Below, piece by piece: positions 1 to 64,000 of a stretch of DNA of 64,000 bases. This stretch comes from an uncultured Gammaproteobacteria bacterium. GTDB taxonomy: Bacteria > Pseudomonadota > Gammaproteobacteria > Competibacterales > Competibacteraceae. A program made the translations under genes and the position numbers. The notes below the pieces were generated by a model. The model did no database searches. It was not told the DNA's origin and saw only the letters and a list, made by a program, of their open reading frames with translations. Where the stretch lies: NCBI GenBank assembly GCA_963695105.1, contig CAVOGC010000008.1:16030-80029 (forward strand), in the 5' to 3' direction. How positions within the stretch are numbered: the stretch's first letter is position 1; the number at the start of each line of letters is the position of its first letter.

Positions 1-369
1 CCGCCACGCCCACACCGAAGGGCTGACGTAATGCACGGTCGGAATACCGCGAACCCGCAACCGACGCTCCAGACCCAGATTGAAATCGGGCGCGTCGATC
101 CCGACGAACACCGCCGGCGGATCGGCGAGCAATTCCCGGTACAGCCGCCGCCGGATGCGCAGCAGCTCCGGCAGATGGCGCAAGACCTCCACCAGCCCCA
201 TCACCGCCAGCCGCTCCAACGGCGCCAGGCTACGCAATCCCTGCTCGATCATGCCGGGTCCGCCGATGCCGCTGAAGCGAGCGTGCGGGTAGCGCGCCTT
301 CAAGGCGGCGATGAGGCCGGCGCCCAGCAAATCGCCCGACAGCTCGCCGGCCACCAGGGCGATGTGCAT
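1..369 (-). CDS. lpxB: lipid-A-disaccharide synthase, N-terminal part (gene continues beyond window start)
   Basis: Manual reverse translation from ATG (revcomp of 367-369) gives [44 protein letters not shown], a typical LpxB N-terminus; sits downstream of lpxA as in E. coli; absent from ORF track because it runs off the window edge. Confidence 0.8.
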
Positions 370-381
370 GAGTGGCGCGTT

Positions 382-1155
382 CTAGCGGACGATGCCGCTG
401 CGCGAAGGCGCTGCCAGAAATTCGGCCAGAATCCCCAGCCGCGGCCATTCCATCGCCATTTCCCGAACCTTTTCGGTCGCCTCATCCAGGCGCATGTTGG
501 AACGGTAGATCACTTTATAGGCGCGGCGGATCGCCTGAATCTCTTCATCGGAAAAACCACGGCGACGCAGCCCCTCGGCGTTGATGCCATAGGGTTCGGC
601 ACGATAGCCAGCCACGGTGACGTAAGGCGGCACATCTCGATGAACCCCACAGGCAAATCCGCAAAAACTATGGATCCCCAGTCGGGTGAACTGGTACACC
701 AGCGCGAACCCACCCAGCACCACGTCGTCGTCGATATAGACATGGCCCGCCAGCGACGCGCCGTTGGCGAAAATGGTCCGGTCGCCGACCACGCAATCGT
801 GGGCGATGTGAACGTAGGCCATGATCCAGTTATCGTCGCCCAGCCGGGTCAGGCCGGCATCCTGCGCCGTGCCGCGATTGATCGTCACGAATTCGCGGAT
901 GGTGTTGCGGTCGCCGATCTCCAGGCGGGTCGGCTCGCCGCCGTATTTCTTGTCCTGCGGGATTTCACCCAGCGAGCTGAACTGATAAATCCGGTTGTCG
1001 CGACCGATCCGCGTCGGCCCCTGAATCACGACATGCGGGCCGATCCAGGTGCCGGCGTCAATCTCCACGTTCGGACCGATGATGGAAAAGGGACCGACCG
1101 TCACATCCGCCGCCAATCGAGCCGAAGGGTCCACCACGGCGCGCGCATCGATCAC
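382..1155 (-). CDS. lpxA: acyl-ACP--UDP-GlcNAc O-acyltransferase (hexapeptide repeats)
   Basis: ORF 382..1179; left-handed beta-helix hexapeptide repeats, C-terminal ..[21 protein letters not shown] like E. coli LpxA; probable GTG start at 1155 (VIDARAV aligns with E. coli MIDKSAF) overlapping fabZ stop (GTGA); upstream in-frame start at 1179 possible. Confidence 0.85.
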
Positions 1156-1601
1156 AAGTCGATGCCCCGCTTGGCGCACATCAAATCGGCGCTCGCCGCC
1201 AGTTGGCCATCCACCTTCGCTTCGCAGACAAACTTGCCGATGCCGCGCTTGATACGCTCCAGCCGCACTTCCAGGATCAACTGGTCGCCCGGTCCAACCG
1301 GCCGCTTGAAGCGGGCATTATCCACCCCGACCAGGTAATACATCGACTGGTGATCCGGTCGCCCGCCGTCGCTCTTGAACGCCAGAATCCCGGTCGCCTG
1401 CGCCAGCGCTTCCAGGATCAGTACGCCGGGCATAATCGGTCGTTGCGGGAAATGGCCGAGGAAAAACGGCTCGTTGAAACTGACGTTCTTGAGGCCGGTC
1501 AGCGACTGCCCCGGCTCGATGGCCAGAACCCGGTCGACCAGTAAAAAGGGATACCGGTGCGGCAGGTATTCCAGAATTTCCTGAATATCCATCGGTTCCA
1601 A
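1152..1601 (-). CDS. fabZ: 3-hydroxyacyl-ACP dehydratase
   Basis: 149 aa, hot-dog fold motifs [31 protein letters not shown]. Confidence 0.9.
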
Positions 1602-1613
1602 AAACTTATCCTC

Positions 1614-2645
1614 TCAAACGGAGCCGTTTCGACTGATTTTTTTTTCCAGTGCCGCCACCCGCCGGAACAGCTCGTCCAGGCGACGCAGGCGGGCGCTGAT
1701 CTTGTTCCAAAGCCGGTTCGGCTCCACCGCCAAACCCGAAGAGTAGGCGCCCGGCTCGGTGATGGATCGGGCCACCAGCGACATGCCGGTCACTTGCACG
1801 CGATCGGCGATTTCCAGATGGCCGGCGACGCCGACCCCACCGCCGAGCATGCAATGGCGCCCGATGCGGGCGCTGCCCGCGATGCCGACGCAACCGGCCA
1901 GCGCGCTGTGGGCGCCAACCCGCACGTTGTGGGCAATCTGAATCTGGTTGTCCAGCTTGACCCCTTCCTCGATCACGGTATCTTCCAGGGCGCCGCGATC
2001 AACCGTGGTGTTGGCGCCGATCTCGACATCGTCGCCGATCCGGACCCCGCCGAGCTGCGGCACCTTGATCCAGCACCCATCCGGCCCGAGCGCCAGGCCG
2101 AAGCCGTCGCTGCCGATCACCGCGCCTGGATGCACCAGCACCCGACGGCCGATATGCACGCGGTGACAAAGGGTCACCTGCGCCACCAACCGTGTTTCGG
2201 CGCCCACCACCGCCTGCTCGCCGATTACGCAGTTGGGACCGACAGATACGCCCTCGCCCACCACCGCGCCGGCCTCCACCGTGCACTGCGGGCCGATCCA
2301 GGCGCTGGCCGCAACCTGCGCGGAAGGATCGACCCAAGCCGTGGGATGAATTCCGCCACGCGACCCAGCGGCTGGCGCGAACAATGCCGCCGCCCGGGCG
2401 TAGGCGACATGCGGGTTGGCGGCCACCAAAGCCGGCACCGAGCAGTACGCGGCGTCCTCGGGCGACACGATCACGGCCGCCGCCCGAGTACAGGTCAGGA
2501 ACGGGCGATAGCGCGGGTGGGTCAGAAAGCTGATCTGGCCGGGTTCCGCGCCGTGCAGGGGCGCCACGCCGGTGATGACCGTCGCGGCGTCGCACCCTTG
2601 CAAGCGGGCGTTCGCCGCCGCCGCCACTTCGCCCAGCGTGGTCAT
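1614..2645 (-). CDS. lpxD: UDP-3-O-(3-hydroxyacyl)glucosamine N-acyltransferase
   Basis: 343 aa, N-terminal LpxD domain plus hexapeptide repeats; position between skp and fabZ. Confidence 0.9.
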
Positions 2646-2650
2646 CGGGG

Positions 2651-3154
2651 TTATCGCGTGAGGCGCTTCAGAACCTTGTCGGTGGCATCCACTTGCGGGC
2701 TGGCGTACAGCGTCGCGCTATCGTTGATGACCAGGTCGAAACCTTCTTCCTTGGCGACACTGTTGATCACATCCAGCACCTGCTTCTGGAACTTGCCCAA
2801 CTCCTCGTTGCGGCGCAGGTTGAAGTCCTCGCGGAATTCATCGCTGGTCCGCTTCAGCTCCCGGGCTTGATTGCGGATGTCGCCCTCCAGATTGCGGCGC
2901 TGGCTGTCGCTCATCACCGCCCCATCCTTGGCCAGTTTCTCCTCCAGCCGGCGCAGCGACTTCTGCGCCTCGACCAAGCCTTTTTGCCGCGGCGCGAATT
3001 CCTGTTCCAGCCGCTTACTGGCCGATTCGGCTTGCGGCGCGCTGCTCAGAATCTTGGCGATACTGACGAAGCCGATTTTCAGATCGGCCGCCTGGACCAG
3101 GGAAAGAGGCAGCGCCAGAGCGGTCGCGGCCAACAACTTGCAGATCAGCTTCAC
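2651..3154 (-). CDS. skp: periplasmic chaperone Skp/OmpH
   Basis: OmpH-like coiled-coil protein with signal peptide ([22 protein letters not shown]); probable GTG start at 3154 preceded by GGAGG; ORF track start 3220 probably too long. Confidence 0.8.
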
Positions 3155-3219
3155 TCGATAACCTCCATTAAAAATACCAATATACATCATTAAGTTAAAA
3201 ATAAGCCATCTATCCAGCA

Positions 3220-5508
3220 TCAGTTAAACGGCACGCCAAAGGAGAACTGGAAAACCTCCGTCTCATCGTCCGGCTTATCGTTGAGCGGAGCAGCGACGCT
3301 CACCGCAATGGGTCCGAGCGGGGACAACCACAACCCGGCAATACCGACCGAATAGCGCAGGTCGCTGGCGTCGAAATCACTCGGAGTTGCGAAGACATTG
3401 CCGACATCGAAGAACGCCGCCATCCGCACGTTTTCCGATTTTTCCAGGAACGGCACCGGCAGAATCATCTGTGTATTGGCGACGGTCTTGAACGCACCGC
3501 CGCTCGGTTCGTTATTGCTGTAGCGGGGACCCAGCGTATTGGACTTGTAACCCCGCACCGACCGCAGGCCGCCCGCATAAAAATTTTCGAAAAAGGGCAA
3601 CCCGTCGGAATTACCGTAACCGTCGCCATAGCCGATATCCGCCCCAAGCGTCCAAGTCAGCCACCGGGCAAAGGGGTAGTACACCACCCCCCGGTAGCTG
3701 AGCTTGTAGTATTCAGCGTCGCTGCCCGGCACGGCGAGTTCGGCCGAGATTTGATTCAGGCTGCCGCTGGTCGGAAAAATAATCCGGTTGCGGCTGTCCC
3801 GCGCCCAACTGGCATCCAGTTTGAATTCGTTGAAGGTGTCGCCGTTCTGCCTGATATATTCCAGGATTTCAACGGGCGTGCCGGTCGTCGTGTCGATCGT
3901 AATATGATCGTAGCCGGGCAGCAGCAGCAGCGTATCGAATTCGTTAAGCGGGAACCCGAAACTGACCTGGGCGCCGTAGCTGTTGAGCACATAGTCGGCG
4001 GTGTTGACCTGCGCGGCGTCGATATCCCGATAGTAAAGCCGGAACCCGCGGCTGATACCGTCCGGCGTATAGTAGGGATTGTTATAGAAAAGACTGTAGT
4101 TGGCGCCGGCATCGCTATTGTTGAGCACCAGGCTCATCTGGTTGCCGGTGCCGAGGAAATTGTTCTGGGTCACGCTCGCGTTGAGCAACAAACCCGAATC
4201 CTGGCCGTAGCCGATGCCGAACAGCAGACTCCCCGACGGGCGCTCGACCACGGTGTAATTCACATCGACCTGATCGTTGGTTCCGGGCACGGCCGGCGTC
4301 TCGACGCTGACGCTTTCCAAATACTCCAGGCGCTGCAAGCGCGTCTTGGAGCGGTCGAGATCCTTGGTCGAAACCCAGGCGCCTTCCGCCTGACGCAGTT
4401 CCCGCCGCAGCACTTCGTCCTGGGTTTTGATGTTGCCCTGAAAGTTGATGCGCCGCGCGTAAACCCGCTGGCCCGGATCCACCACGAAGCTCAAGGCGAC
4501 TTTTCGGGTTTCGTCGTTGACTTGGGGGACGGTATTGATATTGGCGAACGCATACCCCTCCTCGCCCAGACGCTCGCTCAATTTCTTGGTGGTTTCGGCC
4601 ATCTTGGCGCGGGAAAAGGTTTCGCCCGCCTTGATCGTAATCAGCTCCCGCAAATCCTGCTCCGGGACCTCGCCGAAATTTCCGACCAGTTGGATGTCTT
4701 CAATGGTGTAGGGCTCACCCTCGGTGATGTTGATGGTGATGTAGACATCTTTCTTGTCGGGCGTGATCGAAACCTGAGTGGAATCGACGTTGAACTTGAG
4801 ATAGCCTCGATCCAGATAAAAGGAGCGCAACGTCTCGATGTCGGCCGCCAGCTTCTGCTTGGAATACTGATCGTCCTTGCTGAAAAAGGACAACCAGCCG
4901 GTGGTGGAGGACTGCAACAGGCCCAGCAGTTCCTTGTCGCTGAAAGCCTGATTGCCGACGATATTGATCTGGCCAATGCTGGCCACCGCGCCTTCCGAAA
5001 TCTCGATGGTGATGGCGACTCGATTGCGCTCCAGAGGCCGCACCTGACTTTCGATCCGCACCGCGTAACGGCCACGGCTGTAATACTGTCGCAGCAGTTC
5101 CTGTTCCACCTTGTCGAGCAGGGAGCGATCGAAGACCCGGCCCTCGACCAGACCGACCTCGGCCAGCGCCTTCTTCAGGTCGTCGGTGCTGATATCCTCA
5201 TTGCCGGTGATCCGAACCTCGGAAATCGCCGGCCGCTCGGTCACGGTCACCACCAGCACATTGCCTTTGCGTTCCAGGCTGACATCGGTGAAGAATCCGG
5301 TCTTGAACAGCGCGCGGATGATTTCCGGATATTCCTGCTCGGAAACCGACGAACCGACCTGTACCGGCAGGTAGTTGAACACGGTGCCAGCGGAAATGCG
5401 CTGCAAGCCATCGACCTGGATGTCCTGAACGACGAATTCGCCGGCTCGCGCCCCGCAGGCCGCGACCATCAGACCGAAAGAGAAAATCAGGCGGCGATAC
5501 AATTTCAT
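3220..5508 (-). CDS. bamA: outer membrane protein assembly factor BamA (Omp85)
   Basis: 783-aa ORF with POTRA repeats and C-terminal Omp85 barrel ending ..GVPFN; signal peptide begins at [22 protein letters not shown], so start 5508 preferred over 5571 (5571 would overlap rseP). Confidence 0.9.
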
Positions 5509-5545
5509 AAGTACGTGGTTACCCCAAAGCCCGGGCGATTGGTTC

Positions 5546-6910
5546 TTATCCGATGATACGACTGAAGTCATTGAACAGGGCCAGCCCCATCAACAGCAGC
5601 AAAACGGCGATCCCCATCTGCTGCCCCAGGTTCTGCACCGTTTCCGACAACGGGCTGCCCTTGATCAGTTCGATCAAGTAATACAACAGGTGGCCGCCGT
5701 CCAAAACTGGCACCGGCAGCAGGTTCAACACCCCCAAACTGATGCTGACCAGGGCCAGCAGCGACAAAAACGCGATCAAACCGGCGCTGGCCGCCTGACC
5801 GGCGAACTGAGCGATGGTTAACGGACCACTGAGATTGTCCAGCGAGGCCTTGCCGATCAGCATCCGCCCCAACATGCGCAGGGTCAGCAACGACATGTCC
5901 CAGGTTTTGCCGAGCGCCGCGCCGACCGCGTCCAGCGGGCCATAACGTACCACGACCCGCAAGCTCCGGGCGAGGTCTTCCGGCACATCGGCGACGGCGC
6001 CGATGAACCCGACCTGCTGGCCTTGCTCGTTTTCCCGCATATTGGGAACCAGTTCCAGCACCTGCTCGGCCCCCTCGCGCTCGATACGCACCCTGAGAGA
6101 TTGGCCGGGATGCCGCTCGATCGCCTCGCGCCATTGCTGCCAGTCCGCAACGGATTTGCCGTCGGCCAGCACGATGCGGTCGCCCGGTCGCAACCCAGCC
6201 CGCTCGGCCGCGCCGTCACGCATCACCTGACCGATCACCGCCGGCAACGCCGGTCGCCAAGGCGCCAGCCCAACCCGCTCAAAAACCTGCGCCGTATCGG
6301 CCAATCCCTGGATCTCGCCTGTGTCCAGCGTTCGGATTCGGGTCCGGTCGTCGGCGTCCAGCACTTCGACCTTGATCACCTCTTCGGCCATGGCCCGATC
6401 CACCAGCGCCAGCACCACCGCGCTCAGCGTCGGCGCCGGTTTACCGTCGATGGCCACCACCAGGTCGTCCTTGCGAAAACCGCCCGCCTCGGCCAGCGAC
6501 CCTGGCCGCGGTTCGTCCAGCAGCGGTTTAACTCCCGGTATGCCAACCATGAACATGAAGGCATACGCGAGCACGGCGAACAGAAAATTAAAGGCGGGTC
6601 CAGCCAGCACGATGGCGATGCGCGAACCCACCGGCTGACGGTTGAAGGCCCGCTGCTGCTCGACCGGCGGCACCTCGCCTTCGCGCTCGTCCAGCATCTT
6701 CACATAGCCGCCCAGGGGTAGCACGGCGATCACATACTCCACGCCGTCCCGGCCGAGCCGGCGCCAAAGCGGCCGACCGAAACCGATGGAAAACTTCAAC
6801 ACCTTGACGCCCAGGCGACGCGCGACCCAGAAATGACCGAATTCATGGACGGTGATCAACACTCCCAGGGTGACGATCAAAGCCAGAGCCGAAATCAGTG
6901 AATTGCTCAT
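5546..6910 (-). CDS. rseP: RIP zinc metalloprotease RseP (sigma-E protease)
   Basis: HEFGHF zinc motif at N-terminus, PDZ region, C-terminal LDGGH; start at internal ATG 6910 ([13 protein letters not shown]..) preceded by GGAGG; dxr stop 1 nt upstream. Confidence 0.9.
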
Positions 6911-6911
6911 C

Positions 6912-8111
6912 TTAAACCTCCAACGCCCGGGCGGCGATCCAGCCGTCGGCGACGGCCCGCGCCTGTAAGTCACTATCGAGAATCGCCGCAAGTTCCCCGG
7001 CCGCGCTTACGGGCGCCTGCTCCAGAGTATGCTCCACCACGGCGGCGATGTCGGTGAAACGAATGCGCCGTTCGAGGAATGCCTGAACCGCTACTTCGTT
7101 GGCGGCATTCAGCACGGCCGGCGCGGTCCCGCCCGCTTCCAGCGCGGCGAAGGCCAGTCGCAAACAGGGAAAACGGGCAAAATCGGGCGCCTGAAATTCC
7201 AGTTTTCCCAGCCGGGCAAAATCCAGGAAAGTCACTCCGGAAGCCAGCCGCCGCGGCCAGGCCAAGGCGTGGGCGATGGGGGTGCGCATATCGGGATTGC
7301 CCAATTGCGCCAGCACCGAACCGTCCTGATATTCGACCATCGAGTGGATCACGCTCTGCGGATGCACCACCACTTCGATCGCCGCCGTCGGGGCTTCGAA
7401 CAGCCAGTGCGCCTCGATGACCTCCAGTCCTTTGTTCATCATGGTAGCGGAATCGACCGAAATCTTGCGGCCCATGCTCCAGTTGGGATGGGCGCAGGCC
7501 TGCTCGGGGGTGACTTCCGCCAGTTGCGCCAGCGGCGCGATTCGAAACGGCCCGCCGGAGCCGGTCAGTAGAATCCGGCGCACGCCGGCGGCGGCAAGGC
7601 CGGTGCGCGCGAAATCCGCCGGCAGGCATTGAAACACCGCGTTGTGCTCGCTATCGATCGGCAGCAGCTCCGCGCCGTGCTGGCGGATCGCCGTCATGAA
7701 CAGCGGCCCGGCCATGACCAGCGCTTCCTTGTTGGCCAGCAGCACCCGCTTGCCGGCCCGCGCCGCCGCCAGGGTCGGCAGCAAACCCGCCGCGCCGACA
7801 ATGGCCGCCATCACATAAGCGGCTTCGGGCAAGGTCGCCGCACGCTCCAGCCCGGCGACCCCGGCCAGCACCTCGACCGACCGGCCCAGCGCCCGCAACC
7901 GCTCCCGCAACCGTTCGGCGGCGGCGGCATCGGCCAGAACCGCAACATCCGGTTCGTGCGTCAGGCACTGCTGGAACAGCGCCTCGACATCCCGGTGAGC
8001 GGTCAGGGCCACAACCCGAAAACGGTCGGGATGGCGTTGCAGCACATCGAGGGTGCTAACGCCGATCGAACCGGTCGAACCCAGGATGGCGACCCCGATA
8101 CGCTCGCTCAT
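6912..8111 (-). CDS. dxr: 1-deoxy-D-xylulose-5-phosphate reductoisomerase
   Basis: 399 aa, N-terminal GSTGSIG NADPH motif, full-length Dxr architecture. Confidence 0.9.
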
Positions 8112-8917
8112 CCCCGCATTCCGTACAGCCCCAGCAGGAACACCGGCGTGGCGGCGGTCAGGCTGTCGACCCGGTCGAGCACGCCGCCGTGGCCGGGCAA
8201 CAGCGTGCCGCTATCCTTCATGCCGCGCTGTCGCTTCAGCATGCTCTCGAACAGATCTCCGGCGATGGAGAAACCGACCGTCACCATGCAGACCGCCACG
8301 AACCAGGGCCAGCGCGCACCGATATCCAGCACCGCCGCGCCGGCCAGCGCGAACATGAGCGCGGCCATTCCGGCGCCCAGCGCCCCTTCCCAAGTCTTAC
8401 CCGGGCTGATGGCGACCGCCAGCTTGCGCCGCCCCCAGCGGCGGCCGGCGAAATAGGCGCCGATATCGGCGATCCAGACCAGCAGAAACAGGAACAACAC
8501 ATAGGCCGGCCCGAATTCGTCCCGCAACGCCATGAATGCCACCCAGGGCGCGGCCAGCACGATCACGCCGGTCGCCGCGACGGTCGCCGCGCGGTCCCGG
8601 CGTTCAGGGCGCGCGGCGTAGCGCCACATCCAAAATAGAGCATAGCACCAGCCGACCACCACGCAGCCCAGCAAACCGGCGACGAAGGCGGCGTTGCCCA
8701 CCCACGGCCAGAGCGCCAGAATCAGGGTCAGCACCAGCCCACCGTACAGCAGGCGGTGACGCGGCCCGCTCAACCCCGCCAGCCCGGCCCATTCCCAGGC
8801 ACCCAGCAGGATCACCGCCAGCAGCAGCAGACCGAAACCGGCCAGCGGCAGTTTCATCACCGCCCAGACAACCAGCACGGCCAGCACGACCGCCGTCATG
8901 ACTCGCTGTTTAAGCAT
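8108..8917 (-). CDS. cdsA: phosphatidate cytidylyltransferase
   Basis: Polytopic membrane protein starting [13 protein letters not shown]; the 349-aa track ORF (8108..9157) is N-terminally over-extended into uppS; ATG at 8917; stop overlaps dxr start (ATGA). Confidence 0.85.
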
Positions 8918-9677
8918 GTTGGCTTTGCACCACCTGTTCGGCGGTCCGACCGAAGCGCCGCTGCCGGCTGGCGAACGCGGCGCAGGCGGATTCCAGGTCG
9001 CCGTCATCGTAATCGGGCCACAGCCGGTCGGTAAAATACAGTTCGGTGTACGCCATCTGCCACAGCAGAAAATTACTGATGCGCTGCTCGCCGCCGGTAC
9101 GGATGAACAGATCCGGCTCGGGCAGATCGGACAAACAGGTAAAGGAGTGCAGGACACCGGGGGTGATATCGCCTGGCTGCAATCGGCCTTCCAGCACGGC
9201 TTCGGACACCCGGCGCGCCGCCTGGGCCAAGTCCCAGCGCCCGCCGTAGTTGGCGGCGATGACCAGGGTTAAACCGGTGTTGGCGACGGTCCGCCGCTCG
9301 GCCTTGACGATGTAATCCTGCAAGTTTGCGGGAAAGGCACTGTAATCGCCGATGAAGCGCAACCGCACGTTGGCGGTGTCCAGCCGACGAATTTCGCCGC
9401 GCAGGGTGGTCAGAAACAACTTCAACAGCACCTCGACCTCCGGTCGCGGTCGCCGCCAGTTTTCGCTGCTGAAGGCAAACAGCGTCAGCACTTCGATGTC
9501 GCGCTCGCTGCACGCCTGCACGATCCGGCGCACCGCCTTGGCGCCCTCCCGGTGGCCCGCCGTTCGCGGCAGGGACCGCTGCTGCGCCCAGCGGCCGTTG
9601 CCGTCCATGACAATGGCGATGTGGCGAGGTAACGGCTGGCACGGCGCCCGTGGTGGCATCGGGACGTCAACCGACAT
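8910..9677 (-). CDS. uppS: undecaprenyl-diphosphate synthase (isoprenyl transferase)
   Basis: 255 aa, LPRHIAIVMDGNGRWA motif diagnostic of cis-prenyltransferases. Confidence 0.9.
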   Translation of the reverse strand: MSVDVPMPPRAPCQPLPRHIAIVMDGNGRWAQQRSLPRTAGHREGAKAVRRIVQACSERDIEVLTLFAFSSENWRRPRPEVEVLLKLFLTTLRGEIRRLDTANVRLRFIGDYSAFPANLQDYIVKAERRTVANTGLTLVIAANYGGRWDLAQAARRVSEAVLEGRLQPGDITPGVLHSFTCLSDLPEPDLFIRTGGEQRISNFLLWQMAYTELYFTDRLWPDYDDGDLESACAAFASRQRRFGRTAEQVVQSQHA

Positions 9678-9733
9678 TCGAGAGGGTCCTCGTCAGGTTC
9701 GCGCTCACCGCGGCTTGCCCCCGCACCGGCGCT

Positions 9734-10300
9734 TCAAATTTCCATCAATTCGGCTTCCTTGGCCGAAAGCACCTTGTCCACGTCCTGAATGTGCCGGTCG
9801 GTGAGTTTCTGAATCTCATCCTGGGTCTGTCGTTCGGCGTCCTCGGCGATCTTCTTGTCCTTGAGCAAGGCCTTGAGTTGGTTGTTGGCGTCGCGGCGAA
9901 TATTGCGAACCGCCACCTTGGCGCCTTCGCCTTCCTGCCGGACCACCTTGACCAGATCGCGGCGGCGCTCCTCGGTCAACGGTGGCAGCGGCACCCGAAT
10001 GACTGTCCCGGCCGAAGCGGGATTCAACCCCAGATCGGACTTTAAAATGGCCTTCTCAATCGGCCCCACCATGTTTTTTTCCCAGGGCGTCACCAGCAGG
10101 GTGCGCGCGTCGCTGACGCCGACCGAAGCCACTTGGCCAAGTGGCGCTTCGCTGCCGTAGTAGCTGACCGTAATGTGATCCAGCAAGCTGGCATGCGCGC
10201 GCCCGGTCCGCAACTTGGTCAATTCCTGCTTGAGGTTGTCCACGCTCTTGGCCATCCGGTCAGCCGCTTCTTTCTTGATGTCATCGATCATGGTCGTCAT
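9734..10300 (-). CDS. frr: ribosome recycling factor
   Basis: [39 protein letters not shown]; start ATG at 10300 (MTTM) overlaps pyrH stop as ATGA, alternative ATG at 10291; track ORF 9734..10405 over-extended. Confidence 0.9.
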
Positions 10301-11028
10301 TCCCGCACCACAGTGGTGCCCACGCTTTCGCCGCACACGACCCGTACCAGGTCCCCGTGGCGGTTGATGTTGAAAACCTTCAGCGGTATGTCGTTCTCCC
10401 GACACATGACAATGGCCGTGGCGTCCATCACCTGCAGTTTGCGCGCCAGGGCCTCGTCGTAGGTCAGCCGATCGTAACGCACTGCCTTGAGATCCTTGAA
10501 AGGGTCCGCTGAATAGATACCGTCCACCTTGGTCGCCTTGAGCATCACCTCGGCGCTGATCTCGATGGCTCGCAAGCTGGCGGCGGAATCGGTGGTAAAA
10601 AAGGGGTTGCCGGTGCCGGCGGCGAAAATCACCACCCGGCCCTTTTCCAGATGACGGATGGCGCGGCGGCGAATGTAGTCCTCGCAGACTTCGTTGATGC
10701 GGATCGCCGACATCACCCGGGTGAATACCCCCAGCCGTTCCAGGGTATCCTGCATCGCCAACGAGTTCATGACCGTGGCCAGCATGCCCATGTGGTCGGC
10801 CGCGACCCGATCCATCCCCTTCTTGGCCAACCCGGCTCCTCGAAACAGGTTGCCGCCGCCGATGACCATGCCCACCTCAACCCCGAACTGGCACAATTCC
10901 CGCAACTCGCCCGCGATGCGCGCCAGCACATCGGGGTCGATGCCGTAGTCACCCTCGCCCATCAGGACTTCGCCGCTGAGCTTGAGAAGAATCCGCTTGA
11001 ACGCTGGTCTGGAGTTCGGCATGGTCAT
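10297..11028 (-). CDS. pyrH: UMP kinase
   Basis: [14 protein letters not shown]..amino-acid kinase fold; start at internal ATG 11028 ([20 protein letters not shown]). Confidence 0.9.
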
Positions 11029-11105
11029 CGCGCAACCTGCAATATCGGTACTGAGAGAATTGTACTGTAATCGCAGCGTCGGCGGCAGTGGCGGCACGGC
11101 GCGCG

Positions 11106-11984
11106 TCAGTCGCCTCGCGCCTGAGCCATCACCTCGGCGGCGAAATTGTCGGATCTTCTCTCAATCCCTTCACCCAGTTCGAAGCGTTCGAACCGGACCG
11201 CCCGGGCCTGATGGGCCTTCAGCAGTTTTTCCACGCTTTGCTCGGGATCCTTGACGAACGGCTGGCCCAGCAGGGTGACTTCATCGAAGTACTTGCGCAG
11301 CCGTCCCTCCACCATCTTTTCGATAATGTTGGCCGGCTTGCCGCTGGTCGCCGCTTGCGCCGCGAAAATTTCCTTCTCCTTGGCCACATGCTCGGTCGGT
11401 ATCTGGTCGGCACTGACGCACAGCGGCCGGCTGGCGGCGACATGCATGGCGATATCCCGGGCCAAATCGCCATCGCCGCCGTCCAGTTCGACCAGCACGC
11501 CGATGCGAGTTCCATGCAGGTAGCTGCCCAGCACGCCGCCGGAGGTCGCCAGCCGGGCGAAGCGGCGGACATTGACGTTCTCGCCGATTTTGGCGATGCA
11601 CTCCCGCCGGCTCTGCTCGACGCTCTGGCCGTTCGCCACGGGCAAGGCCAGCAGCGCCTCCAGATCGGCGGGCTCATTATTCAGGACCACCTCGGCCACG
11701 GCGGCGGCGAATTCCCGGAAGTCGTCGTTCTTGGTGACGAAATCGGTTTCGCAGTTCACCTCGACCATGGCCGCCGCGCCGGCCGCCTGCCTGATGACGA
11801 TCAGGCCCTCGGCGGCTACCCGGCTGGCTTTCTTGTCAGCCTTGGCCTGTCCGGCCTTGCGCATCAATTCGACCGCCGCTTCGATATCGCCCTGGGTCTC
11901 CTGCAGGGCTTTCTTGCATTCCATCATTCCCGAACCCGTGCGTTCGCGCAGTTCTTTAACCAGCGTCGCCGTAATTTCCACCAT
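11106..11984 (-). CDS. tsf: translation elongation factor Ts
   Basis: [30 protein letters not shown]-like N-terminus typical of EF-Ts; start at 11984. Confidence 0.9.
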
Positions 11985-12125
11985 GCTCACGTACCTCATT
12001 AAATAGATTTACCGCAATCAATCTGAAACCGGACTGAACCGAACTCATTAAAAAAAGGCTCGCGAGCGTCAGGCACACGAGCCTCTTTGACAAAATCCGG
12101 TATTAAGCGGAAGAATCAGCGAAGA

Positions 12126-12884
12126 TCAAACGCCATCGCCCGCCGGCAGCGTCTCTTCCTCCGGGATTTCGATGAACTCTTCCTCGGCGCGGCCCGAGGT
12201 CAGCACCGCGCGTCCTTCCAGCACTGCTTCCGCCAGACCGCCCACGTAGAGCTGAATGGCGCGGATGGCGTCATCGTTGCCGGGGATGATATAGCTGATA
12301 CCGTCGGGCGAATTGTTGCTATCGACCACCCCAACCACCGGTATCCCCAGTTTATTGGCCTCCTGCACGGCGATGCGTTCGTGGCCGACGTCGATCACGA
12401 ACAGCGCATCCGGCAAGCTGGCCATGTCCTTGATGCCGCCCAAGCTGCGTTCCAGCTTGCCCATATCCCGCCGCAAACCGATGACTTCTTTCTTGGCCAA
12501 CTGCTCGAAAGTGCCGTCCTGAGCCATCAGCTCCAGATCCTTGAGCCGTTTGATGGACTGGCGGACGGTCTTGAAGTTGGTCAGCATACCGCCCAGCCAG
12601 CGGTGATTGACATAAGGCATGCCGCAACGGAGCGCCGCTTCGGCGGTCGCCTCGCGGGCCGAGCGCTTGGTGCCCACCAGCATGATCTTGCCACCCTTGG
12701 AAGCCAGCCGCCCGATGAAATTCAGTGCTTCCAGATACAGCGGCAGGGTTTTTTCCAGATTGATGATGTAGATCTTGCTGCGCGCCCCGAAGATATACGG
12801 GGCCATTTTGGGATTCCAGTAACGGGTCTGGTGGCCGAAATGCACGCCGGCCTCCAGCATCTGGCGCATGGAAATGGTCGCCAT
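12126..12884 (-). CDS. rpsB: 30S ribosomal protein S2
   Basis: [27 protein letters not shown].. canonical S2 N-terminus; start at 12884. Confidence 0.95.
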
Positions 12885-13176
12885 TGCCGAAATTCTCCTC
12901 AAGGATTTGGGGTTAAGCCTCCATCCGCCCCAAGCGACGACCCCCTCATGGGGGCACCCGGTCGCCCGTGCCGGCGAATGTGCGAAGTGTGTGCAACGCT
13001 AGAAGGTTTGCCTAAAAGGCGCGCGCTTTATAACATGGATTGTTCGGGAAAACCAAATGAACCGCCGCCCGCGGGCACTGTCCCAAACACCGCGGCCCGC
13101 TCCGGACGCCGTCCCCCGCCCATCGCCCATATGCCCGTAGACCGACGCCATGTTTCAGAAAAACCCCAGGAAATCG

Positions 13177-13944
13177 ATGAGCATTACTCTCAAGACGCCG
13201 GAAGAAATCGAAAAGATGCGCGTCGCCGGCCGGCTGGCCGCCGAGGTACTGAACATGATTCAGGCTCATGTGCGGGAGGGGGTCGCCACCGATGAGCTGG
13301 ACCGGATCTGTCACGAGTACATCATCGACGTTCAACAGGCGATCCCCGCTCCACTCAACTATCGCGGCTTTCCCAAATCCATCTGCACCTCGATCAACCA
13401 TGTGGTCTGCCATGGCATTCCCGGACCGAAGAAGCTGAAAAAGGGCGACGTGCTCAACATCGATATCACCGTGATCAAGGACGGCTATCACGGCGACACC
13501 AGTCGGATGTTTCACGTCGGCACCCCGCCGGTCGCCGCGCAGCGTGTCAGCCGGGTGGCCTACGAATGCCTCTGCATCGGCATCGAGATGGTGCGGCCCG
13601 GTATCCGCCTCGGCGACATCGGCCACGCCATCCAAAAACACGCCGAAGCCCAGCACTGCTCGGTGGTGCGCGAATACTGCGGTCACGGCATCGGCCGGGA
13701 ATTCCACGAAGAGCCGCAGGTGCTGCACTACGGGGACCCCGACACCGGCGTCGAACTGGTCCCCGGCATGACCTTCACCATCGAACCGATGATCAACGCC
13801 GGCAAGCGACACGTCAAGTTGCTACCCGACGGTTGGACCGTGGTCACCAAGGATCACAGCGTTTCCGCTCAATGGGAGCATACCGTGCTGGTCACCGCAA
13901 CCGGCCACGAAGTCCTCACGCCGCACCCAGGCGATCCGTTTTAA
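13177..13944 (+). CDS. map: type I methionine aminopeptidase
   Basis: Pita-bread fold motifs (HGIP, CGHGIGREFHEEPQV); divergent from rpsB as in E. coli; start at ATG 13177 (MSITLKTPEEIEKMR). Confidence 0.9.
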   Translation: MSITLKTPEEIEKMRVAGRLAAEVLNMIQAHVREGVATDELDRICHEYIIDVQQAIPAPLNYRGFPKSICTSINHVVCHGIPGPKKLKKGDVLNIDITVIKDGYHGDTSRMFHVGTPPVAAQRVSRVAYECLCIGIEMVRPGIRLGDIGHAIQKHAEAQHCSVVREYCGHGIGREFHEEPQVLHYGDPDTGVELVPGMTFTIEPMINAGKRHVKLLPDGWTVVTKDHSVSAQWEHTVLVTATGHEVLTPHPGDPF

Positions 13945-13969
13945 GCGCCCGCCCTATCTGGAAGATCCC

Positions 13970-16708
13970 ATGGCCGTCACCGACATCGCTGTTCCGCCCG
14001 CCGCCGCGCCCGCATTTGCCGTCGGCGCCGAACCGCCGCCGGACAACTTGCGGCGGGCCGAGATCGTCCTGTTCGACGCGGAGGCTTTTACCCGCGATCT
14101 GGCCGCGACCGCCAACTCGCTGGCCGTGTTCCGAACCCTGCTCAAACAGAGCGACGCCCGGTTCAAGGAACTGTTCCAGCAAGGCGTTCCCGCTCACGAG
14201 CTGGTGCCCGCCCGCGCCGGCTTGATGGACGAACTGCTGCGGTTCATCTGGCTGCGGTTTTTCGAGGCCGATACCCCGGATCTGGCGCTGGCGGCGGTCG
14301 GAGGCTACGGTCGCGGCGAGCTGCATCCGGGCTCGGATGTGGACATCACGATTCTGCTGGACGAGCAGGCGCTGGAAGCTCGCCGTTCCGGGCTGGAAGA
14401 TTTTCTAACCTTCCTGTGGGATATCGGGCTGGAAGTCGGGCACAGCGTGCGCACGCTTGAGGACTGCGTCCACGAAGGCGCCGCCGACATCACGGTCGCC
14501 ACCAGTCTGATGGAGGCGCGGTTGTTAACCGGCTCATCGGCGTTGTTCGAGCAGATGCGCGCCGCCACCGGTCCCGACCGCATCTGGCCCGATGCCGCCT
14601 TCTTTGAATCCAAGCAGCGGGAACGCAGCCAGCGCTGCCATAAATACAACGAAACCGCCTTCAACCTGGAGCCCAATATCAAGGACGGCCCCGGCGGGCT
14701 GCGCGATATGCAGATGATCGGCTGGGTGGCCAAACGGCATTTCGGCGCCAGCACCCTGCAGGAACTGGTGAGCCACGGCTTCCTCAGCCCGAGCGAATAC
14801 GACGAGCTGATCGACTGCCGCAATTTTCTTTGGCAGGTGCGCTTCGCCCTGCACGCGCTGACCGGCCGCCGCGAAGACATGCTGCTGTTCGATCACCAGC
14901 GCCGGATCGCCCAACAGTTCGGCTACCGGGATCAGGATCACAACCTGGCGGTCGAGCAGTTCATGCAGCGCTACTACCGCACCGTCAACGCGCTCAGCCG
15001 GCTGAACGAGATGCTGCTGCAACTGTTCGAGGAGGCGATCCTGCTGGCCGGCGAACCGGGCGAACCGCAGCCTATCAACCGCCGCTTCCAGGTCCGCCGC
15101 GGCTACCTGGAAGTGACCCAGCCCAACGTGTTTCTGCGTTACCCGTTCGCGCTGCTGGAGATTTTTCTGGTCTTGCAGCAACACCCGGAAATCAAGGGCC
15201 TGCGCGCCTCCACCATTCGCCTGATCCGCGATCACCGGCCGCTGATCGACGACAAGTTCCGCAACGACGTGCGCCCGCGCAGCCTGTTTATGGAAATCCT
15301 GCGCCAACCGCACGGGGTAACGCTGCAACTGCGGCTAATGAACGCCTACGGCGTGCTGCCGGCCTACCTGCCGGAATTTGGCAACATCCTCGGGCGGATG
15401 CAATACGACCTGTTCCACGCCTACACCGTTGACCAGCATATCCTGTTCGTGGTGCGCAACCTGCGGCGGTTTTTCCTCCGCCGGTTCGCCCAGCAGGATT
15501 CCGAATACGGCGCGATCATGGAGCAATTGCCCAAGCCCGAGCTGCTCTACATCGCCGGTCTGTACCACGACATCGCCAAGGGGCGTGGCGGCGACCATTC
15601 CATCCTGGGCGCTCAGGACGCCGAACGGTTCTGCCGCCAGCACGGGCTCAGCAGTTTCGATACCCGGCTGGTGGCCTGGCTGGTGCGTCACCACCTGACT
15701 CTGTCGCTGACCGCGCAGAAAAAAGATATCCACGACCCGGACGTCATCCATCAATTCGCCCTGCAAATGGGCGATCAGATGCATCTGGATTACCTTTACC
15801 TGCTCACGGTCGCCGATATCCGCGGCACCAATCCCCACCTGTGGAACACTTGGCGGGCGTCGCTGCTGTGGACATTGTACAAGGCCACCCGCCAGGCGTT
15901 GCGGCGCGGGCTGGACCACCCGATCGACAAGGAGGAACGCATCCGCGAAGCGCAGGCGCAGGCACGGCAGCGGCTGCGCGCCACCAAAATCGATGAGGAG
16001 CGTATCAATCGAGTGTGGGAAGGCTTCGGCGACGACTATTTCCTGCGTCATTCCGCCGACGAGATCGTCTGGCACACTCGCGCAATCCTCAAGAAAGGGC
16101 ATAACGAACGGTCGCTGGTCATGGCCCGCGACGATCCCGGCCGGGGTGGCACCGAGGTCTTTATTTACACCCGCGACCAGGACAACCTGTTCGCGCTGAT
16201 CACCTCCATCCTCGACCAGCTGGGACTGACCATTCTCGATGCCCGCATCATCACCGGCCACAGCGGTTACACCCTGGACAGCTTTACGGTACTGGAGGAC
16301 TCCGGCTCGCCGATCCGCGACCGACGGCGGATCAAGGAAATCACCTCCACTCTGCTGCACTATCTGGGCCGGCCGGACATAACGCCGCCGGTACCCAACC
16401 GCCATATTTCCCGAATTCAGAAAGCATTCCAGATGCCGACCTTGGTTTCGTTCCGCGAGGATCAGGCCAACGGCCGCACCTTGGTGGAACTGGTGTCCTG
16501 GGACCGGCCGGGGCTATTGTGCCAGGTTGGCCAGGTATTTATGGAATGCGGGGTGCAGGTGCATAACGCCAAGATCGCCACCATCGGCGCCCGGGCCGAG
16601 GACGTATTCTTCGTCACCGACCGGGACAACCTGCCCTTGAACAACTCGGAAAAATACACGGCGCTCAGAGCGGCGCTGGTCGAACAACTGGATTCGGGCG
16701 AAGAATGA
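13970..16708 (+). CDS. glnD: bifunctional [protein-PII] uridylyltransferase/uridylyl-removing enzyme
   Basis: 912 aa; nucleotidyltransferase N-domain (GGYGRGELHPGSDVD), HD domain, two C-terminal ACT domains; follows map as in enterics. Confidence 0.9.
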   Translation: MAVTDIAVPPAAAPAFAVGAEPPPDNLRRAEIVLFDAEAFTRDLAATANSLAVFRTLLKQSDARFKELFQQGVPAHELVPARAGLMDELLRFIWLRFFEADTPDLALAAVGGYGRGELHPGSDVDITILLDEQALEARRSGLEDFLTFLWDIGLEVGHSVRTLEDCVHEGAADITVATSLMEARLLTGSSALFEQMRAATGPDRIWPDAAFFESKQRERSQRCHKYNETAFNLEPNIKDGPGGLRDMQMIGWVAKRHFGASTLQELVSHGFLSPSEYDELIDCRNFLWQVRFALHALTGRREDMLLFDHQRRIAQQFGYRDQDHNLAVEQFMQRYYRTVNALSRLNEMLLQLFEEAILLAGEPGEPQPINRRFQVRRGYLEVTQPNVFLRYPFALLEIFLVLQQHPEIKGLRASTIRLIRDHRPLIDDKFRNDVRPRSLFMEILRQPHGVTLQLRLMNAYGVLPAYLPEFGNILGRMQYDLFHAYTVDQHILFVVRNLRRFFLRRFAQQDSEYGAIMEQLPKPELLYIAGLYHDIAKGRGGDHSILGAQDAERFCRQHGLSSFDTRLVAWLVRHHLTLSLTAQKKDIHDPDVIHQFALQMGDQMHLDYLYLLTVADIRGTNPHLWNTWRASLLWTLYKATRQALRRGLDHPIDKEERIREAQAQARQRLRATKIDEERINRVWEGFGDDYFLRHSADEIVWHTRAILKKGHNERSLVMARDDPGRGGTEVFIYTRDQDNLFALITSILDQLGLTILDARIITGHSGYTLDSFTVLEDSGSPIRDRRRIKEITSTLLHYLGRPDITPPVPNRHISRIQKAFQMPTLVSFREDQANGRTLVELVSWDRPGLLCQVGQVFMECGVQVHNAKIATIGARAEDVFFVTDRDNLPLNNSEKYTALRAALVEQLDSGEE

Positions 16709-16769
16709 GCCTCAAGATGCCCGCGCCCACCGTCCCGACCCGCTGGCCCGCGCCTGTAGGAACTTTCCC

Positions 16770-17009
16770 ATGCCCGTCCGCTCTAACTTCACCTTTTTGT
16801 TACCAGGACTGATTCCGCTCGTCATCATTCCTGTCGCCATCGCCGCCGAGATCGTTCCCAAGAACGGCCCCTGCCCCAGCGGCTATCACACCCAGGGTCA
16901 CTACTGCGTCGGCAATCGGGACCATCCGCCCGCCGCCATTCCCAAGAGCGGCCCCTGCCCCAGCGGCTATCACACCCAGGGTCACTACTGCGTCGGCAAT
17001 CGGCGCTGA
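16770..17009 (+). CDS. small secreted protein with tandem duplicated Cys/His motif (PKxGPCPSGYHTQGHYCVGNR x2)
   Basis: 79 aa, N-terminal signal-like hydrophobic segment (LLPGLIPLVIIPVAIAA); two 63-nt DNA repeats (16857-16919, 16941-17003) 62/63 identical. Confidence 0.55.
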   Translation: MPVRSNFTFLLPGLIPLVIIPVAIAAEIVPKNGPCPSGYHTQGHYCVGNRDHPPAAIPKSGPCPSGYHTQGHYCVGNRR

Positions 17010-17369
17010 GCCTGTCCTCGGCCGTCACCACGGGCGCTCCACGCTCCCGTCCATCCTCACCGTGATGAAACAACCGGCGGTGAGTGTCGATCGGCGAGCG
17101 CGGAAATCCCATACCATCCGCACCCGCTTGAGCCACAGTCGGTCACCGGACAGGCAATCCACGACTACACTCAATAGTCAAGCTGCCCGGCCTCCGCCGG
17201 CTGACCCATCGGCAGTCCTACTTTGATATTTTCATGGTTTCGGTGGCCATTCCGGTGAGCGCCCTGGTGGTGGTCAATCACCCTGGGAACGATGTTTGGC
17301 AGCTTCTGAGCCTGGCCCGCCGTCCGCGACCACGGGCGGCGGCTCCCATTAAATGACGAGGGACATCTC

Positions 17370-19373
17370 ATGCGGCATCCTCTGCTCGCCTCCCTGCACA
17401 TTCCCGAACGCGGCAAGGTGGTCAGCGCCCGCGAGGCCGTGAGCCTGATCCGCCCCGGCGATACGGTGGCCACTAGCGGCTTTGTCGGTACCGGCTTTGC
17501 CGAGAACATCGCCTGCGCCGTCGAGGAACTGTATCTGGCGCCCGACGCACCGGTGCTGGACAAACTCCGCGATCTGACCCTGGTCTACGCCGCCGGCCAG
17601 GGTGACGGCAAAACCCGCGGCCTCAATCACTTCGGCCACGAGGGGCTGGTTAAACGCATCATCGGCGGGCACTGGGGACTGGTGCCGAAGCTGCAAGCGC
17701 TGGCGGTGAGCAATCAAATCGAAGCCTGGAACCTGCCACAAGGTGTGATCACTCATCTGTACCGCGACATCGCCGCCGGCAAGCCGGGGACGCTGACCCG
17801 GGTCGGGCTGGGCACTTTCGTCGATCCGCGCCATGGCGGCGGCAAGCTCAACGCCCGCACCGAGCAGGATCTGGTCGAACTGATGGTGATCGGCGGCCAG
17901 GACTATCTGCTCTACAAAGCATTCCCGATCCATGTCGGCATCATCCGCGCCACCACCGCCGACATCGACGGCAACCTGACCATGGAAAAGGAGGCGCTGA
18001 CGCTGGAATCGCTGGCCATCGCCATGGCGGCGCGCAATTCCGGCGGCATCGTCATCGCCCAGGTCGAGCGGGTGGCCGAGCGCGGCTTCCTGCGGCCCAA
18101 GGATGTGCGGGTGCCGGGCATTTTGGTGGATTGCATCGTGGTCGCGCCGCCTGAACACCACTGGCAGACCTTCGCCACTCAATACAACCCCGCGTTTTCC
18201 GGCGAGATCAAGGTGCCGCTGACCTCGATTGCGCCCATGCCGATGAGCGAACGCAAAATCATCGCCCGCCGCTCGGCGCTGGAGCTGGCGATGAACGCCA
18301 TCGTCAATCTCGGCATCGGTATGCCGGAAGGGGTAGCCAGCATTGCCGCCGAGGAGAAGATCATCGATCTGCTGACCTTGACCGCCGAGCCGGGGGTGGT
18401 GGGCGGCATTCCCGCCGGCGGGCTGGATTTCGGCGCCGCCACCAACGTCCAGGCGATCATCGACCAGCCCAATCAGTTCGATTTCTACGACGGCGGCGGG
18501 CTGGACATCGCGGTGCTGGGGTTGGCTCAGGTCGACCGGCAGGGCAATCTCAACGTTTCGAAATTCGGCCCGCGCATAGCCGGCGCCGGCGGCTTCATCA
18601 ACATCAGCCAAAACGCCCGAAAGGTAGTGTTCGCCGGGACGTTTACCGCCGGCGGGCTGGACATCGCGGTGGAAAAAGGTCAGTTGCGCATCCGGCGCGA
18701 CGGAGGAACCGCCAAGTTCGTCGAGACGGTCGAGCAGCGCACCTTCAGCGGCGAGGTGGCCTGTCGCGGCAAGCAGCCGGTGCTGTATGTGACCGAACGG
18801 GCGGTGTTCCGCTTGACCCCGGAAGGGCTGGAACTGGTGGAGATAGCGCCAGGGATCGATCTGGAGCGCGACGTGCTGGCGAAGATGGGATTTCGGCCCG
18901 CCATCAGCCCGCACCTCAAACCAATGGATGCTTGCATTTTCAATGACGGGCCGATGGGTTTGCGCGAACTCATGGTCGTGCGGCCATTGGATCAGCGGTT
19001 TTCCTACGACTCCGCCAAGAACGTGCTCTTCCTGAATTTCGAGGGTCTGTCGGTGCGCAGCCATGAGGATATCCAGCGCATTCGCGCGGCGATAAGTGGT
19101 CGGTTGGAGCCGCTCGGCAAGCGGGTGTTCGGTATTGTCAACTACGACAATTTCTCGATTACTCCGGAATTGATGCAGGAGTATATGGATATGGTCAGCG
19201 ACTTGCTGCAGCGCTACTACCTGGGCGTAACCCGCTACACCACCAACACTTTCCTGCGGGCGCAGCTTGGCGATGCCCTGCGCCAGCGCGACCTCGCGCC
19301 CCATATTTATGAAACCGCCGCCGAGGCGGCGGCACGACTCGATCCGTCCAGAGCACCCAAGGGGAACGCTTGA
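17370..19373 (+). CDS. propionate/acyl-CoA:acetate CoA-transferase family protein (Pct-like) with about 140-aa C-terminal extension
   Basis: N-terminal 520 aa collinear with Clostridium propionicum Pct (GFVGTGF.., [53 protein letters not shown]); extra C-terminal domain of unknown function. Confidence 0.8.
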
Positions 19374-19491
19374 ACAACGATGTGGCCAACCATCCAGGGC
19401 GATGCGCTGGCCCCATCGTTGATTGTACCCGCCGAAGGACTCCGCACACCAAACGCGCGCGCACGGCTCCAACAAGATAAGGAACCACACC

Positions 19492-21183
19492 ATGAGCAGT
19501 CTCCGTCCGGCACAGTTGGGTCCCATCGTCGGCCACACCTCGGACACCACCGCAAGGCTCTGGATTCGAGGGGGTTCAAGTGACGAAGGCGCCGCTATCG
19601 ACGAGCAACGCCGCACCATCGGCGTCATCGCCATCACCCAGGAGAACGGGCGACGCCCGCGCACCCGGCGCGTGTACTACTTCCGCCTGCGTCGCGAGTA
19701 TGACCGCACCGGTACTTTTACCTTGGGTGAGGAAGTGGGCATCAAACCCAGGGACAGGAACCCGCGACCACTAACCGCCGACACGGAATATGTGGTGCGG
19801 GTCGGCACCCTGAGCGTCGACGACCCGCACCCCGACGACGACAGCATCGCCAACGACGAACTTGCGGAGCGCCTGCCGGACGCGAACATCTGGTTAGCGG
19901 AGCTGGAAAGGCTGGATCCCGAGCACTCGGAGGCGCGCTTCAGGACCTTTCCGGCGGCGGGGAGGGGTGGCGATGAGGACCTGAGCTTCATCCTCGGTTC
20001 CTGCCGCTATCCGGGCCTGCTGTGGAAGATCAAGCTTTCCGATGCCATCTTCGGACCCTTGTTGGCGGAGGCGCGAGGCCGGGACGGCCGAGTTCCTGCA
20101 CGCTTTGCCTTAATGGTGGGTGACCAGATCTACGCCGATATGCTGAACCGCCACATTCCCATCGGTCGCGCCGACACCTTCGAGGAATTCCAGGAGCGCT
20201 ACCACACGGCCTTCGGATCGCCGCGCATGCGCGCGTTGTTGCGGCGCCTGCCCACCTACATGATCCTCGACGACCACGAGATCGAAGACAACTGGACCCA
20301 GGATCGTATTCAAAGGGTCGAACACCGCCGCGTGTTCAACCTGGCTATCCAAGCCTACCGAAGCTACCAGTGGGTGCACGGCCCCACCTGCTTCGGCATG
20401 CGCCTGTACTACTATTTCGCCTGTGGCGGCTACCCCTTCTTCGTGCTGGATACCCGCACCCAGCGCTTCATGGACGACGTGGCGGACCAGCTTGAGGACA
20501 ACCATTTGCTGGGACGTCCGAGTCTGGCCTCCGAAGAGCCCAGCCAGCTCGATCTATTGCTGAATTGGATGAAGACGAGCCAGGACCAGCACGGTGATCG
20601 CCCCAAGTTCATCGTCAGCTCCAGCGTGTTCGTACCCAATCCGATGACGGCCCGCAGCGGGCGCCAGGGAACACCCCAGCAGCGGGTCAAGTGGTGTGAG
20701 TCCAGCGATTCCTGGCCTGCTTTTCCCACGACTCGCGCCGCCATCCTTCGTCACATGGTGGAGCATCGCATCCAGAACGTCATGTTCCTCTCCGGCGACA
20801 TCCACTGCTCCAACGTGGCCACCATGCGCTTCAGCGGCTCGCCCCAGGCCGAAGCGCTCAAGGCGTTTTCCATCACCTCGTCCGCCTTCTACTGGCCCTT
20901 CCCCTTCGCCGACGGTGAGCCATCCAGCTTCGTGCATGACTCCTCGGTCCAGGGGCAGGAGGACGGCTTCGAGTTCATGGCCAACGGAGCCGCGCACGAG
21001 ATGCACTATCGTGCGTGGAACTTCACCCAGGAAGATAATTTCTGTCGCGTGGACCTGAACGCCGCCGACCGGCGCATCGTGGTGACGCCGTTCGGGACCG
21101 ACGGCAGGGTGATCGAGAAGGGTGGCTGGTTCGGCGCCAAGGGCACGCCTATCGGCTCGCAGTTGGACCTGGCGAGCTGGTAA
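19492..21183 (+). CDS. PhoD-like metallophosphatase (alkaline phosphatase D family)
   Basis: DDHEIEDNW and GDIHCSN metallophosphoesterase motifs; start at ATG 19492 (AAGGAA SD) rather than track start 19423; no signal/Tat motif seen. Confidence 0.7.
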   Translation: MSSLRPAQLGPIVGHTSDTTARLWIRGGSSDEGAAIDEQRRTIGVIAITQENGRRPRTRRVYYFRLRREYDRTGTFTLGEEVGIKPRDRNPRPLTADTEYVVRVGTLSVDDPHPDDDSIANDELAERLPDANIWLAELERLDPEHSEARFRTFPAAGRGGDEDLSFILGSCRYPGLLWKIKLSDAIFGPLLAEARGRDGRVPARFALMVGDQIYADMLNRHIPIGRADTFEEFQERYHTAFGSPRMRALLRRLPTYMILDDHEIEDNWTQDRIQRVEHRRVFNLAIQAYRSYQWVHGPTCFGMRLYYYFACGGYPFFVLDTRTQRFMDDVADQLEDNHLLGRPSLASEEPSQLDLLLNWMKTSQDQHGDRPKFIVSSSVFVPNPMTARSGRQGTPQQRVKWCESSDSWPAFPTTRAAILRHMVEHRIQNVMFLSGDIHCSNVATMRFSGSPQAEALKAFSITSSAFYWPFPFADGEPSSFVHDSSVQGQEDGFEFMANGAAHEMHYRAWNFTQEDNFCRVDLNAADRRIVVTPFGTDGRVIEKGGWFGAKGTPIGSQLDLASW

Positions 21184-21523
21184 GTAAAAGTTATGGCGCC
21201 AACAGACCGGCAGCGATAGGGTGGGTCAAACGCAGCGGACCCACCACAACTGATCAACTTGGACGGAGGGCCGAATATGCCAAGTCTTTCTTCGCGCATC
21301 GATGAGATCAAGAGCCACTGCATCTTCGGCAAGAACGCAGCCCGCGACGTCTATCCGAAGATCATCGCGCGCCTGGGCCAAACCAACCGACCCATTCCCT
21401 CACGGACGCCGGGTGGCAAGGGCGCCGTGCGCCTAACCGCCCAGATCAGGAGAATGAGGTCTAATCGCCATTAGACTACTCAACACGGCAATCACCAAAG
21501 TCAATCAGTGAAGGGGAAGAGCA

Positions 21524-21895
21524 ATGGCACATAATCCCGTTGGTTGGTTCGAGATCTACGTGCAAGACATGGCACGGGCAAAGAAATTCTATGAGTCGGT
21601 ACTTCAAACCAAGCTCGATTGTCTGAACAGCCCAGAAATAGAGATGTGGGCTTTCCCGATGAACATGGAAAATACCGGGGCTTCAGGTTCGCTGGTAAAA
21701 ATGCCGGGCTTTCCTTCTGGTGGAAACAGCACCTTGGTCTACTTCAGTTGCGCTGATTGTGCAGTAGAGGCTGGCCGTGTAGTAAAAGCAGGCGGTCGTA
21801 TTCAGAAAGATAAGTTCTCCATCGGTGAGTACGGTTTCATTGCATTAGCCTTTGACACCGAAGGCAATATGTTCGGGCTGCATTCGATAAAATGA
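21524..21895 (+). CDS. VOC (glyoxalase/bleomycin-resistance fold) family protein
   Basis: 123 aa, N-terminal VGWFEIYVQDMARAKKFYE typical of VOC/PhnB-like proteins; lower-GC region. Confidence 0.6.
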   Translation: MAHNPVGWFEIYVQDMARAKKFYESVLQTKLDCLNSPEIEMWAFPMNMENTGASGSLVKMPGFPSGGNSTLVYFSCADCAVEAGRVVKAGGRIQKDKFSIGEYGFIALAFDTEGNMFGLHSIK

Positions 21896-22023
21896 ATGAG
21901 CAGTCTAACCACTCGCTATAGACGACGGCCCTGACAAGCCGCGCCTGAGATCGAATGTTCGGCGTCAAAAAAGGGCATCTCCTGAAAGGCGACGCCCTCG
22001 ATGCCAAGTAAGTGATGAAAATA

Positions 22024-22260
22024 TTATTTCAATGCCTCGATGCCAGCGCCAAAATTGATATGGAAAGCTGCTCCGTCCATGACAAGGGCGGGCACGGATT
22101 TGACTCCAGCGGCTTCCGCGTCTCCAAGGCGTGACCTGTTCTTGCCAAGATGAACGATCTCTACTTCATATTTCGCGGGATCAAGTGCATTGGCAACGTT
22201 CTGTTCAGCGGCAACACATACGGGACAGCCGGCGTGGTAAAAAATGGCTTTGGCCTTCAT
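22024..22260 (-). CDS. small thioredoxin/glutaredoxin-fold protein with CPVC motif
   Basis: MKAKAIFYHAGCPVCVAAEQ.. about 78 aa from internal ATG; divergent from HxlR-like regulator. Confidence 0.6.
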   Translation of the reverse strand: MKAKAIFYHAGCPVCVAAEQNVANALDPAKYEVEIVHLGKNRSRLGDAEAAGVKSVPALVMDGAAFHINFGAGIEALK

Positions 22261-22470
22261 GACTGATCTCCTGGGGGTTACGGTTTGTGCTACATGCACA
22301 TGAATATGGTAGGAACAACACCAGCCCCCGCATGGAAGGCACTTCACGGTGCCCCGGTAACCTTTTGGTGTAACTTTTAGAAAATAAAGAAAATAAAAAA
22401 TTCATCATCGGCAAAGTCTGCCTATACGCAACTCGAAGATGTAGTTGGTTGCAAATGGTCTGTATCGGTT

Positions 22471-22761
22471 TTGCAAGCCATCGCCGCCGGTGTTTCGCGT
22501 CCTGGCGCCCTGGAACGCCACGTACAAGGAATTTCAACCAAAGTTCTGTCCGAGCGGCTACGCAAAATGACCAACTATGGTTTGCTAGTCAAGCATGTTT
22601 TTGCAGAGACGTCACCTAGAACAGAATATTCACTAACCCAGAATGGCCAGAGGCTATTCAGCATTATCAGTCAGATAAAACTCCTGGATAATGAAATCAG
22701 AAGCGCCGAACAAGCTGCTCCAGAAGACGCCAAAATCCGCGCCACTGAGCCTAAAAATTAG
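22471..22761 (+). CDS. HxlR-family winged-helix transcriptional regulator (N-terminus lacks canonical start; possibly pseudogene)
   Basis: ..GISTKVLSERLRKMTNYGLLVKHVFAETSPRTEYSLTQNGQRLF matches HxlR wHTH; in-frame upstream sequence (from 22381) encodes the expected first helix (VVGCKWSVSVL) but has no ATG/GTG/TTG. Confidence 0.5.
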   Translation: MQAIAAGVSRPGALERHVQGISTKVLSERLRKMTNYGLLVKHVFAETSPRTEYSLTQNGQRLFSIISQIKLLDNEIRSAEQAAPEDAKIRATEPKN

Positions 22762-22769
22762 GCATCTCC

Positions 22770-23177
22770 ATGATTCATTTGATTTCGTTTAAAACGGCGA
22801 AGTTCGATACCACCAAAGAACGGCTAAATCCGTTCAATCCAATTGCGGGTGAGAGTGTGCTCATCTGGTTGCGTGAGAACGCACTCGGCTCCTCATATTC
22901 TTCGACGAAACCGGATGCCGAGGACTGGGGTTGGTATATGGATGTATCAAACGACGTGTCTTCATACCTTGTGGGTTCAATTGCGTATACTGAAAAAGAA
23001 CCGGCCCTTGGTGAGAAAATTGAGTGGCTCATCCAAATCCACAAAAATCGATCCCTGAAAGAAAAAATTTTGGGGCGAAATAAAATGACCGCTGATGATG
23101 CCCTTGTGGCAAAGATACTGGGTGCTCTTCGCGGCGACGCGGCCTTTACCGATATTGAGGTGAATGGAGACGCTTAA
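22770..23177 (+). CDS. hypothetical protein (AT-rich islet)
   Basis: 135-aa ORF, low GC, no recognisable motifs. Confidence 0.4.
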   Translation: MIHLISFKTAKFDTTKERLNPFNPIAGESVLIWLRENALGSSYSSTKPDAEDWGWYMDVSNDVSSYLVGSIAYTEKEPALGEKIEWLIQIHKNRSLKEKILGRNKMTADDALVAKILGALRGDAAFTDIEVNGDA

Positions 23178-23178
23178 T

Positions 23179-23340
23179 AACCATCGGAATCAGGTCTTGT
23201 CTTTTGCGGCACTACTCCCATGGCAATGGTTTCTCCAGTCAGGCCGACGACGTCGGAAATACCAAGCGCATCCGGCGGGTGAGCGCATCGAAACTTGCTT
23301 GAATGGGCGCCGCAACCAAGACCGTGTCATATTGCGGATG
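23179..23340. repeat. about 160-bp repeat element, copy 1 (about 80% identical to copy 2 at 25367-25528)
   Basis: Direct alignment by eye: aaccatcggaatcaggtcttgtcttttgcggcactactcccatgg..ccgacgacgtcggaaatacc..gaatggg.. versus copy 2. Confidence 0.7.
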
Positions 23341-23426
23341 GCGGGTACGCGGTACTTTGCGGTTTGCGGCAACCTGGCGGTTTATAATCCATCGCCGAAC
23401 CGTCCTTACGCCAACCGGAAACCCGC

Positions 23427-24458
23427 ATGGATACTCTCACCCTCACCCGCCCCGACGACTGGCATCTGCACCTGCGCGACGGCGCGGCCCTGCGCGCGGT
23501 CGTCCCGCACAGCGCCCGCCAGTTCGCCCGCGCCATCGTCATGCCCAACCTGCGTCCGCCGGTGACGACGACCGAACAGGCGCTGGCCTACCGGACGCGG
23601 ATTCTGGACGCGGTACCGGCCGGACTGGAATTCCAACCTCTGATGACGCTGTACCTGACCGACAACACCCCGCCGGCCGAAATCGCCCGCGCCCAAACTT
23701 CCGGCCACATCCACGCCTGCAAGCTCTATCCGGCCGGCGCGACCACGAATTCCGACTCCGGCGTGACCGCCGTTCGCAAGATCTACCCGGTACTGGAGGC
23801 GATGCAAATTCAAGGCTTGCCGTTGTTGATCCACGGCGAAGTCACCGACCCGGGCGTGGATGTTTTCGACCGCGAGGCGGTGTTCATCGACCGGGTTTTG
23901 ATTCCGGTGGTTCGCGATTTTCCCGCGTTACGGATCGTGCTGGAGCACATCACCACCCAGGATGCGGCGGACTACGTGCGGGTCGCGCCGCCCACGGTCG
24001 CGGCGACGATCACCGCCCATCACCTGCTCTACAACCGCAATGCAATCTTCCAGGGCGGCATCCGGCCACATTACTACTGCCTGCCGGTGCTCAAGCGCGA
24101 GCGCCACCGGCAGGCGCTGGTTAAAACCGCCACCAGCGGCGATCCCAAATTCTTCCTCGGCACCGACAGCGCCCCGCATCCACGCTCGGGCAAGGAAACC
24201 ACCTGCGGCTGCGCCGGCTGCCATACCGCTCATGCCGCGCTGGAGTTGTACGCCGAGGCGTTCGATTCGGTCGACGCCCTGGATAAGCTGGAAGCCTTCG
24301 CCAGCTTTCACGGCGCGGATTTTTACGGCCTGCCGCGCAACGCCGGAACGATCACCCTGCGCCGCCAGCCGACGACCGTGCCCGCTTCGTTCCCGTTTGA
24401 CGACGATGAACTGATCCCGCTACGAGCCGGAGAAATGCTGGCGTGGCGTCTGGCATAG
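23427..24458 (+). CDS. pyrC: dihydroorotase (class II, homodimeric type)
   Basis: 343 aa; [10 protein letters not shown] metal-binding motif and C-terminal region typical of E. coli-type PyrC. Confidence 0.9.
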
Positions 24459-24642
24459 GCTTGGCCCGCGATGGCTTGGCTTGACCCACGGAGATTTTCC
24501 ACAATCGCGGCGCGATGGGCTGACCACCGTAGGGTGTTCACTCTAATTTTGCTTGCTAAAGTAGCCTCAACAAAGCTTGAAACCCGCCGGCGAAATCAGA
24601 AACCGGCATCACGATCAAGACCTTGCGTCGAGGAGAGTCATC

Positions 24643-25032
24643 ATGACAAGCGTTGCGTTGCAGAATATCGTGGAAAACCCCGTGGGCGCCAACATTCGCG
24701 AATCGGCCAACCGGATTTGGCTGGCCGGGCTGGGCGCCTTCGCCAAGACCCAGGAAGAAGGCGAAAAACTGTTCCAGTTGCTGGTCAAGGAAGGGGAGCA
24801 GGTGGAGAAGCGCGCCCGGCAAACCGCCGAAGCCCGCATCGAGGAAGCCAAGGATAAAGTGGTCGAATTTCGCGGCAAGGCCAGCCAGCAAATTGACCGG
24901 CTGGAGGAGTTGTTCCAGGATCGCGTCGCCCAAGTACTGAACCGGATGGGCGTGCCGACCCAGGACGACATTCAGGAACTGACCAAGCGGGTCGAGGCGC
25001 TAAACGAGAGCATCAAGGCGCTAAAAAAGTAG
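24643..25032 (+). CDS. phasin family (PHA granule-associated) protein
   Basis: 129 aa from ATG 24643 (AGGAGAG SD); NRIWLAGLGAFAKTQEEG..coiled coil typical of PhaF/PhaI-type phasins. Confidence 0.7.
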   Translation: MTSVALQNIVENPVGANIRESANRIWLAGLGAFAKTQEEGEKLFQLLVKEGEQVEKRARQTAEARIEEAKDKVVEFRGKASQQIDRLEELFQDRVAQVLNRMGVPTQDDIQELTKRVEALNESIKALKK

Positions 25033-25060
25033 GCGCCGCCGCTCAATCGGCCTGACTCAA

Positions 25061-25097
25061 GACCTCGTGGCCCCGCGCCGCGAGGTCTTTTTGTTTT
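25061..25097 (+). terminator. rho-independent terminator after phasin gene
   Basis: gacctcg(tggccccgcgccg)cgaggtc stem-loop followed by tttttgtttt. Confidence 0.6.
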
Positions 25098-25191
25098 ACA
25101 ATCAATTCCTAGCCCCACCGATTCACCGCCAAACAGTCAGGGTCGATTCCATGCCGGATCACTTGGAACTCATGCGATCAGGAGCCATGCC

Positions 25192-25340
25192 ATGAACGCG
25201 CCCTCTTCTCCGCAATCCCCGCTCTGGCACACGCTATCCCCCGATCAGGTTCTGCGCGAACTGGACACCGCGCCCGGCGGCCTGAGCGAAGAGGAAGCCG
25301 CCCAACGACTGGACATTCACGGTCCCAACCGGCTGCGCCT
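25192..25340 (+). pseudogene. truncated duplicate of the 5' end of the P-type ATPase gene (first about 50 codons)
   Basis: about 125 bp (25213-25337) nearly identical (1-2 mismatches) to 27576-27700 of the intact ATPase gene; own start codon with AGGAG SD, different first 8 codons; homology ends at 25340. Confidence 0.75.
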
Positions 25341-25366
25341 TCCCCGGCAACCGTTGGAGTCACGGC

Positions 25367-25528
25367 AACCGTCAAAGTCAGGTCTTGCCTTTTGCGGCTC
25401 TACTCCCATGGCGGTTGCTTCCCGAGTCAAGCCGACGATGTCGGAAATACAAAGCGTATCCGGCGGGTGAACGCATCGAAACTCGCTTGAATGGGTACTG
25501 AAAGGGAAACCGCGTCATATAGCGATCC
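25367..25528. repeat. about 160-bp repeat element, copy 2
   Basis: aaccgtcaaagtcaggtcttgccttttgcggctctactcccatgg..ccgacgatgtcggaaataca..gaatggg.. aligns with 23179-23340. Confidence 0.7.
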
Positions 25529-25744
25529 TATCTGACTGTGGAGCCACCGTTTCGAACCGCCCCGACGCTGCGCGCCACATCTTCTTGGCCAAGGTAGGGG
25601 AAATTCCATAAGTGGGCATAGGAATGCCATAGCTGTTGACCCGGCAGGTTGAGTACGTGCGTTCGCATACGCCGCCACTCCCTTGGAAATCATCCGGCAA
25701 TGCAACACTTATGCACGACCTTACAGAGTCGAGGATAGCCGACA

Positions 25745-27397
25745 ATGCATGAAGTCTTCAGCGAATTCGCCCTGCTGCTGCTGATTTCCGCCGCCGCCGG
25801 CGCCCTGGCCATGCGACTGCGCCAGCCGGTGCTGATCGCCTATATCGTCGTTGGTATCGTCGCCGGGCCGGCGGTGCTGGGGCTGGTGACAGCGCAAGAC
25901 CAGATTGATTTGCTTGCCCAGGTCGGTGTGGCCGTGTTGCTGTTCATGGTGGGACTCAAACTCGATCTCCCACACGTTCGCCATATCGGCCCGGTGGCGC
26001 TGGCCACCGGCCTCGGGCAACTCGGTTTCACCATCGTCCTCGGCTTCGCTCTTATCCTGCTCATGGGCAAGAGTGTGATGGAGGCGCTTTACGTAGCGGT
26101 GGCGCTGACGTTTTCCAGCACCATCATCATCATCAAGCTACTGTCCGACAAGCACGAGATCGATTCCCTGCACGGGCGAATCGCGGTGGGCTTTCTGATC
26201 GTGCAGGACCTGGCCGTGGTGCTGGCCATGATGGCCATGAGCGCCCTGCGCGGCGGCGGTCAGGTCGGGGGCGCCGAGGTGGCCTTGTCGCTGGCCGGGC
26301 GGGTGACGGCGGCGGTTGCGCTGCTCTACGTTCTCATGCGCCACGTACTGCCTTGGGTGGTGACCCACATGGCCCGCTCCCAAGAGTTACTGCTGATTTT
26401 CGCGCTCGCCTGGGGCACGAGCCTTGCCGCGCTGGGCGAATGGACCGGCTTCAGCAAGGAGGCCGGCGCCTTTCTGGCCGGCTTCTCGCTGGCTTCGACC
26501 GCCTACCGCGACGCCATCAACGCGCGGCTCGCCGGCATCCGCGACTTCCTGCTGCTGTTCTTCTTCATCGACTTGGGAGCCAAGCTCGACTTTTCCACCC
26601 TCAGTGGCGAGCTATGGCCGGCGGCCGTGCTGTCTCTCTTCGTTCTCATCGGCAACCCACTGATCGTCATGGTCATCATGGGCTACATGGGCTACCGCAA
26701 GCGCACCGGCTTCCTCGCCGGGCTCACCGTGGCGCAGATCAGCGAGTTTTCCATCATCTTCGTGGCCATGGGCATCTCTCTCGGCCATGTCGGCGTAGAG
26801 GCGCTGGGACTCACTACCCTGGTGGGCCTGGTGACCATCGCCCTGTCTACTTACATGATTCTCTATTCCCATCCGCTGTATGAGCGGCTGGCGCCCTGGC
26901 TGAGGGTATTCGAACGGCGCCGTCCACACCGGGAATTGACGGTGGAGATGGAGCGCCGGGCGCTAGACCAACCCGACGTGATCGTCTTCGGTCTCGGCCG
27001 CTTCGGCGCGAGGTTGGCCTTCGGACTCAAGGAAGCGGACCTTCAAGTTCTCGGCGTGGATTTCGACCCCGAAGTGGCGAGCAGGATGCGCCACAAGGGA
27101 CTTGCCATACACTACGGCGACGGCACGGACACCAACTTTCTCGAGGGTTTGCCCCTGGCGGGCACGGCCTGGGTCGTGAGCACCTTTCCAGACCTCGCTT
27201 CGAACCTAAGCCTGCTACGGGCGCTGCGGGAGCGTCGTTGCGGCGCTGAAGTAGCCATCGTCGCGCGCCAGGAAGAGGAAGGCTTGGCACTCAAGCGGGC
27301 CGGCGCTCCGACCGTCATATACCCCATGCGTAACGCTGTGGATTACACCGTGGAAGCACTGACCGCAATCATCCGGCCGATCAAGAAATCCATATGA
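25745..27397 (+). CDS. CPA2-family cation:proton antiporter (Kef-type) with C-terminal RCK/TrkA-N domain
   Basis: 550 aa, about 12 TM helices then Rossmann-like GLGRFGARLAFGL RCK domain. Confidence 0.8.
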   Translation: MHEVFSEFALLLLISAAAGALAMRLRQPVLIAYIVVGIVAGPAVLGLVTAQDQIDLLAQVGVAVLLFMVGLKLDLPHVRHIGPVALATGLGQLGFTIVLGFALILLMGKSVMEALYVAVALTFSSTIIIIKLLSDKHEIDSLHGRIAVGFLIVQDLAVVLAMMAMSALRGGGQVGGAEVALSLAGRVTAAVALLYVLMRHVLPWVVTHMARSQELLLIFALAWGTSLAALGEWTGFSKEAGAFLAGFSLASTAYRDAINARLAGIRDFLLLFFFIDLGAKLDFSTLSGELWPAAVLSLFVLIGNPLIVMVIMGYMGYRKRTGFLAGLTVAQISEFSIIFVAMGISLGHVGVEALGLTTLVGLVTIALSTYMILYSHPLYERLAPWLRVFERRRPHRELTVEMERRALDQPDVIVFGLGRFGARLAFGLKEADLQVLGVDFDPEVASRMRHKGLAIHYGDGTDTNFLEGLPLAGTAWVVSTFPDLASNLSLLRALRERRCGAEVAIVARQEEEGLALKRAGAPTVIYPMRNAVDYTVEALTAIIRPIKKSI

Positions 27398-27554
27398 AAT
27401 CCCTGGCTTTTTTCCGCCCGCATGGATCGACGTTTTTCCGGAACGCTTTGGAACGCGGCTTCTCTTGCGTGTGGCCGCGAGCCCGAACAACTCGTCGGCG
27501 CACGGGTATACTGTCACAAATTAAAGATACTCTCCGCGAACCAGGAATAGCATC

Positions 27555-30278
27555 ATGATCGAACAACCCTCCCCGCAACAATCCCCGCTCTGGCACACGC
27601 TATCCCCCGATCAGGTTCTGCGCGAACTGGACACCGCGCCCGGCGGCCTGAGCGAAGAGGAAGCCGCCCGACGACTGGACATTCACGGTCCCAACCGGCT
27701 GCGCCCTCCGCAGCGACGCGGGCTGCTCGCGCGCTTCCTGCTGCAATTCCACAACGTATTGATCTACCTGCTGCTGGTTTCGGCCGCGATCACCGGCACG
27801 CTGGGCCACGGCATCGACACCGCCGTGATCCTGGGCGTGGTCCTCATCAACGCCATCGTCGGCTTCGTGCAGGAAGGCAAGGCCGAATCGGCCATGGCCG
27901 CCATCCGCAACATGCTGTCGCCGCACGCCATGGTCTTGCGCGACGAGCAGCGCCAGGAAATCCCCGCCGAGGAACTGGCGCCCGGCGACTGGGTGCTGCT
28001 GCAATCGGGCGACAAGGTGCCCGCCGACTTGCGGCTGATCGAGGCCAGGAATCTGCGGATTCAGGAAGCGGTGCTCACCGGCGAGGCCGAGGCGGTGAAT
28101 AAAACCACGGCCCCCGTCCCGGCCGCGGCGGCGCTCGGCGACCGCGCCGGCATGGCGTATTCCGGCACCCTGGTCAGCTACGGTCAGGGGCTGGGCGTGG
28201 TGGTGGCGACCGGCGAACAGACCGAGATCGGCCGAATCAGCATTCTGCTGGAGCAGGTCGAGGAAATCGCCACGCCCCTGCTGCGGCAGGTGGCGCAATT
28301 CGGCCGCTGGCTGAGCCTGGCCATCCTGGTGGTGGCCGGCGCCACCTTTGCCGCCGGCGTACTCTGGCGCGGCCAGTCCATGGACGACATGTTCATGGCG
28401 GCGGTGGCGCTGGCGGTGGCGGCGATTCCCGAGGGGCTGCCGGCGATCATGACCATCATCCTGGCCATCGGCGTCCAGCGCATGGCGGCGCGCAACGCCA
28501 TCATCCGCCGGCTGCCGGCGGTGGAAACGCTAGGCTCGGTGACCGTAATCTGTTCGGACAAGACCGGCACCCTGACCCGCAACGAAATGACCGTGCAGCG
28601 GGTCGTCACCACCGACCGACTCTTCGAAGTCAGCGGCGTCGGTTACGCGCCGACCGGCGGGTTCAGCATCGGGGGCGAACCGATCATGCCGGAAGACGCC
28701 GCCGACTTGCAGGTCATCGCCCGCGCCGTGCGCCTGTGCAACGACGCCAATCTGCGCGAGCGCGAGGGCGAATGGCGCATGGACGGCGACCCCACCGAAG
28801 GCGCGCTGCTGGCCCTGGCGCTGAAATCCGGCCTCGACCCGATGGCCGAGCAGGCCCGGTTCCGCCGTCTGGACAGCATTCCCTTCGAGTCCGAGCACCG
28901 CTTCATGGCGACCCTGCACCACGATCATCACGGCGAGCATGTGATCCACGTCAAGGGTGCGCCGGAACGGGTGCTGGCAATGTGCGCGGACGAACAGCAT
29001 CCCGATAACGCGCAACCCTTGCACCCGGAGTACTGGCACGAACACATCGAGGCGCTGGCGACGCAGGGCCAGCGGGTGCTGGCGGTTGCCCGCCGGCCGG
29101 TGCCCAAAACCCAGCACGAACTGACCTTCGCCGACGTCGAGGCCGGATTGACCCTGCTCGGCCTGCTCGGCATCAGCGACCCGCCGCGCGAGGAAGCGAT
29201 CCGGGCGGTACGACTCACCCAGCAGGCCGGCATTCGAGTCAAGATGATCACCGGCGACCACGGCGCCACGGCGCGGGCCATCGCCGCCCAGCTTGGCATC
29301 GGCGACAACCGGCGGGTACTGGCCGGACCGGAGCTGGAAACCATGGACGAGGCGGCGCTGCGGTCAGTGGTCCTGGACACCGATGTGTACGCCCGCGCCA
29401 GCCCCGAGCACAAGCTGCGGCTGGTCGCGGCCCTGCAGGACAACCACCAGGTGGTGGCGATGACCGGCGACGGCGTCAACGACGCCCCGGCGCTCAAGCG
29501 CGCCGACGTCGGGGTGGCGATGGGAATGAAGGGCACCGAAGCGGCCAAGGAAGCGGCCGAGATGGTGCTGGCCGACGACAATTTCGCGTCCATCACCCAC
29601 GCGGTGGAGGAAGGCCGCACGGTCTACGACAATCTGCGCAAGGCGCTGCTGTTCACCCTGCCGACCAACGGCGCCGAAGCGCTGATCATCATCACCGCCA
29701 TCTTGTTCGGCACGGCGCTGCCGCTGACGCCGGTGCAGGTGCTGTGGGTGAACATGGTGACGGCGGTCACGCTGTCGCTGTCGCTGGCCTTCGAACCGGC
29801 CGAGGCGAACGTGATGCGGCGGCGGCCGCGCGACCCCGGCGAACCGCTGGTGAACGGCTTCATGCTATGGCGGATCGCCCTGGTGTCGGTACTATTGGTG
29901 ATCGCCCCGCTGAACCTGTTTCTGTGGCAAACCGCGCAGGGCGTCTCTCCCGAGGCGGCGCGCACCGTGGCGGTCAACGCGCTGGTGATGGGCGAAATCT
30001 GTTATCTGTTCAACAGCCGCTTCATTTTCGATTCCTCGCTTTCGCGCCAGGGCCTGCTGGGCAGCCGTCCGGTGCTGATCACCATTGGCATCCTGCTGGT
30101 ATTGCAACTGGCTTTCACCTATTTCCCGCCGGTGCAACGGTTGCTGGGCACCGCGCCGATCAGCGCCGCCGACTGGGGCATCGTCACCTTGGCCGGCGTG
30201 GCGGTCTTCCTGCTGGTGGAGTTGGAAAAAGTGGTCTGGCGCCGGCTGCGGCCCGTGCCGTCCACCGAGGAAACTTAG
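27555..30278 (+). CDS. P2-type cation-transporting P-type ATPase (Ca2+-ATPase-like)
   Basis: 907 aa; DKTGTLT phosphorylation site, TGDGVNDAPAL hinge, PEGLP in TM4, N-terminal cation-ATPase domain. Confidence 0.9.
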   Translation: MIEQPSPQQSPLWHTLSPDQVLRELDTAPGGLSEEEAARRLDIHGPNRLRPPQRRGLLARFLLQFHNVLIYLLLVSAAITGTLGHGIDTAVILGVVLINAIVGFVQEGKAESAMAAIRNMLSPHAMVLRDEQRQEIPAEELAPGDWVLLQSGDKVPADLRLIEARNLRIQEAVLTGEAEAVNKTTAPVPAAAALGDRAGMAYSGTLVSYGQGLGVVVATGEQTEIGRISILLEQVEEIATPLLRQVAQFGRWLSLAILVVAGATFAAGVLWRGQSMDDMFMAAVALAVAAIPEGLPAIMTIILAIGVQRMAARNAIIRRLPAVETLGSVTVICSDKTGTLTRNEMTVQRVVTTDRLFEVSGVGYAPTGGFSIGGEPIMPEDAADLQVIARAVRLCNDANLREREGEWRMDGDPTEGALLALALKSGLDPMAEQARFRRLDSIPFESEHRFMATLHHDHHGEHVIHVKGAPERVLAMCADEQHPDNAQPLHPEYWHEHIEALATQGQRVLAVARRPVPKTQHELTFADVEAGLTLLGLLGISDPPREEAIRAVRLTQQAGIRVKMITGDHGATARAIAAQLGIGDNRRVLAGPELETMDEAALRSVVLDTDVYARASPEHKLRLVAALQDNHQVVAMTGDGVNDAPALKRADVGVAMGMKGTEAAKEAAEMVLADDNFASITHAVEEGRTVYDNLRKALLFTLPTNGAEALIIITAILFGTALPLTPVQVLWVNMVTAVTLSLSLAFEPAEANVMRRRPRDPGEPLVNGFMLWRIALVSVLLVIAPLNLFLWQTAQGVSPEAARTVAVNALVMGEICYLFNSRFIFDSSLSRQGLLGSRPVLITIGILLVLQLAFTYFPPVQRLLGTAPISAADWGIVTLAGVAVFLLVELEKVVWRRLRPVPSTEET

Positions 30279-30907
30279 AGACAAGCCTGCGGGTGCGATG
30301 TTTCAGATGCGGGCATGGCGCTTACCGGCGCAAACAGACAATTCGCCCGCCGCCATCGACCGGCGGAACCGGCCAACGGGCGGGTCAATGACGCGAATTG
30401 GGCGGCGCCGGCGGGAAATCCCGGAAAGTGGGAACCCGGTCCCCGTCCGGTTCCGGACGGTTCGCCGCACCCATGGTCTCCTCGGCCAAGCCGAGCGAAA
30501 TCGGCCGGCTCGTCCGACAGCAGGTTGTCGTACAGGGTCGGGTCCCAGCACTCGATTCGATGGGCGTAGGCCAACAGGATCACGGCGTCGCGGATGCCGG
30601 CGTAGTCCAGCAGCCGCCGAGGCAACAGCAGCCGGCCGCTGCCGTCCAGTTCCAGCTCGGTCGCGCCGCGATGGAAATAGCGGACGAACTCGCGGTGCTT
30701 CTTGACGTACAGGTTGAGGCGGTCGAGTTCGGCGGTTACCCGCCGCCACTCCGGCAGCGGGTATAACACCAGGTGTTGCTCGAAACCGCGGTTGACCACC
30801 AACCGTCCCTCGGTCTCGGGCGGCAACTGCTTTCTCAGCGCGACCGGCAACGCGATCCGCGCCTTGGAATCGAGTTTGCATTCGAATTCGCCGAGAAAAT
30901 TCGTCAT
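30275..30907 (-). CDS. MraZ-family protein (orphan; 60-aa low-complexity C-terminal extension)
   Basis: N-terminal 150 aa match MraZ duplicated SpoVT/AbrB-like domains (CKLDSKARIALPVALRKQL.., ELDGSGRLLLPRRLLDYAGI); not followed by rsmH/dcw genes. Confidence 0.65.
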   Translation of the reverse strand: MTNFLGEFECKLDSKARIALPVALRKQLPPETEGRLVVNRGFEQHLVLYPLPEWRRVTAELDRLNLYVKKHREFVRYFHRGATELELDGSGRLLLPRRLLDYAGIRDAVILLAYAHRIECWDPTLYDNLLSDEPADFARLGRGDHGCGEPSGTGRGPGSHFPGFPAGAAQFASLTRPLAGSAGRWRRANCLFAPVSAMPASETSHPQACL

Positions 30908-31108
30908 GACTCCAGCTTAGCCGCGTTCGGTCATCCCTGACAAATATTCAAACATTTCGAAGGGCGCGAACCACTTTGCTGCCGATCTTCATCTTATTCT
31001 CCCTCGCCCTCTTCGCATCAGCAAGCCGTCCGACCCGACCTGAAGGGAATGACGGCCATGGACAGCCCATTCAAGGACGCCGTTGCCGGTCGGGGGTGGG
31101 CGCACTGT

Positions 31109-32893
31109 TCAAGGCTCCCTGGGTTTGGGCGACGCGACGGGTTGCCCGGCGGCGGCCTGACCCAGACCTCGCGCCACCGTGCTGTTGCCGAGAAAACCGA
31201 AGATCGCCGCCGCCGCCGGTAGTGAAGCGCCGGAGTCGCTGCCCTCCACCAGCACGCTCGGCACCTTGACCGCATCGGGGTTGGCGGCGATGAACGCCAG
31301 CACTTCCTTGACCATTGCCAACTGGTAGGTCAATTCCCGGCCCAGTACGTTGGCCTGGGCCTGCTGGCCGGCGGCGATTTCCTGCAAGCGCAACTTCTCG
31401 CCCTCGCCGCGCAACTGCGCCGCCGTGCGATCCTGCTTGGCCACCTCGACCTGAATTTCCGCCCGCACCAGCTCCGGTTGCTGTTCGGCGGTGGCGCGGG
31501 CCTTTTCGGTTCTGATCCGCTCTTCCTGCGCCTGCTGCTCCTTGCGGAAGGTGGTGATCATCTGCTGGGCCAATTGCTCGCGCTTGCGGGCCAGCAGCAG
31601 TTCGGGCGGAATCACCGGGTCGCCGAAACGCACTTCGCGGATCGACACCCCGGCGTTGCGCGCCTCGGGGATCAGCGCATCCAGCACCGCCTGCTCCAAC
31701 TGCGGCCGCTTGTCCTGTAAATCCAGCACCCGGCGCACGCTTTGCAGGTTGTCGCCATCCTGACCGTCCGCGATCGGCGCCGTGGACCCGGTGACGTTGC
31801 GCACGATGCTGCGCACGGTCGGGGTGATGATCTTGTCCTCGACCGCCTGCAAATCGCCCACCGAAGCCACCACGAACGGCGCGTCCTCCGGCGCAACCTG
31901 GGCCAGCACCCGCAGATCCTGCGGGATTTCCCAGCCCTCGACCCGCAGCAATACGGCGTTATCGGCGGCGCTCTGCGGCGTCACGATCTCCTCCCGCTCG
32001 GCGGTCTGCTCGATCTGACCGTTCTGATTCAAGGTCAGGTTGATCCGCCGCCGGGCATAGCCGCCCTGGTACTGCCAGGTCTGGATGCGGGTATCAACCA
32101 GCGTGACCTCGTAGGCCCGCCGGTTGAGGTAATAGGTGCCGGGCAGCAGCGGCTCGTTCCAGACCCCGCGGCAACCCTTGGGCACCAGCGGGATCGACTG
32201 TTTGGCGGTGCGTTCGTCGCGCACTGGCCGACAGGCGTCGTCCGGCTTTTGCTGCACGTTCGACTTGATCACCGCCACGAAACCGGCTGGAATCGAGGTG
32301 GCCAGAAACTGATCCCCCTTGACGTGGACGTCGAACAGGTACTGATTCAGCCGGTAGCGGCCCGGCTTCAGCACCGTCAGTTGCGGCCCTTTCTGACCCT
32401 TCCCTTCGGTCAGAAAATAGCGGGCGTCGAGCATCTTCTGTTCATCGGACCAGGCATCGGTCAGAAACTGATCCGGCCGCAGCGGCAAGCCGTCGCGGGT
32501 GACGAGGTAGCCGTAGCGACCCTCCGGAATCGTGGTCACCGCTTGCTGCTCGACCTCGTACAGCAGGTTCAGCAGGGGCTTGAAGTGGAAGCCGGGACCG
32601 AGAATCTCCGCCTGGGGACCCGCCTCGCCATCCATGGCGATGATGTGGCCGGGCGGCAACTGCTTGAGTCCGTAGATCAGTTTCAGATGGCCGACCTTGT
32701 CCTGATCGACGATCACGAACGAGGTCGCCAGGATCATGAACACCGCCGCCAGCGCCAGGGCCAAGCGCGTGCCGGTTCTGAGCCAGCCCAGCGACAACGC
32801 CTTGCCCCCGCGGGTGGTTCGGGTTTCCGGGATCAGGCGCGGCACGAAGATCGCGCCGAGCGCGAACAGAACGATCAACAGCAACAGGGTCAT
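31109..32893 (-). CDS. flotillin-like SPFH-domain membrane protein (YqiK-like)
   Basis: 594 aa; N-terminal TM, SPFH/band-7 domain, long Glu/Ala/Gln-rich coiled coil. Confidence 0.7.
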   Translation of the reverse strand: MTLLLLIVLFALGAIFVPRLIPETRTTRGGKALSLGWLRTGTRLALALAAVFMILATSFVIVDQDKVGHLKLIYGLKQLPPGHIIAMDGEAGPQAEILGPGFHFKPLLNLLYEVEQQAVTTIPEGRYGYLVTRDGLPLRPDQFLTDAWSDEQKMLDARYFLTEGKGQKGPQLTVLKPGRYRLNQYLFDVHVKGDQFLATSIPAGFVAVIKSNVQQKPDDACRPVRDERTAKQSIPLVPKGCRGVWNEPLLPGTYYLNRRAYEVTLVDTRIQTWQYQGGYARRRINLTLNQNGQIEQTAEREEIVTPQSAADNAVLLRVEGWEIPQDLRVLAQVAPEDAPFVVASVGDLQAVEDKIITPTVRSIVRNVTGSTAPIADGQDGDNLQSVRRVLDLQDKRPQLEQAVLDALIPEARNAGVSIREVRFGDPVIPPELLLARKREQLAQQMITTFRKEQQAQEERIRTEKARATAEQQPELVRAEIQVEVAKQDRTAAQLRGEGEKLRLQEIAAGQQAQANVLGRELTYQLAMVKEVLAFIAANPDAVKVPSVLVEGSDSGASLPAAAAIFGFLGNSTVARGLGQAAAGQPVASPKPREP

Positions 32894-32941
32894 AAGCCAT
32901 CTCGTTTAAATACAAAGGAAAGTCGATTATCGCACGCTGCG

Positions 32942-33316
32942 TCAAGGGGCCAACTCTCGCTCCAAAGTCGCCCATTCCGCGTCGCTGAACAGGCGCGAGC
33001 GGGTCAGGAAACGCAATCTCTCCGGCCCTTCCAGCGAGAACATGCCGCCCCGTCCGGGCACGACATCGATAATAAGCTGGGTATGCTTCCAGTATTCGTA
33101 CTGGGCGGCGCCGATGTAAAACGGGCAACCGCCGATCTCGCCCAACCGCACGTCGCCGTCGCCCACCAGCAACTCGCCGTCGGGATAACACATCGGCGAA
33201 CTGCCGTCGCAGCAACCGCCGGATTGATGGAACATCAGCGGACCGTGCTTGGCCTTGAGCCGCGCGATCAGATCCAGGGCGGCGTCCGTCGCCAATACGC
33301 GGGAAACGCTAGTCAT
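32942..33316 (-). CDS. DUF779 family protein
   Basis: SGGCCDGSSPMCYP motif characteristic of DUF779, typically encoded next to aldehyde dehydrogenases; start at ATG 33316. Confidence 0.65.
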   Translation of the reverse strand: MTSVSRVLATDAALDLIARLKAKHGPLMFHQSGGCCDGSSPMCYPDGELLVGDGDVRLGEIGGCPFYIGAAQYEYWKHTQLIIDVVPGRGGMFSLEGPERLRFLTRSRLFSDAEWATLERELAP

Positions 33317-33339
33317 GACGAGCCTCCATCGGGTTGAAC

Positions 33340-33375
33340 CCACCCGCATCTTCAACCCCTCTCCAACGGGAGAGG
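33340..33375. repeat. REP-like palindrome cccctctcc-aac-gggagagggg (member of family also at 45255, 52128, 53403)
   Basis: 9-bp perfect inverted repeat immediately downstream of the aldehyde dehydrogenase stop; possible terminator. Confidence 0.6.
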
Positions 33376-33393
33376 GGAGAATGAACGGCGACC

Positions 33394-34914
33394 TCAGAAG
33401 AAACCCATCGCCTTGGGGTTATAGCTCACCAGCAGATTCTTGGTCTGTTGGTAATGATCCAGCATCATCCTGTGGTTTTCCCGCCCGACTCCGGACTGCT
33501 TGTAGCCACCAAACGCCGCGTGCGCCGGGTACAAGTGATAGCAGTTGGTCCACACCCGCCCCGCCTTGATGCCGCGTCCCATCCGGTAGGCGACGTTCAT
33601 GTCGCGGCTCCATACCCCGGCGCCCAGACCGTACAGGGTGTCGTTGGCGATGGCCAGGGCGTCGGCGGCGTCCTTAAAAGAGGTGACCGCCAGCACCGGG
33701 CCGAAGATTTCCTCCTGGAACAGGCGCATTTTGTTATGCCCCTGGAACACGGTGGGCTGGATGTAGAAACCGCTCTTCAGCTCGCCGCTCAGTTCGGCCC
33801 GATACCCGCCGGTCAGACATTCGGCCCCTTCCTGCCGACCGATATCCAGGTAGCTGAGAATTTTCTCCACCTGTTCGGTGGAAACCTGGGCGCCAAGCAT
33901 GGTTTCGGTGTCGAGCGGATGACCTTGCCTGACCGCTTTTACCCGTGCCACCGCCCGCTCCATGAACCGTTCATAGCCGGATTCCTGAACCAGCGCCCGT
34001 GACGGGCAAGTGCAAACTTCGCCCTGATTCAGGGCGAACATGGCGAAACCCTCCAGGGATTTATCGAAGAAATCATCGTCCTGAGCCATCACATCGGCGA
34101 AAAAGACGTTGGGCGATTTACCACCCAGTTCCAGCGTAACCGGGATCAGGTTCTGCGAGGCGTACTGCATGATCAGCCGCCCGGTGGTGGTCTCGCCGGT
34201 GAAGGCGATCTTGGCGACGCGCCGGCTGGAGGCCAGCGGCTTGCCGGCCTCCAGACCGTAGCCGTTGACCACGTTCAGCACCCCGGCGGGCAATAGATCC
34301 TGGATCAGCTCCAGCAGCACCAGAATGGAGACGGGCGTCTGTTCGGCTGGTTTCAGCACCACGCAGTTACCGGCGGCCAGCGCGGGCGCCAGCTTCCAGG
34401 TCGCCATCAGAATCGGGAAATTCCAGGGAATGATCTGGCCGACCACGCCCAGTGGTTCGTGAAAATGATAGGCGATGGTGTCGTTGTCGATTTCCGACAA
34501 CGTCCCTTCCTGCGCGCGAATGCAACCGGCGAAATAGCGGAAATGGTCAATCGCCAGCGGCAGATCCGCCGCCAGGGTTTCCCGCACCGGCTTGCCGTTG
34601 TCCCAGGTTTCCACCACGCCCAGCATTTCCAGATTGGCTTCGATGCGGTCGGCGATGCGGTTGAGCAGGTTGGCCCGTTCCGTCGTCGATGTCTGGCCCC
34701 AGGCGGGGGCGGCGGCATGGGCGGCGTCCAGCGCCTCCTCGATGTCCTCGGCGGTCGAGCGCGGCGCCTCGCAGAAAGTCTGGCCGGTAACCGGCGTGAC
34801 GTTCTCGAAATACTCGCCCTTCACCGGCGGGACCCATTGACCGTTGATGAAGTTTTGATAACGGGATTTGAAACTGGCTTTCGAACCCGGCTGTCCGGGA
34901 TTGGCGTACAACAT
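33394..34914 (-). CDS. NAD(P)+-dependent aldehyde dehydrogenase
   Basis: 506 aa from ATG 34914 (GGAGGAGA SD); ALDH catalytic motifs ([17 protein letters not shown], catalytic Cys in GEVCTCPSR). Confidence 0.9.
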
Positions 34915-35198
34915 GGTCGTTCTCCTCCAAGTCGTTCGAATCAATGTTGGTTTTGTTATTGAGAGGGGATGGTCGTGGTTCCAGGGTTGTGCCGGGAATC
35001 GCCATCCGCGGGTAGTGAACGCGCGAACGCCGGGCGAAGGCTTGCCCGGCCGACTAGCTCCGCCGTTCCGAAAATCCTTCCATCGCGGGATGAAACCCGG
35101 GGGGAAACTCTTTCGAACTTGTCATGCGCCGATTTCCCCACAATTGATTTGGGTTCTCTAAAGGCATAGCCTCAATATTCGAAAAATCAAAGCATGGA

Positions 35199-38100
35199 AT
35201 GTCTCTCATGACCGATGCCGCCACCTCCCCGCCCGCCCGCTGGCAGTTCTGGATCGACCGGGGCGGCACCTTTACCGACGTGGTCGCGCGGCGTCCCGAT
35301 GGCCGGTTGGTGGCGCACAAGCTGCTGTCCGACAACCCCGAGCACTACCCCGACGCCGCCTTGCGGGGCATCCGCGATTTACTGGGCGTTCCGCCGGATC
35401 GGCCGATCCCCGCCGAACGGATCGCGGCGGTGAAAATGGGCACCACCGTCGCCACCAACGCGCTGCTGGAACGCAAGGGCGACCGCACCCTGCTGCTGAT
35501 TACCAAGGGTTTCCGCGACGCCTTGCGCATTGCCTATCAGAACCGGCCAAAACTGTTCGCCCGCCAGATCGTGCTGCCGGAACTGCTGTACGAGCGGGCC
35601 GCCGAAGTGCGCGAGCGGGTGTCGGCCCAGGGGGAAGTGCTCGCCCCGTTCGATCCCAACAGCGCCCGCCGCCCGCTGGAGGATGCCTGGCGCGCCGGCA
35701 TCCGCGCCGTCGCCATCGTGTTCCTGCACGGCTATCGCTTCCCGGAGCACGAGCGGCTGGCGGCGGCGCTGGCTCGGCGCATCGGTTTCACCCAGATTTC
35801 GGTGTCGCACGAGGTCAGCCCGCTGATGAAGCTGATCGGACGCGGCGACACCACGGTGGTGGACGCCTATCTTTCGCCCATCCTGCGCCGCTACATCGAC
35901 CGGGTCGCCAGCGAACTGGGCGGCGTGCGCCTGCTGTTCATGCAGTCCCACGGCGGCCTGGCCGACGCCCGCCATTTTCGCGGCAAGGACAGCATCCTGT
36001 CCGGCCCGGCCGGCGGCATCGTCGGCGCGGCGCGCACCGCCGCCCGCGCCGGTTTCGAGCGGATCATCACCTTCGACATGGGCGGCACCTCCACCGACGT
36101 CGCCCACTACGCCGGCGAGTACGAGCGCGCCTTCGAAACCCTGGTGGCCGGAGTGCGGCTGCGGGCGCCGATGCTGCACATCCACACCGTGGCGGCGGGC
36201 GGCGGCTCGATCTGCCGTTTCGACGGCGGCCGCTTGCGGGTGGGGCCGGAATCGGCCGGCGCCAATCCGGGACCGGCCTGCTACCGGCGGGGCGGTCCGC
36301 TGACCGTGACCGACTGCAACCTGCTACTGGGCCGGATTCAACCGGCGTTTTTCCCCAAGGTCTTCGGCCCCGACCAGGATCAGCCGCTGGACCGGGATAC
36401 GGTCGCGCACCGGTTCGCCGCGCTGGCCGCCGAGATCGAAGCCGCCAGCGGCGCGCGCTACACCCCGGCGGAGCTGGCCGAGGGCTTTCTCAGGATCGCC
36501 GTCGAGAACATGGCCAATGCGATCAAGCAGATCTCAACCCAACGCGGCTACGACGTGACCGAATACACCTTGTGCTGCTTCGGCGGCGCTGGTGGTCAGC
36601 ACGCCTGCGCGGTAGCCGACGCGCTGGGGATGCCGACCATTTTCATTCACCCGCTCGCCGGGATGCTGTCGGCCTACGGCATGGGTCTGGCCGACGCCCG
36701 CCTGCTGAAGGAACGCGCGGTCGAAGCCCCGCTGGCGGCCGATCTGGCGCCGGTGCTGGAGCGCACGTTCAGCGAATTGGAACGGGCGGGCCGGACGGCG
36801 ATGCAGACCCAGGGCGTTCCCGCCGAGTCCATTCAAGCCATTCGCTCCACCCGCTTGCGCTACGCCGGCAGCGATACCGCCCTGCTCGTCGCCGCCGGGG
36901 TTCCGGGCCAACTGGCGGCGCGTTTCGCCGACGCCCATCGGCGGCGCTTCGGTTTCACCCTGCCGGACAAGGCGCTGATCGTGGAAGCGGCGCAGGTCGA
37001 AATCATCGGTGGCGGCTTCGGCGTGGGCGAGGCGACCGCGCCGCCCACGCCGCGCGGCGAAGCGCTGGCGCCGGCCGCGACGGTTGCCCTGCGCCTGATT
37101 GGGGCCGAGCAGGCCGCGCCGCTCTACCGGCGCGAGGACCTGCGGCCCGGTGACCGCATCGTCGGCCCGGCGATCCTCGGCGAAGCCGGCGCGACGACCC
37201 TGATCGAACCGGGCTGGCAAGCCGAGGTCGGCGGGCGCGACGATCTGGTGCTGACCCGCCACCAGCCCCGTCCCCAGCGGGTCGCGGTCGGCACGGCCGT
37301 CGATCCGATCATGCTGGAGGTGTTCAACAACCTGTTCATGGCCATCGCCGAACAGATGGGCGTCACCCTGGCCAACACCGCGCATTCGGTCAACATCAAG
37401 GAGCGGCTGGATTTTTCCTGCGCGCTGTTCGACCGGGACGGCCAGCTCATCGCCAACGCCCCGCACATTCCGGTGCATCTGGGCTCGATGGGCGAGGCGG
37501 TCCAGGCCATCATTGAGGCTCACGACGGTCGCTTCCAGCCCGGCGACGTGTACGCGACCAACGCGCCCTACCGCGGCGGCACCCACCTGCCGGACGTGAC
37601 CGTCATCACCCCCGTGTTCGACGCCGCCGGGCGAGAGGTCCTGTTCTACGTCGCCTCGCGCGGCCATCACGCCGACATCGGCGGCATCACGCCGGGCTCG
37701 ATGCCGCCGGACAGCGTCGATATCGACCAGGAAGGGGTGCTGCTGGACAACGTTCAACTGGTGAGCGGTGACCGGTTTTGCGAACGGGAACTGCTGGAAC
37801 GGCTCACCGCTGGACCCTGGCCAGTTCGCAACGTCCGCCAGAATCTGGCCGACCTGCAGGCGCAGATCGCCGCCAACGAAAAGGGGGTTCGGGAGCTGCG
37901 GCGGATGGTGGCGCACTTCGGCCTGGATACGGTCCATGCCTACATGGGACACGTCCAGGACAATGCCGCCGAGCAGGTGCGGCGGGCGCTGGACCGATTG
38001 CGGGACGGCGCGTTTGCCTACGAAATGGACAACGGCGCGGTCATCCGGGTCGCCATCCGTCTGGGCCGGACCCGGCGGACCGCCCGCATCGACTTCACCG

Positions 38101-38837
38101 GCACCTCGCCGCAACAGCCCGGCAATTTCAACGCCCCGCGCGCCGTGTGTCTGGCGGCGGTGCTGTACGTGTTCCGTACCCTGGTGGACGACGACATTCC
38201 GCTCAACGCCGGCTGCCTGCGACCGCTGGAGATTGTGATTCCGCCCGGTTGCCTGCTTGACCCCCACCCACCGGCGGCGGTGGTGGCGGGCAACGTGGAA
38301 ACCTCGCAATGCGTGGTGGATGCGCTATACGGGGCGCTGGGGGTGATGGCCGCCGCCCAGGGCACGATGAACAATTTCACCTTCGGCAACGACCGGTATC
38401 AGTATTACGAAACGATCTGCGGCGGCGCCGGCGCGGGACCGGATTTCGACGGCGCCTCGGCGGTGCATACCCACATGACCAACTCCCGGCTGACCGACCC
38501 GGAGGTCCTGGAATGGCGGTTCCCGGTACGGATGGAGGAATTCGCCATCCGTGCCGGCAGCGGCGGCGCGGGCCGCTGGCGCGGCGGCGACGGGGTCATC
38601 CGCCGCATCCGTTTTCTGGAACCCATGACCGCCGCGATTCTGTCCGGCCACCGCCGGATCGCGCCCTACGGACTGGCCGGCGGCGCGCCGGGTCGGGTCG
38701 GACGCAATGCGGTGGAACGCGCGGATGGGGAGGTCGAGGAATTAGCCGCCACGGCGCAAGTGGCGGTGCGGGCGGAGGATGTCTTCGCGATTGAAACGCC
38801 GGGCGGCGGCGGCTACGGCGCGACCGACCCGAGCTGA
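35199..38837 (+). CDS. 5-oxoprolinase / hydantoinase A-B fusion (ATP-hydrolysing)
   Basis: 1212 aa; N-terminal hydantoinase/oxoprolinase HyuA-like and C-terminal HyuB-like domains in one polypeptide. Confidence 0.85.
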
Positions 38838-38996
38838 GGGTCGGCTTACCAATATCGGCTCTCCTGATGGAAATGGGAATGAGAATGGCGACCCGCGCCC
38901 GGCTGGATTTCAAGCGGCCGGGGCGTCATATTTATGGCAAGCGCGGTTATGATACCGCACTGCAAAACCGACCGTCCCCAATGAGGATTGAGCGTC

Positions 38997-39956
38997 ATGG
39001 CGCGAAGTAGAACGGTGGCCGTGTACACCGGTGAAGAACTGGGCCGCTACGGGTTCGAGGACCACCCGTTCGGGGAGGACCGCATCCACGCCTTCTGGGA
39101 TGAGATGCTGATCCGCCACTTCGACTACCAGGTGCGCGTGTTGCCTCCCGCCATGGCCACCGAGGAGCAGATCAAGCTGTTCCACACCCTCAACTACGTC
39201 GAGAAGGTCAAAATTTATTCCGAGGTGGGCGAGGGTTTGCTGGACTACGGCGATACCCCGGCTTACAAAGGGGTGTTCGAGGACGCCGCCGTGGTGGTCG
39301 GCACCGTGGTCGACGCGGCCCGCAGGATCATGGCCGACGAGGTCCGGCGCGCCTTCGTGCCCATCGCCGGACTGCATCACAGCATGCCCGACACCGCCGC
39401 CGGTTTTTGCGTGTTCAACGACGTCGGCGTGGCCATCAAGATCCTGCAACAGGAATACGGCCTGGAGCGCATCGCCTACGTCGATATCGACGCGCACCAC
39501 GGCGACGGGGTGTTTTATCCGTTCGAATCCGATCCAACCGTCATCTTCGCCGACATTCACGAGGATGGTCGCTACAACTTCCCGCAGAGCGGCTTCTCGC
39601 ACGAAGTCGGCAAGGGCGCGGCCAAGGGGCGCAAGCTCAACATCCCGCTGTTGCCGCTGTCGGCCGACGACGATTTCATGATGATGTGGGACAAGGTCGA
39701 GGCCTTCCTGCGCCAGTGGGAACCGCAGTTTATCTTCATGAACTGCGGCGCCGACGGTCTGGACGGCGACCCGCTGGCCCACCTGCACTACACCCCCCGC
39801 GCCCACAGCCGCGCCGCCCGCGGCTTGTGCCAGATCGCCGAGGAGTTCGCCGGGGGCCGCATCCTCGGCGTCGGCGGCGGCGGCTACGACTTGCGCAACG
39901 TCGCCAAGGCCTGGGCCGCCGTGGTGGATTCCTTCCTGGAAGCCCCGATGTCCTGA
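38997..39956 (+). CDS. histone deacetylase-family amidohydrolase (AcuC/AphA-like)
   Basis: HDAC fold motifs (GLHHSMPD, DIDAHHGDGV); start at ATG 38997. Confidence 0.8.
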   Translation: MARSRTVAVYTGEELGRYGFEDHPFGEDRIHAFWDEMLIRHFDYQVRVLPPAMATEEQIKLFHTLNYVEKVKIYSEVGEGLLDYGDTPAYKGVFEDAAVVVGTVVDAARRIMADEVRRAFVPIAGLHHSMPDTAAGFCVFNDVGVAIKILQQEYGLERIAYVDIDAHHGDGVFYPFESDPTVIFADIHEDGRYNFPQSGFSHEVGKGAAKGRKLNIPLLPLSADDDFMMMWDKVEAFLRQWEPQFIFMNCGADGLDGDPLAHLHYTPRAHSRAARGLCQIAEEFAGGRILGVGGGGYDLRNVAKAWAAVVDSFLEAPMS

Positions 39957-40154
39957 CCGGTTCGGCCCGCGTCCGCCATCCCTGTCCGAATTTTCCGGCC
40001 GGAACGAATCCACCCGCGTTCCGGTCATTATGGATGTCGCCGCCGGCGAATCTCCTGCCATCCGCCGGCCACATCGGGTATTATTGGCAGCTTTCCACAA
40101 CCCGCCCGCGCTTTCGTCCGAAGCAGCGGGCGCCCGTTTTTGCAGAGGTTGCGA

Positions 40155-41408
<1,254 letters not shown>

Positions 41409-41435
41409 TCGCCCTCCCCGCGCGAGACGGCGGCG

Positions 41436-41909
41436 GTGCATTGCCCGTTCTGCGGCACGCCCGATACCCGGGTGGTTGACTCGCGGCTGTCGGCGGAAGG
41501 CGACAAGGTGCGCCGCCGCCGCGAATGCCCCCGCTGCAACTCCCGCTTCACCACCCACGAGGTCGCGGAGCTGCTGATGCCGCCGGTGGTCAAGCGCGAC
41601 GGTCGCCGCGAACCGTTTCTGGAGGAAAAACTGCGCTCCGGCTTGCTGCGAGCGCTGGAAAAGCGGCCGGTCGGCGCCGAACGCATCGAAAAAACCCTGT
41701 TGCGCATCAAGAACCGCGCCCGTGCATCGGGAGAGCGGGAGTTGAGCAGCCGGCAAATCGGCGAATGGGTGATGGAGGAATTGCGCGGCCTGGACCCGGT
41801 GGCCTATGTCCGCTTCGCCTCGGTCTATCGCAGCTTCGAGGACGTAAACGCCTTTCGCGAGGAAATCGAGCGGCTGCAGACCCCCTCAGGCGCGACGGAT
41901 TCAGAGTGA
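41436..41909 (+). CDS. nrdR: transcriptional repressor NrdR
   Basis: [20 protein letters not shown] zinc ribbon plus ATP-cone. Confidence 0.95.
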
Positions 41910-43009
41910 TGTCCGCCGACGATTATCGCCACATGGCGCATGCCCTGACGCTGGCCCGGCGCGGCCTGTACGGCACCGACCCCAACCCGCGAGTGGGCTG
42001 CGTACTGGTCGAGGACGGAGAAATCGTCGGCGAGGGCTGGCACGAACGCGCCGGCGAGGCCCACGCCGAGGTGATCGCCCTGGAAGCGGCCGGCGGCCGG
42101 GCGCGCGGCGCCACCGCCTATGTGACCCTGGAACCGTGCTGCCATCACGGCCGCACGCCGCCCTGCACCGATGCGCTGCTCCAGGCCGGCATCACCCGGA
42201 TGGTGGCGGCGATGCCCGACCCGAACCCGCAAGTCGCCGGCAAGGGTCTGAAGCAATTGCGGGATGCCGGCGTGACGGTGGATTGCGGGTTGTTGGAATC
42301 CGAGGCGCGGGCGCTGAATCCCGGCTTTATCCGACGCATGACCCAGGGCCGCCCCTTTGTCCGCGTCAAGCTGGCGATGAGCCTGGACGGACGTACCGCG
42401 CTGGCCTCCGGCGAAAGTCAATGGCTGACCGGAGAGACCGCGCGCCAGGATGTACAACGGCTGCGGGCGCGAAGTTCGGCGATCCTGACCGGCATTGGGA
42501 CCCTGCTGGCCGACGACCCCAGCCTGAACGTCCACCTGCCGGAAGCCGCGCGCCAGCCGCCGCGAGTGCTTCTCGATACCGGCTTGCGAACACCGCCGGC
42601 CGCCCGGACCTTGCGGTTGCCGGGCTCGGTGCTGATCTTCACCGCCGTCGCCGACCCGGACCGCCATGCGCTCTTGCAAGCAGCCGGCACGGAAATCGTG
42701 GTCACGCCACGCGCCGCCGAAGGCGGTCTAAACCTGCACACCGTCATGGCGGAACTCGCCCACCGCGAGTGCAACGAACTCCATGTCGAATGCGGCCCGA
42801 CCCTGGCCGGCGCGTTGCTACAGGCGAAACTGGTGGATGAACTGGTGGTGTACATGGCTCCGCTGCTGCTGGGCGACAAGGCGCGCGGGCTGTTTCAATT
42901 GCCGGAACTGGCACGGATGAGCGAGCGGACGGAATTGGAGGTTGTGGAAATGCGGGCGGTTGGAAGGGATTGGCGAGTGAGATTAAAGCTGTTGAGAGGC
43001 GATTTATGA
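41909..43009 (+). CDS. ribD: bifunctional diaminohydroxyphosphoribosylaminopyrimidine deaminase / 5-amino-6-(5-phosphoribosylamino)uracil reductase
   Basis: CMP/dCMP deaminase zinc motif (HAEV..EPCCHHGRTPPC) plus reductase domain; ATG 41909 overlaps nrdR stop (TGATG); track ORF 41525..43009 over-extended. Confidence 0.9.
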   Translation: MSADDYRHMAHALTLARRGLYGTDPNPRVGCVLVEDGEIVGEGWHERAGEAHAEVIALEAAGGRARGATAYVTLEPCCHHGRTPPCTDALLQAGITRMVAAMPDPNPQVAGKGLKQLRDAGVTVDCGLLESEARALNPGFIRRMTQGRPFVRVKLAMSLDGRTALASGESQWLTGETARQDVQRLRARSSAILTGIGTLLADDPSLNVHLPEAARQPPRVLLDTGLRTPPAARTLRLPGSVLIFTAVADPDRHALLQAAGTEIVVTPRAAEGGLNLHTVMAELAHRECNELHVECGPTLAGALLQAKLVDELVVYMAPLLLGDKARGLFQLPELARMSERTELEVVEMRAVGRDWRVRLKLLRGDL

Positions 43010-43203
43010 AATACAAAATCATTCTCGATAAATCGGAGGAAGGCTATAACGTTTCATGTCCAAACCTGCCAGGTTGCTGGTCGCAGGGAGAGACCGAGCA
43101 GGAAGCAATCGAAAATATAAAAGATGCAATTCAAGAATACTTGGCGGCTATTTCTGAATCCATTCAGGGTAAGGATGTGCGAGAAATAGAAATAGCCAGT
43201 TAA
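43006..43203 (+). CDS. hicB: HicB-family antitoxin (UPF0150)
   Basis: MKYKIILDKSEEGYNVSCPNLPGCWSQGETEQEAIENIKDAIQEYL classic HicB/UPF0150 fold; AT-rich; ATG overlaps ribD stop (ATGA). Confidence 0.8.
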   Translation: MKYKIILDKSEEGYNVSCPNLPGCWSQGETEQEAIENIKDAIQEYLAAISESIQGKDVREIEIAS

Positions 43204-43205
43204 AG

Positions 43206-43421
43206 ATGCCAAAACTTCCAGGAGTCAATCATCTGGAAGCTATCCGTGCTTTGGAAAAGGCAGGTTTCCGCATTGTTCGCCAGGGAAGAAAACATATCGT
43301 CCTTTCGAATGGTGGCAGGTTTGTGACTGTTCCCCGTAATAATCCCATCAATGCTTTCACCATGGGTGGCATAGCGCAGGATGCGGGACTCACGGTAGAA
43401 GAATTTCGGAAGTTCTTATAA
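43206..43421 (+). CDS. hicA: HicA toxin (mRNA interferase, YcfA-like)
   Basis: 71 aa, ..LEKAGFRIVRQGRKHIVLSNGGRFVTVPRNNPI.. HicA dsRBD-like motif; 2 nt after hicB stop. Confidence 0.8.
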   Translation: MPKLPGVNHLEAIRALEKAGFRIVRQGRKHIVLSNGGRFVTVPRNNPINAFTMGGIAQDAGLTVEEFRKFL

Positions 43422-43441
43422 TTTTTTTCGAGAACCCCAGC

Positions 43442-44098
43442 ATGTTCACTGGCATCATCACCGCAGTCGGGACCATCACCGCGCTCCAGCCGCGTGGCGG
43501 CGACGTCCGCCTGCGCATCGCCACCGGCAAGCTCGACCTGGGCGATGTGCGGCTCGGCGACAGCATCGCCGTCAGCGGCGTCTGCCTGACCGCCGTCGAA
43601 CTGCCCGGCGACGGCTTCTGGGCCGACGCCTCGCGCGAGACCCTGGAGCGCACCACCCTCGGCGACGCCCAACCCGGCGCCCGGGTCAACCTGGAAAAAG
43701 CCCTGACCCCCACCACCCGGCTCGGTGGCCACCTGGTCAGCGGCCATGTGGATGGCATCGGCACGGTCGACGAATGGCGTCCCGACGGCCGCTCCTGGCG
43801 GCTGCGTATCCAGGCTCCGGACGCGCTGGCCCGCTATATCGCCGAAAAAGGCTCCATCTGCATCGACGGCGTCAGCCTCACCGTCAACCGGGTGGATGGC
43901 GCGGCCTTCGAACTCAACATCGTCCCGCACACGCTGGCGGAAACCACCCTCGCCGACTTCCAGGTCGGCCGGCGGGTCAACCTGGAAGTGGACCTGATCA
44001 CCCGTTATCTGGAACGGCTGCTGCTGGGCGAGCGCGCCGCGCAACCGGGCGGCAAACTCACCGAGGCGCTGCTGCGCGAACACGGTTTCTGGATATAA
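43442..44098 (+). CDS. ribE: riboflavin synthase alpha subunit
   Basis: MFTGIITAVGTI..duplicated lumazine-binding domains. Confidence 0.9.
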   Translation: MFTGIITAVGTITALQPRGGDVRLRIATGKLDLGDVRLGDSIAVSGVCLTAVELPGDGFWADASRETLERTTLGDAQPGARVNLEKALTPTTRLGGHLVSGHVDGIGTVDEWRPDGRSWRLRIQAPDALARYIAEKGSICIDGVSLTVNRVDGAAFELNIVPHTLAETTLADFQVGRRVNLEVDLITRYLERLLLGERAAQPGGKLTEALLREHGFWI

Positions 44099-44100
44099 GC

Positions 44101-45204
44101 ATGGCACTCAACACCGTTGACGAACTCCTCGCCGACCTGCGACAGGGTAAAATGATCATCGTCATGGACGACGAAGACCGGGAAAACGAAGGCGACCTGC
44201 TGATGGCCGCCTCGCTGGTTCGGCCCGAGGACATCAACTTCATGGCCCGCTACGGGCGCGGCCTGATCTGCCTGACCCTGACCCGCGAGCGCTGCCAGCA
44301 ACTGCGCCTGCCGCTGATGGTGCAGGACAACGCCACCCCCTACTCCACCAATTTCACCGTCTCCATCGAAGCCGCCCAGGGCGTCACCACCGGCATCTCC
44401 GCCTACGACCGCGCCCACACCATCCGCACCGCCGTGCGGCCCGACGCCCGCCCCGAGGACCTGGTGCAGCCCGGCCACATCTTCCCGCTGATGGCCCAGC
44501 CCGGCGGGGTGCTGACCCGCGCCGGCCACACCGAAGCCGGCTGCGATCTGGCCCGGCTAGCCGGACTGGAGCCGACGGCGGTCATCGTCGAGATCCTCAA
44601 CGAGGACGGCGGCATGGCGCGGCGGCCCGACCTGGAAGCCTTCGCCGCCCGACACGGGATCAAGATCGGCACCATCGCCGCGCTGATCCGCTACCGGATG
44701 CAGAACGAGAAGACCGTGGAACGGGTCGCGGACGCGGTCATGGCCACCGAATTCGGCCCGTTCCGGGTGCTGACCTATCAGGACGTGGTCAGCCGGCAAG
44801 TGCATTTCGCCCTGGTCAGGGGCGATATCCACCCCGAACAGCCGGTTCTGGTCCGGGTCCATGTGCAGAATTTTCTGGGCGACCTGCTGGCGATTCGGCT
44901 GTCGGAAGGTAGCTGGCCCTTGCGCGACGCCCTGCAACGGGTGGCGGGGGAGCCGGCCGGCGTACTGGTGTTTTTAAGCCACCCCGAAGAGCCGGCGGCC
45001 CTGATCCGGCGGATGCGCGGCTACCAGTTCGGCGCCGGCGAAGCCGCGCGCGCACCCGATCAATCCGCCGAACTGCGCACCTACGGCATCGGAGCCCAGA
45101 TTCTGCTCGACATCGGCGTGCGGCGAATGCGGGTGCTCAGCGCGCCCAAACGTATCAGCGGGCTGTCGGGCTTTAATCTGGAAGTCGTGGAATACGTCGC
45201 CTGA
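44101..45204 (+). CDS. ribBA: 3,4-dihydroxy-2-butanone-4-phosphate synthase fused to a cysteine-less (probably inactive) GTP cyclohydrolase II-like domain
   Basis: N-terminal RibB motifs (DDEDRENEGDL, RAGHTEA); C-terminal RibA-like domain has no Cys residues (zinc ligands absent), as in Pseudomonas RibBA; start ATG 44101. Confidence 0.85.
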   Translation: MALNTVDELLADLRQGKMIIVMDDEDRENEGDLLMAASLVRPEDINFMARYGRGLICLTLTRERCQQLRLPLMVQDNATPYSTNFTVSIEAAQGVTTGISAYDRAHTIRTAVRPDARPEDLVQPGHIFPLMAQPGGVLTRAGHTEAGCDLARLAGLEPTAVIVEILNEDGGMARRPDLEAFAARHGIKIGTIAALIRYRMQNEKTVERVADAVMATEFGPFRVLTYQDVVSRQVHFALVRGDIHPEQPVLVRVHVQNFLGDLLAIRLSEGSWPLRDALQRVAGEPAGVLVFLSHPEEPAALIRRMRGYQFGAGEAARAPDQSAELRTYGIGAQILLDIGVRRMRVLSAPKRISGLSGFNLEVVEYVA

Positions 45205-45254
45205 ACGCCCTTTCCTTGGAGGTGTTTTCGCCCAGTCTCTGGCCCGTCAAACGC

Positions 45255-45300
45255 TTGAAAGACGCCCTCACCCCCGGCCCCTCACCCACAGGGAGAGGGG
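45255..45300 (+). terminator. REP-like palindrome with T-run between ribBA and ribH (possible terminator/attenuator)
   Basis: gccctcacccccggcccctcacccacagggagaggggagtttttg; homologous to element at 53421-53470. Confidence 0.5.
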
Positions 45301-45336
45301 AGTTTTTGTACCGCGCATCGTTACGGAATCCCCGCC

Positions 45337-45816
45337 ATGCACCACATCAACACCATTGAAGGCGACTTCACCCCGCTCCAGGACGCCCGCTTCGCGCTGG
45401 TGGCGTCGCGGTTCAACAGCTTCATCGTGCAGAGCCTGATCAATGGCGCGGTGGACACCCTATGCCGGCACGGCGTCCCGGAAACCGCCATCGACCTGAT
45501 CTGGACTCCCGGTTCCTTCGAACTGCCGCTGGCCGCGCAAAAGCTGGCCGCCGGCGAGCGCTACGACGGCATCGTCGCGCTGGGCGCGGTGATTCGCGGC
45601 GGCACCCCGCATTTCGAATACGTCGCCGGCGAGTGCGTCAAGGGGCTGGCGGGCGTTTCGCTGGAATACGGTATCCCGATCGGCTTCGGCGTACTCACCG
45701 TCGACACCATCGATCAGGCGGTGGAGCGAGCCGGCACCAAGGCCGGCAACAAGGGCGCCGAGGCGGCGATGGCGGTGCTGGAAATGGTCAGTCTGCTGCG
45801 ACGGCTGGAAGGCTGA
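45337..45816 (+). CDS. ribH: 6,7-dimethyl-8-ribityllumazine synthase
   Basis: 159 aa, lumazine synthase fold, conserved rib operon position. Confidence 0.9.
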
Positions 45817-45819
45817 ACC

Positions 45820-46272
45820 ATGGGCGCTCCGATTCGAAAAAACCAGCCCGGCAAACGCAGTTGGGCGCGGCGCTGCGCCGTGCAGGCGCTTTATCAGTGG
45901 CAGTTGACCGAACAGACTCCCGGCCAGATCGAAGCCCACTTTCTGGCCGAAGACGACTTGCAAAAGGCCGATACCGCCTATTTTCGAGAACTGGTCCATC
46001 AAATTCCGGTGCGGGTGGCGGAGATCGATACCGCTCTGGAGCCGTTGCTGGACCGGCCCCTGGCGCAAGTGGACCCAGTGGAGCGCGCCATCCTGCGGAT
46101 CGGCGGTTACGAACTGATGCAGCGCCCGGACATTCCCTACCGGATCGTTCTCAACGAGGCGGTCGAGCTGGCCAAGGTGTTCGGCGCCGAACAGGGGCAC
46201 CGCTTCATCAACGGGGTGCTCGACAAACTGGCTCGCGGCGTGCGGCCGGTCGAATTCGGCGCCCCTTTCTGA
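45820..46272 (+). CDS. nusB: transcription antitermination factor NusB
   Basis: 150 aa; ARRCAVQALYQW.. NusB motif; follows ribH. Confidence 0.9.
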   Translation: MGAPIRKNQPGKRSWARRCAVQALYQWQLTEQTPGQIEAHFLAEDDLQKADTAYFRELVHQIPVRVAEIDTALEPLLDRPLAQVDPVERAILRIGGYELMQRPDIPYRIVLNEAVELAKVFGAEQGHRFINGVLDKLARGVRPVEFGAPF

Positions 46273-46319
46273 GCGACGCCGTCATGCAATCCGGGTGGAC
46301 AGCGCTGTAGCCATGACCT

Positions 46320-47051
46320 ATGTTGGCTTCGAACTCACTCGAAACCCACCCCGCCATGCAACTTGAACCCCTCGCCATCACCGCCGAAGTCTTTCAGGTG
46401 GGCGGATACGGTTTGACCGCGCCCGAGGATGCCGCCATCTACCTGATCAACTTCGACGGTCACGCGGCGCTGGTGGACGCCGGCGGCGGTCGCCAACAGG
46501 CACGCCTGCTCGACCATCTTGCCATGGTGGGCGTGCTTCCCTCGCAAATTGAATACTTGCTGCTCACCCACTGCCATTACGACCACACCGGCGGCGCCCA
46601 TGGCTTGCGGGAATACCTGGGCTGCCCGGTGGTCGCCCACGAACTGGACGCCGTCTTTCTGGAAACCGGCGACGACGAAGTCACGGCGGCCGACTGGTAC
46701 GGCGTTCACCTGCATCCCTGCCCGGTGGACCGCCCCTTGCGTGGGCTGCGCCAGACGCTGCCTCTGGGCGGGCGCACCATTACCGCCTTGCACATCCCTG
46801 GCCACTCCCCCGGCTCGCTGGCCTATCTGATCGAATCCGAGGGCAAGCGAGTCGTGTTCGCCCAGGACGTACATGGGCCGCTGGACCCGGTCCGCCTGCG
46901 CTCCAACCGCGCCGATTACCTGGACTCGCTGGAACGGCTGCTGGCGCTGGGCGCGGACATTCTCTGCGAGGGGCATTACGGCATCTTTCGGAGTAAGCCG
47001 GTCGTGGCCCGCTTCATCCATTCATGTATGAACGCGGCCCTTGAACCATAG
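46320..47051 (+). CDS. MBL-fold metallo-hydrolase
   Basis: THCHYDHTGG (HxHxDH) and downstream His/Asp ligands; start may be ATG 46356. Confidence 0.75.
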   Translation: MLASNSLETHPAMQLEPLAITAEVFQVGGYGLTAPEDAAIYLINFDGHAALVDAGGGRQQARLLDHLAMVGVLPSQIEYLLLTHCHYDHTGGAHGLREYLGCPVVAHELDAVFLETGDDEVTAADWYGVHLHPCPVDRPLRGLRQTLPLGGRTITALHIPGHSPGSLAYLIESEGKRVVFAQDVHGPLDPVRLRSNRADYLDSLERLLALGADILCEGHYGIFRSKPVVARFIHSCMNAALEP

Positions 47052-47070
47052 CACCGCCGCGGTAAAACCG

Positions 47071-47685
47071 TCATGGCAACAGATCCAGCAGTTGCAGCGC
47101 GCGCCGCAGCGCCGTGCGGGTCGCCTCGTTGTTTTCCGGCGCCTGTGCCGCCTGCATCATGAATTCCCTGGTTTTTGGCGAATCCTGGGAATAGCGGCCG
47201 GTATTGGCGAACGCCCCGGTCGCCTTGTCCACCTCGCCCAGCGCCCCATACACCTGGCCCAGATTGAACCATGAGGATGCCCGCTCCGGCGCCAGCGAGA
47301 GCGCATACACCAATTGGTGCTCGGCGCGTTTGAACTGACCGAGCTTCAGTTGGGTATAGCCGAGGTTACCGCTGATCTCGGCGTCGGCGGGATCGGCCCG
47401 CTGAGCCTGCTGGAACGCGGTCAGGGCGGCGGAAAGATCGGTCCGCCGCAACGCCTCCAACCCTTCCCCGTTCAGGGCGCGGGCCTCCTTGACGTTTTGG
47501 CGTGCCGGCCGAGGCACGCTTTCCAACTGCCGCAGGGCCGCGTTCATCCCGGCCGTATCGTTCTTCGCCGACTGCGCCAGCATTTGCTGGACATACCCAA
47601 AAACCGCTTCGTACTGGCCGGCCCAGGCCGGCGCCATCACCGCCAACGCCACTATCAACGGCAGCATTTTCAATCGATTACACAT
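47071..47685 (-). CDS. TPR-repeat protein with signal peptide
   Basis: MCNRLKMLPLIVALAVMAPAWAGQ signal; TPR-like helical repeats (GNLGYTQLKLGQFKRAEHQLVYALSLAP..WFNLGQVYGALGE); C-terminal part of over-extended track ORF 47071..48420. Confidence 0.6.
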   Translation of the reverse strand: MCNRLKMLPLIVALAVMAPAWAGQYEAVFGYVQQMLAQSAKNDTAGMNAALRQLESVPRPARQNVKEARALNGEGLEALRRTDLSAALTAFQQAQRADPADAEISGNLGYTQLKLGQFKRAEHQLVYALSLAPERASSWFNLGQVYGALGEVDKATGAFANTGRYSQDSPKTREFMMQAAQAPENNEATRTALRRALQLLDLLP

Positions 47686-47759
47686 TGCCTTGCCCTCTCC
47701 GCTATCCATCCGCGCACCGACGGGTTCGCGTTGGCGCCACCGGTCCGCCCGGGATCGAC

Positions 47760-48500
47760 CTACTTCCGCCGTTGCAGGAACCGCGTCACTTCCAGCGCGA
47801 ACGATTCCGCGCGCCAGGTGTTGCTGGCGGTGACGTGAGTGGCGTAAGGCATCACCCACAACCCGCAGTTGGGAATCGCTCCGAACATTTCCAGGATCTG
47901 ATCCAGCGGCGCCACCGGGTCGCGGTCGCCGACCACGATCAGGGTCGGTTGAGCGATGTGGTCCAGAATCTCCAGATCGTGCGAATGATCGGTGGTGGCC
48001 GGCTCCAGTGCTTCCGACACCCGGCCGATCACCTCCTCCCAGGCATCCGGCCCGCCTTGCGGCTGGTGGACGTCGCTCAACCATTTGTGCATGCCGACCC
48101 CGCGCCAGTAGGCCGGATCGGCCATGTCGCGGGTACCGGAGTGGGTATCCTCGTCCTTGCGGTAGCCGACCCGGTACAGCACCAGCTTGCTCACCCGTTC
48201 GGGATGGTGGATGGCGAGCCACAGCGCCACCGCCCCGCCCAGCGAAGATCCAACCAGATGCGCCAGCGGCAACGCCAGTTCGTCCATCAACTCCAGCACC
48301 GCCCGACCCATGTCGCCGACGATCAGTTTCTCGGCGACCATCGGGCTGCGGCCGTGGCCGAGATGATCGGGCGCGACGACCCGGAAGTTGCGGGCGAACA
48401 ACGGGATTTGCGGCGTCCACTCCGCGCCGCTCATCCCGCCGCTGTGCAGCAGAATCAGCGGCTCGCCCTGGCCGTTTTCGATGTAGTGCAGGGTGGCCAT
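47760..48500 (-). CDS. alpha/beta hydrolase
   Basis: GSSLGG nucleophile elbow, HGxP-like LLHSGG; start ATG 48500 (MATLHYIENGQGEP). Confidence 0.75.
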   Translation of the reverse strand: MATLHYIENGQGEPLILLHSGGMSGAEWTPQIPLFARNFRVVAPDHLGHGRSPMVAEKLIVGDMGRAVLELMDELALPLAHLVGSSLGGAVALWLAIHHPERVSKLVLYRVGYRKDEDTHSGTRDMADPAYWRGVGMHKWLSDVHQPQGGPDAWEEVIGRVSEALEPATTDHSHDLEILDHIAQPTLIVVGDRDPVAPLDQILEMFGAIPNCGLWVMPYATHVTASNTWRAESFALEVTRFLQRRK

Positions 48501-48594
48501 GCCAACATCCTCCATTCGGTGGTGAACGCGGCGATTATAGCCACCCTTTGTCGCTTGCCGGATAATGACCCGGTCCTAATCAGGAGAACAATTC

Positions 48595-49446
48595 ATGGCG
48601 ATGCAATCCCGCTGCTACCGCGCACTCGGCCCTCACGGCTTCCACCGGGTTCACTACACCGAATGGGGCGATCCTCACAGCCCCAAGGTCTTGATCTGCG
48701 TTCACGGCCTGACCCGCACCGGCCGCGATTTCGACTTTCTGGCCGCCGCGCTGGAGCACGAATATCGGGTGATCTGCCCGGACGTGGTCGGGCGCGGCCA
48801 GAGCGACTGGCTGAACGACAAGAGCGATTACACCTATCCGCTCTACGTCAACGACATGGCCATGCTGCTGGCGCGGATCGACGCCGACCGGATCGACTGG
48901 ATCGGCACCTCGATGGGCGGGCTGATCGGCATTTTCCTGGCCAGTTACGCCGGTTCGCCGATCCACAAGCTGGTGATCAACGATATCGGCCCGCGCATTC
49001 CCGCCGCCGGCTTGCAGCGGATCGCGGTCTATGTCAGCCAAGTGGTGACTTTCGACAGCATCGAGAAGATGGAAAAATTCCTGCGCACCATCGCCGTCAC
49101 CTTCGGCAACCTGAGCGACGAACAATGGCGGCACATGACGATCCACAGCTCGCGACAACTGGAAGACGGCCGCTACACGCTGGCCTACGATCCCGGCATC
49201 GCCGAGAACTTCAAGAAGCTGGATTTGAAGGATATCGACCTGTGGCCGGTGTGGGACACCATTCATTGCCCGACCCTGGTGCTGCGTGGGGCACATTCCG
49301 ACGTACTGGACCACCCGGACGCCGTCGCCATGACTGAACGCGGCCCCAAGGCGAAACTGATCGAATTCCCCGGCATGGGCCACGCCCCGGCGCTGATGGC
49401 CGACGACCAGATCGCGGTGGTGCGCGACTGGCTGCTGGCGGATTGA
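48595..49446 (+). CDS. alpha/beta hydrolase
   Basis: GTSMGG nucleophile motif, ICVHGLTRTG, C-terminal GMGHAP. Confidence 0.75.
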   Translation: MAMQSRCYRALGPHGFHRVHYTEWGDPHSPKVLICVHGLTRTGRDFDFLAAALEHEYRVICPDVVGRGQSDWLNDKSDYTYPLYVNDMAMLLARIDADRIDWIGTSMGGLIGIFLASYAGSPIHKLVINDIGPRIPAAGLQRIAVYVSQVVTFDSIEKMEKFLRTIAVTFGNLSDEQWRHMTIHSSRQLEDGRYTLAYDPGIAENFKKLDLKDIDLWPVWDTIHCPTLVLRGAHSDVLDHPDAVAMTERGPKAKLIEFPGMGHAPALMADDQIAVVRDWLLAD

Positions 49447-49449
49447 GGC

Positions 49450-49614
49450 ATGCCGTGGCGCATCGCTGGGATCATTCTCCCGGTGTTCGCCGCCGCCGGC
49501 ATCGGCTGGTTGTACGCCCGCTGGAAACGGCCGGACCTTGCCCCCCTCAACCAGATCAACATGGACGTGCTGGCGCCGCTCCTGGTGTTCTGGGCGATCG
49601 AACCATCGCGTCTC
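49450..49614 (+). pseudogene. N-terminal fragment of an AEC-family (auxin efflux carrier-like) transporter
   Basis: MPWRIAGIILPVFAAAGIGWLYARWKRPDLAPLNQINMDVLAPLLVFWAI resembles AEC transporter N-termini; beyond about 49610 the ORF is just antisense of hlyIII. Confidence 0.4.
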
Positions 49615-50229
49615 ACGCGACAAAAAAAGAATCGTCACGTAATGACTGACGCTGCCGGCCAGCACGAACAAATGCCAGATGCCGTGAAAATGTCTGACCT
49701 TCTCGTCAAACACATAGAAAACCAGGCCAACGGTATAAAACAGGCCGCCCGCCAACAGCCAGATGAAGCCTTCCCATGGCAGGGCTTGCAGCAGCGGTTT
49801 GAGCGCCACCAACACCAACCAGCCCATCAGCACATAAACCACCAATGACAGGACGCGATTGCCTTTTTGGGGCAGCGATTCCAGCGCGATCCCCAACACC
49901 ACCAAACCCCAAATAATACCGAATATCGTCCAACCCCAACCGCCGCGCAGGGTGACCAGGGTAAAAGGGGTATAAGTGCCGGCGATCAGGAAATAAATCG
50001 AGTAATGATCCAGCTTGTGAAAAAACCGTTTTGCCCGACCGCGCAAGCTGTGATAAAGCGTGGAAACGGTGTAAAGCAGAAATAGAGTGGTTCCGTAAAC
50101 GCTGAAGCTCACGATCTTCCACGGATCGCCCTGCCGCGCCGCCACCACCACCACGACCACCAAACCCGCCAGCGCCGCCACCGCGCCGATCAAATGGCTA
50201 ATGCTATTAAAACGCTCACCCTTGTACAT
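49600..50229 (-). CDS. hemolysin III family (HlyIII/PAQR-like) membrane protein; as sequenced the frame stays open to 48580
   Basis: MYKGERFNSISHLIG..HYSIYFLIAGTYTPF..HGIWHLFVLAGSVSHY typical HlyIII; start ATG 50229; expected C-terminus near an A7 run (49611-49617). Confidence 0.7.
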
Positions 50230-50253
50230 ACACACCGCGCCTTGCGACCATTC

Positions 50254-50344
50254 CGAATCCCGAACCCCGAACCCCGAACCCCGAACCCCGAACCCCGAAC
50301 CCCGAACCCCGAACCCCGAACCCCGAACCCCGAACCCCGAACCC
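50254..50344. repeat. heptanucleotide microsatellite (CGAACCC)x12 perfect + 1 imperfect
   Basis: Direct read: cgaatcc cgaaccc x12; between stop of topB-recQ fusion (50345) and start of hlyIII (50229). Confidence 0.95.
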
Positions 50345-53300
50345 TCAACGCTTTCTGCCCCCGCTCCGTTTGCGCCGCGCCCCACTCTTGGCCGCCGCCT
50401 CCCGCAACCGCACCGCCCCCACCTCGCCGATACCCGCTTTCCGGCCCGCCTCGGTCAGATAAACCCGGCGGAAGGGAATCACCCTGCCGTCGCGACTGAA
50501 GGCGTCCTCGCGCAATTCGAGCAGACCGGCGCCGGTCATCGCCTCCAACAGTCGTTCGAACTCCCGCCGCTCGACCCCCTCCGTCAGCCTTTCGCACAAC
50601 TGCCGGGGCGTTTGACCCTCGCGCCAGCGTAGCGCGTCCAGCACCTGCAAGGCCCGTTCGCTCTCGACCCGATTCAGCCGGCGGGTGCGCCGGATCGTCG
50701 CCGCCTCCGGCGCGCACACGTCGCAGATCCCACAGGGCTGGTCGTCGTCCCGGTCGCCGAAATGCCGCACCAGCCGGACCATGCGGCAACCGGTCGCCTG
50801 ATCGGCAAAATCCAGAATCTGCTTCAACTCGCTCAGCTTGTGCTCACGCTGCCGCTGGTAGGGCGGACACCAGCCGTCCTCGCCGCGACTGAGGTTGCCC
50901 TCGACATCGCGCCGGGCGCCGCCATGCACCAGCAGCTTTTCCACGGCGGCATCGAACTCCTCCAGCGCCATGCCCGACCGGTCGCGCAACAGCACCCGGG
51001 GTTGAGGATCGCCGCCGAGCGCCTGAAAGATCGCCGCCAGCCGCTCCGGGTCGGGGTAGCCGCGCCGGAAGAAAAACTCGTGGGTGCGCAGATCGGCATA
51101 GGAATACAGCAGGATGGCGCGGGCCGGCTGACCGTCGCGCCCGGCGCGACCGATTTCCTGGTAATAACCCTCGACGCTGCCCGGCAGGGCGGTATGAATC
51201 ACGGTGCGGATATCCGGCTTGTCGATGCCCATGCCGAACGCGATGGTGGCGACGATCACCTGCAAGCGGCTGGCGCCGAACAACCCTTGCACCCGCTCGC
51301 GCTCCTGCGGCGTCATCCCGGCGTGATAGGCGGCAGCCGGATAATTCGCCCCCAGTTCCAGCGCCAGCAACTCGGTTTCCTTGCGAGTCGGCGCGTAGAC
51401 GATGGCGGGCCGGCGATCCGGATCGGCCAGCACCCGCCCGACCGCCGCATGCCGGTCGGCCATCGGCGTTTCCACCGTCTCGACCGCCAGATTGGCGCGA
51501 CGAAAGCCGTGGATGTAGCGCATCGCCTCCGGCATGTCGAGCTGGCGCACGATGTCGTCCTGCACCAGCACGGTGGCGGTCGCGGTCAGCGCGATCACCG
51601 GCGCCGGCCGCAACAGGGGCAAATGCCGGCCCAGCATCCGGTAGTCCGGGCGGAAATCGTGACCCCACTGCGAGATGCAGTGCGCCTCGTCGACCGCGAT
51701 CAGGGCCGGCTTGCGCTTGGCCAGCATTTCGGGAAAACCGGGCACGCTCAGCCGCTCCGGCGCAATGAACAGATAATCCAGTTGGCCCTGCAAATACTCG
51801 ACGCACACCTGACGCGACGTGGCCCGGTCGCGGCCGGAGTGGATGCGTTCGGCCCGCAGGCCCAGCTCGCACAATTTGGTGACCTGATCTTCCATCAGCG
51901 CGATCAGCGGCGAAACCACCAGCGTCGTCCCCGCCCGGGCGATGCCGGGCAACTGAAAGCACAGCGACTTGCCGGCGCCGGTCGGCATCACCAGCAACAC
52001 GTCCCGGCCCTCGGTCACGGTCCGGCACACCTGTTCCTGATACGGACGAAAGGCTGGCAAGCGAAACTCGCTGTGCAGCAACTCCAGCAGACGGTCCACC
52101 GGCACCGGTTCCCGTCGCGGCGCGGCTTCTCGACTCTCCCCTCCTCCATCGATGGCGAGGGGGTTGGAGGGTGAGATCGGCCGCGCCACCGCGAACGCCT
52201 GGACCACCGCTTCGCCGACGTAACCGGCGATGGCGGTCATGAACCCGTCCAGATCTCCCTCGCCGCGCTGGATGCGCTTCAGCCGCGCTTCCCACTCGCC
52301 GGTCATGATCGGGCTTTTAATCGGTGGCTGCACCGCCTGAATCAAGCCAATGCCGCGCTCGGTGGCGTTCAGCGCTTTGCCGTCGCGAGTCAGATACCGG
52401 CGTTTGAGCAAAGTTTCGATGATGTCGGCGCGGGTGGCCGGCGTGCCCAGCCCGCTGTCCTTCATCGCCGCCGACAGCTCCTTGTCCTCCAGAGCCCGGC
52501 CGGCGGTTTCCATCGCGGTGAGCAGGGCCGCTTCGGTCAGACGCGGCGGCGGCCGGGTCTGCTTGGCCAGCTCGCGGACGTCCAGCACCCGCAACGGCTG
52601 GCCAACGGTCAACCCCGGCGGCAGGCTTTGTTCGGCCTCGTTCTCCTCGGTTGCCGCGCCAGCCTTGGCCTTGGCCTTGCGCGTGCCGGCGGCTTTTTCC
52701 GCCGCCGGCACGGTTTGCACCTCCAATACCTTCCAACCGACCTGCTCCACCGCCGTGCCGCTGCTGTGATAGCGATCGACCACGATCACGCCATCCGCTT
52801 CGCTCGTGGCGATCGCGGTGATCAGCGTGGTCACCGCCCAGAGGTGATCGTCGTGCCAGGCCATCAACAACCGGCGGCAGATCAGGTCGTAAATTTTCCG
52901 CTCGTCGGCGCTCAAGGCGGCACGCGCCGGCAGCGGGGTGGGAATGATGGCGTGATGGTCGGTCACTTTGCCGTCGTCGACGAAGCGCTTGCCCAAGAGG
53001 CGCTGGCCGCAGCCCGGCCCCAACCGGTCCTGATAGGGTGGCTGGATCGCCGCGACCACCGCGCCCAGCGTCGCCGCGACCGCGCTGGACAGATGGCGGC
53101 TGTCGGTGCGCGGGTAGCTGATCAGCTTGTGCTGCTCGTACAGCTTCTGGGCGAGGTCCAGCGTGGTCTGGGCGCTGAAGCCGTATAGCCGGTTGGCGTG
53201 GCGCTGCAATTCGGTCAGGTCGTACAGCAGGGGCGGGGCGGCGCGGCGGGTTTCGGCGGTACGGGATTCGACGGCGGCCTTTCCCGTCTGGGCGCGGGCG

Positions 53301-54151
53301 ACGATGCGCCCGGCTTCCTCGCCGTCGGCGAGCAGGCGTTTGGCCTTGGGCTCGGGGCGTTCGCCGCGAAACCAGACGCCCTGGTAGCGCGGTTCCTTCT
53401 CTTCCGGCCACTCTCCCACAGGGAGAGCCCTCACCCCCAACCCCTCTCCCGCTGGCGGGAGAGAGGAGTTTTGGGGCGCGAAAGTCGCCACCACTTCCCG
53501 GTAATCTTCAGGCACGAAAGCGCGAATCGCCAGGTCCCGCTCCACCACCACCGCCAGGGTCGGGGTCTGCACCCGTCCAACCGACAGCGCCTCATCGCCC
53601 GGCGCGCCGCAGGCCAGGGTATAGGCCCGCGACAGATTCATGCCCACCAGCCAGTCGGCCTGACTGCGGCCGCGGGCGGCGGCGGCCAGCGGATCGAACT
53701 CGCAACTGTCGCGCAAATGCTGGAAGCCCTGGCGGATGGCGTCGGGGGTCAGCGAGGAAATCCACAGCCGGCTGAACGGCTTGCGGCAACCGGCGGCTTC
53801 GTAGAGATAACGGAAAATCAATTCGCCCTCGCGGCCGGCGTCGGTGGCGCAGATCACCCGCTCGATAGCCTCGTCGTTGAGGATGCGGCGGACCGCCTCA
53901 AACTGATCGCGGGTTTGCTCGCCGACCACCAGCGGCCAGCGTTCGGGCAGCAGTGGCAACAGTTCGCGCCGCCAGCGCTTCCAGGCCGGATCGATCTCGT
54001 GCGGCTCGGCCAACCGCACCAAATGACCGACCGCCCAGGTGACGACGTAGCCGTTACCGTGCAGGAAACCTTCGCCGCGCTGGCGGGCGCCCAGCACCTT
54101 GGCGATATCTCGGGCGACGGAAGGCTTTTCGGCAACGACCGCAATACTCAT
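50345..54151 (-). CDS. DNA topoisomerase III (TopB, type IA) fused in-frame to a full-length RecQ-family helicase
   Basis: Single uninterrupted 1271-codon ORF. N-terminal 640 aa collinear with E. coli TopB (AEKPSVARDIA, GHLVRLAEP, VGRVQTPTLAVVVERD, LISYPRTDSRHL, DHHAIIPT); C-terminal 590 aa is RecQ (FRPYQEQ, MPTGAGKSLCFQLP, DEAHCISQWGHDFRPDY, helicase C, RQC zinc motif CGICDVC). Start ATG 54151 (MSIAVV) overlaps stop of upstream receiver gene as ATGA; upstream ATG 54160 also possible. Confidence 0.8.
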   Translation of the reverse strand: MSIAVVAEKPSVARDIAKVLGARQRGEGFLHGNGYVVTWAVGHLVRLAEPHEIDPAWKRWRRELLPLLPERWPLVVGEQTRDQFEAVRRILNDEAIERVICATDAGREGELIFRYLYEAAGCRKPFSRLWISSLTPDAIRQGFQHLRDSCEFDPLAAAARGRSQADWLVGMNLSRAYTLACGAPGDEALSVGRVQTPTLAVVVERDLAIRAFVPEDYREVVATFAPQNSSLPPAGEGLGVRALPVGEWPEEKEPRYQGVWFRGERPEPKAKRLLADGEEAGRIVARAQTGKAAVESRTAETRRAAPPLLYDLTELQRHANRLYGFSAQTTLDLAQKLYEQHKLISYPRTDSRHLSSAVAATLGAVVAAIQPPYQDRLGPGCGQRLLGKRFVDDGKVTDHHAIIPTPLPARAALSADERKIYDLICRRLLMAWHDDHLWAVTTLITAIATSEADGVIVVDRYHSSGTAVEQVGWKVLEVQTVPAAEKAAGTRKAKAKAGAATEENEAEQSLPPGLTVGQPLRVLDVRELAKQTRPPPRLTEAALLTAMETAGRALEDKELSAAMKDSGLGTPATRADIIETLLKRRYLTRDGKALNATERGIGLIQAVQPPIKSPIMTGEWEARLKRIQRGEGDLDGFMTAIAGYVGEAVVQAFAVARPISPSNPLAIDGGGESREAAPRREPVPVDRLLELLHSEFRLPAFRPYQEQVCRTVTEGRDVLLVMPTGAGKSLCFQLPGIARAGTTLVVSPLIALMEDQVTKLCELGLRAERIHSGRDRATSRQVCVEYLQGQLDYLFIAPERLSVPGFPEMLAKRKPALIAVDEAHCISQWGHDFRPDYRMLGRHLPLLRPAPVIALTATATVLVQDDIVRQLDMPEAMRYIHGFRRANLAVETVETPMADRHAAVGRVLADPDRRPAIVYAPTRKETELLALELGANYPAAAYHAGMTPQERERVQGLFGASRLQVIVATIAFGMGIDKPDIRTVIHTALPGSVEGYYQEIGRAGRDGQPARAILLYSYADLRTHEFFFRRGYPDPERLAAIFQALGGDPQPRVLLRDRSGMALEEFDAAVEKLLVHGGARRDVEGNLSRGEDGWCPPYQRQREHKLSELKQILDFADQATGCRMVRLVRHFGDRDDDQPCGICDVCAPEAATIRRTRRLNRVESERALQVLDALRWREGQTPRQLCERLTEGVERREFERLLEAMTGAGLLELREDAFSRDGRVIPFRRVYLTEAGRKAGIGEVGAVRLREAAAKSGARRKRSGGRKR

Positions 54152-54462
54152 AACCGGCATGGGGCCGAAGCCGGCCGGCGGTCGTTCCCTCCGGTCCCGC
54201 TATCCGGTTCATGGAGAGCGCCCCGCGCCATGGCGATCTTGACAAACTCCTCGTCCGGGACCGCGCGGGAGAAATAGACACCCTGCCCGTACTTGCAGCC
54301 CAGGATCAGGTCACAGCCGGTCGTGGCAACCATCTGGAGCGCCTCCTCGCCGTTGTCCGCCGCCATCACGGCGAACCCGTCCCACTCCAGAGCCTTTCTG
54401 GCGAGCAGGCGCATCATGGGATCGTCGTCCGCCACCAGGACACTCGCCCTTCCGTTGTCCAT
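54148..54462 (-). CDS. degenerate single-domain response-regulator receiver (internally shortened, phosphoacceptor Asp absent)
   Basis: [54 protein letters not shown] then G instead of acceptor D and only about 8 residues before a beta5/alpha5-like GVYFSRAVPDEEFVKIA; ATG overlaps HK stop (ATGA). Confidence 0.55.
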   Translation of the reverse strand: MDNGRASVLVADDDPMMRLLARKALEWDGFAVMAADNGEEALQMVATTGCDLILGCKYGQGVYFSRAVPDEEFVKIAMARGALHEPDSGTGGNDRRPASAPCRL

Positions 54463-57284
54463 CAGCTTTTCTCCAGCACGGCTCGCAGAGCGGCTTCCAC
54501 TCGGTTGAATTGTTGACACAAGGTCTGAATGGGCTCAGTGGCCCGCTCGGACTGGCCGGCGCGGACGGCGGTCTCGATCTCGTGGCAGCGGGCCGCGAAA
54601 TCCAGGGCGCCGATGTTGGTGCTGCTCGCTTTCAGGGTGTGGGCGGCGCGAATCAGCGTTTCCCGGTCCGCCGTGGCGTGGGCGGTCTCGGCGGCTCCCA
54701 CCAGCGTCCGGCCGTTGTCCAGGTACAGCCCGATCACCTTGGCCAGCAGGTCGGGTTCACCCGGCGCTTGCAGGGCGCGGATCGCCGCCAGCGCGGCCGG
54801 GTCGAGCGCGGCCGGGTCGAGCGCGGCCTGGGCGTCCGGCGCGGCCGTGGCCGGCGGAACCTCGGCGGGCGGCGATGGGGACGCGGTCTCGGGCGCGGCG
54901 GTTGCGAGCGCGCCGGGCGCCCAGCGTCGCAGTATCGCCACCAGTTCGGTTTGGTTATACGGTTTGGCGAGGAAGTCGTCCATGCCGCAGGCCAGACAGT
55001 CCTCCCGGTCGCCCTGCAGCGCATTGGCGGTCAGGGCGACGATGGGAAGGCGCCGCGCCGCCGGTTCCCGCGCGCGGAGGCGGCGAGTGGCTTCGTAGCC
55101 GTCCATGACCGGCATCTGACAATCCATCAACACCAGGTCGAAATCGGCGTCCGCCACGGCGTCCAGGGCTTCCCCGCCATCGTTGGCCAACACCACCCGA
55201 CAGCCCAGTTGCTCCAACTGCTCCAGGGTCAGGACCTGGTTCACCGGGTTGTCTTCGACCAGCAGTACGCGGGTACCGGGGAAAACCGCGGTGGGGGTGG
55301 CGTCCGGGTTGGAAGCGCCGGCTTCGACGGACTGGGACAGTCCGGCGGCGACCATCAGGGCTTCGAGCAGCTCGCGCGGTTCCACGGGCTTGTGGAGCAC
55401 CGCCTCAAAACCGGCCTGCTGGAGCTGGCGCGCGCCCTGTCGATCCGGACGGACGCACACGAGGATGACGTGAGCCTGGACCAGGCTGGGGTGATCGCGC
55501 AGAGCGCACGCCTGGGCCAAGCTTTCCGGGCTGGCCATGTCCATGGCGAGCAGCACGAAGCGGTAGGGCGCGCCGGCGGCCGCGACCGCCCGCGCCATGG
55601 ACAGGACCGCACCGCTATCGCGCGTTCGATCGGCCCGCAGGCCCAGCGCGCCCAGTTGTCCGACCAGGACCGCGCCCGCGGTCGGGTTGTCATCGACGAC
55701 CAGGGTGTTCGACTCGCGCAGGGAATCCGGCGCGACGAGCGGGGTGGCCGCCTCCAGTTCGGGCACGCTGGCCGTGAACCAGAAGGTCGAACCGTGTCCC
55801 GGCTGGCTTTCCACCCCCACCTGGCCGCCCATGAGGCGAGCGAGATCCTGACTGACCGCAAGCCCCAGACCGGTGCCGCCGAACCGGCGGGCATGGGAGC
55901 TGTCCGCCTGGGAAAAGGGCTGGAACAACTTGGGCAGCACCTCGGCGGCGATGCCCATCCCGGTGTCGCGCACGCTGAACTTGAGCACGATCCGCCGATC
56001 CTCCCCCTCTGGCGCGGCAACCCGTTCCAACCGCAGAACCACCTCGCCGCGCTGAGTAAACTTGATGGCATTGCTCACCAGGTTGGTGAGGATCTGACGC
56101 AGGCGATTGGGATCGGCGCACACCTGCCGAGGCGTCGCCGGCGTGACCTCGCAGATCAGCTCGATGTCCTTCTCCCGCGCGCGTGGGAGCAGCAAGCCCG
56201 CCACATCGAACAATAGGCTGCTGGGGTCGCACGGAATGGTCTCCAATTCCATGCGACCCGCCTCGATCTTGGAAAAATCCAGGATGTCGTTGATGACGCG
56301 CAACAGGCTGTTGGCGGAACCCCGGATGTGCTCCAGGAAACGGCGCTGGCGCTCGTTCAGGGGCGTGTCGGCGAGCAGTTCCGCCATGCCCATCACCCCG
56401 TTCATGGGCGTGCGAATCTCGTGGCTCATGGTGGCCAGGAAGCGGGATTTCGCCCGGCTGCCTTCTTCGGCGGCTTCCTTGGCCACCAACAGCTCGGCAT
56501 CCCGGGCCTGGATCTGGTTCAGCATGGTGTTGAAGCCGTCGATCAAGGTGCCGATCTCGTCGTTGGCGGTACGGGCGACGCGCAGGGAATAATCCTTGGT
56601 CTCCGACACGGCGCGCATCCGCTCGGCCAGATCGGTGATGGGCGTCGAGATCAGCCGTTGCAGGCGGGCGGCGAGCAGGGTGGCGATGGCGAAGGCCAGC
56701 ACCAGCACGGCCAGGGCGAGCAGGATGCGGTTCTTTACCGTATGCGCCAGGCGGGACAGGTCCAGATAGATTTCAAGGCTACCCACCACCTTGTCGTTGA
56801 CCCGGATGGGCTGGCCTACTTCAAGGTAATGCAGGCCGCTGGTGTACAGAAACGGGCTTGTGAAATCGGCGTCGCGATGCCGCTCTTTCGCCCCATTCGG
56901 AGATGGACCATGATCGTCGTGGCTGTCGTGGCCGCGGATTTCCAGCAGCCGGTCGGCGTGACTGGGGTTCGCGCTTTCGTAGCGGGCGAACACATGCCCA
57001 TCGGGGGTGATCAGGATGGCGGCGATCACCTCCGGCTCGCTGCCCAGGGCCGCGAGGATTTCACCGGCCGCATCGGGGTCGCGAAAGGACAGGGCCGCCG
57101 CGCTGTTGACGCCCACCACCCGGGTCAGGGAGGCGGCGTATTCCTGCTTGGCACGCCAAGTGGCGGACAGCTCGCTGATCAGCAGGGCCAGCAGGGCGAC
57201 CGCCAGTCCGATGCTGGTGGTGATCAGCGCGATGGCGATGATTTTGCGCCGGATGGACAGATTGCGCAGGAAGTTCGAATTCAT
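54462..57284 (-). CDS. hybrid sensor histidine kinase/response regulator (TM-periplasmic sensor-HAMP-HisKA-HATPase-REC-REC-Hpt)
   Basis: 940 aa; HisKA H-box [18 protein letters not shown], HATPase N/G boxes, two receiver domains (LVVDDNP.., [25 protein letters not shown]), C-terminal Hpt. Confidence 0.9.
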
Positions 57285-57904
57285 GGCGCCTCGCCGCCCT
57301 TGCCGTCATGGATCCGGGTAGCCAGATTCAGCAGCTTGGAGCTGATCCGCAGTTGCGCTCGCGCCGCCGCGTCCAGATTGATGAGGGGATGCACCCGGCC
57401 TTGCTTGCGGATCAGGGCGATGGCGCCGCCCTCGACCGCGAAATTTTCCAGATCGCTGACGGTGAGCACGCCCACCGCCGCCGCCCGGCTCACCAGCGCC
57501 TGGTTGGCGGCCGAGGCCAGGTCAGCCCGGTCCAGGTAGAGCACATGGCATTCCGCCAGGTTGCCGGGATTCACTTGGCGGACCACCGTCAGCGGACGGC
57601 CGTCCAGGGTCTCGCCCCGAATCACCTTGTCGAGCACCGTGGCCAGCTCGTCGTCCAACACGCAATAGCGAAACGGCTGGGACGACCGGCGCGCGGGGGT
57701 GTCCGGCCAGCGCACGAAGTGGGCGAAGTTGTAGACGAACACGGCCTTGACCTCGATTTCGGCAAAGCGATCCGACGCCAGGCCGGCGGCGCCCACCGGA
57801 CCCGGCGCAAATAAGACCAGCGCCAGCACCCACGGCGATACCCACGAACGCCACGGGGCAAGGCGTCCTGGCGGCGGGGCGCGTTTCTGGATTTCGGCTT
57901 GCAT
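57281..57904 (-). CDS. YfiR-like periplasmic protein (DUF4154)
   Basis: 207 aa from ATG 57904 with signal peptide; [16 protein letters not shown] motif typical of DUF4154; stop overlaps HK start (ATGA). Track ORF 57281..59017 is over-extended. Confidence 0.65.
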
Positions 57905-57924
57905 GGATGGGTTTCGCCGTCGGG

Positions 57925-59925
57925 TCAAAAGCGCCAGTTCACCATCAAATAAAATTCCCGGGAGATGAGATAGGCATCGCTGGCGGCGATCGCGGGGGTC
58001 CCGTATTCCAAGTGGCTGGGTCCCAGCAGATTGCGGCCAACCAGCGCCAGCTCCAGATCCTGGTCGGCCCGCCAGCCCAGGCGCGCGTCGGCGGTGAAGT
58101 AGGCTTTGACGGCGTAGGCGGGCAGCTCGCCGACATAGCGCGCTTGCACGTCCAGTGCCAGATCGCGACCGAGGTCCAGATTCGAGATGAGGCTGAATTG
58201 GTGACGTGGGGATTCGCCCTCGGCCCGCTTCGGGGACAGTTCGGTATTGTCCGGCTTCGGGTCGAGGTCGATGCTCAAATAGGAATAGGCCGCCCGCAGA
58301 CGCCACGCATCCCACGGGCGGTAGTCGGCGGCCAGCTCGAAGCCGTGGGTCCAGCCTTGCAGGTTGTTGCCCACCTTGCTCGGCCAAAGCAGGTAGGGGG
58401 ACGGCAGGGGCACGAGCGTCGGCGAACCGATCATGTCGATGGAAACCAGCCGGTCGTAGTCGCTCAGGAAAGCGGTGACGTCCAGACCCAGTTGGGGCGT
58501 CACTGGCAAGCGGTAACCAAGCTCGTAGCTGGTGAGGAGCTCGGCATCCAAATTGGCGTTGCCTCTGGACAGAATCACCAGCGGCAGATCCGAAGTCGCC
58601 GGGCTGGGCGGGATCAGCGAAATCAAAGTCCCGCTGTCCTCGATCAGGGAGGGCGTGCGCACGGCGCGGGAGATCGCGGCCCACAGGGTGCCGCGACCCG
58701 GCGGCGACCAGCGCAACCGGGCCGATGGCTGCCATTCCAGGCCGGTGAAATCGTTGTGTTCCGCTTTCACGCCCAAGGTCAGATAGAGCTGGTCCGGCAT
58801 CAGGGTGATGTCGTCCTGAACGAAGGCGCTGAACAACTAGTCGGTCCGGCGCGGATCGGCGATGGCGGTGGGGGCGATTGCATCGACATCCAGCCTGACT
58901 GCTCGATAACTCAGTCCGGCGACCAGATTGTGCGCCCCCATAGTGGGAAACTGGTGGCAATAAGCCAGATCCAGCGTATCCACGACCGCCTCGGCGGCGT
59001 TGCCGACAACCTGCCATTTGTCCAGGCTGAAACGGTGGATGTAGCTCTGAAACACATCCTTGGCGCCGTCCGCCGAAACCGTTTCCCAGTAGCCCAGCAG
59101 ATGACCGCCGCTGTACTGGCGTTCGCTACCCACGCGCTCGCGATAAAGCTCGCCCTGGACCATCAGGGCGGCGTCGCCCAAATCCCAATCGCCGCGAAAA
59201 CCGCTGCGCCCGCCGCTCCAGTCCAAATCGGGGGCTTGACTCGGAAAGGCTTGTTCCAGGCCATCCTGCTGGTGGACCTTGGCATAGAGGCGAGCATGAC
59301 CGCTCTCCCCGAGCTTGAAGCCGGTGCGCGCCACCAGTTCGGACTGCTGGTCGCCCCCCACCGCGCTCACCAGCGTGCCTTGGGTATCCTCGGCGGGCTT
59401 GGTAATGATGTTGATGACGCCGTTGACCGCGTTCGCGCCCCAGGTGGCGCCACCGGGACCGCGCACCACTTCGATGCGCTCCACATCCCGCAGGACGATA
59501 TTCTGCTCGTCCCAGATCACGCCGGAGAACAGGGGCGTGTAGAGGCTGCGGCCGTCCACCATCACCAGGAGTTTGTTGGCGAACTGGTTGTTGAAGCCGC
59601 GCGAGCTCACCGCCCATTCCGAGGCGCTGAGGCGCGCCACGTCGAGACCCGGCACCGTGCACAGCAGCTCTGGCAGGGTGGTGGCGCCGGAACGGCGGAT
59701 ATCCTCGGCGGTGATCACATACACCGCCGCCGCCGTGTCTTCCAGACGTTCCAGGCGGTTCGAGGCAATGGAGACGCGCAAATCGGCCAGTTCGTCCAGA
59801 CTCATCTGTTTGAGGGCGCTCAAACTGTCCGCGCCGGCGTTGGCGCTGGCCAAGACAAGGGCGAACCGCAGGGCCAGCGCCGGTCCGCCACCGGAGCGCG
59901 GGATCGAGCGGTCGTTTCTGTTCAT
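57925..59925 (-). pseudogene. TonB-dependent receptor interrupted by a single in-frame TAG (58837-58839)
   Basis: ORF 58837..59925 = signal peptide + plug domain; ORF 57925..58836 = rest of beta-barrel ending in aromatic F; both in the same frame, separated only by TAG within ACTAGT (..ADPRRTD * LFSAFVQDD..); combined length 666 aa. Confidence 0.75.
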
Positions 59926-60036
59926 GAGGTTTTTTTCGGGGAATTATCAATTGTCATTGGTGATCCGTGGTCGAGACAGGCGATCACCGTTTCGCCAAGT
60001 GGCGCTTGCCCGTGATCCATCGGCGCCTTCCTCCAA

Positions 60037-60313
60037 CACCGCTCGCCGCGCGACCTCAACCCGATCGAGTTTAGCGCGCACGCTTTCGATGGGCTCGGCG
60101 GCCCGCTCGGGCTGGCCGGACGCGGGCGGCCAGCGGATTGAGCTTACAACTGTCGCGTAAATGTTGGAAGCCCTGGCGGATGGCGTCGGGGATCAGCGCG
60201 GAAATCCATCGCCGGCTGAACGGCTTGCGGCAACCGGCGGCTTGGTGGAACCAGCGGAAGATCGACTCGCCCTCGCGGACGGAAGGCTTTTCGGCAACGA
60301 CCGCAATGCTCAC
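60037..60313 (-). pseudogene. scrambled gene remnants: Hpt/HK C-terminus-like fragment (60037-60125) joined to internally deleted topB N-terminal fragment (60126-60313)
   Basis: 60278-60313 encodes MSIAVVAEKPSV (= TopB N-terminus at 54125-54160); 60126-60270 about 85% identical to 53690-53830 of topB; 60037-60125 encodes ..GQPERAAEPIESVRAKLDRVEVARRAVLE, paralogous to HK C-terminus ..[29 protein letters not shown]. Confidence 0.6.
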
Positions 60314-60322
60314 GGCCCGCGC

Positions 60323-60700
60323 TCAGTCCGCCAGCGCCGGTTTCCAGGTCCACTGTTCGCCCGGCTCCGCACCGGTCGCGGCCCGCCAGCTCGACTCCAA
60401 ATCTTCTTCGACCCGCTCCACCACCGCGCCGTCCAACCGCTTCTGCCGGACAAAAGCCCGCAACATCTCCAGAATCCGGGCCGGGGACAGCGGCTGCCGG
60501 TAAGGCCGCTGTTGCGCCAGTGCCTGAAACACGTCGGCCACGGCGATGATCCGTATTTCCAGGGTCAGCTCCGCGCCGCCGCGATGGAACGGATAGCCCT
60601 GGCCATCGAGCGTCTCGTGATGGTAGGCGACCCAGACCGCGATGTCCTCCAGACCGTCGATGCCGCGCAGGATCTGGGATGTGATAAGGCGCCTGATTGC
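60323..60700 (-). pseudogene. C-terminal fragment of an HD-GYP phosphodiesterase (no HD motif/N-terminal half)
   Basis: ..VAYHHETLDGQGYPFHRGGAELTLEIRIIAVADVFQALAQQRPYRQ.. = HD-GYP C-terminal signature; upstream part of track ORF 60323..61309 is frame-overlap with mtnA. Confidence 0.5.
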
Positions 60701-60729
60701 GGCATGACCGTTATCATCCAAACACCGGT

Positions 60730-61845
60730 TCAAGCGGTCTCCACCATCATTTGCGCCATCTTCGCGGTATCCGGCGCTCGCACCACCCCGCGCTCGGTCA
60801 CCAGCGCATCCACCAGTTCCGCCGGCGTCACATCGAACGATGGATTCCAGGCTTCGGCCCCGGCGGCGGCGACCGGCTGGCCACCCAAGGTCAGCAACTC
60901 CTCGGCGGCGCGCTGTTCGATCGGAATATCGGCGCCGCTGACAAGGCTCATATCCACCGTCGAGGCCGGCGCCACCACCATGAACCGCACCCCGTGATAC
61001 CGCGCGGCCACCGCCAGATGATAGGTGCCGATCTTGTTGGCGACATCGCCGTTGGCGGCGATCCGGTCCGCCCCGACGATGGCCCAGCGCACCCTGCCCT
61101 CCCGCATCAGCGCCGCCGCCGCTCCATCCGCCAGCAGCGTCACCGGAATGCCGTCCCGCACCAGTTCCCAGGCGGTCAGCCGCGCCCCCTGCAACCACGG
61201 CCGGGTTTCGTCGGCGTAGACTCGCTCGACCAAACCCGCCGCGTAGCCCTCGCGGATCACGCCCAGCGCCGTGCCGTAGCCGCCGGTGGCCAGCGAGCCG
61301 GTATTGCAATGGGTCAGCACCGCCCCGCGCTCGCCCAGCAACGCCGCGCCCAACTGCCCCATGCGCCGGTTGGCGGCGATATCCTCTTCATGGATCGCCC
61401 GCGCCTCGGCCAGCAGCTCCGCCGCCGGATCGCCACCCACTCGGGCGATCGCGCGCTCCATCCGCCGCAGTGCCCAAAACAGGTTGACGGCGGTCGGCCG
61501 GGCCGCCGCCAGCGCGGCGAGATCGCTCCCGACCGTTCTCCGCCACCGTTCAGGATCTTCGGCATATCGAGCGCGGGCGGCCAACACCGTACCGTAGGCG
61601 GCGGCGATGCCGATCGCCGGCGCGCCGCGCACCACCATATCGTGGATCGCCTGAGCCACCTCCGTCGCGCCCGTCAGCCGCTGGTAGCGCTCCACGGCCG
61701 GCAGCAGGCGCTGGTCCAGCAGGTCCAGGGCGTCCTCGCGCCAGACAACGGCGCGCACGGCATCATGGGCATACGGCACGGCGGGTTTCGATCCAAGATG
61801 ACTGAGATAAGACCTGCAAAGGCAAGGAGTGCTCAAGCCACGCAC
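60730..61845 (-). CDS. mtnA: S-methyl-5-thioribose-1-phosphate isomerase
   Basis: eIF2B-related MtnA fold ([17 protein letters not shown].., [20 protein letters not shown]); start uncertain (ATG 61845 or GTG 61758). Confidence 0.8.
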
Positions 61846-62147
61846 AGGGGCCGTTGTTATTTTACGACAAGCCCGATTTTTCCCGGCTCATCGCAAAAAT
61901 CTCTTGCCTAGATGCCAAGATGGCGCGCAAAATTAGGGCATTTATTGTTGGCACAACATTTTTTGCAATTCTGACACAACGTTGTATCATTACACACCAT
62001 GGCCGGCCGGTTTGCCGCGCGCAGCGGTTGCCGCTCGGGTATACTGGTCAGCGGAAGATTGCGGTTCGAATGAATTCGGTCCCCGCGACCTGAAGGCCAA
62101 ACGTACCGTGCACAGAATTTTTCATGCCTGCTTGGGAGAGTATATCG

Positions 62148-62768
62148 ATGAAAGTGAAACTGCATAAGCTTAGCTTGGGCTTGGCTGCCTCGATGGTGTT
62201 ATTCGCCGCGCTGCCCGCACACGCCCAAATCAACAAATACGGCTGCATCTATGCCGTCGACCCTTACGGCAAGATCGTCAAGGACCCCTACGGCAACTGC
62301 ATCCGCACCCCGTACTGGACCGCCGAAAAGAACGTTCCGGAATGTGGCGCCGTGGCGGTGGTCGAGCCGGCCGCCCCGGTCGTCGAAACTCTTACCCTGG
62401 GCGCCGATGCCTACTTCGATTTCGACCGTGCCAACCTGAAGCCCGCTGGCCGCGCCAAGCTGGATAAGCTGGTCACCGACCTGCGCCGGGTCTCCTCGGT
62501 CTCCTCGATTGAAATCGTCGGCCACACCGACAGCAAGGGCACCGAAGCCTACAACTTCCGGCTGGGCCAGCGCCGCGCCGACTCCGTGGCCAGCTACCTG
62601 ACCGCCCAGGGCGTACCCGGTTCCATCATCTCGACCCGCAGCCGCGGCGAACTCGACCCGGTCGCCCCCAACACCCTGCCGAACGGCCGGGACAATCCGG
62701 CCGGCCGCGCGCTGAACCGCCGAGTGGTGATCACCGTGACCGCCATGGAGAAGGTGATCAGCCAGTAA
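62148..62768 (+). CDS. OmpA-family peptidoglycan-binding protein
   Basis: Signal peptide MKVKLHKLSLGLAASMVLFAALPAHA; C-terminal OmpA domain (NLKPAGRAKLDKLV.., VGHTDSKGTEAYNFRLGQRRADSV..NRRVVI). Confidence 0.8.
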   Translation: MKVKLHKLSLGLAASMVLFAALPAHAQINKYGCIYAVDPYGKIVKDPYGNCIRTPYWTAEKNVPECGAVAVVEPAAPVVETLTLGADAYFDFDRANLKPAGRAKLDKLVTDLRRVSSVSSIEIVGHTDSKGTEAYNFRLGQRRADSVASYLTAQGVPGSIISTRSRGELDPVAPNTLPNGRDNPAGRALNRRVVITVTAMEKVISQ

Positions 62769-62793
62769 GCCGCCCGCGTTTTCCGGCTTCCAG

Positions 62794-62821
62794 CGCCCCG
62801 GTTCACCGGGGCGTTTTTTTT
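62794..62821 (+). terminator. rho-independent terminator after OmpA-family gene
   Basis: cgccccggt-tca-accggggcg followed by T8. Confidence 0.7.
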
Positions 62822-62873
62822 GCGCCGCCCCGGTGAACCGCTATAATCCGCCGCCATCGCCCGGAGACCCCCC

Positions 62874-64000
62874 ATGCCGCAAACCATCGCCGCCCTGCTC
62901 AACGCGCGCTGGATCGTTCCGGTCGAACCGGAAGGCCGGGTTCTCGAACATCACGCCCTCGCCGTTCAGGACGGCCGCATTCTCGCCATCCTGCCACGGG
63001 ACGAAGCAATGGCCCGCTTCACCGCCGAGACCTGTCTGGACTTCGACCGGCACGTTCTTATCCCCGGCCTGGTCAACGCCCACACCCACGCCAGCATGAC
63101 CCTGCTGCGCGGGCTGGCCGACGACCTGCCGCTGATGACCTGGCTGCAAGATCACATCTGGCCCGCCGAAACCCGCTGGGTCGATCCCGAATTCGTCCGC
63201 GCCGGAACCCGGCTGGCCATCGCCGAAATGCTGCGCGGCGGCACCACCTGCTTCAACGACATGTACTTTTTCCCGGAAGCGACCGCCGCCGTCGCCCGCG
63301 AATGCGGCATCCGCGCCTGCGTCGGGCTGATCGCCCTGGACTTCCCCACGGCCTACGCCCGCAATCTGGACGAGTACCTGGATAAAGGGCTGGCCCTGCA
63401 CGAGGCGCTGCAAGGCGATGCGCGGGTCCGCGTCGCGTTCGCGCCGCACGCCCCCTATACCGTCTCGGCCTCGGCGTTGGAGCGCATCGGCCAGATGGCG
63501 GCCGAGCTGGACATCCCGATCCACATCCACGTCCATGAAACCGCCGCCGAGGTCGCCCGGTTCCAGGCCGAACACGGCTGCCGACCGCTGGAGCGGCTGG
63601 AGCGGCTCGGCCTGCTGTCGCCGCGACTGCTGGCCGTGCACATGACCCAGCTCGAACCGGCCGAAATCGAGCGACTGGCGGAGACCGGCGCCCATGTCGT
63701 CCACTGTCCGGAATCCAACCTCAAACTGGCCAGCGGTTTTTGTCCGGTCGCCCGACTCGACGCCGCCGGCGCCCATGTCGCGCTCGGCACCGACGGCGCG
63801 GCCAGCAACAACGATCTCGATCTGTTCGGCGAACTGCGCACCGCCGCTCTGCTGGGCAAGGGCGTGGCCGGCGACGCCGCCGCGCTGCCAGCCGCGCGGG
63901 TGCTGCGCATGGCCACCCTCCACGGCGCCCGGGCGCTGGGGCTGGAGCGGGAAACCGGCTCGCTCGAACCGGGCAAGGCCGCCGACATCGTCGCCGTCGA
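62874..64000 (+). CDS. mtaD: 5-methylthioadenosine/S-adenosylhomocysteine deaminase (amidohydrolase, TRZ/ATZ family), partial at window end
   Basis: [45 protein letters not shown]..; no stop before window end so absent from ORF track; divergent from mtnA; TATAAT at 62843. Confidence 0.75.

Follow-up and report, generated by a model that had tools for sequence, protein, structure and literature searches.

BoxC-type triplex-motif repeats read in frame in a topB–recQ fusion gene of Competibacteraceae, probably as tolerated passengers

Introduction

The small repeats known as BoxC, PIT or TM_ECO (intrastrand triplex motif) have been on record since the 1990s (Bergler 1992; Hoyne & Maher 2000, 2002; Holder et al. 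2015, PMC4666352). In 30 years, neither a function nor a mobility mechanism has been assigned to these elements, which are strictly intergenic in E. coli; all 23 copies of strain K-12 lie between genes, which describes this set and does not define the structure. As single-stranded DNA, the E. coli element adopts an intrastrand purine-motif triplex (CD and NMR), and published tests in this species detected neither promoter nor terminator activity, nor a stable triplex in vivo. Paired inverted copies are also documented in E. coli, as well as deletions that leave a hairpin. The published TM_ECO expression reads CCCTCNCCC N3-6 GGGNGAGGG N3 GGGNGAGGG (9-nt blocks, second spacer of exactly 3), and the survey made with that pattern covered proteobacterial genomes.

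The present work concerns a 64-kb stretch of Competibacteraceae DNA, hereafter the window. A sequence-only reading of it had pointed to a REP-like palindromic family with two in-frame insertions inside a topB–recQ fusion gene, one of which may have contributed to the linker of the fusion protein. Here, we identify the repeat, describe how it sits in the fusion protein and its orthologues, and weigh the explanations for its presence.

Repeat copies in the window

Copies were surveyed within the 64-kb window and ~190 kb of its relatives. All four sequences quoted in the sequence-only reading are present, their exact limits being off by a few bases. The features are as follows.

50345-54160, minus strand: topB–recQ fusion ORF, 1271 aa, Toprim/TopoIA plus RecQ.
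53427-53472, minus strand: loop copy, a BoxC/TM element in the TopB–RecQ ORF, with the three-block pattern at 53428-53465; gene strand CTCTCTCCC-GCCAGC-GGGAGAGGGG-TT-GGGGGTGAGGGC, in-frame translation SSLPPAGEGLGVRA (aa 232-245).
53408-53424, minus strand: small hairpin (plus strand CTCTCCC-ACA-GGGAGAG), immediately following the loop copy when read on the gene strand; encodes LPVGE.
52133-52177, plus strand: decayed linker copy, three-block orientation antisense to the gene; gene strand ATCTCACCCTCC-AA-CCCCCTCGCC-ATCGAT-GGAGGAGGGG-AGAG, encoding SPSNPLAIDGGGES (aa 663-676).
45264-45306, minus strand: intergenic copy in the ribBA–ribH spacer, with the three-block pattern at 45265-45299; minus strand CCCTCTCCC-TGT-GGGTGAGGGG-CCG-GGGGTGAGGGC.
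33356-33377, strand unassigned: hairpin-only relative, CCCCTCTCC-AACG-GGAGAGGGG, between two minus-strand ORFs.

The element is a G/C-rich unit of ~35-45 nt composed of a C-rich block, a complementary G-rich block with which it forms a hairpin, and a second, mirror-related G-rich block. The proposed homology of the copies at 45 and 53 kb is borne out, since 45264-45306 and 53427-53472 can be aligned over ~43 nt as GCCCTCACCCCC-NN-CCCCTC(A/T)CCC-loop-GGGAGAG(G/A)GGAG-TTTT. With at most one mismatch per block, the three-block pattern occurs at exactly two window sites, 45265-45299 and 53428-53465 (both on the minus strand), and in none of 30 shuffles. The constituent 10-11-mers are not enriched in the window (9 versus 7.6 expected, and 4 versus 3.2 expected), nor are polypyrimidine hairpins in general (16 versus 14.5). 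Upon computation of the Watson-Crick fold, the DNA hairpin of the loop copy reaches -16.2 kcal/mol (z = -2.8). What had been listed as a further copy at 33 kb is indeed a perfect 9-bp hairpin (DNA fold z = -3.9), but its third block is not recognisable. The linker copy matches the pattern only at up to two mismatches per block, a level reached by chance ~5 times per 64 kb; it was validated by orthologue comparison instead, which supports a decayed copy in the reverse orientation initially proposed.

The half-copy initially noted beside the loop copy is a separate small hairpin (53408-53424), probably what is left of a second copy in inverted orientation after internal deletion of a paired configuration; orthologue L005 has three copies at its loop site, two of which form a full inverted pair. 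The ribBA–ribH copy, whose neighbours are the DHBP_synthase/GTP_cyclohydro2 and DMRL_synthase genes, has an orthologous counterpart in the same spacer of relative L007 (19583-19625).

Family identity

By their sequence, the window repeats are BoxC/PIT/TM_ECO copies, neither a new family nor a classical REP. The family postulated earlier is real, with intergenic copies both in the window and in relatives, but it bears a known name that is not REP. The class II purine-motif order of three blocks is found at 45265-45299 and 53428-53465 (minus strand). The intergenic copy at 45264-45299 (minus strand, CCCTCTCCCTGTGGGTGAGGGGCCGGGGGTGAGGGC) differs from E. coli K-12 TM_ECO no. 1 (CCCTCTCCCTGTGGGAGAGGGCCGGGGTGAGGGC) by one substitution and two 1-nt insertions (extra G), and the two have the loop TGT and the spacer CCG in common. 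The strict published expression has no match in the window or in L001-L007, owing to the one extra G in each G block: each of these blocks measures 10 nt, which leaves a spacer of 2-3 nt (5 nt when 9-nt blocks are counted). The copies nevertheless appear to fall within the general limits of the database kept by the authors of that expression (stems of 6-15 nt, loops of 1-6 nt, one mismatch). Regarding location, two window copies are intergenic and two lie in frame inside ORF 50345-54160. At gathering score, the sole Rfam match in the window is t44 at 12912-13002, with none on the repeats, and eight element-carrying loci of other genomes gave only sub-threshold microRNA-like hairpin matches.

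Insertion sites in the fusion protein

The ORF has about 120 full-length fusion orthologues and is 100% identical to database protein P0001 (1268 aa), whose apparent start is three codons later. Pfam delineates Toprim (8-136), Topoisom_bac (156-641), DEAD (705-863), Helicase_C (915-1010) and RecQ_Zn_bind (1102-1149). The loop copy had been assigned to the TOPRIM/topo domain; it lies in Topoisom_bac and not in Toprim. Residues 8-655, in the N-terminal part, can be aligned to structures of E. coli topoisomerase III, with the loop copy at the tip of a β-hairpin of topoisomerase domain II. The second copy lies between Topoisom_bac (end 641) and DEAD (start 705), and Pfam bounds and orthologue DNA agree that it encodes part of the TopB–RecQ linker, as first suggested; the peptides given at that time match the translation. 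In the AF2 model, residues 233-254 form a coil with pLDDT<50 between confident strands 219-229 and 259-264, and residues 658-683 a similar coil (pLDDT<50) flanked by confident strands or helices. Both segments are thus predicted to be disordered and both sites to be structurally permissive. Both are most probably translated in frame, as indicated by the intact frame in many independent assemblies.

Loop and linker across orthologues

At the loop site, the E. coli TopB sequence is just TPADER; the loops of basal and outgroup orthologues are 7-16 aa long and free of the motif, and those of several Competibacteraceae orthologues measure 9-12 aa. Structure alignment and these short outgroup loops confirm that the loop copy is an insertion relative to E. 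coli TopB; the same peptide segment was found neither there nor in outgroups. Presence, decay and absence of elements were checked at the DNA level in 10 orthologues. The loop element is present at the same site in L001, L005, L006 and L130, and the idiosyncratic CTCTCTCCC arm common to the window and L130 argues for one ancestral loop insertion. In the linkers of L129 and L130, an intact element (cctcaccccccag-ccccctctcc-attcat-ggagaggggg-ag) occupies the same codon position and orientation as the window copy, while decayed copies are found in L007, L002, L128 and L003. As judged from these comparisons, the insertions are not unique to the source genome; they have been passed down within Competibacteraceae, decaying or disappearing in a patchy manner. 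Among orthologues, the linker measures 16-165 aa and the loop 7-68 aa, and the two sites are the most length-variable parts of the protein.

Could Pro/Gly-rich linkers of low complexity have evolved in place and resemble the repeat by chance or composition, with no insertion at all? The genome is G+C-rich and the window linker copy matches only at a chance-reachable stringency, as this explanation would have it. However, the stringency of the loop copy is never reached in shuffles, which contradicts it for that copy, whose loop and flank are also common to intergenic copies (L071 has the same GCCAGC loop). Together with the intact linker-site copies of L129 and L130 and the clean presence/absence among orthologues, this makes such a convergence hardly credible.

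A second possibility is that the fusion arose through the element: a copy lying in the spacer of neighbouring topB and recQ genes would have been read through after stop-codon loss, the linker copy marking the original junction. The element is open in 5/6 frames, copies occupy short spacers of co-oriented genes such as ribBA–ribH, and linker copies occur in two phyla, since a Thermoanaerobaculia orthologue (L132, the only one of this group read as DNA) has three linker elements in both orientations. Yet, most fusion orthologues, including basal Competibacteraceae, other Gammaproteobacteria and some Thermoanaerobaculia, have element-free linkers, and the linker copies of the two phyla are unlike in number and orientation. 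By parsimony, these two facts date the insertions after the fusion, so that this origin is very improbable; the elements of L132 are an acquisition independent of the Competibacteraceae ones. The suggested contribution to the fusion linker therefore holds in a restricted sense: the elements lengthened a linker that, given the many lineages with element-free linkers, already existed, and the fusion was not their product.

Spread across bacteria

The signature CCCTCACCCC-N3-CCCCTCNCCC was seen in at least 120 genome stretches from many phyla (Chloroflexota, Planctomycetota, Acidobacteriota, Cyanobacteria, Armatimonadota and candidate phyla among them) and in at least 120 viral contigs. The complementary arm, which is absent from the query, lies within 45 nt in 134 of the 150 scorable matches. 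The palindromes are thus present well beyond the fusion gene, as the intergenic copies of the window and its relatives already indicate. Among GC-rich genome loci, ~17% of copies are inside CDS-like ORFs, compared with 68% of random positions. In-frame copies were encountered in other bacteria, in Lhr, MmeI-type, HypF, LeuRS and MetRS genes; a location inside a topoisomerase III–RecQ fusion gene is not described for the BoxC family in the literature searched.

Passengers or functional parts

We propose that BoxC/PIT/TM_ECO copies joined the topB–recQ gene at two permissive sites, where they are read in frame and vertically inherited as tolerated passengers, a reading to which we give a probability of about 0.8. 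In the Competibacteraceae lineage, copies would have entered the fusion gene at the β-hairpin tip of domain II and in the interdomain linker. Direct reading shows the element to be stop-free in 5/6 reading frames, with peptides rich in Pro/Ser/Gly/Glu; an insertion with a length multiple of three could for these reasons be read through as a disordered surface loop. The insertions were then inherited vertically; some lineages retain intact copies, while others have scrambled, duplicated or deleted ones, and this accounts for the length variability of loop and linker.

Most likely, the copies have no required function and are simply tolerated at these sites. Intact loop copies are, however, 79-93% identical between orthologues versus 61-73% at fourfold-degenerate sites of the same genes (42 nt, non-independent samples); between the window and L130, 38/42 positions are identical against 0.67 at fourfold-degenerate sites. 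In the closest relative, the loop copy is scrambled, with 64% identity versus 83% at such sites. Since intact loop copies outlast the neutral expectation, selection or gene conversion from other copies may act. In-gene copies might accordingly be kept as an mRNA hairpin pacing translation, as DNA hairpin/triplex hot spots of length variation, or as a peptide spacer or Pro-rich docking motif, for which the excess conservation, the strong loop-copy hairpin and the independent loading of the same linker in a second phylum could all speak. In one variant, retention would be tied to the host enzyme, RecQ and topoisomerase III acting on unusual DNA structures. We regard such retention as unlikely: one or both copies are missing or scrambled in many orthologues, including the closest relatives (90% protein identity), compensatory changes were not observed in the stems, the conservation could result from gene conversion by other copies in the genome, and the E. 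coli tests cited above found neither promoter or terminator activity nor a stable triplex in vivo. Besides, since in-frame copies also occur in unrelated genes, there is no specific tie to RecQ or Topo III.

A possible link with DUF559 endonucleases

Genes encoding DUF559, which we take to be a Vsr-like putative endonuclease of the PD-(D/E)xK fold, are flanked by the same repeats as terminal inverted repeats, in frame inside LeuRS and MetRS genes. A complete DUF559 domain is read through in frame both in the LeuRS of Panacagrimonas (L113, E = 3e-34) and in the MetRS of a betaproteobacterium (L011, E = 1e-32), both bounded by perfect inverted repeat copies, and an hrpA gene is interrupted likewise by a repeat-bounded DUF559 unit. 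Among the 120 closest DUF559 homologues, repeat-derived peptides are found in 45/69 C-terminal and 21/65 N-terminal flanks (~1 upon shuffling), and a BoxC copy lies 170 nt downstream of E. coli ycjD (DUF559). It is tempting, at somewhat less than even odds, to view BoxC/TM repeats as the terminal inverted repeats of a DUF559-encoding selfish element, whose solo and paired copies, those of TopB–RecQ included, would be MITE-like remnants. Such a unit could sit in frame in essential genes since its ends are stop-free and would code for flexible linkers. Only 4 of 120 repeat-selected genome loci contain a DUF559 gene, which was found in 0/120 viral loci and not in the 64-kb window, and the fabI–ycjD polymorphism of E. 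coli does not represent a clean excision. We know of no endonuclease or transposition activity, and no paper making this link was found within our incomplete literature coverage. If true, it would supply the missing autonomous partner of the BoxC family and a mobile element that persists in essential genes via translation, not splicing.

Significance and comparison with known systems

Our results indicate that one and the same BoxC/triplex element is pan-bacterial and can become a fixed, in-frame part of conserved enzymes, forming surface loops and interdomain linkers or extending existing ones; the insertion sites then turn into the most length-variable parts of the protein. This offers a concrete route by which a selfish repeat becomes raw material for protein linkers, and in-frame repeats account for the GEGxGVR / PSPxGRG peptides in the proteins examined.

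REPs have species-specific sequences, in which a GTAG head is typically conserved, and go together with a RAYT (Y1 transposase) gene. The window elements resemble REPs and BIMEs as short G/C-rich imperfect palindromes scattered between genes; membership in the REP/RAYT class was rejected, as no window copy has a GTAG head and the same sequence recurs across phyla. Unlike RAYT-mobilised REPs, the BoxC-type element has, to our knowledge, no known transposase.

Rickettsia palindromic elements are reportedly inserted in frame within protein genes as palindromic repeats giving tolerated surface peptides; they are ~100-150 bp long, A+T-rich and confined to Rickettsia. The likeness lies in the translated in-frame insertions that add tolerated surface peptide, but the window elements are 35-45 nt long, have no sequence similarity to them and possess a triplex-type third block that is not a feature of RPEs. 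The Correia or NEMIS elements of Neisseria are small, non-autonomous inverted-repeat elements occasionally found in ORFs; they measure 100-155 bp, duplicate a TA target, contain IHF sites, have promoter activity and are limited to one genus. None of those features is seen in the window elements. Membership in either the RPE or the Correia family was rejected, the architecture being different and neither a length of 100-155 bp nor family-specific terminal repeats being found.

Finally, the closest match is with BoxC/PIT/TM_ECO itself, by the composition and order of the three blocks (CCCTCNCCC, loop, GGGNGAGGG, spacer, GGGTGAGGG), sequences nearly identical to K-12 copies, single or inverted-pair occurrence, locally hypervariable surroundings and a very wide taxonomic spread. 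The window copies differ from it in G blocks that are each one G longer and in the coding, translated state of two of the four, whereas the K-12 copies are all intergenic.

Results

Two of the repeat copies lie in the ORF at 50345-54160, in which topoisomerase III (N-terminal) and a RecQ helicase (C-terminal) are naturally fused.

50345-54160, minus strand: TopB–RecQ fusion ORF (1271 aa)
aa 8-136 of this ORF: Toprim domain
aa 156-641: Topoisom_bac domain
aa 705-863: DEAD domain
aa 915-1010: Helicase_C domain
aa 1102-1149: RecQ_Zn_bind domain

One database protein (P0001) is 100% identical to this ORF; together with its relatives it assigns the window to a Candidatus Competibacteraceae genome. 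About 120 full-length fusion orthologues are found among the matches listed, in Competibacteraceae, other Gammaproteobacteria and Thermoanaerobaculia. An HRDC domain is additionally present in more distant representatives of the fusion family. Our literature search yielded no paper on natural bacterial TopB–RecQ fusions.

The sequence-only reading had proposed a palindromic repeat family with two in-frame insertions in the topB::recQ coding sequence. All the sequences that it quoted are present in the window, and both its observation and its interpretation are judged correct, the repeat family itself being already known as BoxC, PIT or TM_ECO. This element combines a C-rich block with two G blocks, the first of them complementary to it, and only this full architecture is significant, not short words or generic hairpins. 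Indeed, 10-11-mer words such as GGGAGAGGGG and GCCCTCACCCC are no more frequent in the window than in shuffled sequence, and polypyrimidine hairpins as a class do not exceed chance there (16 vs 14.5 expected), whereas the three-block pattern with at most one mismatch per block has exactly two matches in the window and none in 30 shuffles.

45265-45299, minus strand: three-block match, in the ribBA–ribH spacer
53428-53465, minus strand: three-block match, within the topoisomerase domain (loop copy, 53427-53472)
52133-52177: copy between TopB and RecQ (linker copy)
33356-33377: hairpin-only copy, a perfect hairpin with the third block absent

The two three-block matches can be aligned over ∼43 nt. 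The linker copy fits the pattern only once the mismatch limit is relaxed to a level also attained by chance, and is doubtful taken alone.

TM_ECO was described by Holder et al. 2015 (PMC4666352) as a G/C-rich intrastrand triplex motif, BoxC and PIT element being its older names, with the published pattern CCCTCNCCC N3-6 GGGNGAGGG N3 GGGNGAGGG. The strict expression has no match in the window because both G blocks carry one more G (10-nt blocks). E. coli copy no. 1 reads CCCTCTCCCTGTGGGAGAGGGCCGGGGTGAGGGC and the window's ribBA–ribH copy CCCTCTCCCTGTGGGTGAGGGGCCGGGGGTGAGGGC; they share the same loop and spacer and differ by one substitution and by the additional G in each G block. A pyrimidine-strand triplex, pairing a C-rich flank with the hairpin, was dropped in favor of the published fold, in which the G-rich strand adopts a purine-motif arrangement. 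This fold is a stable triplex in vitro for single-stranded TM_ECO DNA, but none was detected in vivo (PMC4666352). No Rfam family was found for the element: its copies in the window gave no match at gathering score, and eight element-carrying loci from other genomes gave only spurious microRNA-like hairpins below threshold. The sole RNA family reaching gathering score in the window is t44 RNA (RF00127; 12912-13002, minus strand, 69.2 bits).

The ribBA–ribH spacer copy is orthologous in two genomes (45264-45306 in the window and 19583-19625 in L007, the locus of the closest relative), and L007 retains it fairly intact vs a scrambled in-gene loop copy. A role of this spacer copy as a terminator was rejected, as a consensus-based terminator scan left it uncalled and folding predicts a weak hairpin (z = -0.5); published E. 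coli tests are negative too, with neither promoter nor terminator activity for BoxC/TM_ECO (PMC4666352).

In a MAFFT alignment of the 120 orthologues, the segment that hosts the loop copy, between ATFAP and RYQGVWFRG, is hypervariable. Following the neighbor-joining order, the site spans 7-16 aa and lacks any repeat-like peptide in outgroups and basal Competibacteraceae, while many Competibacteraceae display ...SPLPPAGEGPGVR... and several others 9-12 aa; E. coli topoisomerase III, aligned over residues 8-655, has just TPADER. Comparison of the in-gene copies as DNA in ten orthologues revealed the loop element at the identical codon position and orientation in five other loci (L001, L004, L005, L006 and L130), with three copies in L005, a full nested palindrome in L006 and a tandem duplication of a variant in L004. 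It is scrambled in L007 and L003, and absent from L002, L128 and L129. The unusual CTCTCTCCC arm is common to the window and L130, so that their loop copies point to a single ancestral insertion.

At the linker site, the gene strand of the window reads ATCTCACCCTCC-AA-CCCCCTCGCC-ATCGAT-GGAGGAGGGG-AGAG, and L129 and L130 carry at the same position an intact element, cctcaccccccag-ccccctctcc-attcat-ggagaggggg-ag. These intact copies indicate by sequence comparison that the window's doubtful fourth copy is genuine, though decayed. The linker element is likewise decayed in L007, L002, L128 and L003, and is missing from L001, L004, L005 and L006. In a second phylum, the Thermoanaerobaculia orthologue L132 has a 96-aa linker with three elements in both orientations, and linkers of this class reach 165 aa and are rich in repeat-type peptides. 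As TopB–RecQ linkers are free of the element in many lineages, the elements lengthened a pre-existing linker and did not create the fusion.

Both in-gene copies are predicted to occupy disordered coils. We used an AlphaFold2 model of residues 1-700 (35 aligned sequences) solely for local order versus disorder, its overall confidence being moderate (mean pLDDT 65.5, pTM 0.37). In this model, the loop copy corresponds to the coil 233-254 (pLDDT<50) between the confident β-strands 219-229 and 259-264, and the linker copy to the coil 658-683 (pLDDT<50) after helix 637-657. Both would thus sit at the places most permissive for extra disordered residues. In addition, the element carries a stop codon in just one of its six frames (TGA in GGGGTGAGGG), and the remaining frames encode PSP/PLP/LTP, GRG/GEG/ERG and GVR/GEG, which are the peptides actually seen.

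Copies inside genes also occur elsewhere. BoxC/TM copies are found in frame in an Lhr helicase (L118 ∼6343, between WH_Lhr and DEAD_assoc), an MmeI-family restriction-modification enzyme (L106 ∼3912) and HypF (L120 ∼5399), with Pfam domains on both sides, and further in LeuRS and MetRS genes among the loci retrieved by pattern. A putative N6-adenine methylase-like ORF (L083 ∼7063) also appears by eye to contain one. Estimation of the intragenic share from stop-to-stop ORFs (48% vs 76% of random positions) was a bad overestimate and was replaced by a codon-composition filter. With this filter, CDS-like ORFs hold 14 of 81 copies (17%) vs 68% of random positions in GC-rich genome loci, and 27% vs 55% in viral loci. 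Copies are depleted from genes yet far from excluded.

The family is broadly distributed. A scan with CCCTCACCCCNNNCCCCTCNCCC, taking one genome per species, returned at least 120 stretches, and the matches listed include Chloroflexota, Planctomycetota, Acidobacteriota, Cyanobacteria, Armatimonadota, Nitrospirota, Pseudomonas, Xanthomonas and candidate phyla, among others. A C-rich pattern of this type is expected by chance from a few to ∼100 times per 596 Gb (hand estimate, independent base frequencies). The complementary arm, which is outside the query, lies downstream in 134 of 150 scorable genome matches and is present in 121 of 134 matches on viral contigs (at least 120 contigs). For comparison, Holder et al. 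counted 3610 copies across 262 proteobacterial genomes (PMC4666352). Contigs of Anaerolineales and Caldilineales contain head-to-tail arrays with a period of ∼42-45 nt (L062 472-789, L115 36-165). In acidobacterial copies, the hairpin loop often contains a long C-rich insert, e.g. ...CCCTCTCCCGACCCCTCCCTCCCACCC...GGGAGAGGGG (L009, L037, L064, L091 and L132 11950-12010), which looks like a lineage-specific subfamily.

Discussion

Where intact, the loop copy is 79-93% identical (42 nt) vs 61-73% at fourfold-degenerate sites of the same gene pairs, while in the closest relative, L007, it is 64% identical vs 83% at fourfold sites; these data are few and non-independent. This contrast suggests that a copy is either nearly intact or quickly degraded. 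Such a pattern could result from gene conversion by other genomic copies or from instability after breakage of the palindrome. It might also reflect selection on structure or peptide, and hence a function of the in-gene copies, which we consider a minority possibility. Most likely, TopB–RecQ would passively tolerate a selfish repeat that is free of stops and codes for linker-like peptides.

How the repeat moves may be approached through DUF559 (PF04480), an endonuclease-like domain. In a Panacagrimonas LeuRS gene (L113 ∼1716-2220, plus strand), a complete DUF559 domain with a perfect inverted BoxC/TM copy at either end is inserted in frame behind the editing domain, and the same arrangement is found in frame in a betaproteobacterial MetRS gene (L011 ∼2105-2650, minus strand), between the anticodon-binding and tRNA_bind domains. 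A local HMM search also detects DUF559 beside repeats in L023 and L106, and TM_ECO no. 9 lies ∼170 nt downstream of E. coli ycjD, a DUF559 gene. Among the 120 closest DUF559 homologues in the protein collection (P0121-P0240), 21 of 65 N-terminal and 45 of 69 C-terminal flanks with a length of 10 aa or more contain peptides encoded by the repeat, where shuffling predicts 0.4 and 1.0. Their gene calls very often run into repeat peptides at both ends (...PSPPGRGAGGEG... before, ...PSPPTPLPEGEG... or ...LTPTLSQRERE... after), suggesting that BoxC copies flank the genes of this subfamily in many phyla. For one of these homologues, P0180 (L134 5523-6900), BoxC copies and a DUF559 gene split an hrpA helicase gene between ...ERFAKHF and APIIQVSGRTYPVEVRY; this interruption includes stop codons and a frameshift on what is apparently a long-read contig with possible sequencing errors. 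Judging from these flanks, BoxC/TM repeats may bound a DUF559-encoding mobile element, which would offer a lead on mobility. Against this reading, DUF559 is near repeats in only 4 of 120 genome loci, in none of 120 viral loci and nowhere in the window. Within our incomplete literature coverage, no paper links DUF559 to BoxC.

The E. coli fabI–ycjD–sapF region (L133, K-12 1349000-1352500) is polymorphic: in ∼2,080 of 5,426 genomes the K-12 arrangement has no contiguous match. Strain TCM3e1 (L255), the only one inspected, has TetR and RND efflux genes after fabI, with its breakpoint 42 nt away from the BoxC copy; clean excision was rejected, since the breakpoint is off the repeat and an efflux-pump island forms the other allele, and this too counts against the DUF559 reading. 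TM_ECO loci are reported to be rearranged between E. coli strains more than control intergenic sites (PMC4666352). At least 120 IMG/VR contigs of viral or prophage type (L135-L254) also bear the repeat signature and could have served as a vehicle between phyla; Holder et al. reported no association with phages or plasmids in E. coli (PMC4666352).

The copies described here can finally be set against known systems. In E. coli K-12, all 23 TM_ECO copies are intergenic (PMC4666352), and the papers citing Holder et al., as far as our incomplete coverage extends, do not describe BoxC copies inside genes. The host protein resembles the RecQ–Topo III pair joined in one chain, and its domain order is opposite to that of reverse gyrase. 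Three features depart from the searched literature: the in-frame translated location of the repeat, the way it has been inherited and has decayed at two permissive places in TopB–RecQ, and its independent accumulation in the corresponding linker of another phylum.

What the first reader, a model, noticed from the sequence alone, without database searches (positions are those of the whole stretch)
59950..60720. Gene-fragment graveyard: scrambled paralogous remnants of the HK C-terminus, topB 5' end and an HD-GYP domain
Three fragments are juxtaposed with no intact ORF:
- 60278-60313 reproduces the TopB start (MSIAVVAEKPSV).
- 60126-60270 is about 85% identical to an internal topB segment (53690-53830).
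- 60037-60125 encodes a diverged paralogue of the hybrid HK Hpt C-terminus. On the minus strand the HK-like piece lies downstream of the topB-like piece, opposite to the intact operon, so it is not a simple deletion derivative.
- 60323-60700 is the C-terminal third of an HD-GYP phosphodiesterase.

This suggests a second, decayed copy of the HK/topB locus and recurrent rearrangement here.
Basis: seen in the sequence. Interest (0 to 1): 0.55.

Follow-up and report, generated by a model that had tools for sequence, protein, structure and literature searches.

The report
Gene relics at a recombination scar
This 0.8-kb stretch of a Candidatus Competibacter chromosome holds dead pieces of three genes, left when a signalling-gene cassette was spliced into the old junction between an HD-GYP gene and the topoisomerase III-RecQ gene; it is a well-preserved but ordinary scar of genome rearrangement.

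Summary
60117-60282 matches internal topB (53673-53838) at 86% over 166 nt. 60278-60312 matches the topB start at 34/35. 60010-60130 matches the last 36 codons of the hybrid kinase at 72%. 60323-60677 is the last ~118 codons of an HD-GYP gene.

Comparison with about 40 Competibacteraceae genomes changes the interpretation. In at least 13 species the order is mtnA, a 420-codon HD-GYP gene, a short spacer, then topB-recQ. The window's HD-GYP relic, spacer and topB start fragment are that ancestral junction, still in place. They are not debris of a separate second locus.

A cassette now separates this junction from an intact topB-recQ. It holds a TonB-dependent receptor, a YfiR-like gene, a CHASE8 hybrid kinase and a receiver-GGDEF-EAL gene. 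The topB/kinase joint lies on a ~10-nt microhomology. The three deletions have 2-5-nt microhomologies. The topB relic evolves neutrally (omega 0.68; mismatches 8/7/8 by codon position).

Best reading: illegitimate, homology-anchored recombination followed by deletions. I found two further lesions: the kinase-topB "intergenic" region is a gutted GGDEF-EAL gene, and the receptor has a premature TAG.

This is a known kind of feature, of modest interest. No independent assembly was available.

The parts
60730..61845 (-). mtnA (methylthioribose-1-phosphate isomerase). Intact flanking gene that anchors synteny.
   Evidence: Pfam IF-2B, E 5e-73. 89-90% aa identity to L001/L003 mtnA.
60678..60729 (-). 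Remnant of the mtnA-HD-GYP intergenic spacer, up to the left edge of a ~0.98-kb deletion.
   Evidence: Alignment A3: the window follows the L001 spacer for ~50 nt after the mtnA stop, then jumps to HD-GYP codon ~300.
60323..60677 (-). HD-GYP relic: the last ~118 codons plus the stop of a 420-codon gene. No start codon or promoter.
   Evidence: Pfam HD_5 positions 85-170/170. 91.5% nt identity to L001 2245-2599. Full-length 420-aa orthologue in L001 at 1337-2599. Omega against L001 is 0.52, versus 0.06-0.21 among intact orthologues.
60314..60322 (-). Ancestral 9-nt spacer between the HD-GYP stop and the topB start.
   Evidence: Alignment A2: GCGCGGGCC here, GCGCCATCC in L001, GCGCGGACT in L002. 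The intact topB copy has a different upstream sequence.
60278..60313 (-). topB relic, piece A: GTG start plus 11 codons (MSIAVVAEKPSV).
   Evidence: 34/35 identical to 54116-54150. 41/43 to L002 when the upstream junction is included.
60117..60282 (-). topB relic, piece B: codons ~108-163 (Toprim end). Joined in frame to A after a 282-nt deletion at the imperfect microhomology CCGTC/CCGGC.
   Evidence: 86.1% over 166 nt. Mismatches by codon position 8/7/8 and omega 0.68. Fisher p = 0.002 against orthologue comparisons. Junction shown in A2.
60010..60130 (-). Kinase relic (HK'): the last ~36 codons of an Hpt domain, with its stop lost, plus ~11 nt matching the start of the receiver-GGDEF-EAL gene that follows the kinase. 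60117-60130 is the overlap (microhomology) with piece B.
   Evidence: 71.9% over 121 nt to 54452-54569. 69.7% to the L004 kinase end. Alignment A1.
59926..60009 (-). 84 nt of unknown origin immediately upstream of the receptor start codon. Presumably the receptor's own leader and ribosome-binding region.
   Evidence: No nucleotide match in 104 loci. No Rfam, promoter or terminator hit.
57925..59925 (-). TonB-dependent receptor gene, interrupted by one in-frame TAG at 58837-58839.
   Evidence: blastx gives a single frame from 59919 to 57928, 61-63% identical to L082/L083/L085/L088 proteins. The TAG aligns to Gln in homologues. Pfam Plug.
57281..57835 (-). YfiR/HmsC-like (DUF4154) periplasmic protein gene. 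Appears intact.
   Evidence: Pfam DUF4154, E 1e-37.
54462..57284 (-). Hybrid histidine kinase (CHASE8-HAMP-HisKA-HATPase-REC-Hpt). Intact. Parent-like copy of the HK' relic.
   Evidence: Pfam.
54148..54462 (-). Relic of a receiver-GGDEF-EAL gene: about 55 N-terminal codons fused in frame to about 28 C-terminal codons at a CCTGG microhomology (~2.1 kb lost). Previously it looked like an intergenic region.
   Evidence: 54440-54301 is 78% identical to L004 7584-7723, and 54302-54232 is 80% identical to L009 9848-9918. Pfam Response_reg positions 1-47/111, E 4e-8. Alignment A4.
50345..54160 (-). Intact topoisomerase III-RecQ fusion gene (1271 aa). Its first ~163 codons are the sister copy of relics A and B.
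   Evidence: Pfam Toprim, Topoisom_bac, DEAD, Helicase_C, RecQ_Zn_bind. Its upstream junction is of the type seen behind receiver-GGDEF-EAL genes in L004/L010.

Best explanation
The stretch is a non-functional scar at the ancestral junction between an HD-GYP phosphodiesterase gene and the topoisomerase III-RecQ gene.

Ancestral state (shown by comparison): mtnA, then a 420-codon HD-GYP gene, a 9-nt spacer, then topB-recQ.

Proposed history (inferred):
1. A segment entered this site. It carried, in order: the tail of an older kinase gene (HK'); a c-di-GMP-type sensor cassette of TonB-dependent receptor, YfiR-like protein, CHASE8 hybrid kinase and receiver-GGDEF-EAL regulator; and a topB 5' end.
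2. One end joined the resident topB near codon 160 by illegitimate recombination across a ~10-nt GC-rich microhomology (GCCGCCCGCG, Ala-Ala-Arg codons present in both genes).
3. The other end was resolved by ordinary homologous exchange inside topB. This is homology-facilitated illegitimate recombination, or equivalently single-crossover integration of a circularised fragment. The donor was most likely a conspecific or very close haplotype that already carried the cassette.
4. This stranded the resident first ~163 codons of topB behind HD-GYP and put a complete topB-recQ behind the cassette.
5. The relics were then trimmed by microhomology-flanked deletions. One removed 282 nt inside the stranded topB piece. 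One removed ~0.98 kb, taking the promoter and first ~300 codons of HD-GYP. One removed ~2.1 kb inside the GGDEF-EAL gene.
6. The receptor acquired a nonsense codon.

The relics do nothing now, beyond forming the ~0.8-kb spacer between mtnA and the receptor gene.
For: Shown:
- The homologies are far above chance.
- The HD-GYP stop, spacer and topB start of the relic match the junction of L001/L002, while the intact topB has a different upstream sequence of the L004/L010 type.
- HD-GYP directly precedes topB in 13 species representatives.
- Relic B carries the window-lineage state at 9 of the 11 sites where the window's intact topB and L001 differ. This includes the derived QHL motif, against QQL/AQL/ARL/QKL elsewhere. 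It is therefore a duplicate from this lineage, not an ancient paralogue.
- Relic B evolves neutrally: mismatches 8/7/8 by codon position and omega 0.68, versus 0.06-0.16 for orthologues, Fisher p = 0.002.
- The two blastn matches overlap by 14 nt at the topB/kinase joint. GCCGCCCGCG is present in topB and in the L004 kinase.
- The three deletions have 2-5-nt microhomologies.
- The kinase relic is followed by the ATGGAYMACGG start of the regulator gene, as at the intact kinase-regulator junction here and in L004.
- The flanks (ribBA, ribH, hydrolases, mtnA, OmpA) are syntenic with L081, and no transposase or integrase lies nearby.

Against: - No conspecific genome or intermediate state was found. 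The only database proteins matching at 99-100% come from this same 121-kb contig. The order and number of events are therefore inferred.
- The model needs a kinase tail (HK') ahead of the receptor gene in the incoming segment. That implies an earlier tandem or displaced cassette, which was not observed in any relative.
- The kinase relic is more diverged from its counterpart (28%) than the topB relic is (14%), p = 0.004. The pieces may therefore differ in age or source.
- Polarity is not settled. The window is an outgroup to L001+L003, so one gain in the window lineage and one loss in the sister clade are equally parsimonious among the closest relatives.
- The microhomology length is read from homologues, because the true parent of HK' is unknown.
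Confidence: 0.55

Rival explanations
1. Decayed second copy. The lineage once had two complete units in tandem: HD-GYP, topB', and so on through HK' and a regulator gene, then receptor, YfiR, HK, regulator, topB. One large deletion from topB' codon ~163 to HK' codon -36 removed most of the first unit. Smaller deletions followed.
For: - It explains the topB-then-kinase order with a single deletion at the same microhomology.
- Tandem or duplicated cassettes exist elsewhere: L096 has two receptor genes and two GGDEF-EAL genes.
- L019 carries a partial, internally deleted second topB-recQ copy 2.6 kb downstream of the intact one.
- The different divergence of the two relics fits an older, separate HK'.
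Against: - None of 38 related loci has a second topB 5' region upstream.
- It still requires an earlier event that placed a second topB-recQ plus cassettes behind the resident one.
- Relic B is sister to the window's own copy, so no ancient paralogue is involved.
Confidence: 0.27
2. A single replicative template-switching event (FoSTeS/MMBIR-like). A stalled fork copied short stretches from nearby templates (topB start, topB codons 108-163, kinase end) and stitched them together by microhomology between HD-GYP and the receptor gene.
For: There are three short pieces. All have templates within 6.5 kb, they are in scrambled order, and they are joined at microhomologies.
Against: - Piece A is continuous with the ancestral HD-GYP-spacer-topB junction, so it is in place and not a templated insertion.
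- Divergence from the templates is heterogeneous at 3%, 14% and 28% (B vs C p = 0.004). That is unexpected for one event.
- It does not explain how the cassette came to lie between HD-GYP and topB.
Confidence: 0.08
3. Assembly artefact: a chimeric join or a collapsed repeat in a metagenome-assembled contig.
For: The source is a MAG-type contig. No second assembly of the same organism was found.
Against: - The copies are 86% and 72% identical, with neutral-looking substitutions. Misassembly joins near-identical repeats; it does not produce diverged ones.
- Both flanks are collinear with relatives.
- The junctions show biological microhomology patterns.
Confidence: 0.04
4. The fragments are retained for a function. 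Examples would be an 80-aa Toprim-derived peptide, a 118-aa HD-GYP tail protein (annotated as a 136-aa protein in the public record), or a regulatory leader for the receptor operon.
For: - The ORFs remain open. The A|B and GGDEF-EAL deletions are in frame.
- Piece A is 34/35 identical to the functional start.
Against: - Relaxed selection on B (omega 0.68) and on the HD-GYP tail (omega 0.52).
- The catalytic HD motif and the N-terminal domain of HD-GYP are missing, and most of the Toprim domain is missing.
- No promoter, terminator or Rfam hit.
- The exact 80-aa sequence is absent from 15 billion proteins.
Confidence: 0.04

Closest known systems
Orphan gene-piece arrays at Rhs/CDI and T6SS effector-immunity loci, attributed to homology-facilitated illegitimate recombination (PMC5361080; de Vries & Wackernagel 2002 and Prudhomme et al. 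2002 as cited there)
   Same: - An incoming module is anchored by homology on one side and joined illegitimately on the other.
- This displaces and strands pieces of the resident genes, which persist as relics next to the new module.
- Related strains differ in cassette content at one fixed chromosomal site.
   Different: - Here the modules are two-component/c-di-GMP signalling genes, and the anchor is a housekeeping-type topoisomerase III-RecQ gene, not a toxin gene.
- The stranded pieces appear dead, whereas orphan toxin or immunity genes are reusable.
- Only one scar is seen, not an array.
- The mechanism is inferred, not demonstrated.
Ordinary bacterial pseudogenes formed by microhomology-mediated deletion and nonsense mutation
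   Same: - Truncated homologues of functional genes.
- Relaxed selection.
- 2-5-nt microhomologies at the deletion joints.
- A single CAG-to-TAG change in the receptor gene.
   Different: Several relics from different genes are packed into 0.8 kb in non-native order. This records a rearrangement rather than simple decay in place.
YfiBNR/HmsCDE-type c-di-GMP control (YfiR-like periplasmic protein acting on a CHASE8 sensor domain)
   Same: The cassette encodes a DUF4154 YfiR/HmsC-like protein and a CHASE8 sensor, next to GGDEF-EAL and HD-GYP genes. This gives the functional context of the genes that were rearranged.
   Different: - The CHASE8 domain is on a hybrid histidine kinase, not on a diguanylate cyclase.
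- A TonB-dependent receptor takes the place of YfiB.
- Both c-di-GMP enzymes at the locus are destroyed in this genome.
- None of this was tested functionally.

Membership tests
Pseudogene / gene relic | Significant homology to a functional gene, but truncated or disrupted | tested here: met
   blastn E 5e-52, 1e-10 and 1e-10. HD_5 covers only profile positions 85-170. The full 420-aa orthologue is in L001.
Pseudogene / gene relic | Relaxed selective constraint | tested here: met
   topB relic: omega 0.68 and mismatches 8/7/8 by codon position, against 19:51 (positions 1+2 vs 3) in orthologues, p = 0.002. HD-GYP relic: omega 0.52 versus 0.06-0.21. Samples are small (55 and 119 codons).
Pseudogene / gene relic | Not expressed as a functional product | not testable with these tools
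   No expression data. No promoter-like site was predicted.
Homology-facilitated illegitimate recombination scar | Microhomology at the illegitimate joint | tested here: met
   14-nt overlap of the two matches at 60117-60130. GCCGCCCGCG is shared by topB and the L004 kinase.
Homology-facilitated illegitimate recombination scar | The other end is resolved within a homologous anchor, so anchor sequence flanks the insert | tested here: inconclusive
   topB codons 1-163 occur on both sides of the cassette as direct repeats. No crossover point can be located, because both copies are of the same lineage.
Homology-facilitated illegitimate recombination scar | The inserted DNA comes from another cell or haplotype | tested here: inconclusive
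   The cassette's nearest relatives (61-66% aa) lie in unrelated contexts. The family's own L004/L034 cassettes are only ~40% identical over the receptor and the kinase N-terminal part. The Hpt tail and regulator junction are L004-like. No donor was identified.
Diversity-generating retroelement (template/variable repeat pair) | Mismatches confined to adenines of the template repeat | tested here: not met
   The 23 substitutions are of all types: T>C 5, G>A 5, C>T 4, T>G 3, and others.
Insertion sequence / transposon insertion | Transposase gene, terminal inverted repeats, short target-site duplication | tested here: not met
   No inverted repeats bound the cassette. Neighbouring ORFs are housekeeping or signalling genes. 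The duplicated target is ~490 nt, far longer than a target-site duplication.
Functional HD-GYP phosphodiesterase | Complete HD-GYP domain, including the N-terminal H..HD metal ligands | tested here: not met
   Only the C-terminal half of the domain is present (HHETLDGQGYP onward). The first ~300 codons are deleted.
Assembly chimera | A join at near-identical repeats, with loss of collinearity with relatives | tested here: not met
   The repeats are 72-86% identical (34/35 for the 35-nt piece). The flanks are collinear with L001/L003/L081. Read-level support is not testable here.

The most novel reading that the evidence does not exclude
The HD-GYP|topB-recQ junction of Competibacteraceae could be a dedicated swap site. 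Sensor and c-di-GMP cassettes would be repeatedly exchanged between lineages, using the conserved topB 5' end (and HD-GYP) as homology anchors. This would be analogous to Rhs or T6SS orphan arrays, but for signalling modules. The window would preserve the only visible mis-resolved exchange.
Probability: 0.15. Interest if true: 0.5.

Novelty: new member of a known kind. Interest (0 to 1): 0.27.

Why it matters
- **Annotation.** Public annotation calls the HD-GYP tail (136 aa) and the truncated receptor (362 aa) as proteins. The kinase-topB spacer hides a dead GGDEF-EAL gene. In this genome the local c-di-GMP module has therefore lost both of its enzymes.
- **Evolution.** The locus gives a datable, multi-step record of microhomology-mediated rearrangement in an uncultured wastewater organism. 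It also shows that the region upstream of topB-recQ varies in gene content across the family.
- **Limits.** It does not reveal a new mechanism or a new kind of element.

Tried and rejected
- **Template/variable repeat of a diversity-generating retroelement.** Rejected: substitutions are of all types.
- **Transposon or IS insertion.** Rejected: no bounding inverted repeats and no transposase.
- **Riboswitch, sRNA, promoter or terminator in the scar.** Nothing found.
- **Frameshift in the receptor gene.** This was my first reading of the ORF list, and it was wrong. blastx shows a single frame with one TAG.
- **Short HD-GYP proteins on long contigs as evidence of a conserved truncated gene.** Rejected. 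For P0004, its contig L081 has many split genes, which indicates an error-prone assembly. P0006 and P0008 were not examined.
- **Search for an independent assembly or a conspecific strain.**
  - The genome scan found other species only.
  - The metagenome scan with the receptor gave at best 65% identity over the full-length match.
  - A protein search gave a next-best hit of 66%.
  - Exact look-ups showed that P0001 and P0025 come from the window's own 121-kb contig.
- **Plasmid search.** It returned only distant mtnA matches.
- **Self-duplication test.** None of 38 related loci has a topB 5' duplicate upstream of topB.
- **Not run.** I ran no further search on the 33-aa kinase relic, because a decayed query that short would not resolve its source.

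Full report
**1. What is in the sequence**

The window is 64% G+C. Around the finding, all genes are on the minus strand. In transcription order they are:
- mtnA (61845-60730);
- the ~0.8-kb region in question;
- a TonB-dependent receptor gene (59925-57925);
- a YfiR/HmsC-like DUF4154 gene (about 57835-57281);
- a 940-aa CHASE8 hybrid histidine kinase with REC and Hpt domains (57284-54462);
- ~300 nt of apparent spacer;
- a 1271-aa single ORF that fuses topoisomerase III (Toprim, Topoisom_bac) to a RecQ helicase (DEAD, Helicase_C, RecQ_Zn_bind) (54160-50345).

blastn of 59900-60800 against the rest of the window gave exactly three strong matches:
- 60117-60282 to 53673-53838: 86.1% over 166 nt, ungapped, E 5e-52;
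- 60278-60312 to 54116-54150: 34/35;
- 60010-60130 to 54452-54569: 71.9% over 121 nt.

The repeat finder recovered the same three pairs. The translated 60323-60721 region matches only the C-terminal half of Pfam HD_5.

**2. The organism and the ancestral arrangement**

A scan of one genome per species with the first 200 residues of the topoisomerase returned Candidatus Competibacter, Contendobacter and other Competibacteraceae as closest relatives, at up to 97% identity.

In the nearest one with enough flank (L001) the order is as follows:
- mtnA;
- a 138-nt spacer;
- a complete 420-aa HD-GYP gene;
- 9 nt;
- GTG-initiated topB-recQ.

HD-GYP lies 2-47 nt upstream of topB in 13 species representatives. 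A fourteenth (L025) has an internally deleted HD-GYP at the same place. Other species show different orders:
- HD-GYP, receiver-GGDEF-EAL, topB (L009, L010, L017);
- GGDEF-EAL, topB (five loci);
- HD-GYP, receptor, YfiR, kinase, GGDEF-EAL, topB (L004);
- HD-GYP, receptor, YfiR, kinase, topB (L034);
- neither gene upstream (seven loci).

The segment upstream of topB-recQ is therefore a hot spot of gene-content change in this family.

**3. The relics sit at the ancestral junction**

Alignment A2 shows that the end of the HD-GYP relic, its stop, the 9-nt spacer and the GTG start of piece A are collinear with L001 and L002. The spacer reads GCGCGGGCC here, against GCGCCATCC and GCGCGGACT.

The intact topB has an unrelated upstream sequence (…CCCCATGCCGGTTATGAGT). 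That sequence resembles the junction behind the GGDEF-EAL gene in L004 and L010. So piece A is the original topB start, in place.

Pieces A and B are joined in frame after loss of 282 nt. The joint is at CCGTC/CCGGC.

Piece B ends, and the kinase relic begins, inside GCCGCCCGCG. This string is present both in topB (Ala-Ala-Ala-Ala-Arg codons) and in the L004 kinase (Ile-Ala-Ala-Arg). The two blastn matches overlap by 14 nt there.

The kinase relic has lost its stop. It runs into ATGGATCACGG, which matches the ATGGACAACGG start of the regulator gene overlapping the intact kinase stop, here and in L004. The next 84 nt, up to the receptor start codon, match nothing.

On the other side, alignment A3 shows that the window keeps ~50 nt of the mtnA-HD-GYP spacer and then jumps to HD-GYP codon ~300. 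This is a deletion of ~0.98 kb.

**4. Are the relics dead, and how old are they?**

*Relic B against the intact copy:*
- 23 mismatches, spread 8/7/8 over codon positions, with omega 0.68.
- The intact copy against five orthologues shows 19:51 (positions 1+2 versus 3) and omega 0.06-0.16. Fisher p = 0.002.

*Lineage of relic B:*
- At the 11 sites where the window's intact topB and L001 differ, the relic carries the window state at 9. This includes the derived QHL motif.
- It is therefore a duplicate from this lineage, not an ancient paralogue and not L001-like DNA.

*Age:*
- The relic's non-synonymous divergence is 0.14.
- That is of the order of half the synonymous distance between the window and L001 (0.28-0.38).
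- So the duplication is old, roughly as old as that species split, with wide error.

*HD-GYP relic:*
- Constraint is relaxed (omega 0.52 against L001, versus 0.06-0.21 between intact orthologues).
- The excess change is much smaller (window-branch dN about 0.05), so its truncation is probably later.

*Kinase relic:*
- It is 28% diverged from the intact kinase, significantly more than B from topB (p = 0.004).
- It probably has a different age or source.

*Other tests:*
- The substitutions are not adenine-specific.
- No promoter-like, terminator-like or Rfam feature lies in the scar.

**5. Further decay at the same locus**

The ~300-nt kinase-topB spacer is itself a relic:
- 54440-54301 is 78% identical to the start of the L004 receiver-GGDEF-EAL gene.
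- 54302-54232 is 80% identical to the end of the L009 gene.
- The ORF 54148-54519 hits Response_reg positions 1-47 of 111 (E 4e-8).
- The two halves are fused in frame at a CCTGG microhomology.

The receptor gene is one continuous frame, 61-63% identical to metagenomic homologues. It has a TAG at 58837-58839 where they have Gln. Both c-di-GMP enzymes encoded here, and the receptor, are thus inactivated. The YfiR-like gene, the kinase and topB-recQ look intact.

**6. Origin of the cassette**

Nucleotide similarity to the nearest receptor-YfiR-kinase cassettes runs only from 59836 to 54942, that is, through the kinase REC domain. These cassettes are on contigs L082-L088 (61-65% aa for the receptor) and are not next to HD-GYP or topB.

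The Hpt tail and the regulator junction resemble L004. The family's own L004 and L034 cassettes are only ~40% identical over the receptor and the kinase N-terminal half. The cassette is therefore itself mosaic, and it is not a simple orthologue of those in L004 and L034.

**7. Mechanism**

What is shown:
- an in-place ancestral junction;
- a lineage-own duplicate of topB codons 1-163 on both sides of the cassette, as direct repeats;
- a microhomology joint to a kinase tail;
- three microhomology deletions.

The simplest history has four steps:
- The lineage began with HD-GYP directly upstream of topB.
- A segment headed by an older kinase tail and ending in a topB 5' region was joined illegitimately to resident topB codon ~160.
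- It was resolved homologously within topB. This is homology-facilitated illegitimate recombination, or integration of a circularised fragment by one crossover.
- Deletions followed.

This mechanism is documented experimentally in transformable bacteria. It has been invoked for orphan arrays at T6SS and Rhs loci (PMC5361080).

It needs the same joint plus an unexplained earlier duplication. It gains some plausibility from L096 (tandem cassettes). It also gains some from L019, which carries a 98-99% identical, internally deleted partial second topB-recQ copy and two HlyIII fragments downstream of the intact gene.

A one-step template-switching origin is unlikely, because piece A is in place and divergences differ. 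An assembly artefact is unlikely, because the copies are diverged and the flanks are collinear with relatives. Even so, no second assembly of this organism exists in the collections searched.

**8. Verdict**

This is a new example of a known kind of feature, namely recombination and deletion scars made of pseudogene pieces. It has value for annotation and as an evolutionary record, but it is not a new mechanism. Interest 0.27.

Noticed in passing
window 54148-54462 (-): The apparent intergenic region between the hybrid kinase and topB is a gutted receiver-GGDEF-EAL gene. About 55 N-terminal codons are fused in frame to about 28 C-terminal codons at a CCTGG microhomology. It matches the L004 and L009 genes at 78-80% nt.
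   Followed up: yes
window 58837-58839 (-): A single in-frame TAG interrupts the TonB-dependent receptor gene where homologues have Gln (CAG). It is either a true nonsense mutation or a consensus error. The public record annotates only the 362-aa N-terminal part.
   Followed up: partly
window 50253-50344: Thirteen perfect-to-near-perfect tandem copies of the heptamer CCGAACC (GGTTCGG on the gene strand) abut the recQ stop codon. The repeat is absent from all 104 related loci fetched.
   Followed up: partly
window 50345-54160 (-): Topoisomerase III and a RecQ helicase are encoded as one 1271-aa ORF. The same fusion or tight adjacency appears in Competibacteraceae. TopB and RecQ matches are also directly adjacent in the Bryobacteraceae/Solibacteraceae (Acidobacteriota) loci L040-L041. 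The topB scan also hit Myxococcota, where RecQ adjacency was not examined. It is a natural counterpart of the RecQ-Top3 partnership, often preceded by an HD-GYP gene.
   Followed up: no
L019 14850-17498: Another Competibacter species has a 98-99% identical, internally deleted partial second copy of its own topB-recQ (11655-12465 plus 13445-13757, copied at 16345-17451). It also has two HlyIII gene fragments ahead of the intact HlyIII gene. This is either an independent fragment cluster beside topB-recQ or a long-read assembly artefact.
   Followed up: partly
L025 about 6780-7335: The HD-GYP gene directly upstream of topB is internally deleted (residues 1-123 joined to 354-420). This is an independent decay of the same gene in another species.
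   Followed up: no
window 60326-60685 vs L001/L002/L003: The HD-GYP relic is synonymously closest to L001 (dS 0.16, against 0.39 and 0.49 to L003 and L002). In contrast, mtnA and topB group L001 with L003. This hints at inter-lineage recombination within HD-GYP, but it rests on only 119 codons.
   Followed up: partly
L081 (JGI 3300056788 contig): Many genes on this Competibacter-like contig are split into two calls (mtnA, an amidohydrolase, HD-GYP). This indicates an error-prone assembly, so short HD-GYP proteins in the protein database are not evidence of conserved truncation.
   Followed up: partly
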